64,000 bases of DNA from an uncultured virus (IMG/VR IMGVR_UViG_3300030098_002069) (lineage: Duplodnaviria; Heunggongvirae; Uroviricota; Caudoviricetes). The notes beneath the pieces are model-generated. The model was given only the letters and a program-made list of their open reading frames with translations. It ran no database searches and had not been told where the DNA came from. The stretch is taken from the IMG/VR virus record IMGVR_UViG_3300030098_002069, positions 1-64,000 of that record; one strand, 5' to 3'. The translations under genes were made by a program, and so were the position numbers. This document shows positions 1-64,000 of the stretch, one piece after another; the first letter of the stretch is position 1; every line of letters starts with the position of its first letter.

Positions 1-355
1 GCGTAATACACTCACTACCTACGACATAAGTATTAACAGATGCCCAGGTACTAGAAGTACCTCCAGATACATCTGAACGATACACATCTAATGCATTGCC
101 TACAAGCCACCATTGAGTGCTAGTATCATTATTGCTACCATCTTTTTCGGTTCTGTAAGATGTAAACTCAGTATTAGATGTCACACCTCCAGATATAGCT
201 CCTGATGCTTGAGCAACAGTACCTACCTTACTAACACTTCCACGCTTTGTATTAACAACATTTTCAAAGGATTGGAACTGATTGTCTGCAAGATCCAATT
301 CTGACTGATAGGTGACTAAACCACCTGAAAAGTCTCTTATGCTTTTTCTCGCCAT
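1..355 (-). CDS. 5' part of tail nozzle/stabilisation protein (P22 gp10 / tubular protein B-like), runs off the window
   Basis: ATG at 355 overlaps the adaptor stop (TAATG); translates MARKSIRDFSGGLVTYQSELDLADNQFQSFENV, the F-x-GGL start typical of podovirus nozzle proteins; follows the adaptor. Confidence 0.65.
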   Translation of the reverse strand, partial: MARKSIRDFSGGLVTYQSELDLADNQFQSFENVVNTKRGSVSKVGTVAQASGAISGGVTSNTEFTSYRTEKDGSNNDTSTQWWLVGNALDVYRSDVSGGTSSTWASVNTYVVGSECIT

Positions 356-1263
356 TAAAAGTCGTTGTAAGGAACAGTTAGAATCGGACTACCATCTCTG
401 GATTGTCTTTCTAATATAACTCTTTGTTTTTGCTCTAACCATTCGTTTTTAAAATATGAAATTAAATTCAGGTCTCTCAACCTCTCTGATACTCTCCAAC
501 ATGGATAGTATATTAAAATTCTTTGATAGCGTTCATCTATCTCTGGTTTACCAAATGTGAAAGATTGATTACTTGCAGTACCTGTCGCATTACCACTTAA
601 AACAAATGTTGTAGTATTTGTAATAGAAGAAACTTGTGCATCAAAAGGTATATTACTACCTTGAACAATCATTCCTTCTCTAACATCTGTCGTTAGGTCC
701 ATTGTAACATTTGCAGAACCTGATGAAATATCACAAGTAGCATCCACAAACATTTTATGTGGCAATCTATAATAATAAACTTTTATTTCTTTTACTTCAG
801 TAGGGGTAGGGAAGATTCCTAACTTATCATCGTGGATGTAGTAAGCGTAACTGGTTGTAATATTACTTAATGAAGCATCACCTGATATATCACTGATCTC
901 ATTAATACCAATTCTTTGGCACATATCCCCATCATAGTCTACTCTGAATATCCTGGTCATAAACTCTAATGAAGTAGAAGCAGTGTTACCACCAGATAAA
1001 TTGACTTGATATGCTGTCCAATCTGTTACTTCATCGGAATTACTATTCTTCATAGGATATTCTCTAGTATCTGCAACAGAATTACGAGTTGCGTAACCTT
1101 GTAAAAGATTCGCCTCATCACAAAGTTGATATTGAGCCTCAGTAATTAAATCGTGTATCACAGCATCGGAAACAACAGAAGTAGAATCTACCCCTGTTAT
1201 ATTTCTCACTTCTGTAGTGATCTCAGATAATGTCATATATCTTTTGTTTTGTATAACACTCAT
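355..1263 (-). CDS. head-tail adaptor (tail tubular protein A-like) with inserted beta-rich domain
   Basis: Directly after MCP; helical N-terminus, YYIHDDKLGIFPTP...KVYYY and PEIDERYQRILIYY segments typical of adaptors. Confidence 0.7.
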   Translation of the reverse strand: MSVIQNKRYMTLSEITTEVRNITGVDSTSVVSDAVIHDLITEAQYQLCDEANLLQGYATRNSVADTREYPMKNSNSDEVTDWTAYQVNLSGGNTASTSLEFMTRIFRVDYDGDMCQRIGINEISDISGDASLSNITTSYAYYIHDDKLGIFPTPTEVKEIKVYYYRLPHKMFVDATCDISSGSANVTMDLTTDVREGMIVQGSNIPFDAQVSSITNTTTFVLSGNATGTASNQSFTFGKPEIDERYQRILIYYPCWRVSERLRDLNLISYFKNEWLEQKQRVILERQSRDGSPILTVPYNDF

Positions 1264-1289
1264 TCTTTATTCCTTAGTCATTCAATAAA

Positions 1290-1314
1290 AGAGGGGGAGA
1301 TTTACTCCCCCTCT
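1290..1314 (-). terminator. intrinsic terminator after capsid gene A
   Basis: AGAGGGGGAG-attta-CTCCCCCTCT stem followed by TTTATT on the - strand. Confidence 0.8.
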
Positions 1315-1324
1315 AGGTTATTGA

Positions 1325-2323
1325 TTAGCTTAGATCAGTCCTTGCTGAAACATACTGAATCACTCCGTAGTCTTTACTGTTGTAGTCACTAATGCCTACA
1401 CCATAGATCTTTGCTGCGGAAATACCAAGTTGGTTTCCATAGTCAAAGCTCTTTTCGACCCACATCATATCAGATGCTTCTGCAAAACAAGCTGCCTGTG
1501 CGCCCATGAAAAGGTTTCTAGCACCTTTTACTGCGGCTCCACCGCCATCATCGAAAGTGTTTACACCTTCGTGAGCGTGTACAACAACACCATCCCAGAT
1601 TCCTAAAGAACCTGTGAATATTGGGTTACTGTCACCACGATTCTGAGCTTCACGCTGTGCTGTCTGCCAACCTGCTAATGTAAACAGATCGTAAGCCACT
1701 TCTGGGTGTAAGACCAAGACATAGTATTCTTGACCGTCCACACGAATTGGTCTCATTCTGTAGTTAGCTGAACCACCTATCTGAGCAAGTGTTTTCATTG
1801 CACTTATGTCCTCTAAGGTGATGCTATCCGTTGCAGCTAAATCTGCTTTTGGATCGCTTGAAGCATATACAGAAGCTGAAGCATCTGCACGCCAGTAAGC
1901 GTGAGTACCACTCGTTGCTGTAAGAGCAGAAAAAATATCTGCATCTATCAACTCTGCGTATTGCTGTTTAAGAAGATCTAGGGCAGTGCTTCTGAAATTA
2001 TAAAGCACTTTTGAGTTTGCGAATTTACCTGTGTCTCTCACAGCCAATCTCTTTTGATTGGTACTAACTGTGTTAGAGTAGGTAGATAGCGATTGCTCGT
2101 TACCCTCTAATGATGAATCACCAGTGATTGCACTTCCTGCAAGCTGAGTTACAAGACCAAAAGTAACATCTTTACCTTTGCCATCTTCTGTTTGCTTTAC
2201 ATGAATTGCGTTTCCTGGACCTTCACCCATGAATTTACTAAAGTAAACCCCTTTACCAACTTCACTCTGGAGTTCTTTCGCCCATCGTGAAACTTGTAGG
2301 CCTGATGCCCAATTTGCTGCCAT
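1325..2323 (-). CDS. major capsid protein, N4-gp56/DUF4043-like (element A)
   Basis: 332 aa; WAKEL..FSKFMGEG, GKDVTFGL, LEGNEQ, YVLVLHPE, NPIFTGSLGIWDGVVVH, DYGN and DYGVI motifs; position after portal and scaffold. Confidence 0.85.
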   Translation of the reverse strand: MAANWASGLQVSRWAKELQSEVGKGVYFSKFMGEGPGNAIHVKQTEDGKGKDVTFGLVTQLAGSAITGDSSLEGNEQSLSTYSNTVSTNQKRLAVRDTGKFANSKVLYNFRSTALDLLKQQYAELIDADIFSALTATSGTHAYWRADASASVYASSDPKADLAATDSITLEDISAMKTLAQIGGSANYRMRPIRVDGQEYYVLVLHPEVAYDLFTLAGWQTAQREAQNRGDSNPIFTGSLGIWDGVVVHAHEGVNTFDDGGGAAVKGARNLFMGAQAACFAEASDMMWVEKSFDYGNQLGISAAKIYGVGISDYNSKDYGVIQYVSARTDLS

Positions 2324-2335
2324 TATAGACTCCTA

Positions 2336-2779
2336 TTAGTTAAGATTAGTTTTGAAGAATTTACACCAGACCACAACTTTTGCTGCGTCCATAGCGTTAA
2401 TTGCTTTTAAGTCAATAGTATCTTCTGCTGAGTAGTATCTTCCACCACTGTAACCAGTAGTTCCATTTATACTACTATAAGATGCTCCTGCAACATTACC
2501 GTTAGAGCCATCTAAATATCCATCGGCATCGTCACCGTCACCAACATCTATTGTTAGTGTACCACCTTCTGCTGTAAGAATTACTGCTCCAACTGCGACA
2601 ACAATAGAACCTGCAGGTACTGTGATAGCTTGCCAAATATCGTCTGCTGCTAAATTTTGTACAGCAGTGTCGATCATTGCAGCCATCATACCACCAGGCA
2701 TTGCATCAGTATGTGGAGATGTATTCCCGTAACCAGAAGATGAATCAAAAGGGCCTTCTTTATGTGAAACTGTAGCCAT
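2336..2779 (-). CDS. probable capsid decoration/cement protein
   Basis: 147 aa, beta-rich (VPAGSIVV, TLTIDVGDGDDADGYLDG, YYSAEDTIDL); in head module. Confidence 0.5.
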   Translation of the reverse strand: MATVSHKEGPFDSSSGYGNTSPHTDAMPGGMMAAMIDTAVQNLAADDIWQAITVPAGSIVVAVGAVILTAEGGTLTIDVGDGDDADGYLDGSNGNVAGASYSSINGTTGYSGGRYYSAEDTIDLKAINAMDAAKVVVWCKFFKTNLN

Positions 2780-2792
2780 TTTTTTCTCCTAA

Positions 2793-3611
2793 TTAAAATC
2801 CAGAAGAAACCTCCATCAAGGCTTTTTTGCGAACATCATCAGATAAATTGCTCCATTGCTCAGGTGTTAGATTATCATAATCCGTGTCCGACTCGTTTCC
2901 TGTGCTAACATTAGACAGTGTGGTCGGTATCTTTGTTGCTTCCGTTGCTTTTTTGGCTTTATCTACCTGTGAGTTTGCCTCATCCTTAACGGGTTGGTTC
3001 TGGATGTTCCAAACATTATAGGCATCCTCTATAAAGGTGATGCCTCTTTCATCGCCAAAAGCAGCAATCTTTTCTAAACTTGCTTTGTCTAACTCTGGGT
3101 GCTTTTCAATGAAATCATTCATCATCGCATCCATAGCACTATTATACTCTGTCTCAGCTTTCTTCGCTTCTTCAGCTTGGAACCTCTGGTCTATCATATC
3201 TTGTGCTTTTTTAGCAGCCATATATTCAATGTACTCTTTCTGTTTCGCAGGATCGTATTCATCAAACTCAGGGGCAGCTTCTGGTTCCTGTTGAGGTTCC
3301 ATCGATGTCTTTAGTTCTTCTACCATCTTGCGAAGATCACCTAGTTCATTGGTCTGTCTACCATTTAGACTTTGCAGGTTAGAATAAGACTTATCCCTTT
3401 CTTCAGCGAATTTCAAAAGCTCTTCAACGGAATCAAATTCGTTGTCACCAACTTTTAGCTTTTTCTCTTCTTCTGTTTCTGGGGTCTCGGTTGATTCTGC
3501 TTCAACCTCAGTCTCGTTATTAGTCGGGGATTCTTCTACTTCAGAGTCGCTATACTCTTCACCAGACATTTCCTTTTCCTCATCAATAAATTGAAACTTA
3601 GATTCACTCAT
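2793..3611 (-). CDS. capsid scaffolding protein (element A)
   Basis: Very acidic coiled-coil protein between portal and capsid; GRQTNELGDLRK motif. Confidence 0.75.
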   Translation of the reverse strand: MSESKFQFIDEEKEMSGEEYSDSEVEESPTNNETEVEAESTETPETEEEKKLKVGDNEFDSVEELLKFAEERDKSYSNLQSLNGRQTNELGDLRKMVEELKTSMEPQQEPEAAPEFDEYDPAKQKEYIEYMAAKKAQDMIDQRFQAEEAKKAETEYNSAMDAMMNDFIEKHPELDKASLEKIAAFGDERGITFIEDAYNVWNIQNQPVKDEANSQVDKAKKATEATKIPTTLSNVSTGNESDTDYDNLTPEQWSNLSDDVRKKALMEVSSGF

Positions 3612-5473
3612 TATTGCATTACTCCTTCTCCACCTTGTGGTGGGGGTTTTTGTTGTTGTTGCTGTGACTGGACTTGAGCTTGGCGTTCCTGCTCAAATTT
3701 CTCCAGTATCTCATCGGATGCTTCCATGTCGGATAGTTCTACAAAAAGTGGGAATAAACTAGCGTACCCATTTCGTACTAATTCCCCAACTTGGTTAGCC
3801 ATTAACGCTCTCATCGTAGGAGTATTTTGACCTTGATCTAAGACCACATCAAACTCCATCGTTGAGAAGTTGTCCAAAAATTTGCTGATTATCTGATTGA
3901 CCTGCATTTGTTCTTCAGGTTCAACCGCTTCAAATTCAGCTCCAATAATTCTTTGTATCTTATCTACAGAATAATACTGTTGCATATTAGACACTGCCAT
4001 TTCTAGCGTATTCTTCTTACAAGTGTCTAAGTTCTCCATCTGCTCCATTAAGGTATTCATTCCCTGACGAATCCTAGTCTGCACTGCTAGACCTGACTCA
4101 CTCGAAGAGGTTGCAACACCCATCATTGGGTCTGTAGCACCACTAATTTCCTTTGCATCAAAGTCACTTCTCTGTTCAAAAGAAGCAATCGTTGGTACAA
4201 GTGCTGTGTGCTGATTCGACCACTGAGTCATAAAATCAGAGATTCTGCCCTTAAATCCAGGGATTCCGATCCATTCTCCATTACCAGAAGCTCTGTTCAT
4301 CTCTTCTGCAGTAACCTTATTTCCTGTAAAGATACCACCACCCTTTGGAGAGCGATTAATAATATCTAAGGCTTGTGACCTACGCTTATTCTTCTCTCTT
4401 TGAGGGTCTTTTAAATTTTCTACCAAGCCAAATGTTTCCACCGTATTCCCATAATCCTCAAAAGTATAGAAAAATGGAATTAATGGGAATTGATTGTGTT
4501 TGTAAGGATTTGGTGTTTTTTCCTGCAATACCCTAGCTCCTGCAAAAACAGTAACATAGGTCTTAGGAACGCTTTTCGCTACTACACTTAATTCTACTGG
4601 AGCTACCTCCATCTCAGGTCTTTCCATAATTTCTTTAATGGCAAGGTTTGCTTTCCGCTTGGTCTTAAAGCCTTCCTGAGAGAATCTTCCCGTTTGTGGA
4701 TTCACTAAATAAAATTCTTTTTCGTATTCTCTTTCCCAGAGTTCAATAATTCTGATCTTCTTACGATGAGCATCCATATTATAGGCTTCCATGCTCTTAA
4801 AACCGTAGTTAGGGTCTACATTCTTATACTTGTCACCTAATTGCATCCCTAATAATGATTCTTCACCCATAAAGGTTTCTTGTATATCTTCTGCGTTCTT
4901 TACATCTCTTAGTGCATCTGGGAACATTTCTTTTGCCTGAGAGATAGATAAGAGTTTGGTTCTCGCTAATCTTCCCCACTGAGAACAATCAGGAGAGGTT
5001 GCTTCTGGGTCCATTAAAACATTCGCCCACGATTCTCTTCTAATATGGATCTTACTATCAAAGTATTCACCTGGTTCTACGGATATATCTACCCAACCAC
5101 GACCTGTAATTACACCGTCCTTAAAGACACGACTAAACACATTTTGTAAGGATTGGCTTTTATCAACATGATACAATAAAGAAGTAATTAACTTTGCTTC
5201 ATTGTCATCATTCATTTCTACGGGTCTGGCACGGTACGATGTTCTGCCTTGTCTTTCAATACCAGTTACCAAATTAACTTTGGGGAGGATAATATTAAGC
5301 TGAAGGGGAGGACGACCTTCTGCTCTTAACTTTGATATATCAGAACTATCCCATTGTCCAGTTCCGTACCCACCCGTATAAAAATACATGGATTCTCTTG
5401 CAGCCTGCATAAACTCTTTGTTACCGCCCTGCATGGCTTGAAATACTTCGTGTAAATATGCTAGATCGCTCAT
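3611..5473 (-). CDS. portal protein, P22-like (element A)
   Basis: About 620 aa; GQW..LRAEGRPPLQLNII, LKDPQREKNKRRSQ, SGLAVQTR motifs; follows terminase; start probably MSDL at 5473. Confidence 0.9.
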   Translation of the reverse strand: MSDLAYLHEVFQAMQGGNKEFMQAARESMYFYTGGYGTGQWDSSDISKLRAEGRPPLQLNIILPKVNLVTGIERQGRTSYRARPVEMNDDNEAKLITSLLYHVDKSQSLQNVFSRVFKDGVITGRGWVDISVEPGEYFDSKIHIRRESWANVLMDPEATSPDCSQWGRLARTKLLSISQAKEMFPDALRDVKNAEDIQETFMGEESLLGMQLGDKYKNVDPNYGFKSMEAYNMDAHRKKIRIIELWEREYEKEFYLVNPQTGRFSQEGFKTKRKANLAIKEIMERPEMEVAPVELSVVAKSVPKTYVTVFAGARVLQEKTPNPYKHNQFPLIPFFYTFEDYGNTVETFGLVENLKDPQREKNKRRSQALDIINRSPKGGGIFTGNKVTAEEMNRASGNGEWIGIPGFKGRISDFMTQWSNQHTALVPTIASFEQRSDFDAKEISGATDPMMGVATSSSESGLAVQTRIRQGMNTLMEQMENLDTCKKNTLEMAVSNMQQYYSVDKIQRIIGAEFEAVEPEEQMQVNQIISKFLDNFSTMEFDVVLDQGQNTPTMRALMANQVGELVRNGYASLFPLFVELSDMEASDEILEKFEQERQAQVQSQQQQQKPPPQGGEGVMQ

Positions 5474-6876
5474 ATACCCATCCAACTGGTTTTACGCCTA
5501 AATAAACTTGGTGTTCTATACTTATCTCTGCGTTTTGGTTTACTTGAACCTTCTACCGCATGAACTAAATACCGAACACAGTCCATAGCGTGGTCATTCT
5601 TTTTCACAGGCTCCTCTGGTGCGCTTTTTTCGCTATGCCCATGCTTTAATTCTTTCCATTTATAATCCATGATCTCATCCAATAAAAATCCCATATTTCT
5701 AACATCAAAGAATTTCAACTGACAATGACCATTCTTATCTGTCGTTAAGTAGCGTGCTACCCGATCAAAACCTGCACGCTTATCATTATTTGCTCTCTCC
5801 CACTCAATACCATACTCTTCCCACTCATCCGCAATCGAATATCCGTCACGCTCGGTCCTGTTAATGGACGGGTCGGCAATGAAAGTGTAGTCCATTCCTG
5901 TCTCCAACCTATCTTCTACCATTGGTACGATCTCATCTATCCTCATTTCATCACCATAAATAATGTCATACACAAAGATATTCTTCTCATCGTCCACTGC
6001 AGCAAATAGTATGCTAGTCGGATTTTTATACCCATAGTCATACACCACATATCGATTCCACCATTTTGGCATATCAAATGCCTTTATTAAGTGGATCTTT
6101 TCGTCAAACATTGGGTAAACCAATCCTGCAAAATCATCCCAACTGCAATACACATAGCGATTAACCCACATTGGAGGCATGGAGAGTAGATGTTTGATGT
6201 AGTCTGCAGGGAGGTGTGGGTTATCGCTATAAACTTTCACTTCAGCATCGGTCTCAGGAGGAGGCACATCTGGTGTCCAAGTACGAGTCTCGATCAACCT
6301 GTAGTCCCCTTTTGTCTTATTCTGCTTGTCCTTATGCTGTTTAAACTTCTTCCAGACCCAATCATGTCCTGCAGGGTTACAAGTATGAAAACTGCAACGC
6401 ATCACACCTTTCTTCCTTAATTGACCTGCCGCAGCAATAAAAGTCTGCTCCGAAACTTCTTCTAACTGGTCAAAGGCAAACCAACCTAGATTCATTGATT
6501 TAATTCTCTGTATCGAGTCCCTAGAGTCATCTAAGGCCATATACACTATCCTAGAACCATTCTTAAAGATAATTTCTCTATCTTGAGACCTGTGCTTGGA
6601 AACAAAACCACCTGCTAAGTCCAGGAGTTGAATCAATGTCGATTTTTTGAACGCATCGAGTACCTTACGCCCCATTAGTCCTAAGTTATTCTCATACGCT
6701 GCACTTTGTTGGATCGCCTCCATGCACATGGCCTCGGTCTTTCCTGTTCCTAAACTGCCTGCAAGCAAGTGATGCTTGCTCCAGCCTGTATATAAATGAT
6801 ATTCTTGCTGATGTGGAAGGGGATCGGTAGGCGTTCCATCTGGATACTTATAGGTTACTAAAATATCGTCATTCAT
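5470..6876 (-). CDS. terL: terminase large subunit (element A)
   Basis: Walker A GSLGTGKT, Walker B FAFDQLEE, TCNP coupling motif, YDYGYKNPT and DHAMDCVRY nuclease motifs. Confidence 0.93.
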   Translation of the reverse strand: MNDDILVTYKYPDGTPTDPLPHQQEYHLYTGWSKHHLLAGSLGTGKTEAMCMEAIQQSAAYENNLGLMGRKVLDAFKKSTLIQLLDLAGGFVSKHRSQDREIIFKNGSRIVYMALDDSRDSIQRIKSMNLGWFAFDQLEEVSEQTFIAAAGQLRKKGVMRCSFHTCNPAGHDWVWKKFKQHKDKQNKTKGDYRLIETRTWTPDVPPPETDAEVKVYSDNPHLPADYIKHLLSMPPMWVNRYVYCSWDDFAGLVYPMFDEKIHLIKAFDMPKWWNRYVVYDYGYKNPTSILFAAVDDEKNIFVYDIIYGDEMRIDEIVPMVEDRLETGMDYTFIADPSINRTERDGYSIADEWEEYGIEWERANNDKRAGFDRVARYLTTDKNGHCQLKFFDVRNMGFLLDEIMDYKWKELKHGHSEKSAPEEPVKKNDHAMDCVRYLVHAVEGSSKPKRRDKYRTPSLFRRKTSWMGI

Positions 6877-7082
6877 GCTATGTTCTTATATAACTCTTTC
6901 CAGTTTATCGGTAAACTACCGTCCGTTTCTAAATTAAAAATCTTGATCGCTACATCCGTAATCTCTTTCGATTCTACTTTATCCAATCCGTATAAGTCTC
7001 GTAATATGTCCAGTAAGAAGTCTCTGGGAGACAAATATTGTATGTCTCCTTTATCATCTACAGCGTATGGATAATACTTCAT
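6873..7082 (-). CDS. hypothetical protein
   Basis: 69-aa ORF translationally coupled between terS and terL. Confidence 0.55.
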   Translation of the reverse strand: MKYYPYAVDDKGDIQYLSPRDFLLDILRDLYGLDKVESKEITDVAIKIFNLETDGSLPINWKELYKNIA

Positions 7083-7768
7083 TTCATATCCTTGATCATT
7101 TTGGACCTGTCTTTGGGGGTGATACCTGCTACCATTACATTAACTTGCGTATTGGTATTGTGCATCCTATCCCTGTACTTATGTGGATCTAATGATTTTA
7201 ACTGAAAGATACGCTCTGCTGTATTCTTTGCTTCTGATGCCTGTTCATAAGAGAGCTTTTCCAGTCCATCTAAGCGTTCCTGGTTAAAAGACTTTCTTAA
7301 CACATCCACAGCTTGTGCAAACTGGGGGTCGTTCTTCATCGCATATTGGACACTACCATAATAAAACCCCATCTTATTGGCTGCGATCGAAGGAAATCCG
7401 TGACACTCTACCATTGTCTTTAAAAAGGCATCTTTCTTCTCATCGGTAAAGCGTACCTTTTTACCTGTGTCTATCTGTAAGGTGTTTAAGAAATTGGCGT
7501 AGTATTCGTTGTCATGCAGGTTTTTTACCGCCTTTTTGACAGCCGACTTCTCCATCTCCTTTGGTGATTTTTTACGGTGTGCGTCTTTCAAATCGGTTGG
7601 AATATATGTAATGAAATATGTTATATAAAAGTAGTAATCCTTGTTATTGTGGAATTTAAAGGGGGCGATGTTTTGCAAGAAAAAATGTATGGGGAGTAAC
7701 ATACATACCCCTCGCCCTCCGTCGTCGTTGGTATGGGGGGGTGGTCTACCCTCGTTAATATGTCGCAC
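7079..7768 (-). CDS. terS: terminase small subunit (element A); true start probably near 7591 or 7555
   Basis: HTH-like KKDAFLKTM..SIAANKMG..VQYAMKNDPQFA, IFQLKSLDPHKYRD; upstream of terL. Confidence 0.7.
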   Translation of the reverse strand: MRHINEGRPPPHTNDDGGRGVCMLLPIHFFLQNIAPFKFHNNKDYYFYITYFITYIPTDLKDAHRKKSPKEMEKSAVKKAVKNLHDNEYYANFLNTLQIDTGKKVRFTDEKKDAFLKTMVECHGFPSIAANKMGFYYGSVQYAMKNDPQFAQAVDVLRKSFNQERLDGLEKLSYEQASEAKNTAERIFQLKSLDPHKYRDRMHNTNTQVNVMVAGITPKDRSKMIKDMK

Positions 7769-7930
7769 CTTGTCGCAACACCTTATAATTAATTAAATCA
7801 ATTCTATTCCGTCCGTCCCCTTTAACTTCAATAATAGCTGCACTTATCCTGGAATATATTATCCAATACTTTATGATCCAATGCCTCGCCTCTATTACAT
7901 ACTATTACATATAGGATTACATTTATTTCA

Positions 7931-7966
7931 TTGTCTGCCTTACTTTTGTTAGTAAGTTTAGGCAGT
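7931..7966 (+). promoter_or_regulatory. early promoter of element A with overlapping inverted repeat
   Basis: TTGTCT-N16-TAAGTT upstream of GAGGAGG RBS and ATG 8006; imperfect inverted repeat CTGCCT...AGGCAG spans it. Confidence 0.4.
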
Positions 7967-8005
7967 CAAATAATCACAAATCATAAACGCTTGAGGAGGC
8001 AGAAT

Positions 8006-8248
8006 ATGAAAATCAAATGGAATAAACATAATTATTGGTTTATGTGTTATTCTCACTATGATGAGAAAACAGATAAAAGATATGTTATATCTAAAATAAA
8101 TAACACCTACAAAGTTGGAATTTCTAATGATTACAATGTAGTGTGGCAACCTAGTATTAACAATCCTAATAATAAATTCTTAGGATCTGCTAATACTTTA
8201 AAAAGAGCAAAGGAAATAGTTGAAACTCTTTTAAAGGGGGAAAAGTAG
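8006..8248 (+). CDS. hypothetical early protein
   Basis: Strong RBS GAGGAGG before ATG 8006; first gene of the + strand cluster. Confidence 0.7.
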   Translation: MKIKWNKHNYWFMCYSHYDEKTDKRYVISKINNTYKVGISNDYNVVWQPSINNPNNKFLGSANTLKRAKEIVETLLKGEK

Positions 8249-8249
8249 G

Positions 8250-11200
8250 ATGAAGGATATAATAATATACGATTTTAAAAACTCTTTCGATAGATACACT
8301 ATTTTTATTGAGGATGCAGTTTTTGGAATGTCAGAAAATCCATTATCACCAATGGGATTTAATCAATTTTGTGGTGATACATCAGAGATTAAAAAAGGTT
8401 CTCATTTGGGTGTAAAAATAGAATATAAAAACCTAAATGATGATGTAAAAAAAGCAATTCAAGATAGAATAAAAACCAACGGAGGCAATTAGAAATGCAG
8501 AATAAAAAACTATATGTAACAATGACAGACAGATTTATGTCAGGTTGGGGATTAGCAGATAATAAGATCAATAAATTAGTCTTTGAATGTGATAATTACC
8601 TAGAAGCTAGGAAGTTACAAGGCTATGCAGAAACAAGGGAAGAAATGAAACATATTTCAATATGTTGTAATTACCCAAAGCACTTTTTTAATAACTCTAA
8701 ATACTTTGCACAACTAAAAACAAAAGCAGATTACCCGATGTGGTATGGCTTGAAAGGATAAGAAAATGAAAGTAAAAAACATCACAGAAAAGCAACTAAG
8801 AAACGCTTTAAACGAAGTAAACAAGGAACAAGGTTCTAAGCTAATATTTAACAGAGAACCCGAAAAGATGGGTAATTTTATTTTCTTCACTATCAAAAGT
8901 GAAAAAAGCGGAATTGTTGGTTCTAGGGTTAGCCATTCGGGGAGAAAATTAACTTCTGCAAGTTGGCATTCTCACGGATTTCTATTTGATAAATTATTAG
9001 ATATTAATGAAGAGGCTATAATAAAAACTGCTACATCAACAATAGATAAAAACGGAGGTAATTGGACTGATTTTAATTGTGGATCTATGTTTGAACCCGT
9101 TTTGATGTCTAGCACTTCAATACTAAAAGGAGGAGCGTAAACAATGAAAAAAGCAGATAAAATAAATAAAATAGCTGAGTGGATAAAGTACGAATCCAAT
9201 TCATCAATAGAGGAAATAGAATCTTTATTATTTGCAATCTATGAACCAAGTAAATCAGGATTAACAAAAAACATAAATGATGATTTTGGAGATGTACTTA
9301 AACATTTGAAACCAAAGAAAATAAAACTTTCGGGTAAAATGGTAGAAATAGACATAAGCAAGGAGTCGTAAAAATGCACCTAGAAATCATTTTAATCTGT
9401 GGACTTATAGTAAGTCTGCAACAATTAAGGATCATTGATTTAAAAGAGGATTTAAACCAATGGAAAGCAACTTGTTTTTTAAACCAAAGAGAAAGGAAAC
9501 TAAAATGAAAACAATAAAACTACCTGAAAACAATTTAACATTAAGCAAATACAGAACTGAAAGACCAACAAATCAATTTTGTGTAATACCAAACACAAAA
9601 GAAAATAGGGAGTCAATAAAACATTTTAACAAATTAGCCAAAGAGCAGAACTCAAGATACAGATTGAAAACAAAATTTAGATGTCCAAAAGCAAATCATA
9701 ATAAGGATTATTTTGGGAATATAAATATGAATGAGGCTAGAGGCTTAGGGATTTATATTAAAAATGTTTTTGTAGAAAATCAGTATAGAACAGATTTTGA
9801 AAAAATATACAACCTGGAAAAAGAGAACAGAGAACTAAAAAGAAAACTAAATAACATAAAATCTTGCTTAGAGGAGGAATAGAAAAATGATTTATTACAA
9901 AGTAAAAGAGGATTTTGTAGTCGCTTGTTTAGTGGGTACTACTAAATCAAACCATTCTTATGGTAGTTCAAGAATTTATAAACCTTTATGGATGCCAATG
10001 TGCTTAGAAAATGGAGACACAATTTGTGTTAAAGAGGATGTAATACTAATGAAAAAACTAGAATATAAAGAACTAGGATTAAAAGAATGGATTGAAATTA
10101 AAATGGATCCACCTAAGTCAAAGGGATTTGAAAAAGCCTATATAACATCCAATGGTTTTCACAAGTTCCCTAAAGAATGTTTAGAACAAATAGCAGATAC
10201 TATGTTTTCAAAAGTTTGTAAATCACGAAAAGGAGAAGAATAAAATGAGCAAAATAAAAGAATACCATCTAAAACTAGATGAAGAAGAGACTAGAGAAGA
10301 GCGTAGAAAGGCTTTATTTGGTCGTATGTGTGGCAATCCATTAGTAAGTAAGGCCTACTATCACTTAAAGAGAAAAAAGAGGGATTAAATGCAAATAGGA
10401 GGCGATATATCAAAAAACAAATGCGATCAATGTAATTCCTTCCTGGTATGGCAAGAGTTTGTTGATCACAATCATCAGGACCAATCGCAGCTAGAAGAAG
10501 TTTGCGAGGAATGTCAATCTAGTTGTACCGATTGTGGCACATATAAAAATTCAGATGAAATATATGGTGGTATGTATCTATTTGATAAAGAGGCTACAGA
10601 TGGAGAAATAACACCAAAGTTATATGGTTCTGATGATTTTTTATGTATGCCTTGTATTAATAAAAAAGAAAAACAAAAAAAAGAGGTATAAAATGCAAGA
10701 ATTTGACAGACAAACCATAGTGGACTTATCAATTAAATGTGTTGATAAAATGGTTCAAGAAGAATTAATAAAGGATTGCACAGATACAGATGATACCAAA
10801 GAATTTGATGTGCAAGACATAATAACAGATGTGTTATGTAATTACTTTAAAATAAAGGAGAAATAAAATATGGGAACAAGACAAAGAGAAAGCAGAGGCA
10901 GATTTTGGATATTAAAAAACAATCAGCACTAGCAGACATTGAGGCTTTAGATATGATAAAGGATAGTATTTGCTCGGAGTGTGATAGCTACCTTGATTAT
11001 TCAGAAATTAAAGATAGTATGTGTGCTAAGTGTGGAGATGAATTAAATAGCTGCACAATAAACTATGATAAATTTGATGAAGAGAAGTTTGATGAAAAAT
11101 TTATTAATCTATTTAATGAGTTTTATTATGTCAAACCAAGTAATCCATTTTTTGATTATGAAGAGGGGGATGAATATGGAGATATGTTTGAAAATGCACT

Positions 11201-11315
11201 TACTAACATTAAGTCGTTAATAAATAGAAGTTATCAAATAAACAAGAAGGAGGTTGAAGAAAATCACAATAAACAAAAAGAAGTAGAAGAAATTGAGGAA
11301 TTGATTACTACTTAA
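8250..11315 (+). other. cluster of about 11 small early hypothetical genes of element A (8250-8492, 8495-8761, 8766-9140, 9144-9371, 9485-9882, 9887-10243, 10389-10691, 10693-10866, 10905-11315 and others)
   Basis: Tightly packed co-oriented short ORFs, most with AGGA/GGAG RBS; several have CxxC pairs. Confidence 0.75.
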
Positions 11316-11335
11316 TAATTTATTCGTCTCCTCAT

Positions 11336-11376
11336 AAGGCTACCTGGACTTCGCTATATGTTTAGGTAGCCTTTTT
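11336..11376. terminator. terminator between convergent blocks
   Basis: AAGGCTACCTGGAC...GTTTAGGTAGCCTT followed by a T-run; sits at the strand switch. Confidence 0.8.
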
Positions 11377-11379
11377 ATT

Positions 11380-11829
11380 TTAGGCAGCTTGTTTTTCTGC
11401 TACCACTCGAAGTAAGTCATCAGCGTCCTCATCCATCCCTATTTCCTTAAAGAACTTAGCGTGTAGTTTCAAGGATTCGATCTCGGTCATCCTTTTGGCC
11501 TTGATCTCTCGCATTGAGTATTGCAGTAGTTTGATAAAGCGTGATTGATCCTTTCGGTCCTGAGGGGTTAGTGTCTCCACAAATTCATCCAAAGCAACCT
11601 CGTTCTTTTGTTCATTTCTAATGTTGTTCAAGATCGAGTACACAACCTTGAGGGGTGGTAGGTAGCGAGTACGACATTCGGCAACCACTTGGCTCCATCC
11701 CTTCTTCACTACCTCTTCATCGTAGTTAGCAAGTGCATCTCTCCATTCCTTTCCGAGCAGTTTGTTTTTCTCAATACTGAACGTCTCAAACAAGTCTATA
11801 ACATAGTGATTCGCCTTTTCATTATTCAT
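11380..11829 (-). CDS. helicase loader/inhibitor-like protein (SPP1 G39P-like N-terminus)
   Basis: W..AL..YD.EVV......V.....YLPPL pattern; immediately downstream of initiator-like gene. Confidence 0.55.
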   Translation of the reverse strand: MNNEKANHYVIDLFETFSIEKNKLLGKEWRDALANYDEEVVKKGWSQVVAECRTRYLPPLKVVYSILNNIRNEQKNEVALDEFVETLTPQDRKDQSRFIKLLQYSMREIKAKRMTEIESLKLHAKFFKEIGMDEDADDLLRVVAEKQAA

Positions 11830-12397
11830 CGAACATCTCCTTATATGTATTTACTTTGTTGGGGGTTATGGTCCCATTCTTCGCTTGGAACTCGACTGCA
11901 TTTCGACACCAATTTCGGAAAGCTGCCTTTTTATTCTTATAACGCTTTCCGTGAGCAAGTTGATAATCTTCCCATTTCTCAAACTCAGTCTCTAAGTCTA
12001 AAGTAGGATACTTCTCACTTAGACCTTCAAGTATTACTTTAGGTTCAAGTGATACTTTAAGTGTATCCTTAACTAAAGGTTTTCCTTCTCTTACAATCTC
12101 ATCCTTTCTAAATACTAACAAATTATTTTTATTATCTAAGAGTAAATGATTATCTAAGTATGATACTATATGATCTCTTATAGTATCTTTATATATATTA
12201 TCTAAGTAATTAGATATATATTTAATTATATATTTATTATATATAGATAATATATTATAAAAAAACACACTCTTATACTTTAAGTCAAGCATTATTTCAT
12301 CAATATCCGATAATTCCTGGTATTCTAGCGTTTTACTAACCTTTTCTTCAACCATGCTTATTAATGGCTTTAATTCCTTCTTTTCTTTGTTACTCAT
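11822..12397 (-). CDS. phage replication initiator-like protein
   Basis: C-terminal EFEKWEDYQLAHGKRYKNKKAAFRNWCRN typical of phage initiator C-termini; AT-rich repeats within the gene. Confidence 0.6.
   Translation of the reverse strand: MSNKEKKELKPLISMVEEKVSKTLEYQELSDIDEIMLDLKYKSVFFYNILSIYNKYIIKYISNYLDNIYKDTIRDHIVSYLDNHLLLDNKNNLLVFRKDEIVREGKPLVKDTLKVSLEPKVILEGLSEKYPTLDLETEFEKWEDYQLAHGKRYKNKKAAFRNWCRNAVEFQAKNGTITPNKVNTYKEMFDE
12131..12265. repeat. putative replication origin of element A (iterons plus AT-rich tract)
   Basis: Three exact ATTATCTAAG copies at 12131, 12149 and 12197, then an almost purely A/T tract. Confidence 0.55.
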
Positions 12398-12448
12398 ACC
12401 TACACCTCACTTTCTTTTTTTTTAACGATTAAGACTATCTTACAAGCC

Positions 12449-12706
12449 TTATTTAACTATTCTAGGTTTGCATTTCATACATACTTTACGCTCTAAGCCT
12501 AATTTTGGGAAATCATCATAACTTAAAACCTTTCTATTGTTATGCTTTGCACTTGTACGAATTATCTCATAGGATTTCTTACATTTGTTACAATAGAATA
12601 GATTAAATTCCTTTTTCCAATTCTTTTTTTGTCCGTGTTTGATTTGATGGTTTCTTGTTTGACTGGTGGAATCCAGTATCCAATCAATGATATGTGGTTC
12701 TTTCAT
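12449..12706 (-). CDS. small zinc-ribbon protein
   Basis: YCNKC...YDDFPK...CMKC; resembles 48675-48950. Confidence 0.6.
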   Translation of the reverse strand: MKEPHIIDWILDSTSQTRNHQIKHGQKKNWKKEFNLFYCNKCKKSYEIIRTSAKHNNRKVLSYDDFPKLGLERKVCMKCKPRIVK

Positions 12707-12708
12707 CG

Positions 12709-12945
12709 TTACTTTCCTTTATTCTCAATCAATAGAGAGGTCTTATTATTCTCATCTTCAATGACACTAAGTTGTAACCGATCATTGATATTCCACTCTA
12801 AATGTTTGAAAAAGAAATGCGGTAAATTGACCATATCATTTCCTGTACCTCTTAGAATTAACTCTTTATATGCCTCAGTTGAAGTGATGGCTACTCCACC
12901 TAATGAACCTTCTTTATTTATCTTATATTCTTTTGTTAATTTCAT
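12709..12945 (-). CDS. AbrB/MazE-like DNA-binding protein
   Basis: MVNLP...KHLEWNINDRLQLSV pattern of swapped-hairpin domains. Confidence 0.45.
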   Translation of the reverse strand: MKLTKEYKINKEGSLGGVAITSTEAYKELILRGTGNDMVNLPHFFFKHLEWNINDRLQLSVIEDENNKTSLLIENKGK

Positions 12946-13283
12946 TCCTCTAACTCCTTATCTAGTTTGGTTAATTGTTCTTTTTCATAGATCATCCCAT
13001 ATAGCAGCACCAAGTAATTGACTGCATCTAAGATGCGACCATCTATCTTTTCATCAGAGGCCTCTGTTCCGTGTAAGATATAGTAGCGAATTGAATCAAT
13101 GTGTTTGAGTAAATACACCATTAGGACCTCTTCTCTACTGAGATTCAAGCGGTCACCTACTGACTCGAAATTGGTAAACTTTTCACCACTACCAACGGTG
13201 TACTCCTCACCTTTCGCCTTACTGACCTCCAGGCAGTTCTTAAAGAACTTCTCTGCGATTAAAAAAAATGTATCATTTTGCAT
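12942..13283 (-). CDS. nucleotide-modification-associated / MazG-like all-alpha protein (DUF1599-like)
   Basis: KGEEY..NF..LKHIDSI..E.IDGRILDAVNYLVLL. Confidence 0.55.
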   Translation of the reverse strand: MQNDTFFLIAEKFFKNCLEVSKAKGEEYTVGSGEKFTNFESVGDRLNLSREEVLMVYLLKHIDSIRYYILHGTEASDEKIDGRILDAVNYLVLLYGMIYEKEQLTKLDKELEE

Positions 13284-13285
13284 TA

Positions 13286-13522
13286 TTAATACCCCATTTG
13301 TTTTATATTAAGTGTTTCAACGGATAGACCTTTTTCTCTTTCCTTGTGTTCGATATAGTTCTTACCAACCTCTGCATCTTCTATATCGACATAAGTCTTT
13401 AATGGATAATTGGTTTTAGCATCCTTGATCTCGATCCAAGCACCATCATAGGTTCTGTATTTCTTCTGCCCTTGTGTGTTTTTTACGATTACATACTTAG
13501 CCATTCTTGATATACTCCACAT
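13286..13522 (-). CDS. hypothetical protein
   Basis: ORF in packed - strand operon. Confidence 0.55.
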   Translation of the reverse strand: MWSISRMAKYVIVKNTQGQKKYRTYDGAWIEIKDAKTNYPLKTYVDIEDAEVGKNYIEHKEREKGLSVETLNIKQMGY

Positions 13523-13858
13523 TTACTGCGTAGACCATTCCTCCTTTGGTCCACTTGGTCCTAAAATTGTGCCAATTCTCTGCACGATGATTGATTGCAG
13601 TTGTAAATTCATTACTTCTTCTGAATATCTCATGCTTTGCAATACGATCAGGAGGAACTTCATGGTGTGGATAGCGAATGGCTATCGTACAGATCATCCT
13701 ATCTAGCTTGACTTCTTCCACCACGACCATATATCTTTAAATGTCTCTCTAATTGTAGTAACCTCTTAAATCCAGAGCTGCCTTCTTCAATGACTCCATT
13801 TTTATACAACTCCTGATAGAACTCTACAATACTTTGTAAACTCCCTAACGCTTTCTCT

Positions 13859-14302
13859 TTACTCTTTTCCATTTTTTACCTCATTTTTATGTTGTTTATA
13901 ACATCTTACACACATCTTGTATTTTTTATATTCTTCTTTAGTTTGATAGCAATCACAAAAATCACAATACAATATCTTGTCAAACCCATACATGTATGGA
14001 AATCGTTTTTTTGACCATTGTTGCATCTTTATACCAAGATATTGATATTCATTCCTCTTTAGATCTGTTACTCCATCATGCGTTGGAATATTTTCTTCTA
14101 ATTCATTAAATATATACTTCTTAATCATCTCTGGTTTTATTTCTTTTATTAAGATATACCAACCAGGGTATGGCTCTATATCTGTGTATCCTGTTTGTAG
14201 ATAGTATTTACCTTGCTTGAATAATTTATTATACTTTCTCTGCATCTGTCTTTTTTTGCGAAATTTGATAGCTCCATCAAATCTATAAAGATCTTTATTC
14301 AT
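13859..14302 (-). CDS. hypothetical protein with C-terminal CxxC pairs
   Basis: 147-aa ORF in operon. Confidence 0.6.
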   Translation of the reverse strand: MNKDLYRFDGAIKFRKKRQMQRKYNKLFKQGKYYLQTGYTDIEPYPGWYILIKEIKPEMIKKYIFNELEENIPTHDGVTDLKRNEYQYLGIKMQQWSKKRFPYMYGFDKILYCDFCDCYQTKEEYKKYKMCVRCYKQHKNEVKNGKE

Positions 14303-14516
14303 CCTTGAGTCTCGTTATTTTATAGATTTCACCTCTATCTTCTTTAAATAGTACCCAGTCGCAAGTGCCTAAACTAAGCCACTTAGGGACACTACTTCTT
14401 ACTTTNNNNNNNNNNCTTCCATAGGCTCTTTCCACATCTTCATAGCCTAATTCTTTTAACTCTTTTACACACTCGTATTCAAAACGATTGCCCTTTTGTT
14501 TGCTTTTATTTGCCAT
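14295..14516 (-). CDS. Holliday junction resolvase (Hjc-like), interrupted by assembly gap
   Basis: SKQKGNRFEYECV..L...GY..VERA; N gap at 14406-14415. Confidence 0.75.
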   Translation of the reverse strand: MANKSKQKGNRFEYECVKELKELGYEDVERAYGXXXXKVRSSVPKWLSLGTCDWVLFKEDRGEIYKITRLKDE

Positions 14517-14712
14517 CTTTGATCCTTTCTCGGTTCAAATAAGGGTTTTTCATTAGTCTACCCTTTGTAATCCCTTTTTTATATTCTTTTCTTAAATCTC
14601 TGTATCTCTTTAATAGCTTTCCTTCTTCATCTCTGTATTCTAAATGAGAATACATATCTTCCTCTGGTAAGTGCTTTCTAGTGATAAGGTCAATGAACTC
14701 AGTTATTCGCAT
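14506..14712 (-). CDS. hypothetical protein
   Basis: Coupled ORF in operon. Confidence 0.55.
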   Translation of the reverse strand: MRITEFIDLITRKHLPEEDMYSHLEYRDEEGKLLKRYRDLRKEYKKGITKGRLMKNPYLNRERIKDGK

Positions 14713-15347
14713 TATTTATCCTTTAGTATTTCATAAAATAATTGTGGTGGTATTGTGCTTCTTTCGTAAGCATTTTTCATTCCTTGTGTTCCACTTTTAG
14801 AACCTCTTGGAGCAGGTTGATGATGGCAATCCCTATTACCATTCTTACATACAGGTCTAGGTGTCCACAACTCATCATTTGTCCATATATCAGTAGGTTT
14901 TGCCCGATGGTCATCACCACTTGGATCACTATATTGACAATACCAAATAGTATGTCTTGGTAAACCTTCCATTATTCCTAATTTTCTTAGAACACCTCTT
15001 GGATTTTCGATATACCAATACTTTGGTTTGAAATACTTAATAATATCTATACCTTTTTGTACTAAAGCCATACCAAGAAATGTTTCAGCTTTTTTTGGAG
15101 TATATTTACCTCTATCAGTGCAATAATAAGAGCCGATTGAACTAACACTAAATGATGTGCAAGGTGGTGAGATCCAAATAAGATCTGGATTATATGGTAT
15201 CTTTTTTAAATTGATATTCATTATGTCACATACCATATCAATACCTTCAAAATCACTTACATCTGTAGTAAATGTATTGTGTCCTAAGTCTTTAGCTACT
15301 TTACTAAATGACCTAGAACCTGCAAATAATTCAAGAGTATTCATCAA
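14712..15347 (-). CDS. short C5-cytosine DNA methyltransferase-like protein
   Basis: Motif I LELFAGS, catalytic SPPC, motif VI IENP. Confidence 0.8.
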   Translation of the reverse strand: MMNTLELFAGSRSFSKVAKDLGHNTFTTDVSDFEGIDMVCDIMNINLKKIPYNPDLIWISPPCTSFSVSSIGSYYCTDRGKYTPKKAETFLGMALVQKGIDIIKYFKPKYWYIENPRGVLRKLGIMEGLPRHTIWYCQYSDPSGDDHRAKPTDIWTNDELWTPRPVCKNGNRDCHHQPAPRGSKSGTQGMKNAYERSTIPPQLFYEILKDK

Positions 15348-15730
15348 ATGGGAAACTCCATGTATTGATAAAAATATCTTCGGTTCTTCATTTGCTGATT
15401 CTTACTTGGTTTTAAGGCCAGATTAATACTTGCCTCATTGTTATATGGCACATAACACACCATATCTTTTGCTACATAATAAACTGCTACTATATCAATA
15501 AGGTCCTTATGTCTATATTTATGTAGTCTGACCTCAATAGCGGTTTCAGTTTTCATATCACTAATGGTCTTTACTTGTACCCTTAAAAACTCTTTCTTTC
15601 TTCTTTCAACAATAAGGTCGCAGCCATTTTCGTCAATAATAGGTTTGAATACAGGGTAGGTATAATTAGCGGTTAAGTCTTTGATCACTGCGATTTCTCC
15701 GACAAACCCCTTGTGTATGGTGTGTGTCAT
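15344..15730 (-). CDS. PD-(D/E)XK endonuclease (homing-endonuclease-like)
   Basis: KGFVGE...DLIV...RVQVKT. Confidence 0.7.
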   Translation of the reverse strand: MTHTIHKGFVGEIAVIKDLTANYTYPVFKPIIDENGCDLIVERRKKEFLRVQVKTISDMKTETAIEVRLHKYRHKDLIDIVAVYYVAKDMVCYVPYNNEASINLALKPSKNQQMKNRRYFYQYMEFPI

Positions 15731-16689
15731 ACAAATAACTCCTGTTGTACAAATCGTTTATTTGCTATTTTGATGTATTCTGGATTGAGTTCTATCCCTA
15801 ACCATTTACGATATAATCTCTGTGCTACATACCCTGTAGTGCCACTACCAAAAAAAGGATCAAGAACTATATCGCCTTTTTTACTACCTGCTTTAATACA
15901 CAATTCAGGAAGTTTTTCAGGGAATACTGCGAAATGAGCTTCTTTATATGGTTGAGTATTTATCTTCCACACTGAGCGTTTATTTCTGCCTAGTGGATGA
16001 TTCAGTGGACTTCCATCAGCTTTATAGCTACCACTATGACCACTAAAACCTGTTCCACCACCACCATATTTAACCTTCTCTCTATACTTTTTCCCATTCC
16101 TAGACATACCTGATGGTCTTGGTTTATTTTCAACCCAAGTATGTGGTTCTCTAATAGCATCAGCATCGTAGTAGTAATTAGCTGACTTAGTTAATAAAAA
16201 GATATATTCATGGGATTTAGTACATCTATCTGTTACTGACTCAGGCATTGGATTCGGTTTATGCCAGATTATATCTTGCCTTAAGTACCAACCATCTTGC
16301 TGAAGTGCAAATGCAACTCTCCAGGGAATACCAATTAAATCTTTTGGCTTAATATTTTCACTTGGCTTTGGTCTAGTAACACCATAATCATTATTACCAC
16401 GAAGAGTTTGATTTGTTGTTGTAGACATTCCTCCACTTGAATAACTATCTCCAAGATTTAACCATAAAGTACCATCATCTTTTAAGGCTCTTCTTACTTC
16501 ACGAAATACCTTTACCATATTCTCTACATATTCTTCTGGAGTTTCTTCAAGTCCGAGCTGCTCATCTTCACCATAATCTCTAAGTCCCCAATAAGGAGGA
16601 GAGGTAACAACACATTGTATTGTATTGTCTTCTATATCTTGAAGGCGTTCAATTACATCGCCTTGTAGTATTGTATTTACTTTAGCCAT
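15727..16689 (-). CDS. N4-cytosine/N6-adenine DNA methyltransferase (beta class)
   Basis: VTSPPYW, HFAVFP, VLDPFFGSGTT, GIELN. Confidence 0.93.
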   Translation of the reverse strand: MAKVNTILQGDVIERLQDIEDNTIQCVVTSPPYWGLRDYGEDEQLGLEETPEEYVENMVKVFREVRRALKDDGTLWLNLGDSYSSGGMSTTTNQTLRGNNDYGVTRPKPSENIKPKDLIGIPWRVAFALQQDGWYLRQDIIWHKPNPMPESVTDRCTKSHEYIFLLTKSANYYYDADAIREPHTWVENKPRPSGMSRNGKKYREKVKYGGGGTGFSGHSGSYKADGSPLNHPLGRNKRSVWKINTQPYKEAHFAVFPEKLPELCIKAGSKKGDIVLDPFFGSGTTGYVAQRLYRKWLGIELNPEYIKIANKRFVQQELFV

Positions 16690-17144
16690 TCAACACCAAT
16701 ATGTCTTAGGTCATCACTCTTAATTAATGTAATAGCATCATTTCTATCTTTTCTTCGGTATAGTTTATATTGGGCAAGTAAAGGTTTATCGACAAACTCG
16801 TGTGCCACAAACCTCTGTACATAATCAATTAAATTACTTGGTCTTACTAATATCCAACTCTTGTTGGTCTCAAAGGCAATCATATCAGCGTGAGAATTAT
16901 AAAGCCAACCATCATCTGCTACACCTTTAACCTCTATCCAATGCCATTCATCTTGTAATTCTTCTCCTCTGCGAAGTCTTTTCATTCCTTTGATTTCTAT
17001 ATTTGCAGAGATGTTGATGTCATAATGATGGTTCATATCATAAGCTGCACCAACTTTGATTCCTTTAAAGCCTTGATTTTCGATGAATGATTTAAAGCGT
17101 ATTTCTGTTTCTAAACCATCTAATACTTGTTTTTTATTTAACAT
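16677..17144 (-). CDS. PD-(D/E)XK-fold nuclease-like protein
   Basis: G..E..F, HYD, EIKG, WIEVK, GWLY..AD.IAFE. Confidence 0.55.
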   Translation of the reverse strand: MLNKKQVLDGLETEIRFKSFIENQGFKGIKVGAAYDMNHHYDINISANIEIKGMKRLRRGEELQDEWHWIEVKGVADDGWLYNSHADMIAFETNKSWILVRPSNLIDYVQRFVAHEFVDKPLLAQYKLYRRKDRNDAITLIKSDDLRHIGVEWLK

Positions 17145-17215
17145 ATTACCCTCGGTATGTGATTACAAAGAGAGGGGGCAGACACCATATCTACCCCCTG
17201 AGAGATACTAACTAA

Positions 17216-17470
17216 TTAGAATGGGAGATCATCATCCTGCTTATTTGCTGCAACTCCACCCTTATCAAAGGGTTCATTAATGTTGCAACTAAGATAAGTT
17301 TCACCTGCTTTGGTTTGACTTACCCAACCTGCGCCCTCAACTTTACCTATACCATCCATATCGCCAGAGATGTTGTATGTAGGTGAGTTTTCGCCTTTTT
17401 CCTTGCCTAACTTTGCATAGTCGATCTTAAATAGATTGACTTTGCCTATCTTTTTTGGTCTTGTAGCCAT
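17216..17470 (-). CDS. small ssDNA-binding-like protein (DUF736-like)
   Basis: GAGW...KAGETYLS and acidic DDDLPF tail; next to exonuclease. Confidence 0.6.
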   Translation of the reverse strand: MATRPKKIGKVNLFKIDYAKLGKEKGENSPTYNISGDMDGIGKVEGAGWVSQTKAGETYLSCNINEPFDKGGVAANKQDDDLPF

Positions 17471-18492
17471 TATGCTACCTCCTTTTGTTTTTTGTTTTCT
17501 TGATATTCCATAATGGTGTTCTCCTTCATTCTGGAGTCTGTCACCATCAGGTTCTTTGTTGGTTTAAAACAGGATCTTATGCCTCTTGGTCTAGGTTTTG
17601 CATAGATAGGTTTAATAGGACCATTCTGTGCATACCATAATTTGACCATAGCATCCCATTCCTGAGTTAAATCTTCTTCTACTAGCTTGAGTTTGTACTT
17701 AGGCGCACTTCTCCAACTATTCATAATGTATAAAACACCCATATAATCAATAGGGTGGTCTGGATATAAACCTTCCCAAAGATTCTTATAAGCAGTTACC
17801 TGATACTTATGATTGGCAAACTTATTAGACAATGTAGAGGAGTTTCTAAGTGTCTTAATATCAAGTAGTATTCTACCTGACATCCCTTCTTTTAAATCAG
17901 TACACTTAGCCTCAGATGGAGATAAACCTTCTTCTACCTTTATCCTTGCTACCATATCTAAGGTCCCCGTGTAATCCTTCCTACTATCAAATAAAGGTAC
18001 TTCATTACCCTCTATTTGTATGGTGTGGTCTAAGAAAAACTTGTTACCACTTTCCATAAACTTTATCATAGGATCAGTCCACTCTCTTGCTTCTTGGGTA
18101 TCAGGATCGAAGTATTTACTATCAAAGTCAATATCAACACCCATTGATAACTGCTCTAAACAAAGGTGTATTTGTGTACCTTCTCTAGCAGCTTTATTGG
18201 CATACTGCATCGCATCTTCATAACTATTGGCATCACCCAACCACTTATCAAAACCAATGCCTTTAGACATAATATTCTGTATGGTAGTAACACTAGGTAA
18301 GTGCTGACGATTTTCTTTGGTCCACTCTTGAGTCTTAAATGACTCTTCTAAGTAACTAAGTAATGGTGTGTAAGCTCTTCCGAATGGAAAATCAACTCTC
18401 TCGATAGGAGTAAGTAACTCCAGATTCGGGGGTTGATATGCTTGTTTTTTCTTGGTTGAACTTGCTCTCTTTGCCATGAGTGTCCTCCTCAT
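17470..18492 (-). CDS. Cas4-like PD-(D/E)XK exonuclease
   Basis: LPSVTTI, GTQIH, YTGTLD, LDIKT, QVTAY. Confidence 0.8.
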   Translation of the reverse strand: MRRTLMAKRASSTKKKQAYQPPNLELLTPIERVDFPFGRAYTPLLSYLEESFKTQEWTKENRQHLPSVTTIQNIMSKGIGFDKWLGDANSYEDAMQYANKAAREGTQIHLCLEQLSMGVDIDFDSKYFDPDTQEAREWTDPMIKFMESGNKFFLDHTIQIEGNEVPLFDSRKDYTGTLDMVARIKVEEGLSPSEAKCTDLKEGMSGRILLDIKTLRNSSTLSNKFANHKYQVTAYKNLWEGLYPDHPIDYMGVLYIMNSWRSAPKYKLKLVEEDLTQEWDAMVKLWYAQNGPIKPIYAKPRPRGIRSCFKPTKNLMVTDSRMKENTIMEYQENKKQKEVA

Positions 18493-18881
18493 TTTTGTTT
18501 ATTGTTCTATAATGGGTTACGATTCCATTGTGTTTTTTTATTAAATCTTGTAATTCTTCTTGAAATGCTTTTCTGTTGTTATCTTCAAAGACGATTGTAA
18601 AACTTGGTTTACTCATTCTCTAATAACCTTACTTGTGTATCAGGTGCGATTCGTTGATTAAACGCTCTTCTGNNNNNNNNNNTCTTTATTACCTTCCCAA
18701 TCCACATCCTCATAAGAATCCCATCTTACAAGCACACTACCACTACCTATATCAAGTATCCTCCCCGTTCTCTTACCACACTTAAAATGATGCTCTTCAT
18801 TCAACTGACTAATGAAATAGGTACTGCCCACTTGAGGTTTTATATGCGAGGAGGCACTATTATTCATAGGGTAAGGCATAA

Positions 18882-19061
18882 TCACGGAGTCCCTACTCTA
18901 TTGTGGGCAGTAGTTCTTTCGTTCACAAATCGTTGTACTTCTGACTTACTGATCAGTTTCTTTTTGTGAGATAAATTTAATACACTAATATCACCAGACT
19001 TAATCCAATTTGTGATAGTTCTATTAGAACTTCTTAGCATATCTGCTACTTCATTGATCGT
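18882..19061 (-). CDS. excisionase/MerR-like HTH protein, 5' end lost in gap
   Basis: Manual translation TINEVADMLRSSNRTITNWIKSGDI...ISKSEVQRFV; gap at 19062-19071. Confidence 0.7.
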   Translation of the reverse strand, partial: TINEVADMLRSSNRTITNWIKSGDISVLNLSHKKKLISKSEVQRFVNERTTAHNRVGTP

Positions 19062-19115
19062 NNNNNNNNNNACTAATAGTATAAAATGGTAAAAACAAGT
19101 AAATAATGTAAAATA

Positions 19116-19607
19116 CTATAAAATAGCTTCTTTATACTGCTCTATATACTCTTCTTCTTTTGCTTTACCGTGTGCAGAGTTGTAATACTTTTTGTAGTAC
19201 GCTGCTTGACCTTCCAGATCAGAAGGTAATTTTTTAGGGACCCGATAATACTTGAGTCTGCAGTGCATGATTCCATAAGCAATATTGGCCTCTAACATAT
19301 CACCCACTTCTTCATCTCGAATACCCTTGCTAACATATTGTACTGGGACTAAGGCAGCCGAAGCACATAGTCTTGCCCTTGACTGCCTATACTTGAGATA
19401 CGAATTAATATTGTCCTGAGCAGTCGCCACTTCAACCTGCCAGAAAGATTTGGCTATACCACTTCCAATCTGTCTGATATAGCGATACCTGGATTCATAT
19501 AACCCAGTACCGAGTATAAGATCTTCAGCCTCTTTAGAGTACATTCCCATTTTAGTAATGACTCTCTTTATTAACGATCTATACTGTTGAGTCTGCTCAG
19601 GAGTCAT
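19116..19607 (-). CDS. endolysin, lysozyme-like fold
   Basis: LILGTGLYES..YIRQ.G.G.A..FWQVE, AAYYKKYYNS; downstream of holin-like genes. Confidence 0.7.
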   Translation of the reverse strand: MTPEQTQQYRSLIKRVITKMGMYSKEAEDLILGTGLYESRYRYIRQIGSGIAKSFWQVEVATAQDNINSYLKYRQSRARLCASAALVPVQYVSKGIRDEEVGDMLEANIAYGIMHCRLKYYRVPKKLPSDLEGQAAYYKKYYNSAHGKAKEEEYIEQYKEAIL

Positions 19608-19726
19608 TACATAACCTTTTCGGTTGGTTCTTTTTTGACTTTAGGAGCCTTCTTGACATCCATTCCGTCACATACATAGTTTTTCTTCTTCTTAGAAGAT
19701 TTCTTCATTGGTTTTCCATAGTGCAT
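19607..19726 (-). CDS. tiny Lys-rich protein
   Basis: MHYGKPMKKSSKKKKNYVCDG...; coupled to endolysin start. Confidence 0.55.
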   Translation of the reverse strand: MHYGKPMKKSSKKKKNYVCDGMDVKKAPKVKKEPTEKVM

Positions 19727-19727
19727 A

Positions 19728-19838
19728 CTAATATCCCTTCTTTTTCTTCTTTCTATTTCTTTCTAAAGCATAGTAAAGGCCTTTACCCTTCTTCTTACCA
19801 TACTTCTTTAAGATGGATTTAAACATCTTCTTTTTCAT
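19728..19838 (-). CDS. tiny Lys-rich protein
   Basis: MKKKMFKSILKKYGKKKGKGLYYALERNRKKKKGY. Confidence 0.55.
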   Translation of the reverse strand: MKKKMFKSILKKYGKKKGKGLYYALERNRKKKKKGY

Positions 19839-20167
19839 TACTTATGTTTCTTACTATGCTTTTTTAAATTATCCATAAACTCTTTTTCGTCTTTAAAGTA
19901 TTTACTTTTACCACCCATTCGTTTTAAATGTTTTTCCCATAGACTTAATTTCTTAGGTAGTTTTGCGATAGCTCCCACTGGTTCACCAGTTTTTGGATCA
20001 TAAAAGTGCATAATTCCTTTATCGCTTTTTTTACCTTCGGGAGTAAACTTTGCCTGTGGGTAAGTACGGTAATCACCTTTCTTATAATTCTTTGGCAAAG
20101 GCTTACCAAAAATATCATAAGAACCGCCAGACCTGTCTAATGCCTTTGTTAAATTTCCTTTTGGCAT
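19838..20167 (-). CDS. basic hypothetical protein
   Basis: 109-aa coupled ORF. Confidence 0.6.
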   Translation of the reverse strand: MPKGNLTKALDRSGGSYDIFGKPLPKNYKKGDYRTYPQAKFTPEGKKSDKGIMHFYDPKTGEPVGAIAKLPKKLSLWEKHLKRMGGKSKYFKDEKEFMDNLKKHSKKHK

Positions 20168-20400
20168 TAGAATTTCCAGACCATCTTAACAACTGCCATC
20201 ATTACATCCATACACTCTTTGGCAATAGCTTGTTGTTCTTCTTTGGTTATCTTCCCATCCTTAGAGGCTTCGTGATACTTCGCTGCCACTTCCTTGAGTT
20301 CTTTTACCACAATGCGATATTTAGTAGCAACCATCGTGCCTACTGCACCTAAGATAATTACCATTAAATATGCAAAGTTTTCCCAGTTCATCCATTCCAT
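20167..20400 (-). CDS. small membrane protein (holin-like)
   Basis: N-terminal TM helix, DGKIT.EE motif. Confidence 0.5.
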   Translation of the reverse strand: MEWMNWENFAYLMVIILGAVGTMVATKYRIVVKELKEVAAKYHEASKDGKITKEEQQAIAKECMDVMMAVVKMVWKF

Positions 20401-20621
20401 TATTGATTCTCCTTTTCTATTATCATTTCTTTTAAGTCAATTAATTCTGCGTGGATTATATCTAACTTTAATTCTATTACTTCTTTGTCCACTTTTAATT
20501 CTAGTATGTCTTGTATATAATTAATCTCTGCCTTCATAAATCCAAAAGCAAGAGTCATGGAACCAATTAATACAATAATTGTCATTACATTCTCTAAAGA
20601 TATGTTGGTATTAAGTTTCAT
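20400..20621 (-). CDS. TM plus coiled-coil protein
   Basis: Hydrophobic N-terminal helix then heptads. Confidence 0.5.
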   Translation of the reverse strand: MKLNTNISLENVMTIIVLIGSMTLAFGFMKAEINYIQDILELKVDKEVIELKLDIIHAELIDLKEMIIEKENQ

Positions 20622-20941
20622 TAGTGTTTTCCATTTAATCTGCTTATAACACCTTTGATCTCTGATACTTGATTATCAAGGTCATTAATTTCTTTGGTAA
20701 TACTATCGAACTTTCTATCTAGCTTATCATCTGATTGATTCCATCTTCCTATTAGCTTAATGATCATTCCTTCCATATTCTCTAAGGTCTCTGACTGACC
20801 TCTGTTCTCAGTCTTTAATCCTTGTAATGACTGAGCTTGTTCATCGGCTCTTTGAGATTGTTTAAAATACCCGTAAAAGAAAGCAGCACATACCAGTCCC
20901 ATAGCTCCATATTCAGCATATAATCCTATAAATTCTTCCAT
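20621..20941 (-). CDS. holin-like TM plus coiled-coil protein
   Basis: EYGAMGLVCAAFFYGYF TM followed by coiled coil. Confidence 0.5.
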   Translation of the reverse strand: MEEFIGLYAEYGAMGLVCAAFFYGYFKQSQRADEQAQSLQGLKTENRGQSETLENMEGMIIKLIGRWNQSDDKLDRKFDSITKEINDLDNQVSEIKGVISRLNGKH

Positions 20942-21129
20942 ATTAACTCGCTATTACTATTATCCACATTATTAATAAAATAATATCTATGCAAAAAAGG
21001 TCCATTATTCAGTATGCTCATCACCTGGATCATGGTACTCTATAAAATCCTTTTCTTTTTTTTTACAATCATCACATAATCCACTTATTTGCCTGATTGT
21101 TTTACCACACTCATAACATTTAAATGGCA

Positions 21130-21396
21130 TTACTTTTTCCTCATTGTCATATCGATATAAACTTTTAGATCAGACTTAATCTCTGCGTTCCATTTCTTTA
21201 TTTTACCAAGTTCATTCATAATGATGTCCATCCGATGTTGTAAGTTTTCATGCTTCTCATCAAATCTTTTTAAAGTGTCTTCTACTTTTTCTTTTAAGAT
21301 AAACCTTACTACGCTATACAAAGCAAAAGCCAAACCAACGCTAAGAGCAACTGGAAATCCCAATTCTTGTACTAATGTTATAACTTCAGATGTCAT
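21130..21396 (-). CDS. holin-like TM plus coiled-coil protein
   Basis: VQELGFPVALSVGL start typical of YvrJ/BhlA-like small holins. Confidence 0.5.
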   Translation of the reverse strand: MTSEVITLVQELGFPVALSVGLAFALYSVVRFILKEKVEDTLKRFDEKHENLQHRMDIIMNELGKIKKWNAEIKSDLKVYIDMTMRKK

Positions 21397-21448
21397 TATA
21401 TTTTCCCTACCATCTTCATTAATTTGACATAATTCTTTAAATCTTTAA

Positions 21449-21805
21449 TCATTTTCGATTCTTTCTTTTTTTCCCCCAACTTAGAGGGTTTAGATTTAAT
21501 TCTTCCTCGTACCATTTTAATTGTTCCTGCATCTTTGCAATTTTAACTTCCTCATCTTCTATATGTTTGGATATGAGATTTTCAATTTCTTCGTTAGCAA
21601 GGATAATTCCTCGCTCAAGATCTGTAATTCTTGTTTCAACTCTATAGTATCCATAAACAAGACTAGCGACAAGTACAAGCATCTGCCCAAGCCATTTAAT
21701 ATTAATGCTAACGACAGTATTGTCACCAACGACAGTTGCCCGATATGATCTTGCTGTCTTAGGTTTTTCACTCACTTTTCTTTCGGACATCTTCCCAGAT
21801 CTCAT
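21449..21805 (-). CDS. TM plus coiled-coil protein
   Basis: WLGQMLVLVASLVYGYY TM then coiled coil. Confidence 0.55.
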   Translation of the reverse strand: MRSGKMSERKVSEKPKTARSYRATVVGDNTVVSINIKWLGQMLVLVASLVYGYYRVETRITDLERGIILANEEIENLISKHIEDEEVKIAKMQEQLKWYEEELNLNPLSWGKKRKNRK

Positions 21806-22055
21806 GTTTATGACAATAATTACTACCCACTACAATGCCACTATTAATCGTATTAGACAAATACCAATGCTGAGAACTATCTTGGTCTGTAATAATTAAA
21901 TAGTCTATATGAATAGAATCAGAAGGAGTAATAGCTAAACTACCAACTGACCAACCACTATTACATCCAGTGGATAATGAAACCAATGCTAAAATAAATA
22001 ACATTAGAATTAACCAAGCAGCTACGCCCATTATCTCCTGTTTTTTCATATTCAT
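21768..22055 (-). CDS. putative lipoprotein
   Basis: Signal-like hydrophobic stretch ending LSTG-C. Confidence 0.45.
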   Translation of the reverse strand: MNMKKQEIMGVAAWLILMLFILALVSLSTGCNSGWSVGSLAITPSDSIHIDYLIITDQDSSQHWYLSNTINSGIVVGSNYCHKHEIWEDVRKKSE

Positions 22056-22378
22056 TCAATCTCTGTAGTCCATTCACTTTTAGCAAGTTCAGTCATAATC
22101 TGTGCATGAGAGTATTTAGTATAAGAGTCAAACACATCTGGATCATTGTCTGGATCATTATCACAAGCAAACTTCAATAGTGCTTTAGAACTATCTCCAT
22201 CATCTCCATTATTCTTTCTTAATGTAGAGATTCCAGATTGTATAGCATTATCTATTAATGAGTTTGTGCCATCTTCTTGCTGTGCGTTATTAATATCTGC
22301 TACAGGCACTATCATATATGCCCTACCTGCCCAACGACCACTATAGTCATCAGACCATCTATTTGTTACTTCACTCAT
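22052..22378 (-). CDS. hypothetical protein associated with the LamG fibre
   Basis: Follows the fibre gene; ends YSHAQIMTELAKSEW. Confidence 0.6.
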   Translation of the reverse strand: MSEVTNRWSDDYSGRWAGRAYMIVPVADINNAQQEDGTNSLIDNAIQSGISTLRKNNGDDGDSSKALLKFACDNDPDNDPDVFDSYTKYSHAQIMTELAKSEWTTEIE

Positions 22379-22390
22379 ATTATTTTCCTT

Positions 22391-25300
22391 TTATTTAACA
22401 TCTGTACTTCTATTGGTTTCACCCTTACTATAACCATTTGGATCAGCGTTTGGTGGTGATTTTAAGTCTCCTGCGTCTGCGTTTTGTGGAGAACCATGAT
22501 TTGAATTACTTGACCTATCATATATAGTGCTTATTGAGTCAGATAATCCTGTTGACGCATCTAAAGCACCCATTGCCCAATAACCAACTAAGTTATCTGA
22601 GTAGCTATCAAGTAAATTAGTGTGCCTACCTGCTGTTTTAATTGCAGAAATATCTAATTCTGAAAGTGCTTTATTCCAAATCCCAACATTTGCTATATAA
22701 CCATCCCATTGATTTAACCCTGTATTATTATCATTTATTCCTATAGTAGGATTTGCATTTGCAGTTGGATTTGCTAATGTTCCTGTAACTGATAATGTTT
22801 GTGATACTCCATTAATGTATATTTTTGCATTAGTACCATCCCAAGTAGCCGATAAATGAATCCACTCATTTTCTGGACTTACCCATGAACCATCTGGTGT
22901 ATCAGCATAATTACCATCTCCATTGACATGAAGTCTTACTTTTCCACTTGAATTATTATATACTCCAAACCAGATAGCTGTAGAATTAGATGCGTATATA
23001 GCACTATAATCAGTACCACTTGCATGAGTATCATATACCCAAGCACTAATCGTAAAACTACCCGATGGAGAGTTTCCTGTTAATTGAATATATTCATTAC
23101 TACCATCCAAGTCTATGTAGTTATATGCAGAGTTTATCCCTATGAGAGAGGATTGGTCTGGCAGAACTGATGAATAAGTTAAGTTATCTGTAGCCATCGA
23201 GGTCATTGTGCCGACATTGCCTTGTATTTCTTTGAGAGCAATATTTGTTATAGTGCCTCTAAAACCTGTAGAGCGAAATGTTAAGAGATTTGCACTACTT
23301 GATGAACTTGATAATAGGTATTGAGTATGTGAACCAACACTATCTGGTATTGAGCCACTAAAAGCTGAACTACCACCACTATGTGCTAAACCACTTGCTG
23401 TTTGAGTGGCGATAGTATATGTTAATTTATATAGCGTACTTACAGAGAAACCACTAATATTAAAAAAACCATACCCATTAACCGCAAAAGTTAAAATGTC
23501 ATTTGTAAAACTATTCCCTGTTCCTGTAACGCTATTTAAACTTGTTAATTCTGCTCCTAAAGTGGGGTTAGCTACATCAATTAAAGCAGGGTAAGTGTCA
23601 CTTAGGTCTGCTGATTGTAGGACTTGCTTAACTGACCAACTATCAATATATATTGCCTCTGATGCACTAACTCCACTCATAGAAATATGGTTTGTAGTAG
23701 CACTTGAGGCAGTAAAATAATAAGTAAATGTTTGAAACGATGTATTAGTGACTATTTGAGTTTGAAGATGATTTGATGCGTCATCTCTAACAATTAACCC
23801 AATAGAGTCACCACTATCTACTTTTGCACTAATTTCAACCTTATAAGTATTACCTACAACAATAGCAGTTGAACCAAAATCATAACTATCTAAAAAATAA
23901 TTATATGCTCCTGTTGCTGTTGCTCCTGTAACCTTTAAAGCACCATTGTCATTAGTAAGTGTATTACTTCCTTGTTTTTTCCATCCGTATGTATCGGTAT
24001 TTTCTTCAGAGCCACTACCAAGATAAGTACCACCTACTTTTAGTGTACTTGCATCAGCATCTACTAACTCTACACCCAACTCTTCTGAGCTACTCTCAAA
24101 TGAACCCATATCATAACCTGCGACCATTTGCTCTTGAATATCATCAGATGCACCATTTGTAATCGTACCATCATTTGAGTTAGAACTTGAATCTGCTATG
24201 GTAGGATATGCTTTACTTGTGTCATCGCCCATTAACCATAACCCTACTAATCCTGTATCAGCACTTGGGTTATGTGTAATACCTTTTTGGTATTGAGCGT
24301 AAATAAAATCAGCATCTTTAGCATCTGAATAAATTGCTACAGAACTTATAGAGCCTGTTAAATTACTCCACCCACTTGCTCCACCGATTTGAAACACATT
24401 ACTTGAATAGGTTATAGAATCAGTATAAGAATCTGTACCTTTAAGTTCTCCATCTAAATAAATCTTTATATTGCTCTTATCGTAAGTACCTACTAAGTGA
24501 TGCCACACCCCTGTAGAACTCATTGGTGTTTCAGCGTGATTAGAACCCCATGAATTAATCGCAAATATAATATTATCTGCATTATCCATAGCTAATCTCC
24601 ACCCATTACTACCTGTATCTGTATTACCAACAACTAAATCATAATCTTCAAGAGATGTAAAGTTTACCCAAGCAGATACAGTAATTGCCTCGGTTGGAGA
24701 TACAGCAGAGGATGTAGTCATAGCAATTACAGGATTTGTACCATCAAAATCCACTACAGAGAACATTGCTTGTCTTTGTGGCAAGAATCGACTCTTGCTT
24801 AGTTGTTTTATAGTTTGCGAATCGAGTGCCGTTTTGTAAATACCAACCGAACTTATATCCCCCTCATAATAAGTGCTATCTGTTGCATGTTTACCGATTA
24901 ATAAATCTGCATCATCACCAGATATTGTAAAAGTAGCTGTGCCAGAGGCAACTCCATCTATGTAAAATATACTGCCATCTGTAACTCCACTATCAATAGT
25001 AATCGCAATATGTTGCCATCTATCTTTTGTAAGTGAACCAGATGATGCAGTAGCAGTAGAGCCATCATAAAATTTTAACTTTGGTGTAGAATCATCAGAT
25101 AAATAAAATTGATAATTAGTACCACCTGCATCTCTTTTATATACAAGTGGTCTATGAGAGGTAGTGCCTGTAGGATTTATCCATCCTGTGATAGTCATGT
25201 CACCTGCTAATTGTAAAGAACTATCATTGCCACAATCCACATATTCTGAACCTGTACCATCAAATGCAGTATAAAAGTCACTTCTGGCGATTGAGGTATC

Positions 25301-25939
25301 TTCTTCTGGGAGTACCTTATCCCCTGCTCTGAGCCATAGTTTAAGTGTAGAACTTCTATCTGCAACATAAGAAGATGCTTTGGATAGGTCTGATGGTTTA
25401 GAAGCCATTTTAGCAATAGTGGTTTCATCCAGTGCGTATGCCCAGACTGCTACTTCATCAATGAGTCCTGTAAATGGTAAATCTCCATCACCCTCTGAGC
25501 CAATTACTAATGATTGGTCTACATTAGCTAAATTTGCGGGAACTGATGATGTCGTAGTGCCTTGCAAACTTCCATCTACATATACTTTAACAGAAGTACC
25601 TGCATCATAAACACAAGCTATATGATGCCAATTATTATCACTTAAATCTGTATCGCCCTCCGCATTGATACCACTTGAATTAACAGTAAATTTTAAATAT
25701 CCTGTAGAACCGCTTACTTGTATATACCACCCAATAGAGCTACCCCACTTAGTGATAAACCGAGTTGATTTAGCACTAGTCTTAATCCAAGCTGTGACTG
25801 TCATATCTCCTGTAATTTGGAGAGGTGCAGTATTTTCACAACTTAAATAATCATTAGAACCATCGAAATTGAAAGAGTATTTGTTGGGGAACTTTTGTAT
25901 TACCCCACCTTTTGTTAGTAGGTTGCCTAAGCCAAGCAT
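22391..25939 (-). CDS. multi-LamG (concanavalin A-like) tail fibre / receptor-binding protein
   Basis: Four repeated FDG..DY / T.TAW / WHH / .Y.DG / F.G.I..V.++ units plus carbohydrate-binding-like inserts; 1182 aa. Confidence 0.85.
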   Translation of the reverse strand: MLGLGNLLTKGGVIQKFPNKYSFNFDGSNDYLSCENTAPLQITGDMTVTAWIKTSAKSTRFITKWGSSIGWYIQVSGSTGYLKFTVNSSGINAEGDTDLSDNNWHHIACVYDAGTSVKVYVDGSLQGTTTSSVPANLANVDQSLVIGSEGDGDLPFTGLIDEVAVWAYALDETTIAKMASKPSDLSKASSYVADRSSTLKLWLRAGDKVLPEEDTSIARSDFYTAFDGTGSEYVDCGNDSSLQLAGDMTITGWINPTGTTSHRPLVYKRDAGGTNYQFYLSDDSTPKLKFYDGSTATASSGSLTKDRWQHIAITIDSGVTDGSIFYIDGVASGTATFTISGDDADLLIGKHATDSTYYEGDISSVGIYKTALDSQTIKQLSKSRFLPQRQAMFSVVDFDGTNPVIAMTTSSAVSPTEAITVSAWVNFTSLEDYDLVVGNTDTGSNGWRLAMDNADNIIFAINSWGSNHAETPMSSTGVWHHLVGTYDKSNIKIYLDGELKGTDSYTDSITYSSNVFQIGGASGWSNLTGSISSVAIYSDAKDADFIYAQYQKGITHNPSADTGLVGLWLMGDDTSKAYPTIADSSSNSNDGTITNGASDDIQEQMVAGYDMGSFESSSEELGVELVDADASTLKVGGTYLGSGSEENTDTYGWKKQGSNTLTNDNGALKVTGATATGAYNYFLDSYDFGSTAIVVGNTYKVEISAKVDSGDSIGLIVRDDASNHLQTQIVTNTSFQTFTYYFTASSATTNHISMSGVSASEAIYIDSWSVKQVLQSADLSDTYPALIDVANPTLGAELTSLNSVTGTGNSFTNDILTFAVNGYGFFNISGFSVSTLYKLTYTIATQTASGLAHSGGSSAFSGSIPDSVGSHTQYLLSSSSSSANLLTFRSTGFRGTITNIALKEIQGNVGTMTSMATDNLTYSSVLPDQSSLIGINSAYNYIDLDGSNEYIQLTGNSPSGSFTISAWVYDTHASGTDYSAIYASNSTAIWFGVYNNSSGKVRLHVNGDGNYADTPDGSWVSPENEWIHLSATWDGTNAKIYINGVSQTLSVTGTLANPTANANPTIGINDNNTGLNQWDGYIANVGIWNKALSELDISAIKTAGRHTNLLDSYSDNLVGYWAMGALDASTGLSDSISTIYDRSSNSNHGSPQNADAGDLKSPPNADPNGYSKGETNRSTDVK

Positions 25940-25943
25940 TAAC

Positions 25944-26243
25944 TTAGCCTAAGTATGCTATTACTTTGCCACTAGCTAAAGTAAAAGCAGACCATCTACC
26001 AAATATTGTAATACCTTGAGGGAATGTAATACTGTCAGAAGTATCTCCATTATTATTTGAATCACCGACATATAAGTTTGTTCCACTTTCAGGTGTTAGC
26101 GTTGTAAAAACAGTATCTTCTAAAAATGTTATTGCTGCTATTTTCTTACCTGTAATAACAGATGTTCCAGTTTCTAGTATAGATCCAGATTGTCCTAAAG
26201 CTATATTATTAGCTTCATTTACTTGATATTTATGCATTGTCAT
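25944..26243 (-). CDS. small virion structural protein
   Basis: ITFPQGITIFGRWSAFTLASGKVIAY; in tail block. Confidence 0.55.
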   Translation of the reverse strand: MTMHKYQVNEANNIALGQSGSILETGTSVITGKKIAAITFLEDTVFTTLTPESGTNLYVGDSNNNGDTSDSITFPQGITIFGRWSAFTLASGKVIAYLG

Positions 26244-26298
26244 CTTGTTTCTCCTTGCTTATGACTTACCGAGCGTGACTGTCTCATGGTCATATTGG

Positions 26299-26949
26299 TT
26301 AAAAATCATAGCCTTGTATAAAGTATGGAGTTCCATCTTTATTTATATCGGCTTCTTTTTTTGCTTTGTTTAATTCTTGTTGCCAAAGATTTCTAAAATA
26401 AATAGCATTATTTATCATGTCTGGTCTTTTTTCATATCCTCTTGCTATAGCATAATGAGTTAATACTTCGTGAAATTCTTCTGGAATATTTGGAGATTCT
26501 GTTAATCCTATTTTTCCATAAGGTATTGTTAATCTTTCTATTGTTAAAGTTATTGCAGTACCATCACTTGTTGGATCTTTAAACCCAACTGTATCGCCTC
26601 TTTTATATCCCTGTCCAGATGTAGTTATTGTAAAAGTTGGATTACTTGAACCAATAGTATAAGAACATATTAAACCAGTTCCAGTTCCACTTGTAGTATA
26701 GGGTGCTACATCTGTTCTTTGGGCTTGAGTTGGGATCCCCCAATCACCTGGGGTAGCTTGAGCTAAAAAACTAAAAACTCCATTATCTTCACCAAAATCT
26801 TCATCTCTTTTTATATAATGGTAGCGTACCGTATGTACTGCTGATGGAGATATGTAATCTGTTGCTGTATCATTAGAACCTTTTGCAAGTCCTATCTTAC
26901 CATCTTTAATCCACCACTTGTGGTTTTGTGCTGTTGTTTTAACTGACAT
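26299..26949 (-). CDS. adaptor-like protein, C-terminal part (element B)
   Basis: WWIKDGKIGL..VRYHY...PNIPEEFHEVLTHYAIA; aligns by eye with the C-half of 355-1263. Confidence 0.65.
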   Translation of the reverse strand: MSVKTTAQNHKWWIKDGKIGLAKGSNDTATDYISPSAVHTVRYHYIKRDEDFGEDNGVFSFLAQATPGDWGIPTQAQRTDVAPYTTSGTGTGLICSYTIGSSNPTFTITTSGQGYKRGDTVGFKDPTSDGTAITLTIERLTIPYGKIGLTESPNIPEEFHEVLTHYAIARGYEKRPDMINNAIYFRNLWQQELNKAKKEADINKDGTPYFIQGYDF

Positions 26950-27202
26950 CTGATTTCTCTGGTAATCCTACTAGTCTATCTATTCTAAAATCATCTACAT
27001 CTACTCTTGTAATTTCAAGTACTGTAGAATCAAGATCGTAATAACGCTGGTCTGCAACAGTAGAGAATGTTGTTGACCCTGATAATATTTTTGTTTCTCT
27101 ACAAAATTCTTTTAAAGCTTTGTTTAAATACATTCTAGCTTCTGTTTCACCCATATCAGGATGGTGCATTTGTACAAGTTCTATCATTTGTTTTTGTGTC
27201 AT
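26939..27202 (-). CDS. adaptor-like protein, N-terminal part (element B)
   Basis: YLNKALKEFCRETKIL...TVADQRYY...ITRVD; aligns by eye with the N-half of 355-1263. Confidence 0.65.
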   Translation of the reverse strand: MTQKQMIELVQMHHPDMGETEARMYLNKALKEFCRETKILSGSTTFSTVADQRYYDLDSTVLEITRVDVDDFRIDRLVGLPEKSDVS

Positions 27203-27855
27203 ACTACAAATGCCTTTTCATAATTATCTTTTAATGTTACTAGAGTTGCCTGTAAAGATTGAACCAACTCTATATCCTCATCATCAATAGTGTATGCTGA
27301 TATTTTTGCTTCTATTGCTTTTATAGATGCATACATAACAACTAAATACACTTTGTCGTCTGCAAAAAAACCTATATCACTATGACTATAAACTAAAGAT
27401 TGCTCTGCTTTATCTACTGGAACATTATTTATGTAATAAATATTATATGAATTTTCACCCCCAGAAGATGGAACGGGATAAACATTTATTTTTCCATTCT
27501 CCGTAATTATAAAATTTGGGTTTTCATGAGTTGCAAGATGCAAACTATTAGTATCCACTATATCATATAATTTATCAATTCCTACTTGTGTACAAGTTTT
27601 CCAATTATTGTTTTCGTTTGCTTCTTTTACTATAGAAACTACTTGTGCTCCATTAATGTCTTTTCCATTTGCAGTTTGTTCACCTGTAGCTCTAATAAAA
27701 TCTTTAAAATCATTTGGATTTGTTTTTAAAGTTCTAGCAGTAACATCAAGTACACCATCTTTTAAGAATTGAGATAACTCATCTTCAGTAGGTGTACTGC
27801 TTCCTGTTATTGTTAATGAGGTTTGAGCCTCTACTTGTGCTTCAAATGTTGCCAT
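27199..27855 (-). CDS. head-completion / adaptor-type virion protein
   Basis: After capsid; ENGKINVYP, YLVVMYASIK. Confidence 0.55.
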   Translation of the reverse strand: MATFEAQVEAQTSLTITGSSTPTEDELSQFLKDGVLDVTARTLKTNPNDFKDFIRATGEQTANGKDINGAQVVSIVKEANENNNWKTCTQVGIDKLYDIVDTNSLHLATHENPNFIITENGKINVYPVPSSGGENSYNIYYINNVPVDKAEQSLVYSHSDIGFFADDKVYLVVMYASIKAIEAKISAYTIDDEDIELVQSLQATLVTLKDNYEKAFVV

Positions 27856-27861
27856 TAAATC

Positions 27862-27975
27862 TTAATAGGTTTTCTTAGAGCTTCTAGAACTGGATTTTTT
27901 TTTTACAGATTTCATCTTTTTCTTTTTTGGAGGTCTACCTCTTTTAGACCCGTAAGTACCTTTGCCTTTTGGCAT
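27862..27975 (-). CDS. tiny protamine-like basic protein
   Basis: AAAGGA RBS; MPKGKGTYGSKRGRPPKKKKMKSVKKKSSSRSSKKTY. Confidence 0.65.
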   Translation of the reverse strand: MPKGKGTYGSKRGRPPKKKKMKSVKKKSSSRSSKKTY

Positions 27976-27992
27976 ATTTATTTCCTTTCACA

Positions 27993-28020
27993 AGAGGAGG
28001 GGCATAAAGCCCCTCACTCT
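27993..28020. terminator. hairpin/terminator after capsid genes B
   Basis: AGAG-GAGGGGC-ataaa-GCCCCTC-a-CTCT stem. Confidence 0.6.
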
Positions 28021-28031
28021 TTTAGTTTGTA

Positions 28032-28442
28032 TTAACTGATTGTTATTCCAGCTGCAACTTTTCCAAGTCCACCAACTATGTAGTAGTTAGTGCCATCAGA
28101 AACTATTTTTATCCAGTCACCAGCAACTGACGAACCACCAACAAAAGTAATAGTAGTATCACTACCATCACTTGTATCAGCTACGTCATCTGCTGCACCA
28201 GCACTTACAGAACCAATTATTGCTCCAGATGGAGTAACTACAGTATAGTTAGCTCCTGATGGAGCTCCCTTTACTACAAAGGTTCCTTCCCAACCCTTAT
28301 TACTAGGAGCTGGAAGTGTTGTTGCAAACTCTGTTGCATGATTTAGCATAAAAACCTTACCACTATCTGCCAACGATAAAGTTGACGCTTCAGTAAGCTC
28401 TTTTATACCTGCGTTTGAACCACCTAAATAAGGTCTAGCCAT
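28032..28442 (-). CDS. capsid-associated fibre/decoration protein
   Basis: Directly after MCP; TLPAP, GDWIKIVSDGTNYY beta motifs. Confidence 0.55.
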   Translation of the reverse strand: MARPYLGGSNAGIKELTEASTLSLADSGKVFMLNHATEFATTLPAPSNKGWEGTFVVKGAPSGANYTVVTPSGAIIGSVSAGAADDVADTSDGSDTTITFVGGSSVAGDWIKIVSDGTNYYIVGGLGKVAAGITIS

Positions 28443-28453
28443 AATATGCCTCC

Positions 28454-29812
28454 TTACGCTGTGATCTTAAACAGAGCGTGACTCTCAATTAGCTGTATAC
28501 CTAGTCCTTCATCAGACATATATTGGTCTTTAACACCATCAAAGGCATTATCGGTCTTTATATTAGCCTGATACTGAGCTGGTCTATACTGTGCATGAAA
28601 TAGATTTTCATCAGATACAACTACCATGTACTTATTGTAAGCACCACGTAATGCTGGAGTTGGAATCAACTGCAACATTCCATGTGGAGTTTCAAGTACT
28701 CTGTAGTTAAATCCTAATGAATCACGCTTCATGTCACCTAGATTAACAGTCCAACCTGAATTACCTGCTATTCCAGAAGAACCAGCCATCTTAGAAAAAT
28801 ATCCAAGAGCACCAGCTCCAACAAAAGCACGTTTTACACCTGCTTCAGGAATATACTGGAATACTTTTTCCATATCATCTACAAATTCTCCATAAGAGTA
28901 ACTTGCTTCAGATATAGTAAAAATATTTTGTGCGTCATGAGTTGAGGTTGATTCACCGTATTTATCAATTCCTGATACAATGCCATAAGTTGTACGAATT
29001 AGATTTCCATCTGCATCTGTACGACCATCATCACCAAATGTTTCATCTGCATTAGTATCGTTATTACCAGCTCCATAAGATGCTTCCTGTAAACCAGTAC
29101 CGCCAACTCTTTCACCAAATAAGAAAGCTTTCTCTTTCTGCATTTTGTGTTCTTGAGCTTTTTGCCTACGCAATCTTGCTAGTTCAGAAGATTCTCCACG
29201 AAGAACAGCAGCTTGAAGCGTACCTGTTACCTGTAGAGGAGTCTTAAAAATCTGACAAGAGTTATAGACAACTTGTAGTTCATCAGACCATGCATCTGGT
29301 GCAGAACTACCTTCACCATGTGCATTACCGATTACCAAATACCAGTCATCATTAACTAAGTCATAATCACTACCACTTACTGTTCTCAAGATTTTCACTT
29401 TTATTTCATCTGCATCTACTGCTGAAGAAATAATTGCTGTGGCTTTTTTATTTGCTTTTGCAGAATCCCATATTTCAACAATAAGACCTACCCAACTGCT
29501 ATCAACAGAAGATGATAAGCCTTTTATATTATCAATATTAAGTGCTGCACTTTCAGTTCCATTTACTGCTAAAGTAACTGTTTCTGCAGCATTTTGAAAC
29601 TGTTGCCCAACCCAAGGGTTCCTGTGTTCAAACATTTTGAAAATGGGGTCTGGTACCTGTCGCATTTCACGATTACTAACCATTGTAGTAAACGGAGCAA
29701 CGTCAGTCCAGAGTTCCTTAGTGACCTGAGGATCGACATAGAAATCTCGTCTATCCGTATACAAAACACTAGAAGCCCCACCATTATATAGCTGCTTTTC
29801 TGTAGCTGCCAT
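28454..29812 (-). CDS. major capsid protein, SU10/DUF5309-like (element B)
   Basis: 452 aa after scaffold; APFTT, EGS.AP, NSCQIFKT, EHKMQKEKAFLFG, ETPHG.L, D.Y..D.GL. Confidence 0.8.
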   Translation of the reverse strand: MAATEKQLYNGGASSVLYTDRRDFYVDPQVTKELWTDVAPFTTMVSNREMRQVPDPIFKMFEHRNPWVGQQFQNAAETVTLAVNGTESAALNIDNIKGLSSSVDSSWVGLIVEIWDSAKANKKATAIISSAVDADEIKVKILRTVSGSDYDLVNDDWYLVIGNAHGEGSSAPDAWSDELQVVYNSCQIFKTPLQVTGTLQAAVLRGESSELARLRRQKAQEHKMQKEKAFLFGERVGGTGLQEASYGAGNNDTNADETFGDDGRTDADGNLIRTTYGIVSGIDKYGESTSTHDAQNIFTISEASYSYGEFVDDMEKVFQYIPEAGVKRAFVGAGALGYFSKMAGSSGIAGNSGWTVNLGDMKRDSLGFNYRVLETPHGMLQLIPTPALRGAYNKYMVVVSDENLFHAQYRPAQYQANIKTDNAFDGVKDQYMSDEGLGIQLIESHALFKITA

Positions 29813-29836
29813 TTTTTACTCCTATTCTTACTTCAA

Positions 29837-30724
29837 TCAAATTTTCCCAAGTAGAGCATCACTAAAGAGTTGCTCATCAGAACGAGGTTGCTCTGCTTTT
29901 CCTGTCTGCACCGCTGCAGCTTTAGGAACGCTTAAACGCTCTGCCTGATTTTGCATCTCTTGTGTTTTTTGTTGCACTACTGGGTTTGTATTTGATCTCA
30001 ATTCAAACAATTTAGCCAAGTTGTCCAGATTCAGGTTTTCAGGAGAACTAGCCCAATCTATGAACTCGTTAGCCTTACTGGCTTCCCATCCATAGTTATT
30101 CACAGCATGACTATGAGCTTGTTGTCTCATAGCATTTTGCTGTTGCATAGCCATCTGCTGTTGGTACTGTTGTTCCATTTGCATTGTTCTATTCCTGTCC
30201 ACATTCTTGAGATAGTCTAAATACTGATCTCTGTACTGCTCTTTAGCCATTCGATGCTTAAATGACTCACTCTCTGGGTCATTAAAAGCATCAACTTCGT
30301 TATAATTGACTGGTCTTTCAGGTTCTATTGGCTCCTTCAATGAATTTTGCTGAACTCCTTGCTCAGCAGGTACTCCATTGGAGAGTTTAGCTTCTAGACT
30401 ATCAAGAACCTCTGGATTCTGCCTAAGCATATTCTCTACAGGTGTTAAACTATTCCTGTAGTAATCCAGTTCTTCTCTAAGTCCAGACAGCTCACCCTTG
30501 GCTTTATCTGCCTGTGACTGCCAGTACTCATACCGACTTTGGTCGTCTTTAGGGTCGACTCCATTTCCCTCAGTTTCTGTAATTGGTGCTGCTTCCTGTT
30601 CAGGTGTAGAAGGTGCATCCTGTGGGATTTCACCTGAAGGTATTTCGTTGGCTATTTCGCCTTGAAACATCTCTACATCTTGTGTAGGAGCACTACCAGC
30701 ATCACGTACTTCCAATTTTTCCAT
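29837..30724 (-). CDS. capsid scaffolding protein (element B)
   Basis: Acidic/Gln-rich coiled coil, YWQSQADK motif; before MCP. Confidence 0.75.
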   Translation of the reverse strand: MEKLEVRDAGSAPTQDVEMFQGEIANEIPSGEIPQDAPSTPEQEAAPITETEGNGVDPKDDQSRYEYWQSQADKAKGELSGLREELDYYRNSLTPVENMLRQNPEVLDSLEAKLSNGVPAEQGVQQNSLKEPIEPERPVNYNEVDAFNDPESESFKHRMAKEQYRDQYLDYLKNVDRNRTMQMEQQYQQQMAMQQQNAMRQQAHSHAVNNYGWEASKANEFIDWASSPENLNLDNLAKLFELRSNTNPVVQQKTQEMQNQAERLSVPKAAAVQTGKAEQPRSDEQLFSDALLGKI

Positions 30725-30777
30725 ATTACTATTTCCTTTGCGATTTGGTTAATTCCAGCAACCGCTTCCTCAATTTT

Positions 30778-31146
30778 TTACTCAAAATCTTCAGCCCCTA
30801 TTGAGTTTTTTGTAATTCTTATAAACTCAGGACTTCTAAAAAGAGCGTCATCTGTATCTTGTTTAGGATTGGCACTTGAATATGCTGTTGATAAAATTAT
30901 CTCAGCTTTATCTTCTGGACTTGAAAATAAAAATTTTTCAAATTCAGGAGTTGCACTAACCCTGTCAAATACAGGTCTGTCTGTAAAATTTTTCCATATT
31001 TTCATATGGTCTTTAACTATTTGTGGATCGATACCATCATATTTAAACCAATAATTTTCATCCTTAACTGGTCTATGCCATCCTTTTTCGTTCTTTCTAG
31101 GAACTCTGCTTCTATGTTCCTTATTGTCTCCATACCAAATAGCCAT
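30778..31146 (-). CDS. hypothetical protein between portal and scaffold
   Basis: 122-aa ORF coupled to the portal stop. Confidence 0.6.
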   Translation of the reverse strand: MAIWYGDNKEHRSRVPRKNEKGWHRPVKDENYWFKYDGIDPQIVKDHMKIWKNFTDRPVFDRVSATPEFEKFLFSSPEDKAEIILSTAYSSANPKQDTDDALFRSPEFIRITKNSIGAEDFE

Positions 31147-33356
31147 TAGTTTTCTTCCAGACTTAATATGCGTTCATTCATTTGACGTTGTGGATTATCT
31201 CCAACATCCATCTCATTCTTAGCATTTTTTAGCTCATCGCCTAATCGTGTCTGATATAGTTTAGCTGCCATTTCTACTTTTGCTTCAGCCTTGGCAAGCT
31301 TCTTTTCAAATTCTTTGACCTCAACACGCTTTCTATCGTGTAATGATTCTCTCTGTGCAGTTTGGAGGTCACCTTTAAGCTTCTTGATTTCTTCTTCTTG
31401 CTGTTGTACCTGTCCCTGTAATTGTTGCATTTGCCCTGCTCTTTCAAGGACTCCTTCCATATCTGCAACATCAGTTTGTTTTAGTACTTCTATCTGGTCT
31501 ATAAGACCACTTTGATATAACTGCATATAGTACTCAAATCTCCCCCAGCGATTACTTGGGAGTGTTGAACCTGATAAAACAATAATATCATACTTACCTA
31601 CAGTAATATCATTCATCTTACCAACCACATTTCCTATATCATCATATAGAGGACTATTAACTACTATTTCTTTTGGTTTGTTATTAGGCTGCATCAATCT
31701 CATAACTTTTTGGTCTGTGTATACATATTGTATTAATCCCACAACAACACTACCTAATTGATTTAAACCTTCTTCAATATCATCTCTTTTAGACTTAATA
31801 CGTCTTTGTCCATATTCATCTAATGCAACTGTTCCTTTAAATGTTTGTGGTGCAGCTCCCTGATCCCCTTGCATTAAAGCGTATATTCCCAATATTCGTT
31901 CTATGTCTGCTTTTGCATCAGCTTCATTTTTGTATAATTCGTTTGGCAAGGGTACTGGCGATGCTACAATAGGACTACCTAACTCTGGGTCAAACTCTAT
32001 TACAGCAGTACCTGCTCTTCCCCAGTCCTGTTCTACTTGTGTTTTGTTAACTGCACCACGTGGTATTAAAAGTTTTACATTTGTACTACTAGATGCGTGA
32101 GCTACAATTAATGAACGTATCTTATTAATGTACTCTTGTAGTCCTTTTACCAGTCTAACATCACTAACTGGATAAGGATTTCTATTGAATCCATTCATAA
32201 AGGGTACTATTGGATACTCTTCTACAGGAAGAATCGCTTCATACAGCATCTGATCCCCTATACAAACACATTGTTTTATATTTGTTATCTCAATATTATT
32301 TGCTAAAATCTTTTTATCGTCTATTAAATGTCCCTTTGTAGCAATATCAATATGGGTAGTGCTATTAGGTATACTACCTTCATGCTCTTCACCTCTCATT
32401 GGTATTGGCTGTCCTGTAATTGGGTCTGGCATCATATGAAAAGTATCACCAAACTGCTCATGCATTTGCACATATCCTGTTACAGTAGGTTTGTCTGTAT
32501 AGATGTTTTGTCCATCTGGAGCTGTTATAATTACAATTGGCTCCTGCCTGTACTCTTCAAACTCCTGCATATTGAGAACTTTCTCTTCATTTGCAAAGGG
32601 GTCATATATCTTCATATATGGAATACGTATCTTGGTATATCTGTCAAATAACTCTAGTTCACGGTCACCAGTTATTGTTTCTCCTGATAATCTAGACTTT
32701 ACTGTTACATCTTGACTCTCACGACCATAGCGTGATTCAGATGGAGTATTAATATATTTAGTTTCTGTAGCTTGTCTAATTAATTCCTCATACTCTGGAT
32801 AAGCATCAACAAGCTGGTTCTGGGTAAGAATCTTACCAACTATAATATGACCAGCATCTCTAGCAAATGGGTCTTTTGAACTAGGGTCAAAGTAAACTTC
32901 TAGTGGGTCTATTGATTTTAAACAAACTTCTCCACGACCAAAGTCTTTATCTGGGTCTGTATAAGCTAACATTACCCCCATGCCTTTTACATAATAATCA
33001 TCAATTGCCTGTTTTAATTCCACATTGCCGTTAGAGTGATCCCATATATAAGACATTAAATCAGAGAATACTCTACCAACTTCCGTATCACTTGTTTCTC
33101 TACCTGTCGATTGGAATCTTGGTTTATTAGCAGTTAACATAGCTTTTGCTTGTTCAACTGCAGAATGGACTACATTTACTACAATAGGTTCCTGAGCACG
33201 AGCACGAAGTATCTTCGCCTGTTCTTCAGTCCATTGTTTGCCATTACGGAACTCATTATCCTCTACCGCCTGTTTTGCCCAGTTCTCTCTAGAAGAACTG
33301 TAATCTTTTAAAAGATCATGAGTTAACTGTACTTCTTTGTGTTTCTTATGAGACAA
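31146..33356 (-). CDS. portal protein, P22-like (element B)
   Basis: NGKQWT, PIVVNVV, YPIVPF, KGLQEYINKIRS; C-terminal coiled-coil barrel. Confidence 0.9.
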   Translation of the reverse strand: MSHKKHKEVQLTHDLLKDYSSSRENWAKQAVEDNEFRNGKQWTEEQAKILRARAQEPIVVNVVHSAVEQAKAMLTANKPRFQSTGRETSDTEVGRVFSDLMSYIWDHSNGNVELKQAIDDYYVKGMGVMLAYTDPDKDFGRGEVCLKSIDPLEVYFDPSSKDPFARDAGHIIVGKILTQNQLVDAYPEYEELIRQATETKYINTPSESRYGRESQDVTVKSRLSGETITGDRELELFDRYTKIRIPYMKIYDPFANEEKVLNMQEFEEYRQEPIVIITAPDGQNIYTDKPTVTGYVQMHEQFGDTFHMMPDPITGQPIPMRGEEHEGSIPNSTTHIDIATKGHLIDDKKILANNIEITNIKQCVCIGDQMLYEAILPVEEYPIVPFMNGFNRNPYPVSDVRLVKGLQEYINKIRSLIVAHASSSTNVKLLIPRGAVNKTQVEQDWGRAGTAVIEFDPELGSPIVASPVPLPNELYKNEADAKADIERILGIYALMQGDQGAAPQTFKGTVALDEYGQRRIKSKRDDIEEGLNQLGSVVVGLIQYVYTDQKVMRLMQPNNKPKEIVVNSPLYDDIGNVVGKMNDITVGKYDIIVLSGSTLPSNRWGRFEYYMQLYQSGLIDQIEVLKQTDVADMEGVLERAGQMQQLQGQVQQQEEEIKKLKGDLQTAQRESLHDRKRVEVKEFEKKLAKAEAKVEMAAKLYQTRLGDELKNAKNEMDVGDNPQRQMNERILSLEEN

Positions 33357-33427
33357 TTTGTACGTATATACCAGTTTTATCGATAAACTACATACTTAAA
33401 CTACTACATTAAGTGGAAAGTTCCAAA

Positions 33428-34903
33428 TTAAGCTATTTTCCAACTTATATCGTCTGATTTACGTGAATATTTTAGTTCTCCCTTGTCTTTTTTCTCTTTT
33501 TTGTGAAAAGGTGGATAGCATTTCTTCATTGCATAGTATAATCCATCTAATAAGTCATCATGCTTACCTCTAGGGTATAATAGTAATTCGTCTTTAAGGT
33601 CAAGCATAGATTTTTTCATATATACTTTACCCTGTGCAAAGAAGGGTTCCATTGTCTCTAGTCTGGATGATTTGCTATTTCTAGGTGTTTCTTTTATTTC
33701 TAATCCTGAAATAAATAGATTCTCTTCTTCTGTACGCTGCCTTAGATATTCTCTAAGCATTTCTTGATAGCCTACAGATTCTATACGAACCTTTACTGGT
33801 CTGTATATCTTAAAGTATTCAAGTATACTTTCAGCTAATTTCATGGGAGTTGCTCTTTTGCGGTAATATTCTAGAATATACCTGTTGTTTTTATTATCAA
33901 CTGCTACAGGCATTATAACCGAGTAGTCAGCTGTTTTGCGTATTGAGGATGCAGGATCAACTCCCATAAATACATTTACGGGGATTCTATTTTCCCCGTC
34001 ATCTAAGAAGTGCTGGTGGTCACTATCCATATCTAAAGAATAGTTATGATACTTAATATAAGCTTCTTTAAATAACTGGTCTTCATCACCAACTATCTGG
34101 CACAGGTATTCCCTGTAAAACACACTAACTCGTGCAATAGACTCCAGCTCTTCTTTCTTTTGTTGTAATTTTTTAATAGGTTGCCACTCTTCCCACAATG
34201 CAACGCCCCTATCCATGTCTGGGGCAAAGTGCATATTGTTCCAACCTTTCATTTCTTTTAATACCTCCACCAAGCAGCGTTGATGCTGTGGAGTTCCAAT
34301 AACAATAATCTTTCCTGTTTGCGGGTCTAGTGATGGAACGGCAGACTGCAATAACCATCTAAGATTTTGTTCCATTGCTTCAGCAGTTTTAGTATTGTTC
34401 TCATCCTCTGGGTCATCAACAATAATTAAGGTAGGTCTTTGAGAACCCACTTTAATACCACGTAACTGCTGTCCTGTTCCTTTGCATATAATCATAGAGC
34501 CATCTTTTAGCTCTACCTCTGATTTAGCCCATTGCCTAGCAGAATGTTGTCCCCAGTATCCATACACAGAACGAAACGTCTGGCTGTAATCCAGAGTATC
34601 CTTTATAGTACCCAATAACTTTATAGCATGATCCTGTGTTCTGGATACGAGGACAATCAATTTAGCACCCTCGTGATGCATGATGTGATATAGTGGATAT
34701 ACTCCACCTACTATGGAGGACTTTGCGTGACCACGAGGGGCTATTATGTTCACCTGACGGGAGGAATCGTCAAGGAGAACGTCTGCAATTTGATAATGAA
34801 AATCTGGAGAGGCTGCAGAGAACATACTAGGCATAGCTACCTTGCCGAACATAATCATATTGTTCTTTAATTTATTTATTACCTTTTTTCTATCTTCTTC
34901 CAC
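33428..34903 (-). CDS. terL: terminase large subunit (element B)
   Basis: APRGHAKS, LIIVDDPE, VIGTP, GVDPA, HDDLLDGL. Confidence 0.93.
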   Translation of the reverse strand: MEEDRKKVINKLKNNMIMFGKVAMPSMFSAASPDFHYQIADVLLDDSSRQVNIIAPRGHAKSSIVGGVYPLYHIMHHEGAKLIVLVSRTQDHAIKLLGTIKDTLDYSQTFRSVYGYWGQHSARQWAKSEVELKDGSMIICKGTGQQLRGIKVGSQRPTLIIVDDPEDENNTKTAEAMEQNLRWLLQSAVPSLDPQTGKIIVIGTPQHQRCLVEVLKEMKGWNNMHFAPDMDRGVALWEEWQPIKKLQQKKEELESIARVSVFYREYLCQIVGDEDQLFKEAYIKYHNYSLDMDSDHQHFLDDGENRIPVNVFMGVDPASSIRKTADYSVIMPVAVDNKNNRYILEYYRKRATPMKLAESILEYFKIYRPVKVRIESVGYQEMLREYLRQRTEEENLFISGLEIKETPRNSKSSRLETMEPFFAQGKVYMKKSMLDLKDELLLYPRGKHDDLLDGLYYAMKKCYPPFHKKEKKDKGELKYSRKSDDISWKIA

Positions 34904-35050
34904 GCTTTTTCTTTGGTTTAGGGCATTGGGTTATGTTATGTATCTTTGTCATTTCATAATCGCCAGTTTTCAATCCACAATGTTTATGCTCACCACAATC
35001 AGTAGCATAGGCACATGTTCTTTCTATAAGAGGACAATAAGCAAACAATT

Positions 35051-35239
35051 TTATTCGTCATCATAATTATATAGTATTCCATGCGTTTCCATTTCTTTTA
35101 ATGCGTCTAAAGCTACTCCAGAAAGAAATTCTGGCTCTGCTGTAGGCATTACGGAAATAACATGCAATGCTCTTATGGCAATCTCTAATTGGTCAGATGT
35201 TATGTATTGATCGTTGTGTTCATAGTCATCATGTAGCAT
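35051..35239 (-). CDS. hypothetical protein
   Basis: Short ORF between terS-like gene and terL. Confidence 0.5.
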   Translation of the reverse strand: MLHDDYEHNDQYITSDQLEIAIRALHVISVMPTAEPEFLSGVALDALKEMETHGILYNYDDE

Positions 35240-36008
35240 CTTGTTCGTTTGTTTCCTCTTTTCTTTGTACTAATAGCTTCTTTTCCTCAGTTGCTATAGT
35301 ATCTGCTATTTGCTTTGTCAAATCTATTTGAACTGTATCCGTTGTAATCTTTTTACTAGGCTTCATTTCTAATAAATCCATTATTTGGTCATTTGCCTTT
35401 AAGAAATTGTTTACATCGCCTTTATTTTCTGCCATATGCAAGGCACGTAACAAGTTATCTACGGCAAATTCCTTATTTACGCTCTTTCCAGCTAGTAAAT
35501 CTTTTAATTTTTCTTCTACCATGCGTTTTGCTACCTTTTGTTTTAAAAACCTACGTACTGTTGCTTCAGGTATCTTTTGATCTGGGCGATATATGTTGCC
35601 TAGAGCAGAAAAATCCACCTTATCCCCTGATAATAGCATATTAGCGTAGGCATTTACTGTATTTTTGGCTCTGGTTGTACCAGCTTCCTGTTCTTCCCAG
35701 CCTTTTGCTGGATTTGTCTTAGAATACACATTATATGCGTGATTCGTTTCAAATTTTATAGAAGAAAATGAAGAACACCAGCCAACTCCACACGTTAATT
35801 TTACAAATGTACGTGTATTTCCGTTCCTATCTGTATAATCACTACGTGATATGCATTCTGACACATAGTCATCGTCTGTTATGCCCCAATCACCCGTGTC
35901 ACACTCTTTCCAATAAAGATATTTCAGCTTTTTCTTATCTGCTTCAGCTTTTGTATAGATAGGATACATTGCTGTTTTATTTTTTATTCTTCTTTTAATT
36001 TTTATCAT
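35229..36008 (-). CDS. probable terminase small subunit (element B)
   Basis: Position upstream of terL; helical C-half (RRFLKQK.AK.MVEEKL...ALHMAE.KGD). Confidence 0.55.
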   Translation of the reverse strand: MIKIKRRIKNKTAMYPIYTKAEADKKKLKYLYWKECDTGDWGITDDDYVSECISRSDYTDRNGNTRTFVKLTCGVGWCSSFSSIKFETNHAYNVYSKTNPAKGWEEQEAGTTRAKNTVNAYANMLLSGDKVDFSALGNIYRPDQKIPEATVRRFLKQKVAKRMVEEKLKDLLAGKSVNKEFAVDNLLRALHMAENKGDVNNFLKANDQIMDLLEMKPSKKITTDTVQIDLTKQIADTIATEEKKLLVQRKEETNEQDAT

Positions 36009-36086
36009 AGTACTAGAGTACTAGTTACCTATAGAAGTACTAGTTACCGATACTAGTACTAGTATATTATATATATAACTAGTACT
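36009..36086. repeat. cluster of AGTACTAG repeats and palindromes
   Basis: AGTACTAG at 36009, 36017, 36036, 36055 and inverted at about 36079; AGTACTAGTTACC occurs twice. Confidence 0.75.
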
Positions 36087-36290
36087 TTAATCCATACTCT
36101 CTTTAGGTGCTTCGTAAATACCCATTTTTTGGGATATTATTTTAGTAATGATCTTGTATTCTGCGTCTAATATGTCTGATTGAGAGTCCATGCTGCGTTG
36201 AATCTCTTGAAATTCCTCCTCTGTCATTTCTTTAGGCTCCCACTCACCTGTGAACATATTAAATATCTCGTAGATTCTTTTTGACTTCAT
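36087..36290 (-). CDS. hypothetical protein
   Basis: MKSKRIYEIFNMFTGEWE...; likely start inside ORF 36087-36359. Confidence 0.55.
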   Translation of the reverse strand: MKSKRIYEIFNMFTGEWEPKEMTEEEFQEIQRSMDSQSDILDAEYKIITKIISQKMGIYEAPKESMD

Positions 36291-36470
36291 GCATTGCTTT
36301 AAGTTAAAGGGTATAGGTACTATTATACAAACGATTAAATCAACAAGTTTGTTCCACATACTCTTTTAGAAATTAGTTGTAGAATGCGTGTGAGAGGTTT
36401 CTACGTTACCGTACCCCCTTGTTTCAAGGGTGCAAGGGGCAAACTACGTTGAGTTGAATGAACTCGTTGA

Positions 36471-36518
36471 GTTAAGTTAACTTAGTTGAGGCTTCGCAAG
36501 TTACTAAGTTAACTTAAC
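36471..36518. repeat. 15-bp perfect inverted repeat in the divergent intergenic region
   Basis: GTTAAGTTAACTTAG ... CTAAGTTAACTTAAC. Confidence 0.8.
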
Positions 36519-36714
36519 CCAGTATCATTCACCCGCCCCTGTTGCAGAGGGACACCTGCCCCTGTGCTACGCACAGCCGTGTCCACTCGCAACATAACGT
36601 ATCTATGAGACCTTCAGTCTCTATTAGCTTAGTTCCTAAGCTTCCTCTATCTCTAGTATATTGTAATCCTTACAGTATACGTTGAGTAGTTAACTAAATC
36701 ACAGGAGTAATCTT

Positions 36715-36993
36715 ATGAAATCTTATTTAATAAATATACTTGAAAATGCTATCTATAACGCTTTGGTTAGATACCAGACTCATTGTCTTGATAACATCGG
36801 AGAGGTCTTTGAAAAGACAACAGATGCAATGACTGATTGTTTACCTACCATTATGAAATCCGTTGAAGATATGATTAACTCTTCTAGTTTATCAGAAGAG
36901 GATGTTCCAGAATGGACTATCCCATCAGATCCAGACGCAACGGAAGAGATTGTTAATCATAGTGAAGAGAATGGTGTTCCATTACCTTTCTAG
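36715..36993 (+). CDS. hypothetical early protein
   Basis: AGGAG RBS; first early gene; acidic tail ending LPF. Confidence 0.7.
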   Translation: MKSYLINILENAIYNALVRYQTHCLDNIGEVFEKTTDAMTDCLPTIMKSVEDMINSSSLSEEDVPEWTIPSDPDATEEIVNHSEENGVPLPF

Positions 36994-37071
36994 CCCACCT
37001 AATTTATATACCCCTAGTAGTCTCGCTACTAGGGGTTTTCCTTTATCTCTGATATAAAAAGGAGTAATCAA

Positions 37072-37254
37072 ATGAGAGTATGTCCATTTACTGGAGAACT
37101 ATACCAAGGAGAGATTGTTAAATCAACTTGTGATAGTTGTGATAATTCTACCACTTATGAGGAGTGTGCTTACGGAACAGATGTGTTAGTATTATGCAAA
37201 GAGTGTTCTTCAGACTGTAGCTATACAGCAGAAGATATTGAATCATTAGTCTAA
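37072..37254 (+). CDS. small Cys-rich early protein
   Basis: AAGGAG RBS; CxxC pairs. Confidence 0.65.
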   Translation: MRVCPFTGELYQGEIVKSTCDSCDNSTTYEECAYGTDVLVLCKECSSDCSYTAEDIESLV

Positions 37255-37398
37255 TCATTTGGGTGTTGGGAGCTTTGCTCCTTGCACCCTTTTTACAGGG
37301 GGGCTAGTCACTAACAACAACAACAATTAAAACAACTAGAGAACTACTCGCTACGCTCATAGTTCCTCCTCTATGTATAATAAATAAAGGAGTACAAT

Positions 37399-37617
37399 AT
37401 GTATAGTTTTGAAGAGTTTGTAGATAAATATGGAGAAAAGATAGATATAGAGTTAAGTGAGAATGGTGCTGATAGAGAGATGGATTTTGATAGAGAGAAA
37501 GAATATTTGGTAAGATATGATAGATATTTGATGAAAGATAAATGTTTTGATATATATGATTGGATTGATAAATATGGAGAAGATTTGATAAATGATGTAA
37601 GTAGGATTAATAGTTGA
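37399..37617 (+). CDS. acidic early protein
   Basis: AAGGAG RBS; DKYGE occurs twice. Confidence 0.65.
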   Translation: MYSFEEFVDKYGEKIDIELSENGADREMDFDREKEYLVRYDRYLMKDKCFDIYDWIDKYGEDLINDVSRINS

Positions 37618-37701
37618 AAAATAGCACCTAGTAGCTGATGTATATCTAGCTACTAGGTGCTTCCTTTATTTGTGTTATTAATAACTAACATAGGAGTTCT
37701 T

Positions 37702-37890
37702 ATGAATAAGCATATTCAAAATACTGGATATTTTCTCGTAGGTAGTGCTGTTATTACAGCAATGGCTTGTAAAACTGTCTTCACGTATGCCAAAACAGGT
37801 GTTGAAACCTGTATAGAAGTTGGCAAACGTGCTAATTGCACAGAGCCATTGCATGAGCATCATGACGGATGTCCTGCTTGTGACGTGTAA
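37702..37890 (+). CDS. small early protein
   Basis: AGGAG RBS then MNKHIQ; ends C..PLHEHHDGCPAC. Confidence 0.6.
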   Translation: MNKHIQNTGYFLVGSAVITAMACKTVFTYAKTGVETCIEVGKRANCTEPLHEHHDGCPACDV

Positions 37891-37947
37891 TATGTTAATA
37901 GAGGCTAGTACTAGTACTAGCCTCTTCCTTTATTTCTGATAATGTAA

Positions 37948-38114
37948 ATATTGCCCTAAGATGGTTCATAAGTCTATCTGGTATACAAACCTTCTCGTGT
38001 AGTAATACATAGAGTTGTCCAGATTAGCGGAAGTGTATTACTGCATCACATCAGATTCAGAGTCAATCAGATTCAGAGTCAGATGTTGGGATTAATCAAC
38101 CCATTAGGGCATAT
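37948..38114 (+). ncRNA. candidate structured ncRNA (about 165 nt)
   Basis: No ORF or RBS; terminal stem TGCCCTAA/TTAGGGCA, internal 14-bp stem, between two motif elements. Confidence 0.55.
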
Positions 38115-38190
38115 ATTTATTTAGAGGCTAGAGTTAAAACACTAGCCTCTTCCTTTATCTGTGATAATATTTAACTAATATGGAGGACAT

Positions 38191-38343
38191 ATGTCTAAAG
38201 AAAAGAAAAATAATACTGTAACTAAAGTAATCTCTTCTAATGATAAAATGAAAATGGTTGTTGTTCAAACTACTGTTCCTAATAAAAAGAACCGTAAAGG
38301 GCAACCTTTCAGAACATCTGTGACTAAACACATAAAAAAGTAA
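38191..38343 (+). CDS. small basic early protein (50 aa)
   Basis: GGAGG RBS; MSKEKKNNTVTKVISSNDKMKMVVVQ... Confidence 0.65.
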   Translation: MSKEKKNNTVTKVISSNDKMKMVVVQTTVPNKKNRKGQPFRTSVTKHIKK

Positions 38344-38431
38344 CTAAAAGCTAGAGCTGGTGTATTCCAGCCCTAGCTTTTTCCTTTATTTCTGGTATAT
38401 TTTGTTAACTAGTTAACCATAGGAGTTTGAT

Positions 38432-38572
38432 ATGACTGTTCAGCTACATTCTGTAACAGATAGCTTCTGGAACTTCGTTACGGAGTTTGGTTCTATTATA
38501 TCTATTGATAGAATAGATTACCCTACCCAGATGCTAGCTCACGAAAGAGCACTTGAGAATATAAGAGATTGA
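38432..38572 (+). CDS. small early protein (46 aa)
   Basis: AGGAG RBS; MTVQLHSVTDSFWNF... Confidence 0.55.
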   Translation: MTVQLHSVTDSFWNFVTEFGSIISIDRIDYPTQMLAHERALENIRD

Positions 38573-38768
38573 GATTTCTCATTAATTGCCCCTCGCACAC
38601 AGCGGGGGGTCGTTAAACATTTATAACAAGCTACGGAAAGTTGTTCTTTCCATAATCTCTTCTTCGCAAGATAAGAAGATACAAAACTGGAGGCAGTCTT
38701 AGGACTGCTTCCTTTATTTCTGGTATAGCAACCACGCTATATCAAACCCTAACACAGGAGTTATAGTT

Positions 38769-39095
38769 ATGACTATAAAACTAAAGAAAGCAATTGCTTC
38801 ATATTTTGAGGGACTTACACCATCAAACATCTGGTTTGGTAGAAGTAAGAAAACTGAATCTGGAGACTGGATCAATGAATCTATTAACGTAGAAGATATT
38901 AACACATCTGATGCAGATTGGATAGTTAATATGTTCGTTCGCACTTCCGAGTGTGACGTTGATGAGTTCAATGAGACAGTTGAGGAGCTATCGGAGTTAA
39001 AGTGTCGTTTAGACGCTGATACGGCTCATGAGTGTAAAGACGATGTAGTTCGCTACATGGTTCGGAGACGCTTACCAGCCGTTTCTAATAGCTAG
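38769..39095 (+). CDS. hypothetical early protein
   Basis: AGGAG RBS downstream of a motif copy. Confidence 0.7.
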   Translation: MTIKLKKAIASYFEGLTPSNIWFGRSKKTESGDWINESINVEDINTSDADWIVNMFVRTSECDVDEFNETVEELSELKCRLDADTAHECKDDVVRYMVRRRLPAVSNS

Positions 39096-39460
39096 TTCAG
39101 ACTAGTAATCTTGGGGGCATCATTTATGGTGTCCCCAGACTCATTAAAAGAATGTGAGTCCTTTGGACTCTCGTTAATATAGTTAATTCAACACAACATA
39201 GTTTCCCCCTTTGCTACGGGAACTTAACAACAAGAAAGGATAATCTTTTCGAAGAAGAACTAAAACATCCAACAAGTATAGAGGTACAACAAGTTATTGA
39301 GTGGATCAGTAAGTTAAAGGCTAAAGACGATTATGTAAGAGGATTTGAAGACGCTAGATCAGAGGCTGTTAGTATTCTTATTGGTGCAATACAAGAACTT
39401 GAATACCTTCAAGATGCTGTTTATGATAATGAATTTTTATACTATCTATAGGAGGATATT

Positions 39461-39670
39461 ATGACTAAGTATATTGTATTATTAATAGGTTGCATAGAGT
39501 GTGGTGTCCCATCATACCCTATTGCAGTAACAGAAACAAAAGAACAAGCAGAAATTATTGTGAATCAACAAGAAAGTACATGGGAATTGTACGGTGGAGA
39601 TGGATATTATGACATCTGGGAGGTGAGTCACATACCAAAAGGAAATGAGTTATTAACTAATTCTAGTTAA
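39461..39670 (+). CDS. hypothetical protein
   Basis: AGGAGG RBS; GCIECG. Confidence 0.6.
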   Translation: MTKYIVLLIGCIECGVPSYPIAVTETKEQAEIIVNQQESTWELYGGDGYYDIWEVSHIPKGNELLTNSS

Positions 39671-39697
39671 ACTTCTTCCTCTATTTTTGCATTAAAT

Positions 39698-39924
39698 TTG
39701 TATAGAGTCAATGTGAGTCTGAATAATGTCATAAGCTGGGCATAAAGACCACAATAACTAGACGGACTATGGTGTCTGTAACAAATCATTGATGCTCAAA
39801 TGAGTAAGGTGTGCTAGTTAAGTTGTGAAGAATGGAATAAAAGCTAACAGGCTTAATACCATCATTCTTATGCAGGTGGGTTGACGAACCCAATCGTTAG
39901 AGTCCTGTCATTAACTCTGTACAA
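39698..39924 (+). ncRNA. candidate multi-branched ncRNA (about 227 nt)
   Basis: Near-perfect 16-bp closing stem TTGTATAGAGTCAATG/CATTAACTCTGTACAA with at least 6 internal helices; starts 9 nt after a motif copy. Confidence 0.65.
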
Positions 39925-39940
39925 CTAAAGGAACAATTAA

Positions 39941-40171
39941 ATGAAAGTAAATTACCAATCAAAATATATAGGTATTGATACAATACTTACCTATTTAAAT
40001 AAAGAACTTAAAAGAGTTAGAGCTAAAATAGATGAAATATACGAATTATATCAAAATGACCCAGACACACATGGAGTAGAAGTATATGAATGCGATGATT
40101 ATATTGAATATTGCGGTATATCTCGTTATCTTCATAAACTCATAAAGAAAGTTGAAGAAGGATCTATATGA
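39941..40171 (+). CDS. hypothetical protein
   Basis: AAGGA RBS. Confidence 0.6.
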   Translation: MKVNYQSKYIGIDTILTYLNKELKRVRAKIDEIYELYQNDPDTHGVEVYECDDYIEYCGISRYLHKLIKKVEEGSI

Positions 40172-40461
40172 CTTACAACAAACAAATCATCAAAAGAATC
40201 GAAGAAAGACTTGAGCATGGTAAAAAAGAATATCCTGACGATCTAAATGTTCATGATGGAAGAAACTGGCTCAAAGAAACAGTTGAAGAGCTACTTGATT
40301 CTCTAGTATATGTAACAGCATTTGCTATACAACTAGAAGAAACAACAAGAAGAAAAAACAATCCACATAGATTTTCTTGTGTAAAATGCGGTAACGGATT
40401 TGCACAAGCTAAAGATTCTGAATTATGTATATATTGTTATAAAAAAATATACAATACATAG
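40168..40461 (+). CDS. MazG-like all-alpha protein with C-terminal zinc ribbon
   Basis: RLEHGKKEY...WLKETVEELLDSLVY; CVKC/CIYC. Confidence 0.5.
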   Translation: MTYNKQIIKRIEERLEHGKKEYPDDLNVHDGRNWLKETVEELLDSLVYVTAFAIQLEETTRRKNNPHRFSCVKCGNGFAQAKDSELCIYCYKKIYNT

Positions 40462-40941
40462 GGTAGTTACGGCTAAAACCACCATTCGTAACCAGCGTGG
40501 TCTACCTTATTATCTATACACTAGCTTACATTAACAAGCAAAGCTCGAGCACGCCGACTAAGGGTTGTAAGTTAGTGTAAATTAGCTTATCATATCTCCT
40601 GCGACTCATCGATTGTATTCAACATGAGCGTATACAGTTAAGATTAAATGATAAGCTATATAAGTGCAGATGTTTAGAACCACAAGTGTCACGTAAAAGC
40701 TGTTACAATACCAGCGTGGGGCAACAGCACATCTGCACAAATTGTTATAACAGACGCTGGGATGGACTATGAATAAGGTAGTTGAGAACCTTGAAACATG
40801 GATAACATAAGAGATTCGCCATGAACATCCCAGAAGATTTATTGATAGTTATTTTTTTTAGAGTTAAATTAGTATATAGGGGAAGTGGGTCTTTTTTCAA
40901 TTATCAACTCCTTTGATATGGTTAAAACCTGCTTCCTCTAT
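40458..40941 (+). ncRNA. tandem cluster of six stem-closed RNA modules
   Basis: ORF-free 480 nt; closing stems at 40458-40510, 40517-40579, 40583-40658, 40664-40738, 40757-40833, 40876-40941. Confidence 0.6.
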
Positions 40942-40961
40942 TTCTGCATTCTAACAAAACT

Positions 40962-42524
40962 ATGGAGTTGTATATGAAATGTTATTATCATCCCGATATA
41001 ACTCTACAACACCAAGAAGTATCATATCGGGATTACACACAGCCTCAGGATGATGTACTGGGGGAATCAAGAAACAAAATTCAAGATGTTCTGTATTGCC
41101 CTGCGTGTTTTGAAGAACATGCAGATAAAGGTAAGCCAATGGAACAAAATTTGGTAGCAGACCATTTTGAATATACTATTACACCTGATGAATTAAGACA
41201 GATTGAATCAGATATTGAAACAAATATTGAAAATCAGGTTAATGAAAGGATGACATGATGAATAAACTGTCATTTGTAGGACAACTTAGTAAAACATTAG
41301 GTTATGTTGCTTTTGCATTAAACAATGTAATCCGTTTTGCAGGTAGTACTACACAACGTATTACAGATAGAATAACAAGTATCGATAGATATAATATAGA
41401 AATACTTGTTAACGGAGCTACTATGGTAGAGCATAAGAATCAATCAGCTGCACAATTATCTAGATTGTTAACAACAATGGATAACTTTGGTGTTACTGAG
41501 GTAATTATAACAAAAAAGATAAAGGCTGATGATGTTTCAAGTAATACAAAAGTCAAAGACTGATGCAAAAACACGGATTTGGAAAAGTGACCTATATAAA
41601 AAAACATGGGAAGAAGTTTACGCTGATATTGATAAAAAAAACGACACAGGATACTATAAAGGTCAAAAAATAACATACTATTCTAAAATACAAGACAAAA
41701 AAGAGCTAACAGAAGTGATCCCAAAATTCTATGAAAGAAATATGGGTACATTTAAAACACTAGATATAGCTAAGTCTGTAGTAGAAAAGTGTAATCTTGG
41801 GTTCCCTAGTATGGAACATGAGATAGTTGAAAAATAACTCAACGGGGAAGACATTAGATTAAACAGTTAAGGAATTTTCTGTTTTCGACCTCTTCCCCTG
41901 CGAGTAAAACAAAGGAGTTAACATGAAAAATATATCTTCAACACGTGAACTATTTATTAAAATACAAAAATTTTTAGATAGTTTAGGTTCAGGTAAACCA
42001 TTTAGTGTAAAATACGCAAAAGAGCTAAGTAACGATATATCAGTACTTAGAGGAATGGTTGATGAAGAAGTAGCTAGTTATCAACAAGAACATGAGTAAG
42101 AAAATAAGAGCAATATCATTTGATAATGCTAGAGAAATAAATACATTGGTATCAGTATTAAAAAGAGCTTCTAGTGCAATAGAACAAAAATATTATACTG
42201 AAGACGAAAGAATACAGATCAAAAAACTATTATCTGTAACATTAGAAGTTCAACAAATGTTTTTCGAAGGAGAAAAAGATGCCATTAATAAGTAACTGTT
42301 GTGGTGCAGAAGATGTGTCCCCTTTTGGAGATGCATCTTATAGTGATATGAAAGTATGCCCAGATTGCAAAGAACATTGTGTCTTTGAATGCTATGAGCA
42401 TAATCCAGTATATCAACAACCAGAACCAGAAAATAACGTACAAGAAGCATACTATTGCGATGAATGTGGTGAAGGACTACCACTTTTAGAGCAAGATATT
42501 ATGCTTGAGGCAAAGGAGGAATAA
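40962..42524 (+). other. run of small hypothetical genes (40962-41258, 41255-41563, 41529-41837, 41923-42099, 42092-42295, 42279-42524)
   Basis: Packed co-oriented ORFs with RBS or overlaps. Confidence 0.7.
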
Positions 42525-43549
42525 TGCCTGATTTTATTGACACAATGATGTATGTTGGTGAAACACCTTGGCACAAAGAGGGTGTCAAGTTAGAAAGACC
42601 ACCAACAATCAACGAAGCACTTAACCACTCAGGATTGATGTGGGAAGTGCAAAAAAGACCTACATATTACAATCTTAATCCAAGTATATATGGTTCTAAT
42701 TCATCAAATAACGAATCAGAAGAAGGATTTGGGAATGTAAGTACTGGACATTTTGTAACAGTACGTACAGATACACAACAAGTATTGGGACATGTATCTG
42801 GTAGGTATGAAGTATTACAGAATCGTGAAGCTTTTGAACCATTTGAACCGATGTTAGATATGGGATTTACCCTAGAAACAGCAGGTGCAGTACAAGATGG
42901 TAAAAAGATATGGGTACTTGCAAAAGCACCTGAATCTTCAATGGTTGGAAATGATGTAATAGACCAATATGTATTATTATATACATCTCACGATGGTTCA
43001 GCTGGTAGTACATTTAGACCTACAGCTGTAAGAGTTGTGTGTTATAATACACTTGAATTAGCACTTTCTAGAGAAAGTAAATGGAACTATAAATTAAAAC
43101 ATACTAGTAGTATTAGAGATAGAGTAAAGAATCTCACTAGTATTATAGAAAGATCCAATGGTGACTTTAGAACTGCTATAGATGATATGAATAGGTTTCA
43201 AGATAGATATATTAACGAAGATGAGTTAAAATTATATCTAGAAACAGTCATACCATTTCTAAAGAATAGGCACAAAGAAAGTATTCCAGAAATGGGTATC
43301 TTTGTTCGCAACACAGCAAAACCTGTGTACGATAAAATTGTAGATAACTTCTACAATGGAAGAGGAAACAATGGTGAAACATTGTGGGATGCTTATAATG
43401 CTATTACTGAATATTATACTCATGATAAAGAATATAAAGACTGGGTAAAACAAACACAGTTTGGTAAACCATATGATTATAAAGTAAAAGCATTTAAAGT
43501 TGCTAAAATGATTGCAAATGTTGATATGGAAGATATTACTATCAACTAA
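42524..43549 (+). CDS. DUF932/DUF945 family protein
   Basis: MMYVGETPWH, RYEVLQNREAF, ETAG...GKKIWVLAK, SHDGS, VRVVCYNTL, TLWDAYNAITEY. Confidence 0.88.
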   Translation: MPDFIDTMMYVGETPWHKEGVKLERPPTINEALNHSGLMWEVQKRPTYYNLNPSIYGSNSSNNESEEGFGNVSTGHFVTVRTDTQQVLGHVSGRYEVLQNREAFEPFEPMLDMGFTLETAGAVQDGKKIWVLAKAPESSMVGNDVIDQYVLLYTSHDGSAGSTFRPTAVRVVCYNTLELALSRESKWNYKLKHTSSIRDRVKNLTSIIERSNGDFRTAIDDMNRFQDRYINEDELKLYLETVIPFLKNRHKESIPEMGIFVRNTAKPVYDKIVDNFYNGRGNNGETLWDAYNAITEYYTHDKEYKDWVKQTQFGKPYDYKVKAFKVAKMIANVDMEDITIN

Positions 43550-43691
43550 CTGCATCCTCTATTTATGGGGGAAAACTTAATAATATCTTATAGTAATTAT
43601 TGAGTGCCTCAGAGAAGTGGCTGGTGGTTGTCTGCAGCACAAACCTAACAAAACACTCCCCATAATAACTTAAACAAAAAAAGGAACAAAT

Positions 43692-44363
43692 ATGAAAAAT
43701 AAAGTATTTGAGACACTAAGTAAAATAAATGTTAATGATATGACAGAAAAGAAAGGTCGTTTTACGTACCTATCTTGGTCAGACGCAGTTAACGCAGTTA
43801 AAAATGAGTTTCCAGATACTACATGGAAAAATCATGAGTTTGTTATAGAACATAAAGAAGGTAAATATACAATACCTTATATGTTAGACCCTATAACAGG
43901 ACATGGTTTTGTAAAATGTACAGTAACTATTGAAGGGCAAGAACATGAACACACACACCCTATACTTAATCATTTAAACAAGCCTATTGCTAAACCTGAT
44001 GCATTTGCTATTAATACAGCACAGCAGCGTTGTTTAGCTAAATGCCTTAGTTTACATGGTTTAGGGTTATATATCTATCAAGGCGAAGATCTTCCAGTTC
44101 TTACTAAAGAAGAAGAAGACCAGCAAGAAATAGATAAGGTTTATGATAGACCAGAAACATTGTTAAATGGTAAAACACCTGTAGAAGGTGGCATTACAGT
44201 CGATCAAAATGTTAAACTAGACAGATTATCACGTGACCCTGCATTAAAAGGAACAGATACACAGTCAGTTATTAAAACATATATCGACACAATGCCAACT
44301 AAAGAAAGTGCTGACAGAGCAATAACTAAATTACAAAACAAAATAAAGGAAGCTAAGAAATGA
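43692..44363 (+). CDS. Sak-like ssDNA annealing protein (DUF1071, Rad52-like)
   Basis: EKKGRFTYLSW, INTAQQRCLAKC..LHGLGLYIYQGEDLP. Confidence 0.88.
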   Translation: MKNKVFETLSKINVNDMTEKKGRFTYLSWSDAVNAVKNEFPDTTWKNHEFVIEHKEGKYTIPYMLDPITGHGFVKCTVTIEGQEHEHTHPILNHLNKPIAKPDAFAINTAQQRCLAKCLSLHGLGLYIYQGEDLPVLTKEEEDQQEIDKVYDRPETLLNGKTPVEGGITVDQNVKLDRLSRDPALKGTDTQSVIKTYIDTMPTKESADRAITKLQNKIKEAKK

Positions 44364-44941
44364 GATTAGGAACTACAAATAACAGTACCTCTAACACTTC
44401 GAGTGGTGGAGGTTACAGAACTGTAGAAAAAGTTAAACATGTTACTATAAGATACGATGAGAAACCAGCAAAGTACATGAAATATAATAGTGATGTATGC
44501 TTAGATGTAACATTCACTAGGACACGTAAAGATGGTGAACCTTACGATAAAACATTTACTATATCTGGTAATTTTAATCGTGAAAAGAAAACTTGGGGTT
44601 CAGCATTTAAGGTACAGCGTTTCTTTGAAGTATGTGATGTAGACACTAAAGACATAAATGATGACTGGAGTATACCAGACTCTTGGCTAGATATGGTAGT
44701 AGGTAAAGAATTTTCTTTTATCTCTTATCCATCTACTAGAAAGAAAGAAGATGGTAGTCCATATTGGAATGATTATGATTTAGTAATGCATCCTAACAAA
44801 GGTTCAGACGCACACAAATCTGAATTTATGAAATCTGTTAATGACGGATGGGTAAAAGATTACTCAACTAATAGTGCATTAGGAGATTTCGAAGCTGGTT
44901 CTGGTAAAGTAGACCTTAATTCTGAGGAACTTTCTTTATAG
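44360..44941 (+). CDS. probable ssDNA-binding protein
   Basis: Follows Sak; beta-rich with acidic tail. Confidence 0.5.
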   Translation: MRLGTTNNSTSNTSSGGGYRTVEKVKHVTIRYDEKPAKYMKYNSDVCLDVTFTRTRKDGEPYDKTFTISGNFNREKKTWGSAFKVQRFFEVCDVDTKDINDDWSIPDSWLDMVVGKEFSFISYPSTRKKEDGSPYWNDYDLVMHPNKGSDAHKSEFMKSVNDGWVKDYSTNSALGDFEAGSGKVDLNSEELSL

Positions 44942-45213
44942 TGTCAGTACCAACTATTAATCATATTCTGAAGAAATGGTTACGCAGAAGATTAGATCAG
45001 GGAAATTTCGTAGTCGCATCTCACGAAATTGAAACTGATTTACCTGCTTATGGTAGAGAATACTGGGGGAGACAACATACCCCCAGTACCTACTCTAGAG
45101 CATGGCGTGATTTTAAATCAGGAGATGATATGATAGACATAGATGTAATAAGTATCGAACCAATAAAAAATGAAAGCAAACAAACATCATGGATACTAAA
45201 GACTGGTATTTAG
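44941..45213 (+). CDS. hypothetical protein, possibly DNA-binding
   Basis: Coupled between SSB and primase; TPSTYSRAWR. Confidence 0.55.
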   Translation: MSVPTINHILKKWLRRRLDQGNFVVASHEIETDLPAYGREYWGRQHTPSTYSRAWRDFKSGDDMIDIDVISIEPIKNESKQTSWILKTGI

Positions 45214-47027
45214 AATACGCAGTTGGCAGCATATCTAACAGAATGAATATCTGTAGAGTTGACGAGTTTAGTGATATTGTTAAAAAGAATTTTGGTCAAG
45301 AGATATACAACAGTATGTTTCTATATAATCACGATATTATAGACCACGTTAACAAAACAGGTAGTGTTTCAGAGTTTAACGGTGAACAAGCAATAGATAA
45401 AATAGTTCTAGATATTGACCTAGTAGGAGAAAAGTCTGGAGACAAAACAAAAGATAAACTATTAGAATTAGTAGATGTTATGAATGGCAAAGGCATTGGT
45501 AACGAACTAATACAATTATGGTTTTCAGGTTCTGGATTTCACATCCACATACCAAATATCTATGGTTTTGAACCATCAAATAACATAGCTAAGATAGTAA
45601 GAGCTACTTTACAAAGAGATTTTGGAAACTATATAGATATGATCTATGATAGTAGAAGATTAATACGCTCTGGGTATTCATGTAACAAAAAAACTAGTTG
45701 TTATAAGATACCCTTATCTCTGCAAGAAGTCGAGCTTTGGGACTATGATAGCATAAAGGACTTCGCTAAAAAGATCCGAAATGACTGGATACCCCCAAAG
45801 TTCGATGCAGATAAAGACTACAAGCTAAACGACTTTGAACCAATGGACATAAGTCGTAAAAACTCGAATGAACATCGTAAGATATTCGAAAATCGTAGAG
45901 GAATTACAACCAGATGGATAACATGTGCACAACACATTTATAATGATGGTGAAGTTCCAAACATGAGACACAAGAATCTACTAAGAGTAGTTAGTTTGTG
46001 GATAAGACATTATGGATTTGATAAAATAGCCTGTGATAACCTCGCAAGAGCATATATGTCAAAAATGAATAATCCACTACCAGCTGACGAAGTTAGTAGA
46101 CTTGTTGCTGACGCATATAAAATAGGTGGCTATAAATATGGATGCGATGATGAAATACTAAGCCAATATTGTGATAGTAAATGCACTTTATTTAGATTTA
46201 AGAATCTAGATGAAGAAAGCAAAGTACTAAACTCCGATGAAATGGTTGATATGTTAGTAAACTACTTAAATACAGATTTCTCTGATAAGTCATTTAATTT
46301 AAAGGATATATTCCCTTTTATGCAAAATGACTTCTTATTTAGAGGTGGTGAACTAGCAATGTTAATAGGAGACACAAAACTTGGTAAAACTGCATTCTGG
46401 CAATACATAATAGCTAATCTACCAAAAGTAAGCACCTTATTCTTATCATTAGAAGTGGATAAAGAAAAGATCACTAGAAGATTTATTCAACAAACACTTA
46501 AAATGAATAAAGAAGAAGTGGAAAAATTACTAAAAGAACGAGACTCATATGTAATTAACAAAGCTAAAGAAGTTATGAGCAATATAAGCCTCACAACTGC
46601 TGCAGAAGCACCTGATATAACACAGTATTCTGAACTCATTGAGAAAAGTAATGCTAAAATAGTCGTTGTAGATACAATTGATAGAGTGAAAGCTAGGTAC
46701 GCTAAGAATGACCTACTTCAAAAACAAAACTATATCATAAACGAACTAAAAGACCTAGCAATGAAAGAAGAAGTTATTATATTAGGAGTATCACATATAT
46801 CAAAAGGAGCATCTTTTAGATTAAAAGAAGGCGAACGATTAGATATACATAGTGGTAAAGGCAGTAGTGATATGGAGCAAAAAGCTGATACAATAATTAG
46901 CTTTGAAGGTGATAGAAACATGAGCAGCAAACGTAGAGTAGAAGCGTTAGGTGCTCGTGATAATACACCATTCGAATTACTAGTTAACTTCGATTGGAAG
47001 ACTTTTACATTTAGTAAAAGAACATAA
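45189..47027 (+). CDS. primase-polymerase (AEP) fused to SF4/DnaB-like helicase
   Basis: LDID, FSGSGFHIH, RLIR AEP motifs; Cys cluster; Walker A GDTKLGKT, LSLE, VVVDTID, GSSDMEQKAD. Confidence 0.88.
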   Translation: MDTKDWYLEYAVGSISNRMNICRVDEFSDIVKKNFGQEIYNSMFLYNHDIIDHVNKTGSVSEFNGEQAIDKIVLDIDLVGEKSGDKTKDKLLELVDVMNGKGIGNELIQLWFSGSGFHIHIPNIYGFEPSNNIAKIVRATLQRDFGNYIDMIYDSRRLIRSGYSCNKKTSCYKIPLSLQEVELWDYDSIKDFAKKIRNDWIPPKFDADKDYKLNDFEPMDISRKNSNEHRKIFENRRGITTRWITCAQHIYNDGEVPNMRHKNLLRVVSLWIRHYGFDKIACDNLARAYMSKMNNPLPADEVSRLVADAYKIGGYKYGCDDEILSQYCDSKCTLFRFKNLDEESKVLNSDEMVDMLVNYLNTDFSDKSFNLKDIFPFMQNDFLFRGGELAMLIGDTKLGKTAFWQYIIANLPKVSTLFLSLEVDKEKITRRFIQQTLKMNKEEVEKLLKERDSYVINKAKEVMSNISLTTAAEAPDITQYSELIEKSNAKIVVVDTIDRVKARYAKNDLLQKQNYIINELKDLAMKEEVIILGVSHISKGASFRLKEGERLDIHSGKGSSDMEQKADTIISFEGDRNMSSKRRVEALGARDNTPFELLVNFDWKTFTFSKRT

Positions 47028-47086
47028 CAATGATAGGGCACTTATTCCTTTATTTGTGCCCTATTACACATACTAAAGGACTTATT

Positions 47087-48151
47087 ATGGGTAAAATAAT
47101 AATCAACATAAAAGAAGACAAACTGTATAGCGTAGAAGGCATAGACACCGAAGTTGAAATAAGAGATAACGAACAAACACATTACATGATATTTAGAAAG
47201 CAGGAAGAAATATATGAAAGAGGCAAAGCAGATAACTATTTTCGGGATACCGATCATCAAATTTCTATGGAGAAAAGATCCTGAATACCACAGTTTTAAG
47301 ATAATTTTAATAAGAACATTTTTAGTAGGATGTGGATATGCATTACACGAAGAAGCAGAGCATATACACATAAGTATAGGTATAACAAGACTAGAGCTTT
47401 TCTGGAGTTTTAGTATAAAGAAAAGGTGGTTAATGTGAATAAAGATGAAAAACTATTTGCAGAAGAATGTATACAGCTACAGCAAAGAGTTGCTAATATA
47501 TTAAATAGTTATGTAGATAAATCTAAAATACTTAATGAATCAGAAATGATGGGAGTAATTATAACAGTATTAGCAGATACTTTATGTAATACATTTACAT
47601 TTAATAAAAGAAGTAAAAAAGAAGTTATGAAGTTCTTCGAGTCTAGACTTGACCATAATTACAATTATAATGAAAAGGAAGTAGGAGAAGCATGAAGAAC
47701 TTAACAGATAAATGGAATAAAATTGCAGCAGACCAGCTGCTTGGTAAACAAATAGTAAAAGTAGAATATATGTCATCAAAAGAATGTGAATTACATGGCT
47801 GGTATAATAGACCAGTAATGTTTCAATTAGATGATGGCAATTGGATATATCCATCTCAAGATGATGAAGGTAATAATGGAGGAGCATTATTTACTAATGA
47901 TAAGAAAGAATGGGTTTTACCCGTTCTTAGTATAGGAGATTAATATGGCTAAAAATGAATGGAATGTAGTACTTAGAAAAGGCGGTAATGAAATGCACGT
48001 AGCAAATGGTTATCAATCTATATTTATAGGAGAAACTGATGAGTACGTACCTAAAGAATCTATGAAAAGAACTAGGACTATATCTTATATTATAAAAGAT
48101 GCTTTAAATAATAAAAATCCATATCCATATGAAAATGAGGATATAAAATGA
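47087..48151 (+). other. small hypothetical genes (47087-47284, 47214-47438, 47426-47695, 47692-47943, 47945-48151)
   Basis: Packed co-oriented ORFs. Confidence 0.6.
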
Positions 48152-48480
48152 GTGGAAAAGCACCTAAACAAAAAGGTAACAGAATAGAACGTGAGTGTGT
48201 GAATCAAGCTAAAGAATTTGGCTTTAAATCTAAACGAGCGTGGGGTTCTGATGGCAGGTCACTCGGATGGCACGAAGAAGTAGACATGACAATTACTATA
48301 GGAGATAGTCTAAAACACGACTTATTCAAGTTTCAAGTCAAAGGTCGTAAAAAGATTGGAGACCTATATAAACCTTGTGACGAAGTATATGGACAAATAA
48401 TCAAAGAAGATCGTAAAGACGCTTTAGTTACTATACGATACAAAGACTTGTTAACGCTCTTTAAGAGAATAACAGGATAA
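48148..48480 (+). CDS. Holliday junction resolvase (Hjc-like)
   Basis: KQKGNRIERE...RAWGSDG...VD...FQVK. Confidence 0.8.
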   Translation: MSGKAPKQKGNRIERECVNQAKEFGFKSKRAWGSDGRSLGWHEEVDMTITIGDSLKHDLFKFQVKGRKKIGDLYKPCDEVYGQIIKEDRKDALVTIRYKDLLTLFKRITG

Positions 48481-48544
48481 CTTTAACTAATAAACTAACG
48501 AAAGGACTGTTTCGTATGTGGTTTATAAAGTTAAGGCTGATAAT

Positions 48545-48577
48545 AAAGGGGTGTTGGTTGGCGTTAGCACCCCTTTT
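48545..48577 (+). terminator. intrinsic terminator
   Basis: AAAGGGGTGTTG...TAGCACCCCTTTT. Confidence 0.7.
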
Positions 48578-48674
48578 AAACAAGGAGTTTAAATGGATAA
48601 CAACACAAAACTAGAAATTCAACGATTATTAGACGAACTAAAGAAAAATATAGAAAAACTAGAGGAAGTTATAG

Positions 48675-48950
48675 ATGAGTCGTATGATACAGGAGTTTTT
48701 GGAAAAGACTACTAATAAAGTAATACCTAAAAAACAAAATAAACAAAAAGCTGGTTTATCTAATAAAGCAGATAGAACAATTAAATATTGTGAAAATTGC
48801 TCATATTGCTGGGAACCAGAATATAATGCAACTAGACAAAAGTCAAAATGTATAATATTATACTATGAAGACTTTCCAAATTACAAAAAACCAAGAGGGG
48901 AGTGTCCTAAATGCGTAAACTTACGAAAGAGGAATACGAAGATAAGCTAA
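48675..48950 (+). CDS. small zinc-ribbon protein
   Basis: YCENC...YEDFPNY...CPKC; resembles 12449-12706. Confidence 0.6.
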   Translation: MSRMIQEFLEKTTNKVIPKKQNKQKAGLSNKADRTIKYCENCSYCWEPEYNATRQKSKCIILYYEDFPNYKKPRGECPKCVNLRKRNTKIS

Positions 48951-49059
48951 ATATTGCAATAAACGGATTTGATGATATTATTACTATTCATAGTGATAGC
49001 GGTACTCTTAAAAAGATAGCTAAGCTAACATTAGAAAAAATAATAGAAAGGGAAATTAA

Positions 49060-50951
49060 ATGATTAACATAGATAAAATAATAAAAGATATATTAGAAAG
49101 ATATAGAGGCATAAATCTTAATTATGACGCTGTTATACAAAAGTTAACCTATGAACTATCTACTGCTGTATTAGAAGAATATGGTAAAGAAATAAATAAA
49201 CAAAGTGATAGAACACTTAAAATGTTAAAAGATACATTTGAAGAATCTAAATTTGCCATTCAGGCATCTGATAATGAGGAGGAAGAATGAACATAAAACA
49301 TAAACTAATAAATCTAATAGATAAACTAGAAAAATCTATAGGAGAAAACAGTCGAAGCGTTTGGATGCATGATTTAAGTGATACAGTCTATGCAAGTTTT
49401 TCAGAACCTACTGATTATCACTTAATTGATAGCGAAGGTAAAGTTGAAGTAGTTGAATACAAAGGCTGGTCAAAAGAATTTGACAACTTAAAAGAAACAA
49501 TATATAACATGGAGGCACAATGAATAAAAAACAAATCAAAGAAGTCTTTAAAAACTATAAAGTGCAGCTAGGTGCTGGTGCTTTAGAAGTTCTTGAAGAT
49601 GAATTAGCCCGTTATGTAAGAATAATGGCTGTTAACTGCAACAATGGAAACCTAAAAAGGCTTACCCCAGACACTATGTGGGTAGCTTTAGGTAGACATG
49701 AATTATAATGGAATATTATGAACTTCAACCCGTTATTAAACATTCCAATGGAGAAATAGAACATGCTGCTAGAGTATGTTCTGTCTGCAATGCTGGAATG
49801 TTAAGTGGCTACGTATTATGGAATGGAGAAGAATATGCTTGTGATGACAAATGTCTTTGTAAACTAAAAGATCACAAAGGTAATCTATGGACATTAGAAT
49901 CATTTAGTGATTATTTTGAAAATTGCGAGCTTGAGCATGAATTTGATACAAGTGATTGCTATTGGACTGATTGGTATGAATGTGATGAATACGAATGTCA
50001 TATATGTGAAGCAATAATAGGAGAAAAAAACAACAAATAAAGGAGGAAACATGGGAGCATGGGATAAATTATACATAGAAGTAGGTAGATTTAAAGATGC
50101 ATCAGAAGCATATGATCAACTTGTTGAAGAAGAAATATACGAACATGGACATGATGGTTATAATGGTACAATATCTACATCAGAAGGATTCTTTATGAGA
50201 GAAGACCACCCTAGATACGGAACAAAGAAATGGGATGATTTCTATGAGAAAACATTAGATGGAACAAAGTTTTCTAATTGGAACTGTATCGAAATAAAAG
50301 GTTCTTTTCTAAAGAAACTTAAAGAAGACTATGGCTACAAAAACAAAAGAAATATAAAAGCTTTTGTATTTTGGGGATTAGCTGCAACATGAAAAAGAAT
50401 ATCTATGCTCATAGTATACTTTCATTAATCCTAAATGACCTAGGACAGAAAATAAATTATGAGCATAAATATGCAGACACAGACAAAGTATTATTTCATG
50501 ATGGAGCACATCATGGATATATATGTGGCTTAGATGATGCTTGTGGTATTATACAAAAATATCAAAAAAGAATACGAAATAAACCATTAACAAAGGAGGT
50601 ATAATGGGTTACAGGTCAGAAATAATAGCTGGAGTACCAGCTGAACGTAAAGAAGAAGCACTAGCGATAATTAATGAGTGGGATGAAGTTTCTGAAACAG
50701 ATGATACATTTTATATGCATGCATATGAATGGAAATGGTATGATGCTTATGATGATGTCGCCAAGTTTAATAAGTTTATTAGTAAGCTAGAAGACGAATA
50801 CCAAGGAACAGAACATAAACCATTTTTAATAGGATTAGGTGAAGATGGAGCTTGTCATACTAGACTAGGTGAACCATATGAACATGATATATATGAAACT
50901 TCATATATAGAATCACCTATTAAATGGAAATCATGGATAATTGATAAATAA
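49060..50951 (+). other. small hypothetical genes (49060-49290, 49287-49523, 49520-49708, 49708-50040, 50051-50392, 50389-50604, 50604-50951)
   Basis: Packed co-oriented ORFs with RBS. Confidence 0.7.
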
Positions 50952-51086
50952 TCATGATAATTATAACATTGTGGGAATGGGTATTAAACTTATTTATCTT
51001 TAGTATAAGCTTAGTATTAACACTACTAAGCGTAGCAGGATTTATACTATTAATATACATTCTTAAACAACCCAAAGGAAATAGTA

Positions 51087-51842
51087 ATGGAATTACAAAA
51101 AGCAAACACAGTATACAAAACAAACGATTATGAAATGTTCAAAAAAATGAAACATAATCGCTATGTTAGGGATCAACATGTTCAAAAGTTAAAGAAAAGT
51201 ATGAAAGAAAGGTACTATCACATACCTTTAGTAGTAACTAAGGATTTTGAAATAGCTGATGGGCAGAATCGTTTTGAAGCTATAAAAAGCCTTGGTCTAC
51301 CTGTCTACTTTATAGTCTTAGAAAACATTACAGTAAAAGACGTAAAGAAGATGAATATGAATCAAGAAGGATGGTCTAGAAAAGAGTGGGCTGAAAGCTA
51401 TAAGTCTGAAGGACTTAACAACTATGTATATTACTTAAATATTCGTAAAGAATTTAAAGTAAGCCATACTGTAGCATTAGCACTACTAGCTAACCATACT
51501 GATGACATCATAATGCTTAGAGATTTATTTGTTCAAGGTTCAATGTTTGTAGAAGACTATGAACTTGCACGTAGAACAGCAATGAAATTAAGAGCATGTC
51601 GCAAAACCTTCAAGGGATGGAGAAAGGCTAACTTTATTTATCCTATGATATATCTCTTGAAGCAACCCTCTAAAGTATATGACCATGAGAGGTTCCTATC
51701 TAAGTTAAAGGTAGCTCCAACGCTACTAATAAATGAACTTAGTTTAACAAATAGGAAAACCGATATTATAAATGCAATTGAAAAGATTTATAATCATAGG
51801 GTCAGTACTGGAGCTAAGGTAAGACTACCAGTTGATTGGTAG
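51087..51842 (+). CDS. ParB/Srx N-terminal domain protein
   Basis: NR.V...HV.KLKKSM...PLVV...EIADGQNRFEA. Confidence 0.7.
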   Translation: MELQKANTVYKTNDYEMFKKMKHNRYVRDQHVQKLKKSMKERYYHIPLVVTKDFEIADGQNRFEAIKSLGLPVYFIVLENITVKDVKKMNMNQEGWSRKEWAESYKSEGLNNYVYYLNIRKEFKVSHTVALALLANHTDDIIMLRDLFVQGSMFVEDYELARRTAMKLRACRKTFKGWRKANFIYPMIYLLKQPSKVYDHERFLSKLKVAPTLLINELSLTNRKTDIINAIEKIYNHRVSTGAKVRLPVDW

Positions 51843-51850
51843 TATCTATA

Positions 51851-51890
51851 ATATAGGGGAGGTGCTATGCACTTCCCTTATATTTTTTTT
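51851..51890. terminator. terminator between convergent blocks
   Basis: GGGAGGTGC-tat-GCACTTCCC followed by T-run. Confidence 0.8.
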
Positions 51891-52788
51891 ACTGATCTCC
51901 GAAAAATATATCTCCTAAGTTTGGATCCCAATCTCCAAACCAATTACCTTGTTTATATATATTGTCAGGTAACCAACCTTCCCCTCTTTTAATCCAAGGT
52001 ACGTTGTTTTGCAACCATCCACGAACACCCCTAACAGCTTTACGACCAGCTTCTCCACCAGTTGGTTTTGATGGCATATTATCATACTTCATTGGAAAAT
52101 CGTGGTCTACTAATTGACCCCTCATACCTAGTGGCATATTTTCTAACCAAGGCTTACCAATGTTTCTTTCAAATTCAACATCTGTTGTCATTGGGTGATA
52201 AGGATGATCTTTATTGTAAATTTGTTTTAAAAATGTTTCAGCATCATCACCATATTTTTTATGAGCTTGTTTTTCAGTTGGATAAGCACCCGCTGGTAAC
52301 CAACCACGTGCTGCTTTATCAGCTTTATCATAAGAAGTTAATTCTGGAACCCTACCTTTATCACCTAATGTATGACCCATAACTTCATGCCAAAATTCAT
52401 GAGGTACAACATCTGAATCTCTACCAGCATATCTAGGATTAATTAATATTCTTGCTGTATCAGTAGGAGCTGTTCTTGGCGTATAATAACCACCAGTTGT
52501 TTTTGATAAATCACTTCCATGATAATGACCACCTCTTGTATTACCATAAGCATTATATGCATCATGATGCATGTTTGCATACATTTTTAATCTACCAGCA
52601 TCAAATTCTTTTCTAATATCTGTAACCTTACTATCTAATCCTAAGTCATCTAAATATTTTTGACCAGCATCTTCTGGTAAGGTATTTAAAAAAGCATCAA
52701 CCCAAAGAGGAGAAACTTCACTTTTTTTTAAGTATTCTGGATATGGATAATCTTTACCCTGTTTCATTTTATATGCACCATTAGCCAT
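51889..52788 (-). CDS. zincin-like metallopeptidase-motif protein, probably virion-associated
   Basis: GGYY...ILINP...VVPHEFWHE (HExxH); coupled to the giant gene. Confidence 0.6.
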   Translation of the reverse strand: MANGAYKMKQGKDYPYPEYLKKSEVSPLWVDAFLNTLPEDAGQKYLDDLGLDSKVTDIRKEFDAGRLKMYANMHHDAYNAYGNTRGGHYHGSDLSKTTGGYYTPRTAPTDTARILINPRYAGRDSDVVPHEFWHEVMGHTLGDKGRVPELTSYDKADKAARGWLPAGAYPTEKQAHKKYGDDAETFLKQIYNKDHPYHPMTTDVEFERNIGKPWLENMPLGMRGQLVDHDFPMKYDNMPSKPTGGEAGRKAVRGVRGWLQNNVPWIKRGEGWLPDNIYKQGNWFGDWDPNLGDIFFGDQ

Positions 52789-55700
52789 TATGATTCTCCT
52801 AACATTTCTTCTATTTGTTCTTGCTGCAAACCTCTACGTTCAGCTCTTCTAAGTCTACTTCTAGCTGCATTAACTGGAAGCCTAAGTGTTATTTCACCTA
52901 CACGCTCTGGACTTTCAACAAGTTGTTTAATTTGTCGTATACCTCTACCAAAAGGAAACATAGTATATGCTGTATAACTACTAAACTTTTCCCAATCACC
53001 AGTCAACAATTCCCATGCTGCATCTGGTATTCTAGCAATTGGTGGCTTTAACAAGTTTAAAGCCCCTAGTTTAGAGCCAAAGAAAGCCATGTCACGTTCT
53101 CTTTTGTCTCCATATAACGAATCTGCAATAGATTGTATTGTATCTAATGGAGGTGCTAGTGCAGTATCAAAAATACTAAACATAAATGCACTACCCATTG
53201 CAAACATAAACATATCTATTGTATATATATCCTTAAATCTTTCGTATTCAGGTGTACCTTTCCTGAAACCATATAACTTAGCTTGTCTGTAAAACTCTTT
53301 ACGTACTCTTATAGAGTTCCAAACAAAAAGCTTGAATCTTGATAAAACTTTACCCATAGCAGTACGCATAAAAGCAGGTCTTGCTGAGTTCTGATATAAA
53401 AATTGAGTATTCTCTATGCCACGCATAGCCATATCAAAAACAAAGTCATCTTTTATAGATAGTTCTCTACCTTCTACACCATATCTATTAATAGTTTGTA
53501 TAGCATGTGCGGTAAAAGCATTTAAACGATTGACTTTTTCTGAGTGCTGCATAAAAAATGAACCATATTTTATCATAAGGTCTTTTACACCATACCTATC
53601 AATTACCTCTAATACAGTTTCTTCACCCTTACCTCTACCACTTTTCATAGCTTTAGTAATATCACGCTGTATATCTTTGATATTTACACCAGCTTTCTTT
53701 AAACCAGATGTTAAATCTGTGTTTACCTCAAATTCATTCTGTATAAAGTTGTCTATAACACCACGTTCTTCAAGATACTGAAGTAATTCTTTTTTAGTCT
53801 TAGCATATTTGCCATTGTTTAATTTAATTACTGGCTTACCATCTGCATCAGATAACAGTCTTTTATATATCTGTTTATCACTAAATGATCTAAAAAAGTT
53901 ACGCACCCCTGCACTACCAGCAGTCATAGCGTTACCACTAAATATATTAGTAGCCCACGTGCCTGTATTCGCCAGTAAACTCATTAACTGATACTGAGCC
54001 TCCATTCTACCAAATTCGTGGATTTTACGGCTAAAATACTCGATTCTAGCCTCCTTATCAACAGGAGCGTTCTTTATAAAAGGTGGTTTCCATCCTTTTC
54101 TCTCATATAAGTACTCATATCCTCTCACCATACTCTCATCAGAAGTTAAATAGAACAGGTTTTTCCTGTCTCTAAGCTTTAAAGGGTCTATCCCTTCTGT
54201 CATTCTAGTATTAAAATAAGATTGATGTCCTAAAATACTTTGCATATAAAGTCTAATGTAATCAGCCCAAACTTCTGGGTAGCTTTTGTAAACACTACCA
54301 TGTAATTTTAATTTTTCAGCTTTACTTACTTTATAACTTTTACTCATACCATGTAACATGTTATCAATTTCATATTGACCTTTTATTGCAGTAGCATTCT
54401 TATAATAGCCTCTAATTATTTTATCCATATAATCAGTAAGTAAAACAGGTCGTTTATCGTAACCAACCATATTAAATGCTCTGTCACGTAGTGGTGCTGG
54501 CATAGAACCCTGTTCATCAACAGTAACTTCTAGATCTTTTTCTGTAATTTTAGAAAAGTCAGCTAATAAAATATCTTTTAAAGACAGGGAATCTCCCTGT
54601 TCCATAGCTTTATTCTCCATTTTATATTGCCATTTTTGTGCATTTTCAATTGCAACTTCTTCTTTTACACCATTAGCAACGTCTTCAGCTATTCTTCTTT
54701 CTGTTTCAGTCTGTATCCATTCTTTAATTTCTCTACGTGCACCTTTATTGTATCCAAAATTCATATGGGGCATGTATTCACTATATTCAAACTTGCCTAT
54801 ACTTTGATAATTCTTACGATTCTTTAAACGAAAATCTTTTAAATCTTTTATATTTTTTTTACCTTGAATTAGCTTTTCTAATTTGTATTCAAATTGATAA
54901 CGCTTAAATCCTTCTGTACCAATTAAATTAATAATTTCAGGAGACTCAAGATTCTTTTCTATAACATTTAATCTAAAATGTTTATGGTCAAACTGACCAT
55001 CCTTATTCCATCTCATGTATTTATTTAATACACCACCTGTTTTTTTATACCAGCCATCAAAATCAGAATCTAATTCCCATTTACCTTGATTATCTGATAC
55101 TTTATTTTGATACCTATCTTTAGTATAAATAAACTTATCTCCAACATGCTCAAAAAACTTAGTGACATGCTTGTCTAGTCCTTCTAGTTTTTTTAATTCC
55201 TTAACATCTGTAGGTCTATATCCCTCTTCTCTGTATCTAAATAGTTCTTTAAATAATCTATGTTGCTCTTTAGCACTAAAATTATTTAAGTAATTAGTAA
55301 CAGGATCTAAGAATTTTTGACTAAAGTTTTTATCTTTAGTAATATGCATTTCTGCTCTTTGCCAATATTTACCTATTGAACCAATAGGAGAAGTAAAATG
55401 ATAAACAGGTTGCCATTCTAACCCCTTACTAGTCTTAACTAAACCATGATAAGCATAGTATGGTTTAAACATACCCTTACTAGAAAGCTTTTCATCAACA
55501 AAACGTGGGTCTAGGTGCCAGTATTTGAGCTTAAACTTCAATCCATAGGGGTCTCTTATACCTTCTATGTATTTATTTATAGCCATAACATCATCAAATG
55601 TTATAGTATCTGCTGACCTAGGCACACCCCCACCAGATAAAATACTAGTAAAATATTTAAACCATTCATTAAAGTTTTCAGAAAGTACCCTATGGTCTTC

Positions 55701-58700
55701 CATGTTTTTTCTAAACTCTTTTACTCCTTTAACCATATGGTCATTTAATGCCAGTAGGTTTAAGGCATCAGAATCTATAACCTCATTAATTGTCTCAAGC
55801 ACAGGTTCATTCCTACGCTTTTCAACATCTAATTTAATCTTGACTCGATCTTCTGGTTTAGATTCTTTCATAGATGTTCTTCTAAAAGTAAGATTTATTC
55901 TAGGCTTTCTGCCCTCTGTAGCCTTTGGTACAGAATGCAGGAATTGCTCTTGAGTCTCCCCTTGCATTATTAATAAATCATTTTCTTTTAAATTAATTCT
56001 ATAGTCCCTACCACCTTTTTTAATACTGTGTAGATTAAATGGTACTTCAGCACCAAAACTAACAGATGCTATAATAGGATTAGTACCTAACTCAGGTTCA
56101 TTATCTGCATGTCTACCGATACTATCTTTTTCGTTCCTGTATTTATTGACAAGCACCGAATTGAATTTTACTCCAGTAATATCTTCTATCTGTCTTTTTA
56201 TTGCAAGTATCTCTGGTATCCAAGGCTTAGGAGGAATTGGTTCTTTACCAGAATATGAATAATCTGTACCCTTGTCTCCATAGTATGCAGTTAACCTAGG
56301 TTCTTTCCTACCACCTATTTCACCCTGTTCCCATTCAATAGCAGCATCAAGTTTCTTCATGTCTACATTTTTAATCTTATTAATAAGATGAAGAATCTTT
56401 TTATTCTCATATTCAACAATTTTCGATTCAGGGTTTCTTCTTTCAGATATTTTAATAGGATCAACTTTTAGTTGAATGTCTTTTGTTAAGGCTCTATCAT
56501 ACATCTCTTCCATCTTTTGATAGTACTCACGCTTTGCTTCAAAAGGTATATTGCTAGAACCATGAATTGTTTTATTGTGATTTACCTCAGGTAAGTCTGC
56601 TTTTACATTCTTTTGTCTATACCCTGTTATAGGACTAAGTAATAAAGCATGAAAATAATCTAACAATGGCTTAGGACTTATCCCATTTTTTACTGCAAGG
56701 TCACTAAGGTCTTTGTTAGCTCTTTCTATCTTAGCCTCAAGCTCTACTATTCTTCCATCAGCTTCTTCTTTGCTTTCAGGTCTATTACGCATGAAAGCTT
56801 TTATTTTATTCTGTCTCTCTACTACCTCTGGTATTAATTTAGAAGTTATATCACCTTTAATATTTTTATCAGCTAATTCTTTATGGATTCTAATAAAATG
56901 CTTATGTAGTAATTCTATTGTACCTAATTGTCCATAGGTCTTTCCTATGCTATCTAATACTCTATTAAAATTATTTACTGCTGCAAGATTACTTATGTAT
57001 CCTTGACTATTAATTAACATATTATCAATAAGGATTCCTAAATGCTTTTCAACAAATTGAGAAATTTCTTTTTCAGAATAGCTTTTTAATGCACCTGTTC
57101 TAGATATTTCTATAGGCAATCTTTCTTTTATTGTCTTATGCGATTCAATTATATCAGGAAATCTTAGGTTATTAAGATTTATTCCCATATCATACATCTT
57201 ATTAACTAAGCTGGGGATAACAGTTTTTAATGCTTTATCACCATGAATTTTACTTTTAACCCAATTAATAGTATGAGCCATGTCATGTAAACTCATAGAA
57301 TCTTTTACATATAAATCTGATATTCTATATACAGCATTTTCTTTAGAGTTTCTATCTCTAGTAACTCTATATCTAACATCGTTAATACTAGTATTAGCAG
57401 TTTCTCCAATTTCTAATCCAATAGAGTCTATAAAATCTAACGGAACAAAGAATTTGTTTTTTAAAGTCTTCTTACCAAACGTATCTGTTTTATAAATAAA
57501 GTCTTTTATTTTTTTTATACTTAAACTTTTAGGAGTAGAAAGAGGCTTTGCTACATTAATAGCATCTCTTATTGCAGCTAAATGAGACTTGTTTCCCCAT
57601 TCATTTATTTCTTTATATCCAAAATATCTATCACCATCTAGGTTAGAACCCATAACCTTTTCACCAGTAGTCTTACTATATACTTCTGTTTTAAAAGCAG
57701 AATCAAATAACATCCTTCTAAAATTAGGATAATCAATAACTGTTGGGTCATTACTTGCATCAGCAGATTTATTAACAATAAGTGTACCTAAGTCTCTAAA
57801 GTATTGATCCCTTGTTTGTCCATTAACAAGACCATCTTTTAAACTAACTGTGGCTTCATATTCTTTACCATTTACTCCTTTAAATGAAAAGGAATAATTA
57901 CCACCATTTAATTTGACATAATCAATCCAGTTCTGCATTACTATCTTTGCAGAAAGACCATAGCCTAAACCACCCTTGCCTTTATTTGAACCCTCTGCTA
58001 CTTTATGTCTATAAGCTGGGGAAAATAAAAAGCTTCTAAAATATATATCATTACCTTCTTTATAACCTTTATCTCCCTCTTGTAACTTATATCCCTTGTA
58101 TCTCTGTATTTCATTTTCTGAAATATTAGGATCAGTAAATTCTTTTTCTAACCTATCTCTATACTCACCCTTTAAATGTGCTCTTTCACTAGCAACATCT
58201 TTAAATTTTTTAGTTAACTTATTAGAGAATCCTTGGAATATCTTAATACTGTCTGAGTCTTTATCTGCTCCACCAAGATATACGTTGTCTTTGTGGTGGG
58301 TAAAGGATCCAGCACCTCTCTGCCCCGTAAAACCCCTAAAACGTAAGACACGTGTACCAGACATGCTGTCAGCAGGAGTACGAATAGCCAAGAGATTAAA
58401 TGTCGTATTCCACTTTGCCACGTCAGGTTTTGACATCCCCTTATTATGGGATTTGCGATACTGCACCCAAGCTTCGCCCAACGTGACTGGCTCGTTCCTA
58501 ATATCCAAATTAGTCTGTTTAACATCTATTCCTTTTTCAAATAATATATTTATTAAATCTTTTTCTGGTATATATCTATTATTAATAGGCATATTTCTAA
58601 AAGCCTCATCAAGATATACTTCTCCTTCACGGAGATTTCTTGTTTTTTTCTTAGGGTCTATATCTACATACATCATTTGGTCAGGTGTAAATGCCTTCAA

Positions 58701-61700
58701 CCAAGATTTACCACCATGTTCTATATATGGATTAGAGAACCTACGAACAAGATACTTTTTGTATGCATTATGCCAATTGTCTTTAAATAAAACATTACGA
58801 ACAAGATATGTATCACGCATAGCCTCTGATAATAATTTATTTGTAGCATGGAACTGTTTATAATCTGCATTTGCATCAAACTCAAAGTCCATATCAAAGA
58901 AACCTTCCTTATCTAGCTTGTTTAGTTTATCCATAAACAAACGAGTTATCTTTGGTTCCTTGTTTTTTAAAACATAATCACGAACAAACTCAAAAGGTAT
59001 TTCCATTACCCCAAGGTCATGCTCATTCATTAACTTTATAAAACCCTTTACATCTTTTCCCTCTGTCTTTTCAAAAGCCCTAACAAGCTCCCTACCCCTA
59101 GCTGAACCAGCTAATGATGGTTCTATTACTTCTTTAAAATATTCTTTTGCAAATTCAGGAGCTTGTATTTCATTTGACTGACCATATAACTGTATAGGTA
59201 TTTCCTCACCTTTAATAGCCTTTACTACATTTTCAAACGTACCTGTACTTAATTGTAAATTATCTATAGGAAATTCATATATCTTTAATGGGTCTCTATT
59301 AAATAATTCTATTTGAGGTTTTTTAGTACCCCCTGTAGTCTCATACCAACCTTTTTTATACCCTATATCACTTGTTTGATGTTCACCCCTTAGCTTTGCA
59401 GAACTATCAAAAACAAGAAAGTCTACATTATTGGCTTCCATAAACTTATCCCAAACCTCATTAGCACGCTGTCCATTTGATTTAGTAGCAAATGTTCCAA
59501 GATTAGTAGCACCAACTAATACTGGCTTGTAATGACCAGATTTAGGATCAAGTCCTATTGCATGTGCCCCCGCATCATAAAAAGCTTTTCTTATTATAAT
59601 ACCACCATCTGTATCACTAGATTCTTTTTCTTGATGTTTTGGTGCTGTGGTATTTATATCTTTTATAATTACTACACGCATTAATCCATCAGGATTTGTT
59701 TTCTTAAAACTTAAAGGTGACAATGGAGTCATTCTATTAGAAAGTAACTGCATACGCTTATTAAAATCAGCAACGCTTTTACCATATCCCTTACCTAGTA
59801 ATCTATGTAATTGATTTAAGTTAGGTGCATTAGGGTCTACTAATTTATTATTAGCAGCATGATGCATTACGTTAGAAATCCACTTACGCTCATGGTTACT
59901 ATTCTCACCAAAAACACTTTTCTCAACTCTCTCTGAATGCTCATAAGATTTACGTATTGCCAATAATTTTACATTATCTCCCTGTGATAAAGCTTCAAAT
60001 ATCATTTCTTTTGTAAGCTGTATATTGCCTAAGCTATCTGCATAGTTAGCAGTCATTAAGAAGTCTTTATCTTTAACACCACTATATATGTACTTGCCAG
60101 ATTCATTTAATGCGTTCTGTACTAGCTTTAATCTGGCTGGACTTAGTTCAAATTTTACATTAGAACCATCAATTCTATTTTTTAATATTTTAAATGGCTT
60201 ACCATTTTCATCAATTCCATGAGTAAGAAATCTAAATCCCTTACCATAACCAATATATTCTAATGGTAGCTTATGGTATCTTTCCCCTATAGATACAGCA
60301 CCTACTTGTTGATTATCTGCTGTTTCTACAGTAGCATATGTCTTACCATTACGCTTAGATAGTTTAATATAATGTACTTTTTGTAAGGGCTCGACATCAC
60401 TATGCCAATGTTGTCTTAGTTTTCTTTCATGTTTTTTAAATACTTTATCACCAAGAATGTTTTTCATTCTTTCTATAAAAACTTCTACTTGTGGATCTTG
60501 ACCCTTTTTACCTAAACTTGCACTACGTGCCCCTTCCACAGCATCAGTAAAAGACTTTATATTTGTAAAAATATCTTTTTCTATATCGTTATACATACGT
60601 TCAGATAATTGATTAACACGATTCCTCTTTAATACAACATCATCTGTAAAGTCAGATTGCTGACTATTATATAACGCTTCTGAATTACTTATAGCATCCT
60701 GTATTCTCTCTATTAATCTAGTATCTATAGTATCCCTTGCTTTCTTTCTGTAATAAGAATGAATATCTTGTTCTTTAAAACTTTTTTCAGTCTTATTATA
60801 GTAATCTACAGCACGGTCTCTCCATTTGTATTCAGGAAAATGATGCTCTAAATAACCTAATGCTGAACCAGTAGAGCCTTTTAAACCCTCTGAGTTCTTA
60901 AAAGAAGGCATAGGGTGTTCTTCTATTATATATTTTCTAGTTTTTTTACTTAAATATTTAAAGTCTCTAGCAAGTTCTGGGTCTACTATATCTCGTATAT
61001 CCCTAGAAAATCTTCCCTCTCCTTGCTTTTCTCCCAGCAGCCACTTACCAGCAGCAGCTTCATGTGCAGGTCTAGTATTATATCCAAAGAAACCACCTAG
61101 TAAATATTCATATATCTGCATTTCCGTAGGGTCACCACGTAATGTAGATGGGATTCCCATAAACATTGATGCAACACCAGCTCTAAGTCTTTTGTTAGCA
61201 GTATCTATTTGAGCAGGAGTACCCTTATATAGTTTACCTACTGATACAAAATTACCTATACCACCGAATGCACCACCTGCTATAGCACCACCAACAAATG
61301 CATCAGCCATTATATCCTTACCCTTCCATACAGAACTAACAGCACTAGCAACACCAAGACCTAATGCTTCTTCAGTAATAGCTCTTGTCTTTGCACCTTT
61401 ACGTAAAAAATCTAATGTTTCTAGTTTAGATTTATTTAAACTAACATCCATTAATTTTTTAGTACCCCTAGATGCAATCATTGGAACTGCCATAGCATCT
61501 AAAGTATCTATACCAGATTGTATGGCTTTATAGAATCCTGTATTGCCAAATGGTTTTCTAAGAAGAGACAATGGAGCTTTCATAATAGCTGGAGCAAACC
61601 CAGCAAGATGCCCCAATTGTCTAAAGATTGCTTCTCCAGTATTGCGTGGTTCTTTAGGGATGAGATCAAATGTAGTTAATCCCTCAATAAACCCAGCTTG

Positions 61701-61874
61701 AGCCTGTTGCAATCCTCTTCTTAAACTAAAATCAGATTGCATTCTTTTGAATCTTATCTGATTAATTTCAGCAAGGTATTCTAGTTCATCTAACTGATCG
61801 TCAGAGAACATATCAGGGTTAGCCCTGTATGTGTTGATTAGGCTTTTTACTTTATAGCCTTCGTAACTAGCCAA
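52788..61874 (-). CDS. giant internal virion protein: putative two-barrel RNA polymerase with inserted AlkB dioxygenase
   Basis: 3028 aa; DTDGGIII (about 59600), LAIRTPAD (about 58380), LGGADKDSD (58251-58277); AlkB HAD/H/RINLTFR at 55873-56340; Gly/Ala-rich N-terminus. Confidence 0.8.
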   Translation of the reverse strand: MASYEGYKVKSLINTYRANPDMFSDDQLDELEYLAEINQIRFKRMQSDFSLRRGLQQAQAGFIEGLTTFDLIPKEPRNTGEAIFRQLGHLAGFAPAIMKAPLSLLRKPFGNTGFYKAIQSGIDTLDAMAVPMIASRGTKKLMDVSLNKSKLETLDFLRKGAKTRAITEEALGLGVASAVSSVWKGKDIMADAFVGGAIAGGAFGGIGNFVSVGKLYKGTPAQIDTANKRLRAGVASMFMGIPSTLRGDPTEMQIYEYLLGGFFGYNTRPAHEAAAGKWLLGEKQGEGRFSRDIRDIVDPELARDFKYLSKKTRKYIIEEHPMPSFKNSEGLKGSTGSALGYLEHHFPEYKWRDRAVDYYNKTEKSFKEQDIHSYYRKKARDTIDTRLIERIQDAISNSEALYNSQQSDFTDDVVLKRNRVNQLSERMYNDIEKDIFTNIKSFTDAVEGARSASLGKKGQDPQVEVFIERMKNILGDKVFKKHERKLRQHWHSDVEPLQKVHYIKLSKRNGKTYATVETADNQQVGAVSIGERYHKLPLEYIGYGKGFRFLTHGIDENGKPFKILKNRIDGSNVKFELSPARLKLVQNALNESGKYIYSGVKDKDFLMTANYADSLGNIQLTKEMIFEALSQGDNVKLLAIRKSYEHSERVEKSVFGENSNHERKWISNVMHHAANNKLVDPNAPNLNQLHRLLGKGYGKSVADFNKRMQLLSNRMTPLSPLSFKKTNPDGLMRVVIIKDINTTAPKHQEKESSDTDGGIIIRKAFYDAGAHAIGLDPKSGHYKPVLVGATNLGTFATKSNGQRANEVWDKFMEANNVDFLVFDSSAKLRGEHQTSDIGYKKGWYETTGGTKKPQIELFNRDPLKIYEFPIDNLQLSTGTFENVVKAIKGEEIPIQLYGQSNEIQAPEFAKEYFKEVIEPSLAGSARGRELVRAFEKTEGKDVKGFIKLMNEHDLGVMEIPFEFVRDYVLKNKEPKITRLFMDKLNKLDKEGFFDMDFEFDANADYKQFHATNKLLSEAMRDTYLVRNVLFKDNWHNAYKKYLVRRFSNPYIEHGGKSWLKAFTPDQMMYVDIDPKKKTRNLREGEVYLDEAFRNMPINNRYIPEKDLINILFEKGIDVKQTNLDIRNEPVTLGEAWVQYRKSHNKGMSKPDVAKWNTTFNLLAIRTPADSMSGTRVLRFRGFTGQRGAGSFTHHKDNVYLGGADKDSDSIKIFQGFSNKLTKKFKDVASERAHLKGEYRDRLEKEFTDPNISENEIQRYKGYKLQEGDKGYKEGNDIYFRSFLFSPAYRHKVAEGSNKGKGGLGYGLSAKIVMQNWIDYVKLNGGNYSFSFKGVNGKEYEATVSLKDGLVNGQTRDQYFRDLGTLIVNKSADASNDPTVIDYPNFRRMLFDSAFKTEVYSKTTGEKVMGSNLDGDRYFGYKEINEWGNKSHLAAIRDAINVAKPLSTPKSLSIKKIKDFIYKTDTFGKKTLKNKFFVPLDFIDSIGLEIGETANTSINDVRYRVTRDRNSKENAVYRISDLYVKDSMSLHDMAHTINWVKSKIHGDKALKTVIPSLVNKMYDMGINLNNLRFPDIIESHKTIKERLPIEISRTGALKSYSEKEISQFVEKHLGILIDNMLINSQGYISNLAAVNNFNRVLDSIGKTYGQLGTIELLHKHFIRIHKELADKNIKGDITSKLIPEVVERQNKIKAFMRNRPESKEEADGRIVELEAKIERANKDLSDLAVKNGISPKPLLDYFHALLLSPITGYRQKNVKADLPEVNHNKTIHGSSNIPFEAKREYYQKMEEMYDRALTKDIQLKVDPIKISERRNPESKIVEYENKKILHLINKIKNVDMKKLDAAIEWEQGEIGGRKEPRLTAYYGDKGTDYSYSGKEPIPPKPWIPEILAIKRQIEDITGVKFNSVLVNKYRNEKDSIGRHADNEPELGTNPIIASVSFGAEVPFNLHSIKKGGRDYRINLKENDLLIMQGETQEQFLHSVPKATEGRKPRINLTFRRTSMKESKPEDRVKIKLDVEKRRNEPVLETINEVIDSDALNLLALNDHMVKGVKEFRKNMEDHRVLSENFNEWFKYFTSILSGGGVPRSADTITFDDVMAINKYIEGIRDPYGLKFKLKYWHLDPRFVDEKLSSKGMFKPYYAYHGLVKTSKGLEWQPVYHFTSPIGSIGKYWQRAEMHITKDKNFSQKFLDPVTNYLNNFSAKEQHRLFKELFRYREEGYRPTDVKELKKLEGLDKHVTKFFEHVGDKFIYTKDRYQNKVSDNQGKWELDSDFDGWYKKTGGVLNKYMRWNKDGQFDHKHFRLNVIEKNLESPEIINLIGTEGFKRYQFEYKLEKLIQGKKNIKDLKDFRLKNRKNYQSIGKFEYSEYMPHMNFGYNKGARREIKEWIQTETERRIAEDVANGVKEEVAIENAQKWQYKMENKAMEQGDSLSLKDILLADFSKITEKDLEVTVDEQGSMPAPLRDRAFNMVGYDKRPVLLTDYMDKIIRGYYKNATAIKGQYEIDNMLHGMSKSYKVSKAEKLKLHGSVYKSYPEVWADYIRLYMQSILGHQSYFNTRMTEGIDPLKLRDRKNLFYLTSDESMVRGYEYLYERKGWKPPFIKNAPVDKEARIEYFSRKIHEFGRMEAQYQLMSLLANTGTWATNIFSGNAMTAGSAGVRNFFRSFSDKQIYKRLLSDADGKPVIKLNNGKYAKTKKELLQYLEERGVIDNFIQNEFEVNTDLTSGLKKAGVNIKDIQRDITKAMKSGRGKGEETVLEVIDRYGVKDLMIKYGSFFMQHSEKVNRLNAFTAHAIQTINRYGVEGRELSIKDDFVFDMAMRGIENTQFLYQNSARPAFMRTAMGKVLSRFKLFVWNSIRVRKEFYRQAKLYGFRKGTPEYERFKDIYTIDMFMFAMGSAFMFSIFDTALAPPLDTIQSIADSLYGDKRERDMAFFGSKLGALNLLKPPIARIPDAAWELLTGDWEKFSSYTAYTMFPFGRGIRQIKQLVESPERVGEITLRLPVNAARSRLRRAERRGLQQEQIEEMLGES

Positions 61875-61876
61875 TT

Positions 61877-62692
61877 CTAGTCGCCGAATCCACCCATCAT
61901 ATAATCAGCTCCACCTATTGCTGTAGCACCACCAGCACCAGCTAATAACATTTGTGCTTGTTCTAAGCCAATGTTTAGTCTAGCAGCTAATTGAGCAGCA
62001 GCATCTGAAGCAGCCCTAGTTCCACCACGTACTAATTCTGGAGCCAGTCTTCTTGCACCTGCAACACCTCTAACACCAAGGTCTCTAGCACCTCTGGCAC
62101 CTCTAATTGCTAAATCTCTAGCACCTCTAACACCCCTAGCACCTTCATATCTTGCTCTATGATATAATGGACTTCCAGCTAGTCTATCTCTAGCACGACC
62201 TATAGCTTGTCTAGGATTCTGCATACCATATCTAAGATTATGATAGGCAGGACTTTTAGCTAATATGTCTGCACCTTTACCACCAATATTTCTACCTTGT
62301 TGGCTCATTTTTTGAGCTATCTGTCTTATTCTATCTTTTGGATTAACACTAGTACCCATATTCCAAACACCTCTAGCACCTTTTGCAGCTAGTCCTAAAC
62401 TACCACCAAATCCAGCTATAGTTCCTAGTCCACTTGCAAATTGGTCTAAACCAGTTTCACCATAGACAGACTCACCTCTTGATTGTGGCTCCCATTGGTC
62501 AGGCATTAGCAATCCTAATGTCATCATATCAAGAGCACTATAAGCACCCTTTGCTAAAGGTCTTGACTCTTTTCTAAAGTGCTGACCCATTTGTTTTGCC
62601 ATCATTGCAATAGCTTCTGCCTCATTATCGTTATAACGATTAGGGTTTCTATTGTAATCTATTAACAATGACCTCATTTGATCTCTGTTCAT
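61877..62692 (-). CDS. internal virion (ejection) protein with GAR repeats
   Basis: Gly/Ala-rich; N-terminus resembles that of the giant protein. Confidence 0.6.
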   Translation of the reverse strand: MNRDQMRSLLIDYNRNPNRYNDNEAEAIAMMAKQMGQHFRKESRPLAKGAYSALDMMTLGLLMPDQWEPQSRGESVYGETGLDQFASGLGTIAGFGGSLGLAAKGARGVWNMGTSVNPKDRIRQIAQKMSQQGRNIGGKGADILAKSPAYHNLRYGMQNPRQAIGRARDRLAGSPLYHRARYEGARGVRGARDLAIRGARGARDLGVRGVAGARRLAPELVRGGTRAASDAAAQLAARLNIGLEQAQMLLAGAGGATAIGGADYMMGGFGD

Positions 62693-62714
62693 TTTATTCT
62701 CCTGTTATTCTAAA

Positions 62715-63236
62715 TTACCAATTTATATCTGTTGCTTCTAATAAATTCATTGGAGTAGCAGCAGGATATTGAGTATTTATTATATTAGTTAATTCTGGAT
62801 ACCATTTAGTTATATGATCTGTGGCTCTTGGTTCATCTGGAATAAGGTGTCTACCAGCTTCTCTTGACCCACGTTCTGCTGCAGACTCAGTAAGAGGATT
62901 AGCATCAACCATCCATTGCATAAACCTATACCAAGGTGTTGCTCCATCAAGGTTTTCAGCCTGATTTCTCCTTCTCATAAAATCTACTTCATCTTCTTTC
63001 TTTTTTTGCTTTGCTTCAATAAAGCTACCTAATTCATCAAACATCTTATTTCTTTTATCCCAGTCTGTTTGCATCCTGCCTTCTCTAGCTTGATTTATAG
63101 CTAAATTACCTTCATTTACAGCAGCCTGTCTTTCATTTACACTAGCTTTTCTAGCTCCAAGAACAGCATCTAATAAACTTCTACTTCCTTCAGAACTATA
63201 ACCTGTCCAGCGTTGTTGCATTTGTGGTACTATCAT
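62715..63236 (-). CDS. probable internal virion protein
   Basis: In ejection-protein block; AVNE repeats. Confidence 0.5.
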   Translation of the reverse strand: MIVPQMQQRWTGYSSEGSRSLLDAVLGARKASVNERQAAVNEGNLAINQAREGRMQTDWDKRNKMFDELGSFIEAKQKKKEDEVDFMRRRNQAENLDGATPWYRFMQWMVDANPLTESAAERGSREAGRHLIPDEPRATDHITKWYPELTNIINTQYPAATPMNLLEATDINW

Positions 63237-63245
63237 ATTATTCTC

Positions 63246-63989
63246 CTAAGTTGTTTTGTTCATTCCTAAGAATGACCCACCTAAATTAAACAAGTTATTA
63301 CTCATATTGTTTCTCCAAGATGATTGTGCATTTTGATTCTGAACTTGTTGATTGTATTGTGCTTGTTTTAAATACTGATTATAAGTATTCTGATTTTGTG
63401 TATTAAATTGCTGATTAGCTAAAGCTCTTTGGTCTATTCCACTAGCAAATTGTCCACCTTGACCATAAGCTTGTGTAGCCATTTGACCAAACTGACCAGC
63501 CATACCAAGAGAAGTATTCATAATACCTTGCATACCCTGAGCATATTGATCTCCTGCTTGTCTATTAGTTACAGCATCATATACATTACCCATTCCCATA
63601 ACACCTCTAGCTGCCATTGCTGCATTCATATTGCCAATAGTTTGCTGTCTCATGTCTCCTACATTCTGTCTAAGGTTCTGAAACATTCTTTGATTATAAG
63701 AACCACTTGGATTTATCATATCTTGATAAGTATTTCTAAAATCTTTTCCTAGTCCAAAACTATTCTTTATACTTTGAGTTAAAAGTGGATTAGTTTGATA
63801 ATCACTCTTTGATAAATCAAAACTAAAGTCCTGATTTATATTCTCAGGCTTATTCATAGCCCCTGTTAACAAACCCATTCCAGCTGACGCTATTCCTAGA
63901 TACGGACTTGCTGCTGTTAAAAAACTACTCATATTAAAATTACTCCCTGTTGGTTGATTAGCTACTACATTTCCAGAAAAACCTGCCAT
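63246..63989 (-). CDS. probable DNA ejection/pilot protein
   Basis: Gly/Gln/Asn/Met-rich low-complexity protein with hydrophobic N-terminal helix. Confidence 0.6.
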   Translation of the reverse strand: MAGFSGNVVANQPTGSNFNMSSFLTAASPYLGIASAGMGLLTGAMNKPENINQDFSFDLSKSDYQTNPLLTQSIKNSFGLGKDFRNTYQDMINPSGSYNQRMFQNLRQNVGDMRQQTIGNMNAAMAARGVMGMGNVYDAVTNRQAGDQYAQGMQGIMNTSLGMAGQFGQMATQAYGQGGQFASGIDQRALANQQFNTQNQNTYNQYLKQAQYNQQVQNQNAQSSWRNNMSNNLFNLGGSFLGMNKTT

Positions 63990-64000
63990 AAGAGGAGAAT

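Follow-up and report, generated by a model that had tools for sequence, protein, structure and literature searches.

The late operon of an uncultured marine podovirus of about 49 kb, which has no cultured relative, closes with a gene for a very large protein (Table 1). A sequence-only reading of the window (the whole stretch of 64,000 nucleotides analysed here, positions 1 to 64,000 of IMG/VR record IMGVR_UViG_3300030098_002069) had proposed that it is a two-barrel RNA polymerase (RNAP) which is injected from the virion for early transcription and carries an AlkB dioxygenase. At the level of sequence, every test that was run favoured the two-barrel RNAP and none opposed it. We consider it likely that the giant gene encodes a virion-packaged, injected single-chain two-barrel RNAP that is distant kin of QDE-1 and of gp66 of Cellulophaga phage phi14:2, and the protein most likely represents a new family of crAss-phage-like two-barrel RNAPs, here with a built-in ALKBH3-like demethylase. 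According to a preprint, gp66 is the crAss-like virion RNAP and is found in virions.

Table 1. Features of the giant ORF and of the surrounding genome, with positions in the window.
Feature	Residues (aa)	Position	Strand	Remarks
Giant ORF	1-3028	52788..61874	-	3028 aa; TTG start; final large gene in the structural (late) operon
Conserved N-terminal module	1-350	60825..61874	-	many near-invariant columns in alignments A1 and A2
Gly-rich hydrophobic segment	188-210	61245-61313	-	hydropathy scan
RNAP-like catalytic core	689-1381	57732..59810	-	collinear with phi14:2 gp66 aa 874-1621 (hhalign)
D703-F-N-K706-R707	703-707	59754..59768	-	aligns with gp66-family invariant D890..K893-R894
Beta-like (lysine) barrel block	735-845	59340..59672	-	matches gp66 profile, P 0.0083
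S753-D-T-D756-G757	753-757	59604..59618	-	within SDTDGGIII (aa 753-761); T-D aligns with invariant gp66 T961-D962
Beta'-like barrel block	1110-1225	58200..58547	-	matches gp66 profile, P 1e-4
R1165-T-P1167	1165-1167	58374-58382	-	in beta'-like block; LAIRTPADS is aa 1162-1170
G1181 and G1202-A-D1204-K-D1206-S-D1208			-	inside beta'-like block, aa 1110-1225
DKDSD, predicted Mg-binding Asp triad	1204-1208	58251..58265	-	Asp invariant at all three positions
Bridge-helix-like (aa ~1281-1308, GKxGLG) and trigger-loop-like block	1275-1400	57675..58052	-	aligns with gp66 profile, P 0.0082
Trigger-loop-like stretch				V1367-N1368..D1372..P1377
AlkB-type 2OG-Fe(II) dioxygenase, ALKBH3/2-like	1838-1998	55881..56363	-	PF13532, PHROG and PDB matches
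Highly conserved C-terminal module	2430-3028	52791..54587	-	A1, A2; phrog_11358
PLxRFG-like stretch	2681-2856	53307-53834	-	
C-terminal hydrophobic segment	2883-2906	53157-53228	-	
299-aa gene		51889..52788	-	overlaps stop codon of giant ORF
Three small late genes		61877..64000	-	271 aa, 173 aa and 279 aa (the last runs to 64085, past the window)
TerL		33428-34903	-	
P22-like portal		31146-33356	-	
SU10-like capsid protein		28454-29812	-	
Adaptor		26299-26949	-	
Eleven hairpin + TTCCTYTATYTNTG box units		36642..47058	+	ahead of plus-strand early genes

Catalytic motifs across the family

The giant ORF and all the motifs quoted in the sequence-only reading are present, with DKDSD exactly at its quoted position; among them are HYKP (aa 781-784), ATKS (aa 796-799), LREGEVYL (aa 1081-1088) and LGGADKDSDSI (aa 1200-1210). 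The family consensus keeps the first 21 residues, from residue 1 onwards, which makes the TTG start credible. Clustered at 50% identity, relatives of the protein fall into at least 430 clusters; they occupy 77 IMG/VR loci and are spread over marine metagenomes of six studies, while no RNA run was found to contain the phage. A literature search of mainly freely accessible journals found no paper on this family.

Alignment of 93 relatives revealed invariant or near-invariant residues throughout the core (D703, K706, R707, D756, G757, K783, K798, K827, R1165, P1167, G1181, G1201, G1202, D1204, D1206, D1208, R1289, N1368 and D1372), and this invariance was seen again in the family alignments A1, A2 and A3. 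The DxDxD pattern alone is common, and the giant ORF itself has a second copy (DSDFD, aa 2269); conservation of the first copy, DKDSD, is far above chance, with YLGGADKDxD in all 47 non-redundant IMG/VR relatives at identities down to 17-23%. A lack of conservation of DKDSD and RTP in homologues had been named as evidence against a polymerase, and we observed the opposite, both motifs being conserved in relatives. At the level of sequence, the predicted beta-like barrel carries both the conserved lysines and a fourth Asp, with D756 as the candidate fourth catalytic residue by analogy to D709 of QDE-1, as the role of the latter is described in passages on that enzyme.

The sequence-only reading had further recognised an RxP followed about 35 residues later by GxDxDxD. 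This signature is indeed present, but the spacing had to be corrected, as R1165 lies 39 residues before D1204. This distance of 39 between the Arg and the first Asp recurs in 211 of 223 family proteins that have the pattern (242 examined) and in every one of 120 gp66-family proteins; in E. coli beta' it is 35. Nineteen of the 242 fall outside the RxP...DxDxD pattern, four of them being fragments of less than 1300 aa. Both families also share a Gly at +16 from the Arg and another at -2 from the first Asp.

DKDSD had been pointed out as unusual when set against DFDGD or DFDID, and it proved to be one of several states of the box. Among 241 relatives we counted GGADKDSD in 69, GGADLDGD in 42, GGADKDAD in 38, GGADKDID in 16, GGADLDID in 13 and GGADYDGD in three. 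The strict box G[GA]ADxDxD is found in 204 of the 241 and looser variants in most others, a looser pattern additionally finding GGMDLDID in 12. Thus, with states ranging from DKDSD to DLDGD, DLDID and DYDGD in wider relatives, the family spans canonical forms. The D[LY]DGD box of QDE-1 and the RNAi polymerases resembles the GGADLDGD or GGADYDGD of these relatives. Lys at box position 2 was not seen in the known enzymes considered, and this counts against the polymerase reading.

Comparison with known polymerases

Family models did not recognise the core (aa ~690-1380), which has no match in Pfam, PHROGs, NCBIfam or PDB sequences. For the giant ORF as a whole, no RNAP family was matched in Pfam, PHROGs or NCBIfam, and searches of PDB sequences by phmmer and hmmsearch returned coiled-coil or chance matches only, none of them relevant. 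The core and the N- and C-termini gave 0 matches among 50,697 phage records by blastn and tblastn. PF00623 is absent from the six frames of the contig (14 of 14 control genomes were positive), and no other RNAP was found among 92 ORFs scanned in the same phage. This lack of family-model matches is weak evidence against an RNAP, since gp66, a proven RNAP, also has 0 Pfam hits. The nearest named cluster in the ESM (language-model) atlas is a phage 'RdRP PF05183' with a score of 0.83, which we take as a lead only.

Profiles of the giant-ORF and gp66 families were compared by hhalign in a 6x6 block matrix, with block boundaries set after the first hits. The three cognate pairs, namely the lysine barrel, the RxP...GxDxDxD barrel and the bridge helix/trigger loop, are the best three of the 36 and lie in order; their P values (Table 1), at hhalign probabilities below 5%, compare with P >= 0.043 for the other 33 pairs. 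In the lysine barrel, K783, K798, M812 and K827 align with K1012, K1027, M1050 and K1065 of gp66, and the K-to-K spacing is 15 in both families. The bridge-helix/trigger-loop block, third best of the 36 pairs, aligns with gp66 residues 1525-1621; a preprint places the bridge helix of gp66 at 1529-1559 and its trigger loop at 1598-1636. Alignment A3 against 48 full-length gp66 relatives scored 36.6 in hhalign (P 0.012, 136 columns, probability below 5%) and places DxxKR, TD and K827 opposite the corresponding invariant positions of gp66. In control runs with 12 column shuffles and a reversed template the score did not exceed 22.2, versus 27.0 for the real comparison. When the beta'-like block was aligned to the whole of E. 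coli beta', the best match was residues 410-473, which is the NADFDGD barrel. A whole-protein profile found nothing in the single gp66 sequence, and hhalign against phi14:2 gp67 gave nothing meaningful, no gp67 counterpart being found. The proposed likeness to phi14:2 is favoured by these profiles, in which the core falls on the gp66 catalytic core in the right order.

Like the giant ORF, gp66 (PDB 6VR4, as cited in a preprint on P23-45) is a single giant chain encoded by the last late-operon gene after endolysin and metallophosphatase genes. The two have in common collinear DxxKR, TD, K-15-K, KxG and RxP-36-GxDxDxD motifs, followed here by candidate bridge-helix and trigger-loop blocks, the R-to-Asp distance, and accessory domains that occur in relatives of both. 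In contrast, they show no similarity by BLAST, HMMER or Pfam, the box is DFDID in gp66 and DKDSD here, gp66 is 2180 aa long and has unrelated N- and C-terminal modules, and phi14:2-type genomes are about 100 kb compared with about 45-50 kb here. Papers on QDE-1 and eukaryotic RNAi polymerases describe an Asp triad like the one here, with a Gly at -2 (G1005 before D1007 in QDE-1), and an opposite barrel that contributes basic residues and a fourth Asp; they also describe a trigger loop and a bridge helix, of which the giant ORF has candidate counterparts. P23-45 gp96 is, by description, also a two-barrel RNAP within a giant virion protein and was first recognised by its DxDxD, whereas its carrier is a siphovirus tape measure. 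The virion RNAP of the Schitoviridae, N4 gp50, is described as injected and transcribing early genes and, at about 3000-3500 aa, as a giant late-operon protein too, but it has a T7-like fold and belongs to a different polymerase fold class. The giant ORF has no PHROG, Pfam or PDB-chain match to an N4-type (T7-like) virion RNAP and no HExxH metallopeptidase motif, which argues against an N4-like identity.

Virion-carried two-barrel RNAPs have been described for crAss-like phages and for Thermus phage P23-45. Should the present family be a third, early transcription independent of the host would reach small marine podoviruses that form a large uncultured clade. In its catalytic box the family also links the DFDID of crAss enzymes with DLDGD/DYDGD, which bears on the link between phage enzymes and RNA-interference polymerases proposed in a preprint.

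Accessory and terminal modules

The AlkB domain named in the sequence-only reading is certain, as PF13532 matches with E 3.8e-29 and 102.7 bits against a cut-off of 31.2. The region also matches the PHROG 'alkylated DNA repair' family, and its nearest solved relatives are ALKBH3 and ALKBH2 (E 2e-32). The catalytic residues are present, with H1922-x-D1924 and H1980 as the iron triad and R1992..R1998 for 2-oxoglutarate, and these five residues recur in 11 of 11 family copies. As an inserted domain, AlkB occurs in just 12 of 241 relatives and is no family trait. Larger relatives bear AlkB, NADAR, DUF7831, cpYpsA or an SF1 helicase, and the same five accessory families are listed on gp66 homologues (crAss RNAPs), the AlkB domains of the two families being 22-28% identical. 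In the mainly freely accessible literature, no report of AlkB or NADAR fused to crAss polymerases was found.

The recurrence of these domains on two distant polymerase families suggests the idea that injected polymerases bring along template-cleaning or counter-defence enzymes. In its stronger form, which we put forward tentatively and hold to be rather doubtful, the injected polymerase would be a delivery platform for adduct-stripping enzymes. The ~100-kb crAss-like phages and the ~45-kb marine podoviruses, whose two-barrel virion RNAPs would be barely related, might then have drawn on one small kit of AlkB (methyl), NADAR (ADP-ribose), cpYpsA/SLOG, DUF7831 and SF1 helicase. Positioned beside the polymerase, AlkB would act on the entering single-stranded template or the first transcripts, and host-inflicted or seawater-borne base methylation would be undone before any phage gene is expressed.

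Both ends of the giant protein are conserved (Table 1), and the N-terminal module with its hydrophobic segment may take part in membrane insertion or ejection. The NCBIfam PLxRFG model (NF032893) scores 26.7 bits (E 1.8e-6) against a cut-off of 100, which speaks against membership in the PLxRFG-domain giant proteins. The C-terminal ~90 aa of the family profile match gp01 of Klebsiella phage LASTA (i-E 4.5e-6). This protein, annotated as DarB-like (polyvalent/PLxRFG), is likewise a giant multi-domain protein that ends a podovirus late operon. Apart from the common C-terminal stretch, however, it differs in its length of 4433 aa and in its SLT (transglycosylase), methylase, SNF2 helicase and LPD39 domains, and it lacks a DxDxD and does not match the core.

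Gene context, rival readings and the early region

The head genes (26299..34903) are 76-79% identical and syntenic in a complete 47-kb relative (G003). Genes follow in the order TerL, portal, capsid, fibre, lysis, endolysin, metallophosphoesterase and large proteins, with the giant gene last. Neither the 299-aa gene nor the three small late genes just upstream of the giant ORF have a family match; from their position, the latter are candidates for companion ejection proteins.

From gene order and analogy we infer packaging, injection and early transcription, while the double-psi barrel fold, RNA synthesis and the AlkB substrate are predicted from sequence. The protein would be made late, packed into the head and expelled together with the DNA, with the conserved terminal modules and their one hydrophobic segment each serving packaging and passage. 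Its core would then carry out the earliest phage transcription independently of the host enzyme. The catalytic Mg would be bound by D1204, D1206 and D1208, while D756 together with K783, K798 and K827 of the second barrel would hold a second metal and the 3' end of the RNA; a bridge helix and a trigger loop would come next. The inserted ALKBH3-like AlkB would clear the single-stranded template or the newly made RNA of lesions of the 1-methyladenine/3-methylcytosine type and would thereby, as we propose, keep the first round of transcription from stalling.

The similarity to LASTA gp01 and the PLxRFG E value would also fit a giant injected 'polyvalent' protein with AlkB as one of several counter-defence cargo domains and a core that is another Mg-dependent nucleic-acid enzyme, for instance a two-barrel DNA polymerase or primase, a nucleotidyltransferase or a nuclease. 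We consider this unlikely. Cargo domains do differ among relatives and there is no statistically strong RNAP match, but the core is present in all relatives while the cargo varies, and the match to gp66, itself an RNAP by the preprint's account, spans three separate catalytic elements that follow one another in the right order, with the same spacings and with invariant residues that coincide. Only a slim chance is given to a two-barrel RNAP that stays unpackaged and acts inside the cell, whether in middle or late transcription or as an RNA-dependent or primase-like enzyme. Such a role is suggested by descriptions of P23-45 gp64, a non-virion two-barrel phage RNAP, and of QDE-1, which copies both RNA and DNA; the giant gene, however, ends the structural operon instead of lying among the early genes, and its 3028-aa product has conserved termini with hydrophobic segments. 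Moreover, the gene order is as in phi14:2, whose gp66 is a virion protein, and a late-only polymerase could not start the cycle unless carried in. That the product is a structural or ejection protein only, with the acidic box as a structural metal site and AlkB as a passenger, appears very improbable to us: podovirus ejection proteins are large and fast-evolving and terminal hydrophobic segments are present here, but nineteen invariant polar residues in the layout of a polymerase active site persist at 17-23% identity, and the AlkB catalytic residues are retained in every family copy.

Returning to the injected two-barrel RNAP, the eleven hairpin and box units of the early region are candidate promoters or terminators. 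They could possibly be single-strand hairpin promoters of the giant enzyme, which would place N4-like logic on a two-barrel polymerase. Sigma-70-like sites are not enriched in the early region (48 found versus 57 expected), and in the distant relatives G006-G009 the box motif occurs at chance level and a crude k-mer search found no hairpin-linked box. Rfam gave no hit on 35-53 kb, and a tRNA scan found none. A TGnTATAAT-like stretch follows about half of the early-region boxes, and host RNAP may therefore read those early genes. With regard to kinship, TerL matches at ~25% identity include N4-like phages, and one relative of the giant protein sits in a contig titled Prochlorococcus.

The giant protein and its relatives

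The giant ORF consists of 3028 codons in a single open frame that begins with a TTG four bases past the stop codon of the preceding gene. The N-terminal 21 residues of the protein agree with the consensus of its relatives, indicating that this long, TTG-started form is real. All motifs quoted in the sequence-only reading were found in place, with DKDSD at aa 1204–1208, and the observation made there on this ORF is confirmed.

A word-indexed search with aa 700–1500 yielded 100 giant proteins of 1868–3222 aa, many of them from Tara and other marine sets, and when 1.84 billion representatives were searched with the family profile, 430 clusters came up at E ≤ 0.001, 270 of them at E ≤ 1e-30. IMG/VR contains 77 loci of the family. 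None of the cultured phages searched with the core, the N-terminus and the C-terminus matched. In 93 aligned relatives, the invariant or nearly invariant residues are D703, N705, K706, R707, D756, G757, K783, P784, K798, K827, Q895, G923, P1049, R1165, P1167, D1169, S1170, G1173, R1175, G1181, G1201, G1202, D1204, D1206, D1208, R1289, N1368 and D1372. Among them are the three aspartates of DKDSD and the R and P of RTP, the motifs first taken as catalytic.

YLGGADKDxD occurs in 47/47 non-redundant IMG/VR relatives, which were drawn from 69 usable loci among the 77. A strict catalytic-box pattern fits 204 of 241 proteins, and variation is confined to the non-Asp positions. Forms with Lys at the second position are GGADKDSD (69 proteins), GGADKDAD (38), GGADKDID (16) and GGADKDGD (6), those with Leu or Tyr are GGADLDGD (42), GGADLDID (13) and GGADYDGD (3), and a looser pattern adds GGMDLDID, seen in 12 proteins. 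DKDSD does differ from the usual form, as had been noted, but this is no longer a worry because the family also includes canonical D[LY]DGD and crAss-type DxDID boxes.

Comparison with two-barrel polymerases

Searches of Pfam, PHROGs, NCBIfam and PDB sequences with the giant protein matched no RNAP family, and PF00623 was not detected in six frames of the contig. These missing matches are uninformative, because a proven enzyme, the crAss-like virion RNA polymerase gp66 of Cellulophaga phage phi14:2, is equally silent in Pfam (0 hits at E ≤ 1); according to its preprint, the two-barrel structure of gp66 has been solved and its RNA synthesis depends on the Asp residues.

A gp66-family alignment built from 120 proteins was compared, profile against profile, with the giant-protein family. 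Whole-region scores were weak (27.0, against at most 22.2 for twelve column shuffles and the reversed template), and local matches fell on the gp66 lysine barrel, the RxP...DFDID barrel and the bridge helix, in that sequence. When each family was cut into six blocks (36 pairs), the three cognate pairs ranked ahead of all the rest, with P values of 1e-4, 0.0083 and 0.0082 against P ≥ 0.043 for the other 33, in a control that is not fully blind since the block limits were chosen after the first hits were known. A separate profile run against 48 full-length gp66 relatives (score 36.6, P 0.012, 136 columns) placed D703..K706-R707 on gp66 D890..K893-R894 and T755-D756 on T961-D962, residues that are invariant in both families.

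The two families also share the spacing of two lysines (K783-15-K798 here, K1012-15-K1027 in gp66), an invariant Gly at +16 from the R of RxP and another Gly at position −2 relative to the first Asp. Counted from this R, the first Asp follows at a distance of 39 in 211 of 223 giant-protein relatives and in all 120 gp66 relatives, and not at about 35 aa as the sequence-only reading had it; E. coli beta' has 35. Further downstream, aa 1281–1308 align by sequence with the gp66 bridge helix 1529–1559 (block P 0.0082), and V1367-N..D1372..P1377 aligns likewise with V1611-D..D1616-P1617, a stretch within the gp66 trigger loop 1598–1636. In QDE-1, an RNAi-type single-chain two-barrel polymerase, published work places an Asp triad in one barrel and a further Asp (D709), along with basic residues, in its partner barrel, while a Gly stands two positions ahead of the triad; by position, D756, K783, K798, K827 and G1202 fit the fourth-Asp, basic-residue and Gly roles. 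Against E. coli RpoC, the best place of the beta'-like block was beta' 410–473, a weak match (P 0.17).

The core, with its collinear though statistically weak gp66 profile matches, its shared spacings and its invariant residues, is very probably homologous to the polymerase core of the crAss/QDE-1 type.

AlkB and other accessory domains

The AlkB dioxygenase that had been read from the sequence is present (aa 1838–1998, PF13532, E 3.8e-29) and is the sole curated family found on the giant protein; the region also matches the PHROG family 'alkylated DNA repair'. Among solved structures, human ALKBH3 (E 2e-32) and ALKBH2 (E 4e-25) come closest, and E. coli AlkB gives a much weaker match (E 3e-4). 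The iron ligands H1922, D1924 and H1980 are in place, as are R1992 and R1998, and the catalytic residues are kept in 11/11 aligned family copies. AlkB is not a trait of the family: only 12 of the 241 relatives have it, placed at +53 to +140, +511 to +517, +625 to +655 or −1024 relative to the catalytic Asp, and copies of different offset groups are 43–57% identical to one another.

On further large relatives, cpYpsA, DUF7831, NADAR or an SF1 helicase is present (relatives with accessory domains: P0242, P0261, P0330, P0347, P0348 and P0351). DUF4326 is also carried by two members of A3, one of the family alignments. The same five families, AlkB, NADAR, DUF7831, cpYpsA and SF1 helicase, are found on gp66 homologues (P0202, P0204, P0219 and others), three of which have AlkB and helicase C-terminal to the polymerase, with an AlkB only 22–28% identical to that of the giant-protein family. 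Thus, two families distant from each other gathered the same accessory kit independently, and because this is hard to explain otherwise, they would seem to do the same job.

Genome context of the giant gene

The 73,241-bp contig holds two complete head modules within the window, and its final 50 bases recur inside the lectin-repeat fibre gene. Synteny with a complete 47-kb relative is limited to 24.4–73.2 kb, with identities of 79% for TerL, 76% for the portal, 81% for the endolysin, 72% for the metallophosphoesterase and 49–56% for the giant protein. The contig thus appears to combine two phages, 1–24429 versus 24430–64000 (to 73241), and the misjoin was probably caused by a lectin repeat shared by two proteins that are likely fibres. 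Since the genomes of relatives measure 42–50 kb, the phage of the giant gene has about 49 kb. Among 92 ORFs scanned, no tail sheath, tape measure or second RNA polymerase was found. TerL is only ~25% identical to that of any cultured phage, with N4-like phages among its matches.

Features of the contig and of related DNA stretches
Feature	Position	Strand	Detail
Head module	355–7768		TerL, P22-like portal, capsid
Runs of ten N	14406–14415, 18673–18682, 19062–19071		other phage's part
Methylase and nuclease genes	14712–16689	−	other phage's part; C5 cytosine methylase-like gene, PD-(D/E)XK nuclease, N6/N4 methylase, consecutive
Lectin protein	22391–25939	−	1182 aa; four ConA-like lectin (Laminin_G_3) repeats
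Repeat of contig end	24380–24429		50 bases
Head module of the giant gene's phage	26299–34903		TerL, P22-like portal, capsid
TTCCTYTATYTNTG boxes	36642–47058	+	eleven copies
Early block	36.7–51.8 kb	+	DUF932, Sak annealing protein, primase-helicase, ParB-like protein
Giant gene	52788–61874	−	3028 aa
DKDSD	58251–58265	−	within the giant gene
Metallophosphoesterase	67344–68501 (L002:4344–5501)		beyond the window; adjoins M15 endolysin
Lectin protein relative	L002:8260–10209	−	649 aa; contig end, beyond the window
LASTA gp01 (Klebsiella phage)	L085:215–13516		4433 aa; annotated DarB-like; SLT, Eco57I-type methylase, SNF2 helicase, LPD39
Core match, Prochlorococcus-titled contig	L095:3001–5199

The minus-strand late operon has, in order, TerL, the portal, an SU10-like capsid gene, the adaptor, a lectin-repeat fibre, a spanin-like gene, the M15 endolysin, the metallophosphoesterase, a protein of 1004 aa, three small ones, the giant gene and a gene of 299 aa. 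Endolysin and metallophosphoesterase are paired as in phi14:2 (g075 and g077 there). The giant gene closes the structural operon in the manner of gp66 in phi14:2, where endolysin and metallophosphatase are likewise followed by large virion proteins and then by the polymerase. The most conserved parts of the giant protein are its N- and C-termini, each with one hydrophobic segment (aa 188–210 and 2883–2906). A C-terminal stretch resembles the NCBIfam PLxRFG domain. A C-terminal stretch of ~90 aa, the only part in common, is shared between the family and the late-operon protein LASTA gp01, which is of the polyvalent type as PMC5512222 uses the term; these ~90 aa may be a common packaging or ejection module. 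We infer that the giant protein is packed in the virion and injected. A two-barrel injected polymerase is the best-supported reading of the giant protein, and the family would then be the third virion-type lineage of two-barrel polymerases, in marine podoviruses that are small, abundant and wholly uncultured. The entire scenario, in which the protein is packaged, injected and transcribes early genes while its AlkB is active, appears fairly likely.

In the early region, TTCCTYTATYTNTG with its eleven copies far exceeds the chance expectation of 1.0 per whole window, and most boxes have a variable hairpin on the 5′ side and a Shine-Dalgarno sequence and start codon 15–60 nt downstream. The 42 nt upstream of the box average −10.6 kcal/mol in 36 units versus −4.4 (sd 3.5) in 1200 random windows. 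Relatives with giant-protein identities as low as ~50% retain the box (9, 9, 6+1, 4+2 and 2+2 copies versus 0–1 in controls); in the distant relatives examined it is at chance, and a crude k-mer search gave no hairpin-linked box. These units may be promoters of the phage polymerase, terminators, host-type promoters, or promoter and terminator both: certain units score terminator-like, and about half have a TGnTATAAT-like stretch downstream. In phi14:2, according to the gp66 preprint, middle genes read by the host RNAP have a motif and gp66-dependent early genes do not.

A relative with 30% identity was found on a contig of 46,061 bp titled as a Prochlorococcus single-cell assembly (L095), the sole match among 185,579 species genomes. 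Across the locus this contig is identical to the IMG/VR record from which another family stretch, L029, comes. The title hints at Prochlorococcus as a host, and does so for this branch only.

What the first reader, a model, noticed from the sequence alone, without database searches (positions are those of the whole stretch)
55873..56340. Intact ALKBH2/3-type AlkB domain inserted mid-protein
Seen: EPRLTAYYGD..YSYSG...W...FNSVLVNKYRNEKDSIGRHADNEPELG...IASVSFG...LLIMQGETQ..FLHSVPK...RINLTFR, with the full HxD...H iron triad and RxxxxxR 2-oxoglutarate motif. The flanks resemble each other (IKISERRNPES before, IKLDVEKRRNEP after), which suggests a domain insertion. Known: AlkB enzymes oxidatively remove alkyl lesions (1mA, 3mC) from ssDNA/RNA and occur in plant virus replicases and some phage polyvalent proteins. 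Inference: the enzyme is co-injected with the DNA and either cleans the template ahead of the polymerase or erases host-imposed marks.
Basis: partly seen in the sequence, partly recalled or inferred. Interest (0 to 1): 0.8.

Follow-up and report, generated by a model that had tools for sequence, protein, structure and literature searches.

The report
AlkB repair cassette inside phage polymerase
An uncultured marine phage carries a complete AlkB-type DNA/RNA de-methylating enzyme as an optional, exchangeable in-frame insert inside a giant RNA polymerase of the kind some phages inject with their DNA, so a base-cleaning activity probably reaches the host cell before any phage gene is expressed.

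Summary
Window 55873-56340 lies on the minus strand inside one 3028-aa ORF (52788-61874). Residues 1838-1998 match Pfam 2OG-FeII_Oxy_2 (E 3.8e-29). The iron ligands H1922, D1924 and H1980 and the 2-oxoglutarate motif R1992...R1998 are intact. The nearest solved relative is human ALKBH3.

It is an insertion: a 603-nt in-frame cassette that is absent from relatives with up to 98% identical backbones.

The host protein is a two-barrel RNA polymerase. Its fold matches the virion RNA polymerase gp66 of phage phi14:2 and QDE-1, and a DxDxD motif is invariant across the family.

In 121 homologous giant proteins, AlkB is present in 13 rows and sits in four different slots. Cassettes that are 85-87% identical sit in backbones only 41-45% identical, so the cassette moves horizontally. 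In relatives the same slots hold DUF4326-like, HExxH or SLOG domains.

The cassette is under strong purifying selection (dN/dS 0.03-0.06), and independent metagenome contigs span both junctions.

Virion packaging, injection and the substrate are inferred, not shown. I found no paper describing this arrangement. Earlier notes of this scan report similar cassettes in other phages.

The parts
52788..61874 (-). Giant ORF of 3028 aa (TTG start; a public gene call, P0002, starts 21 codons later and has 3007 aa). It is the host protein of the cassette.
55857..56459 (-). AlkB cassette: 201 codons (aa 1806-2006), 603 nt, in frame. The DNA alignment places the indel at about 55861-56463. The boundary is ambiguous by a few nt because of a roughly 6-nt imperfect microhomology (TRANCC) at both edges.
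55869..56426 (-). AlkB catalytic fold, aa 1817-2002. Pfam match at aa 1838-1998 (nt 55881-56363).
56103..56111 (-). H1922-A-D1924, the first two ligands of the Fe(II) facial triad.
55935..55937 (-). H1980, the third Fe(II) ligand.
55881..55901 (-). R1992-INLTF-R1998, the 2-oxoglutarate-binding RxxxxxR motif.
56403..56453 (-). N-terminal tether of the cassette, aa 1808-1824. Predicted with pLDDT under 50, so probably flexible.
55788..55868 (-). C-terminal tether, aa 2003-2029. pLDDT under 50.
57615..59957 (-). Two-barrel RNA polymerase core, aa 640-1420 (modelled, pLDDT 85.4).
58251..58265 (-). D1204-K-D1206-S-D1208, the family-invariant DxDxD motif within LGGADKDSDS. The upstream R1165-x-P1167-x-D1169-S1170 is also invariant.
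53307..53834 (-). C-terminal region with sub-threshold similarity to the PLxRFG domain of giant phage proteins, aa 2681-2856.

Best explanation
The feature is a complete ALKBH3-like Fe(II)/2-oxoglutarate dioxygenase. It is encoded by a 603-nt in-frame cassette in a poorly conserved linker of a 3028-aa single-chain two-barrel RNA polymerase. That polymerase belongs to the class of crAss-like phage virion polymerases (phi14:2 gp66) and QDE-1.

Shown here:
- The domain is intact and folds like ALKBH3/ALKBH2.
- It is flanked by low-confidence tethers.
- It is under strong purifying selection.
- It is optional: backbones up to 98% identical lack it.
- It belongs to a cassette lineage that has moved between distantly related polymerase genes and into four different slots.

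Inferred:
- The giant protein is packed in the virion and enters the cell with the DNA, as gp66 does.
- The tethered AlkB then uses host Fe(II), 2-oxoglutarate and O2 to remove N1-methyladenine or N3-methylcytosine-type lesions from the single-stranded template or the nascent RNA of the injected polymerase, before any phage gene is expressed.
- These lesions would otherwise block the first round of transcription.
For: Domain identity and integrity:
- Pfam E 3.8e-29.
- PDB phmmer: ALKBH3 E 2.7e-32, ALKBH2 E 5.4e-25, E. coli AlkB E 3.4e-4.
- Fold: Z 24.4 to ALKBH3, 23.5 to ALKBH2, 18.0 to E. coli AlkB.
- HxD, H and RxxxxxR are kept in 10 of 10 aligned cassettes.

Selection: dN/dS of the cassette is 0.027-0.064 against L002, L021 and L022. 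The flanks give 0.078-0.251.

Insertion and optionality:
- 13 of 121 family rows carry AlkB.
- P0010 and P0004 are 98.1% identical and differ by a 201-aa indel.
- P0037/P0067 (97.1%), P0035/P0053 (96.3%) and P0043/P0072 (97.9%) likewise differ by the cassette.
- The DNA indel is exactly 603 nt.
- The backbone tree needs at least 10 changes of AlkB state for 11 AlkB-bearing rows among 107.

Mobility:
- Four slots, shown by non-collinear BLAST and by segment lengths.
- P0042 and P0043: AlkB 87% identical, backbones 42-45%.
- P0033 and P0037: AlkB 85% identical, backbones 41-42%, in different slots.
- In the AlkB tree, 142 mostly short AlkB hits of the representative search lie on one side of a branch with 97% support. 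The cassettes of the giant proteins lie on the other side.

Polymerase:
- Foldseek 6vr4_A E 2.5e-10.
- VIA-align: QDE-1 Z 18.4 with 458 residues aligned; 6vr4_A Z 13.0 with 570 aligned.
- DxDxD is invariant.

Functional context: gp66 is virion-packaged, transcribes early genes and strongly prefers single-stranded DNA in vitro (passages of bioRxiv 10.1101/2020.03.07.982082). That fits an ALKBH3-like enzyme.

Tethers: pLDDT is under 50 at aa 1808-1824 and 2003-2029.

Not an assembly artefact.
Against: - No activity, packaging or injection data exist for this protein or for any family member. No member is in the 50,697 cultured-phage records: the N- and C-terminal parts gave no tblastn match.
- Similarity to gp66 is structural only (11-12% identity), and this is not shown to be a crAss-like phage.
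- 108 of 121 family rows do without AlkB, so it is dispensable.
- N1-A and N3-C are base-paired in packaged double-stranded DNA, so the lesion load on a virion genome may be low.
- The companion cassettes in relatives (DUF4326-like, SLOG) belong to NAD/ADP-ribose conflict themes (passages of PMC9503650). That points towards counter-defence as much as towards repair.
- By fold, ALKBH3 and ALKBH2 are tied within 1 Z unit, so a single-strand preference is not established.
- The 73-kb record itself may be a join of two phages.
Confidence: 0.6

Rival explanations
1. Counter-defence rather than damage repair. The injected AlkB erases alkyl marks that the host, or a chemical defence of the host community, places on incoming phage DNA or early RNA. 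It would be one item of an exchangeable first-minute toolkit.
For: - The cassette is optional and turns over fast between near-identical phages, as expected for arms-race genes.
- In relatives the same slots hold DUF4326-like, cpYpsA/SLOG and HExxH domains.
- DUF4326 and SLOG are discussed as parts of NAD/ADP-ribose virus-host conflict systems (passages of PMC9503650 and PMC7824862).
- The jumbo-phage review argues that sporadic phage AlkB may reset methyl marks rather than repair DNA (passage of PMC7824862).
Against: - I know of no bacterial defence that acts by N1-A or N3-C methylation of phage nucleic acid (recalled, not searched).
- The DUF4326 matches are just below Pfam's cut-off: 18.8-24.3 bits against 25.
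- Nothing in the window links the cassette to a particular host system.
Confidence: 0.22
2. Host-directed takeover. The injected AlkB demethylates host RNA (for example m1A or m3C in tRNA or rRNA) or host DNA to alter translation or host physiology early in infection.
For: - ALKBH3-type enzymes act on RNA as well as on ssDNA (established knowledge of the family; abstract of PMC2553587 seen in the listing).
- Polyvalent injected proteins often carry host-modifying enzymes (passages of PMC5512222 and PMC9503650).
Against: - Tethering to the polymerase in four different slots suggests that what matters is being on the polymerase, next to its template and product.
- One enzyme molecule, or a few, per virion is a small dose against a cellular RNA pool (inference).
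Confidence: 0.1
3. A decaying passenger or an assembly artefact without function.
For: - Most relatives lack it.
- The record that holds it may be chimeric elsewhere.
Against: - dN/dS is 0.03-0.06.
- All catalytic residues are kept in 10 of 10 cassettes.
- The junctions are present in separately assembled contigs and in contigs of runs from other studies.
Confidence: 0.02

Closest known systems
Human ALKBH3 and ALKBH2, and E. coli AlkB (direct-reversal DNA/RNA dealkylases)
   Same: Same fold and catalytic residues. By sequence: ALKBH3 E 2.7e-32, ALKBH2 E 5.4e-25, E. coli AlkB E 3.4e-4. By fold: Z 24.4, 23.5 and 18.0. Identity to ALKBH3 over the aligned fold is 38-39%.
   Different: Here the enzyme is not a free-standing protein. 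It is an internal module of a 3028-aa polymerase, bounded by predicted flexible tethers. Its substrate is untested.
Virion-packaged RNA polymerase gp66 of crAss-like Cellulophaga phage phi14:2 (PDB 6VR4), and QDE-1-type two-barrel polymerases
   Same: The polymerase core of the host protein (aa 640-1395) aligns with gp66 residues 799-1639: Foldseek E 2.5e-10; VIA-align Z 13.0 with 570 residues aligned. It also aligns with QDE-1 (Z 18.4). It has an invariant DxDxD motif.
   Different: Identity is 11-12%. The protein is about 850 residues longer and relatives' contigs are 36-50 kb, not about 100 kb. No AlkB or other inserted enzyme domain came up in the passages of the gp66 preprint returned for my search terms ('insertion': 0 occurrences; AlkB itself was not among the terms).
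AlkB domains inside replicase polyproteins of plant Flexiviridae and related RNA viruses
   Same: An AlkB domain is built into a viral polymerase polyprotein, with a sporadic distribution. Those viral AlkBs are reported to repair methylated RNA and DNA (PMC2553587 title and start of abstract, and PMC544882, both seen in the listing).
   Different: A different polymerase class (RdRp replicase versus DNA-dependent two-barrel RNAP), a different virus realm and an RNA genome. Here the cassette occupies several alternative slots and alternates with other enzyme cassettes.
Polyvalent proteins of phages and conjugative elements (Iyer et al. 2017, PMC5512222)
   Same: A very large protein with several enzymatic domains, whose architecture differs between close relatives and which is proposed to be delivered with the DNA. 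The C-terminal region has a sub-threshold PLxRFG-domain match.
   Different: The main text of that paper mentions neither AlkB, 2OG, dioxygenase, DUF4326 nor SLOG (0 occurrences each). Its nine occurrences of 'RNA polymerase' in the six passages shown concern host RNAP or N4 references. The PLxRFG match is far below NCBI's cut-off: 26.7 bits against 100.
Free-standing AlkB genes of jumbo phages
   Same: AlkB homologues in phage genomes: 14 records matched, all under 60% identity, mostly phages of 156-595 kb. They are noted as sporadic in PMC7824862.
   Different: Where the records are annotated, the annotated features are named only AlkB, alkylated-DNA repair or hypothetical protein. I did not check gene lengths or neighbours, so that they are free-standing is my assumption. 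The best hit, LR756511.1, has no annotation.

Membership tests
AlkB family of Fe(II)/2-oxoglutarate dioxygenases (Pfam PF13532) | Profile match above the curated threshold | tested here: met
   102.7 bits against a cut-off of 31.2, E 3.8e-29, profile positions 17-194 of 194. The record holds a single match.
AlkB family of Fe(II)/2-oxoglutarate dioxygenases (Pfam PF13532) | HxD...H iron triad and RxxxxxR 2-oxoglutarate motif | tested here: met
   H1922, D1924, H1980, R1992 and R1998. They align with the same motifs of ALKBH3 and are kept in 10 of 10 family cassettes.
AlkB family of Fe(II)/2-oxoglutarate dioxygenases (Pfam PF13532) | Double-stranded beta-helix fold with the AlkB N-terminal extension | tested here: met
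   The predicted model of aa 1817-2002 aligns with ALKBH3 residues 73-279: Z 24.4, rmsd 2.1 A, 183 residues aligned. This is a predicted, not a solved, structure; domain pLDDT is 52-87.
AlkB family of Fe(II)/2-oxoglutarate dioxygenases (Pfam PF13532) | Fe(II)/2OG-dependent oxidative dealkylation of 1mA or 3mC | not testable with these tools
   Needs an enzyme assay.
ALKBH3-like subgroup (single-strand DNA/RNA preference) as against ALKBH2-like | Closer to ALKBH3 than to ALKBH2 in sequence and in fold | tested here: inconclusive
   Sequence favours ALKBH3: E 2.7e-32 against 5.4e-25, and 38-39% against 31% identity. The fold scores are tied within 1 Z unit: 24.4 against 23.5.
Two-barrel (DPBB) single-chain RNA polymerases of the crAss-like virion RNAP / QDE-1 class | Fold match covering both barrels | tested here: met
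   Model pLDDT 85.4, pTM 0.85. 6vr4_A: Foldseek E 2.5e-10, probability 1.00. QDE-1 Z 18.4 with 458 aligned; RDR2 Z 17.3; 6vr4_A Z 13.0 with 570 aligned; phage P32 gp64 Z 12.8.
Two-barrel (DPBB) single-chain RNA polymerases of the crAss-like virion RNAP / QDE-1 class | Catalytic aspartate triad DxDxD | tested here: met
   D1204, D1206 and D1208 are invariant or nearly so in 121, 53 and 26 sequences.
Two-barrel (DPBB) single-chain RNA polymerases of the crAss-like virion RNAP / QDE-1 class | Packaged in the virion and injected; transcribes early genes | not testable with these tools
   Known for gp66. Inferred here by homology only.
Polyvalent proteins (Iyer et al. 2017) | Many enzymatic domains in one polypeptide, with an architecture that varies between close relatives | tested here: met
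   AlkB, DUF4326-like, HExxH and cpYpsA cassettes are present or absent between proteins 90-98% identical.
Polyvalent proteins (Iyer et al. 2017) | Signature conserved domain (PLxRFG-type C-terminal region) | tested here: inconclusive
   NCBIfam NF032893: 26.7 bits, E 1.8e-6, against a cut-off of 100, in P0001. It matched 3 of 14 members scanned. tblastn E 0.04-0.9 to PLxRFG/DarB-like proteins. PHROG 11358 E 3.4e-5.
Inteins and homing elements (considered as the cause of the in-frame mobility) | Hint or homing-endonuclease domain in or beside the insert | tested here: not met
   Pfam finds only PF13532 and one sub-threshold unrelated match in the whole protein. The 201-aa insert is filled by the AlkB fold plus two short tethers.

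The most novel reading that the evidence does not exclude
This family of giant injected RNA polymerases is a chassis for a shared pool of in-frame, horizontally exchanged enzyme cassettes: AlkB, DUF4326-like, HExxH peptidase-like and SLOG. The cassettes hop between at least four, and probably eight or more, permissive slots, and between polymerase genes only about 40% identical. Together they form a customisable, pre-loaded kit that strips chemical marks (methyl, ADP-ribose-derived) from the incoming genome or its first transcripts. This would imply that host or environmental base modification of entering phage DNA is a common, still unrecognised barrier in the sea. It would also imply a recombination route that favours in-frame domain transfer.
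Probability: 0.3. Interest if true: 0.85.

Novelty: new variant of a known kind. Interest (0 to 1): 0.65.

Why it matters
- It places a direct-reversal repair enzyme on the one protein that must read the phage genome before any phage gene is expressed. This makes a concrete question testable: do alkyl lesions or marks on entering DNA limit infection in the ocean?
- It shows unusually fast in-frame domain turnover inside an essential polymerase. Proteins 96-98% identical differ by whole enzymes, and the same cassette is found in four slots. That is a natural map of permissive insertion sites in a two-barrel RNA polymerase.
- It parallels the AlkB domains of plant-virus replicases. This suggests convergent pressure on very different viral polymerases to carry their own dealkylase.
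- I found no paper describing AlkB in a virion RNA polymerase. Searches: over the open PMC and bioRxiv library only.

Tried and rejected
- Flank duplication as an insertion scar: rejected. The protein score is at chance and the DNA shares only an 8-nt match. No flank duplication was seen at the junctions of the other sister pairs (P0035/P0053, P0037/P0067). Only a roughly 6-nt imperfect microhomology sits at the DNA breakpoints.
- Recent transfer of the cassette between the window and L002: not shown. The whole gene is a mosaic of 78-99.7% nt identity per 300 nt, and the AlkB part (98-98.7%) does not stand out.
- Cultured relatives: tblastn of aa 1-1825 and of aa 2009-3028 against 50,697 phage records found nothing at E 1e-5.
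- phmmer of P0024 (DUF4326-like and HExxH cassettes) against PDB sequences: 0 hits at E 0.1.
- The ESM Atlas look-up of the HExxH cassette was not possible because the protein is too long. I had no DNA for it, so I dropped it.
- A closer AlkB-less DNA partner in IMG/VR: none found. The metagenome scan gave L023, about 88% identical at protein level.
- RNA evidence: no RNA holder was listed among the 21 runs, so nothing can be said on expression.
- In the laid runs, parts of the stretch had no cover in X6, X8 and X10. This is not used as evidence.
- Earlier notes of this scan for this genome or this sequence: none.
- Whether the five non-family rows near the cassettes in the AlkB tree are pieces of giant proteins: P0123 is (62.7% identity to P0079 over 1430 aa). 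For P0122, P0124, P0126 and P0180 only the AlkB part matches this family, so the cassette lineage is not shown to be exclusive to it.
Full report
**1. The observation**

The plus-strand frame of 55873-56340 is full of stops. The peptide lies inside one uninterrupted ORF, window 52788-61874(-), of 3028 aa.

- Pfam gives 2OG-FeII_Oxy_2 (PF13532) at aa 1838-1998: E 3.8e-29, 102.7 bits against a gathering score of 31.2.
- PHROGs gives 'alkylated DNA repair', E 2.1e-22.
- The iron ligands H1922, D1924 and H1980 and the 2-oxoglutarate motif R1992-x5-R1998 are present.
- Against PDB sequences the best matches are human ALKBH3 (E 2.7e-32), then ALKBH2 (5.4e-25), then E. coli AlkB (3.4e-4). In all, 21 distinct sequences matched, and the HxD, H and RxxxxxR motifs are aligned.
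- A model of aa 1300-2240 (mean pLDDT 76.0) places an AlkB fold at aa 1817-2002. It aligns with ALKBH3 8jnk_G at Z 24.4 (rmsd 2.1 A, 183 residues aligned, 38% identity), with ALKBH2 at Z 23.5 and with E. coli AlkB at Z 18.0.

So 'intact ALKBH2/3-type AlkB domain' is confirmed. By sequence it is nearer ALKBH3; by fold the two are tied.

**2.

A word-indexed search found 125 giant homologues, of which 120 are listed. They are 1868-3364 aa long and come almost all from marine metagenomes.

- In a MAFFT alignment of these plus the query, column occupancy is 4-9% over aa 1860-1999 and rises towards the cassette edges. The flanks are at about 0.9.
- The closest AlkB-less relatives read '...QLKV|EPKDRPDIKLDVENRRNEP...'. 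The window reads '...QLKV[DPIKISERRNPES...AlkB...TSMKES]KPEDRVKIKLDVEKRRNEP...'.
- At DNA level an AlkB-less metagenome contig (L023) differs from the window, L021 and L022 by one exact 603-nt in-frame gap. Only a roughly 6-nt imperfect microhomology (TRANCC) sits at both edges.
Its alignment score of 21 is reached by 1529 of 5000 shuffles and by 169 of 2787 other windows of the same protein. The DNA of the two flanks shares only an 8-nt match.
- In the model the AlkB fold is bounded by stretches with pLDDT under 50 (aa 1808-1824 and 2003-2029). The family is poorly conserved there. The cassette therefore sits in what looks like a flexible inter-domain linker.

**3. It is not an assembly artefact**

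The same junctions occur in separately assembled contigs:

- L026 is 100% identical across the slot.
- L002/L019 carries the AlkB part at 99.5% aa identity.
- L021 and L022 carry it at about 94%.

Logan contigs of runs that are not flagged as the possible source also bridge the junctions. X14 has an 866-nt contig over 55813-56678, which covers both junctions. X8 covers 55963-56700 and X6 covers 56070-56509, each crossing the N-terminal junction. No joints or indels were reported in the four runs laid. All laid data are contigs, not raw reads.

**4. The cassette is maintained by selection**

dN/dS of the AlkB part is 0.064, 0.042 and 0.027 against L021, L022 and L002. The flanks give 0.078-0.251. 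All 10 of 10 aligned cassettes from the family keep HxD, H and RxxxxxR.

**5. The host protein**

A model of aa 640-1420 (pLDDT 85.4, pTM 0.85) was searched against PDB.

- By Foldseek the best hit is the virion-packaged RNA polymerase gp66 of crAss-like phage phi14:2 (6vr4_A, E 2.5e-10). QDE-1, RDR2 and AR9 nvRNAP chains follow.
- By VIA-align: QDE-1 Z 18.4 (458 aligned), RDR2 Z 17.3, 6vr4_A Z 13.0 (570 aligned; model residues 1-756 to gp66 799-1639), and phage P32, P74 and P23-45 polymerases Z 10.9-12.8.
- The family-invariant residues include R1165-x-P1167-x-D1169-S1170 and LGGAD1204-x-D1206-x-D1208.

So the core is a single-chain two-barrel RNA polymerase.

The C-terminal 350 residues are the best-conserved part. 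They give sub-threshold hits to the PLxRFG domain of giant phage proteins:

- NF032893: 26.7 bits against a cut-off of 100, E 1.8e-6, matched in 3 of 14 members scanned.
- PHROG 11358: E 3.4e-5.
- tblastn: E 0.04-0.9.

No cultured phage has a detectable homologue of the N- or C-terminal parts. The gene lies in a minus-strand block with large unannotated genes and a lysis module, next to a divergent plus-strand replication block. No hit annotated as RNA polymerase appeared among the 51 ORFs scanned with PHROGs.

According to passages of the gp66 preprint, that enzyme is packaged, enters the cell, transcribes early genes, and transcribes single-stranded or denatured DNA far better than duplex DNA (bioRxiv 10.1101/2020.03.07.982082). 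Packaging and injection of the protein studied here are inferences from this homology.

**6. The cassette is optional, mobile and one of several**

Distribution. AlkB is present in 13 of 121 rows, two of which are the window's own protein. Among IMG/VR loci that cover this slot, 3 of 13 have it.

Four slots. These are defined by anchor columns and confirmed by non-collinear BLAST:

| Slot (P0001 numbering) | Rows with AlkB |
|---|---|
| aa 1208-1289, just after the catalytic loop | P0035, P0043, P0078, P0042 |
| aa 1289-1372 | P0037 |
| aa 1372-1692 | P0033 |
| aa 1773-2123 | P0001/P0002, P0010, P0011, P0030, P0079, P0095 |

Sister pairs. Near-identical backbones differ by the cassette:

| Pair | Backbone identity |
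|---|---|
| P0010 / P0004 | 98.1% |
| P0043 / P0072 | 97.9% |
| P0037 / P0067 | 97.1% |
| P0035 / P0053 | 96.3% |

A fragment, P0190, runs from AlkB into a backbone 95.8% identical to the AlkB-less P0024.

Backbone tree. This was a FastTree run on 107 rows and 647 columns. Fourteen near-identical or truncated rows were left out: P0002, P0005-P0009, P0011, P0014, P0056-P0059, P0080 and P0082. The tree needs at least 10 changes of AlkB state for 11 AlkB-bearing rows.

Horizontal transfer. Cassettes are much more alike than their hosts:

| Pair | AlkB identity | Backbone identity | Note |
|---|---|---|---|
| P0042 / P0043 | 87% | 42-45% | same slot |
| P0033 / P0037 | 85% | 41-42% | different slots |
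| P0030 / P0042 | 47% | 57-64% | the reverse pattern |

AlkB tree. This was an IQ-TREE quick run with LG+G4, supported by SH-aLRT only, on 162 rows. One hundred and forty-two mostly short (174-507 aa) AlkB hits of the representative search lie on one side of a branch with 97% support. I did not check that they are free-standing proteins. On the other side lie the 15 giant-protein cassettes, P0123 (a fragment of a family member) and four rows whose flanks do not match this family.

Other cassettes:

- The window's slot holds a DUF4326-like domain in P0038, which is 94% identical to the AlkB-bearing P0030 and 90% to the empty P0036.
- It holds an HExxH-motif domain in P0073, P0076 and P0033.
- The same two domains turn up in other slots.
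- A cpYpsA SLOG domain (PF12694, E 1.3e-17) sits in yet another slot in P0117.
- The DUF4326 matches are just below Pfam's cut-off (18.8-24.3 bits against 25). The HExxH domain has no Pfam or PDB sequence match.

**7. How it most likely works**

Shown: an intact, selected dealkylase module is tethered to a two-barrel RNA polymerase.

Inferred: the protein travels in the virion and is injected. AlkB then uses cytoplasmic Fe(II), 2-oxoglutarate and O2 to remove N1-methyladenine or N3-methylcytosine-type lesions from the single-stranded template or the nascent RNA of the first transcription round. The single-strand preference of gp66 and the ALKBH3-like sequence fit this.

The main rival is that the marks removed are imposed by the host or its community (counter-defence). 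The fast turnover and the company of DUF4326-like and SLOG cassettes speak for that. Those domains are discussed as parts of NAD/ADP-ribose conflict systems in passages of PMC9503650 and PMC7824862. A host-directed role, or no role at all, is less likely.

**8. Comparison with what is known, and novelty**

- AlkB domains inside plant-virus replicases are known (PMC2553587 and PMC544882, seen in the listing).
- AlkB homologues, annotated as AlkB or repair genes, occur in jumbo phages (passage of PMC7824862).
- Polyvalent injected proteins are known, but the main text of that paper does not mention AlkB, 2OG or dioxygenase (PMC5512222).
- Full-text searches found no paper describing AlkB in a virion RNA polymerase. 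The searches were 'AlkB' + 'virion RNA polymerase' + 'phage', 'polyvalent protein' + 'AlkB', 'crAss' + 'AlkB', 'crAss-like' + 'AlkB', and 'vRNAP' + '2OG-Fe' + 'phage'. The library holds only open PMC papers and bioRxiv.
- Earlier AI notes of this scan report AlkB cassettes in virion polymerases of crAss-like phages. One note describes a marine phage with AlkB just after the catalytic loop. These are leads, not independent support.

I rate the finding a new variant of a known kind.

**9. Caveat on the record**

The 73,241-b record has two head modules. Window 20163-24429 is 70-94% identical to positions 68485-73241 of the record. Contigs of relatives are 36-50 kb. The record may join two related phages. 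This does not touch the giant gene, which is collinear with independent contigs.

Noticed in passing
window 355-7768 and 28454-34903; window 20163-24429 against G000 68485-73241 (L018 4485-9241): The record has two sets of terminase, portal and major head genes, with different GC (about 0.40 against 0.33-0.39). It also has a diverged internal repeat (70-94% identity) that reaches its very end. Relatives' contigs are 36-50 kb. The 73-kb record that CheckV rates 100% complete may be a join of two related phages.
   Followed up: partly
relatives P0038, P0110, P0024, P0035 (proteins; no window coordinates): A roughly 110-130-aa DUF4326-like cassette (GNPF...DSHA motifs; Pfam 18.8-24.3 bits against a cut-off of 25 in three of the four, no Pfam hit in P0024) sits in four different slots of the same polymerase family, including the slot that holds AlkB in the window.
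   Followed up: partly
relatives P0073, P0076, P0033, P0045, P0024, P0088: A recurring roughly 110-aa cassette with an HExxH motif ('...ITINK..LKKKY..KAWTKPKV.GV...FVI.HE.AH') occupies four different slots. It has no Pfam family, and the one cassette-bearing protein searched against PDB sequences (P0024) gave no hit. It may be a metallopeptidase that could process the giant protein.
   Followed up: partly
relatives P0117 (aa 2649-2803), P0102 and P0121 (slot aa 299-530), P0120: A cpYpsA SLOG domain (PF12694, E 1.3e-17) and SLOG-like GGAxGAD stretches are inserted in further slots. Inserts without any match were seen in P0098, P0119, P0075, P0085, P0025 and P0099.
   Followed up: no
window 52788-61874 against L002 3952-13068: The giant genes of two closely related phages are a mosaic. 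Nucleotide identity per 300 nt ranges from 78% (aa 1401-1700) to 99.7%, as expected from frequent recombination between co-circulating phages.
   Followed up: partly
window 61265-61874 (aa 1-200 region) and 52791-53900 (C-terminal region): The N-terminal roughly 300 aa (glycine-rich hydrophobic GGAIAGGAFGGIGNF, invariant GHLxGF) and the C-terminal roughly 370 aa (hydrophobic stretches, invariant PFGR) are the most conserved parts of the family and have constant length. They may serve packaging or ejection. Neither was modelled.
   Followed up: no
window 14712-15347 and 15727-16689: Two DNA methyltransferase genes (PHROG 757 E 1.9e-26; PHROG 67 E 3.3e-81) lie in the part of the record that may belong to the second phage.
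   Followed up: no
L018 3344-4105 and 4109-4501 (G000 67344-68501): A metallophosphoesterase (PHROG 221, E 1.5e-31) and an endolysin (PHROG 465, E 6.7e-45) lie a few genes upstream of the giant gene on the same strand.
   Followed up: no
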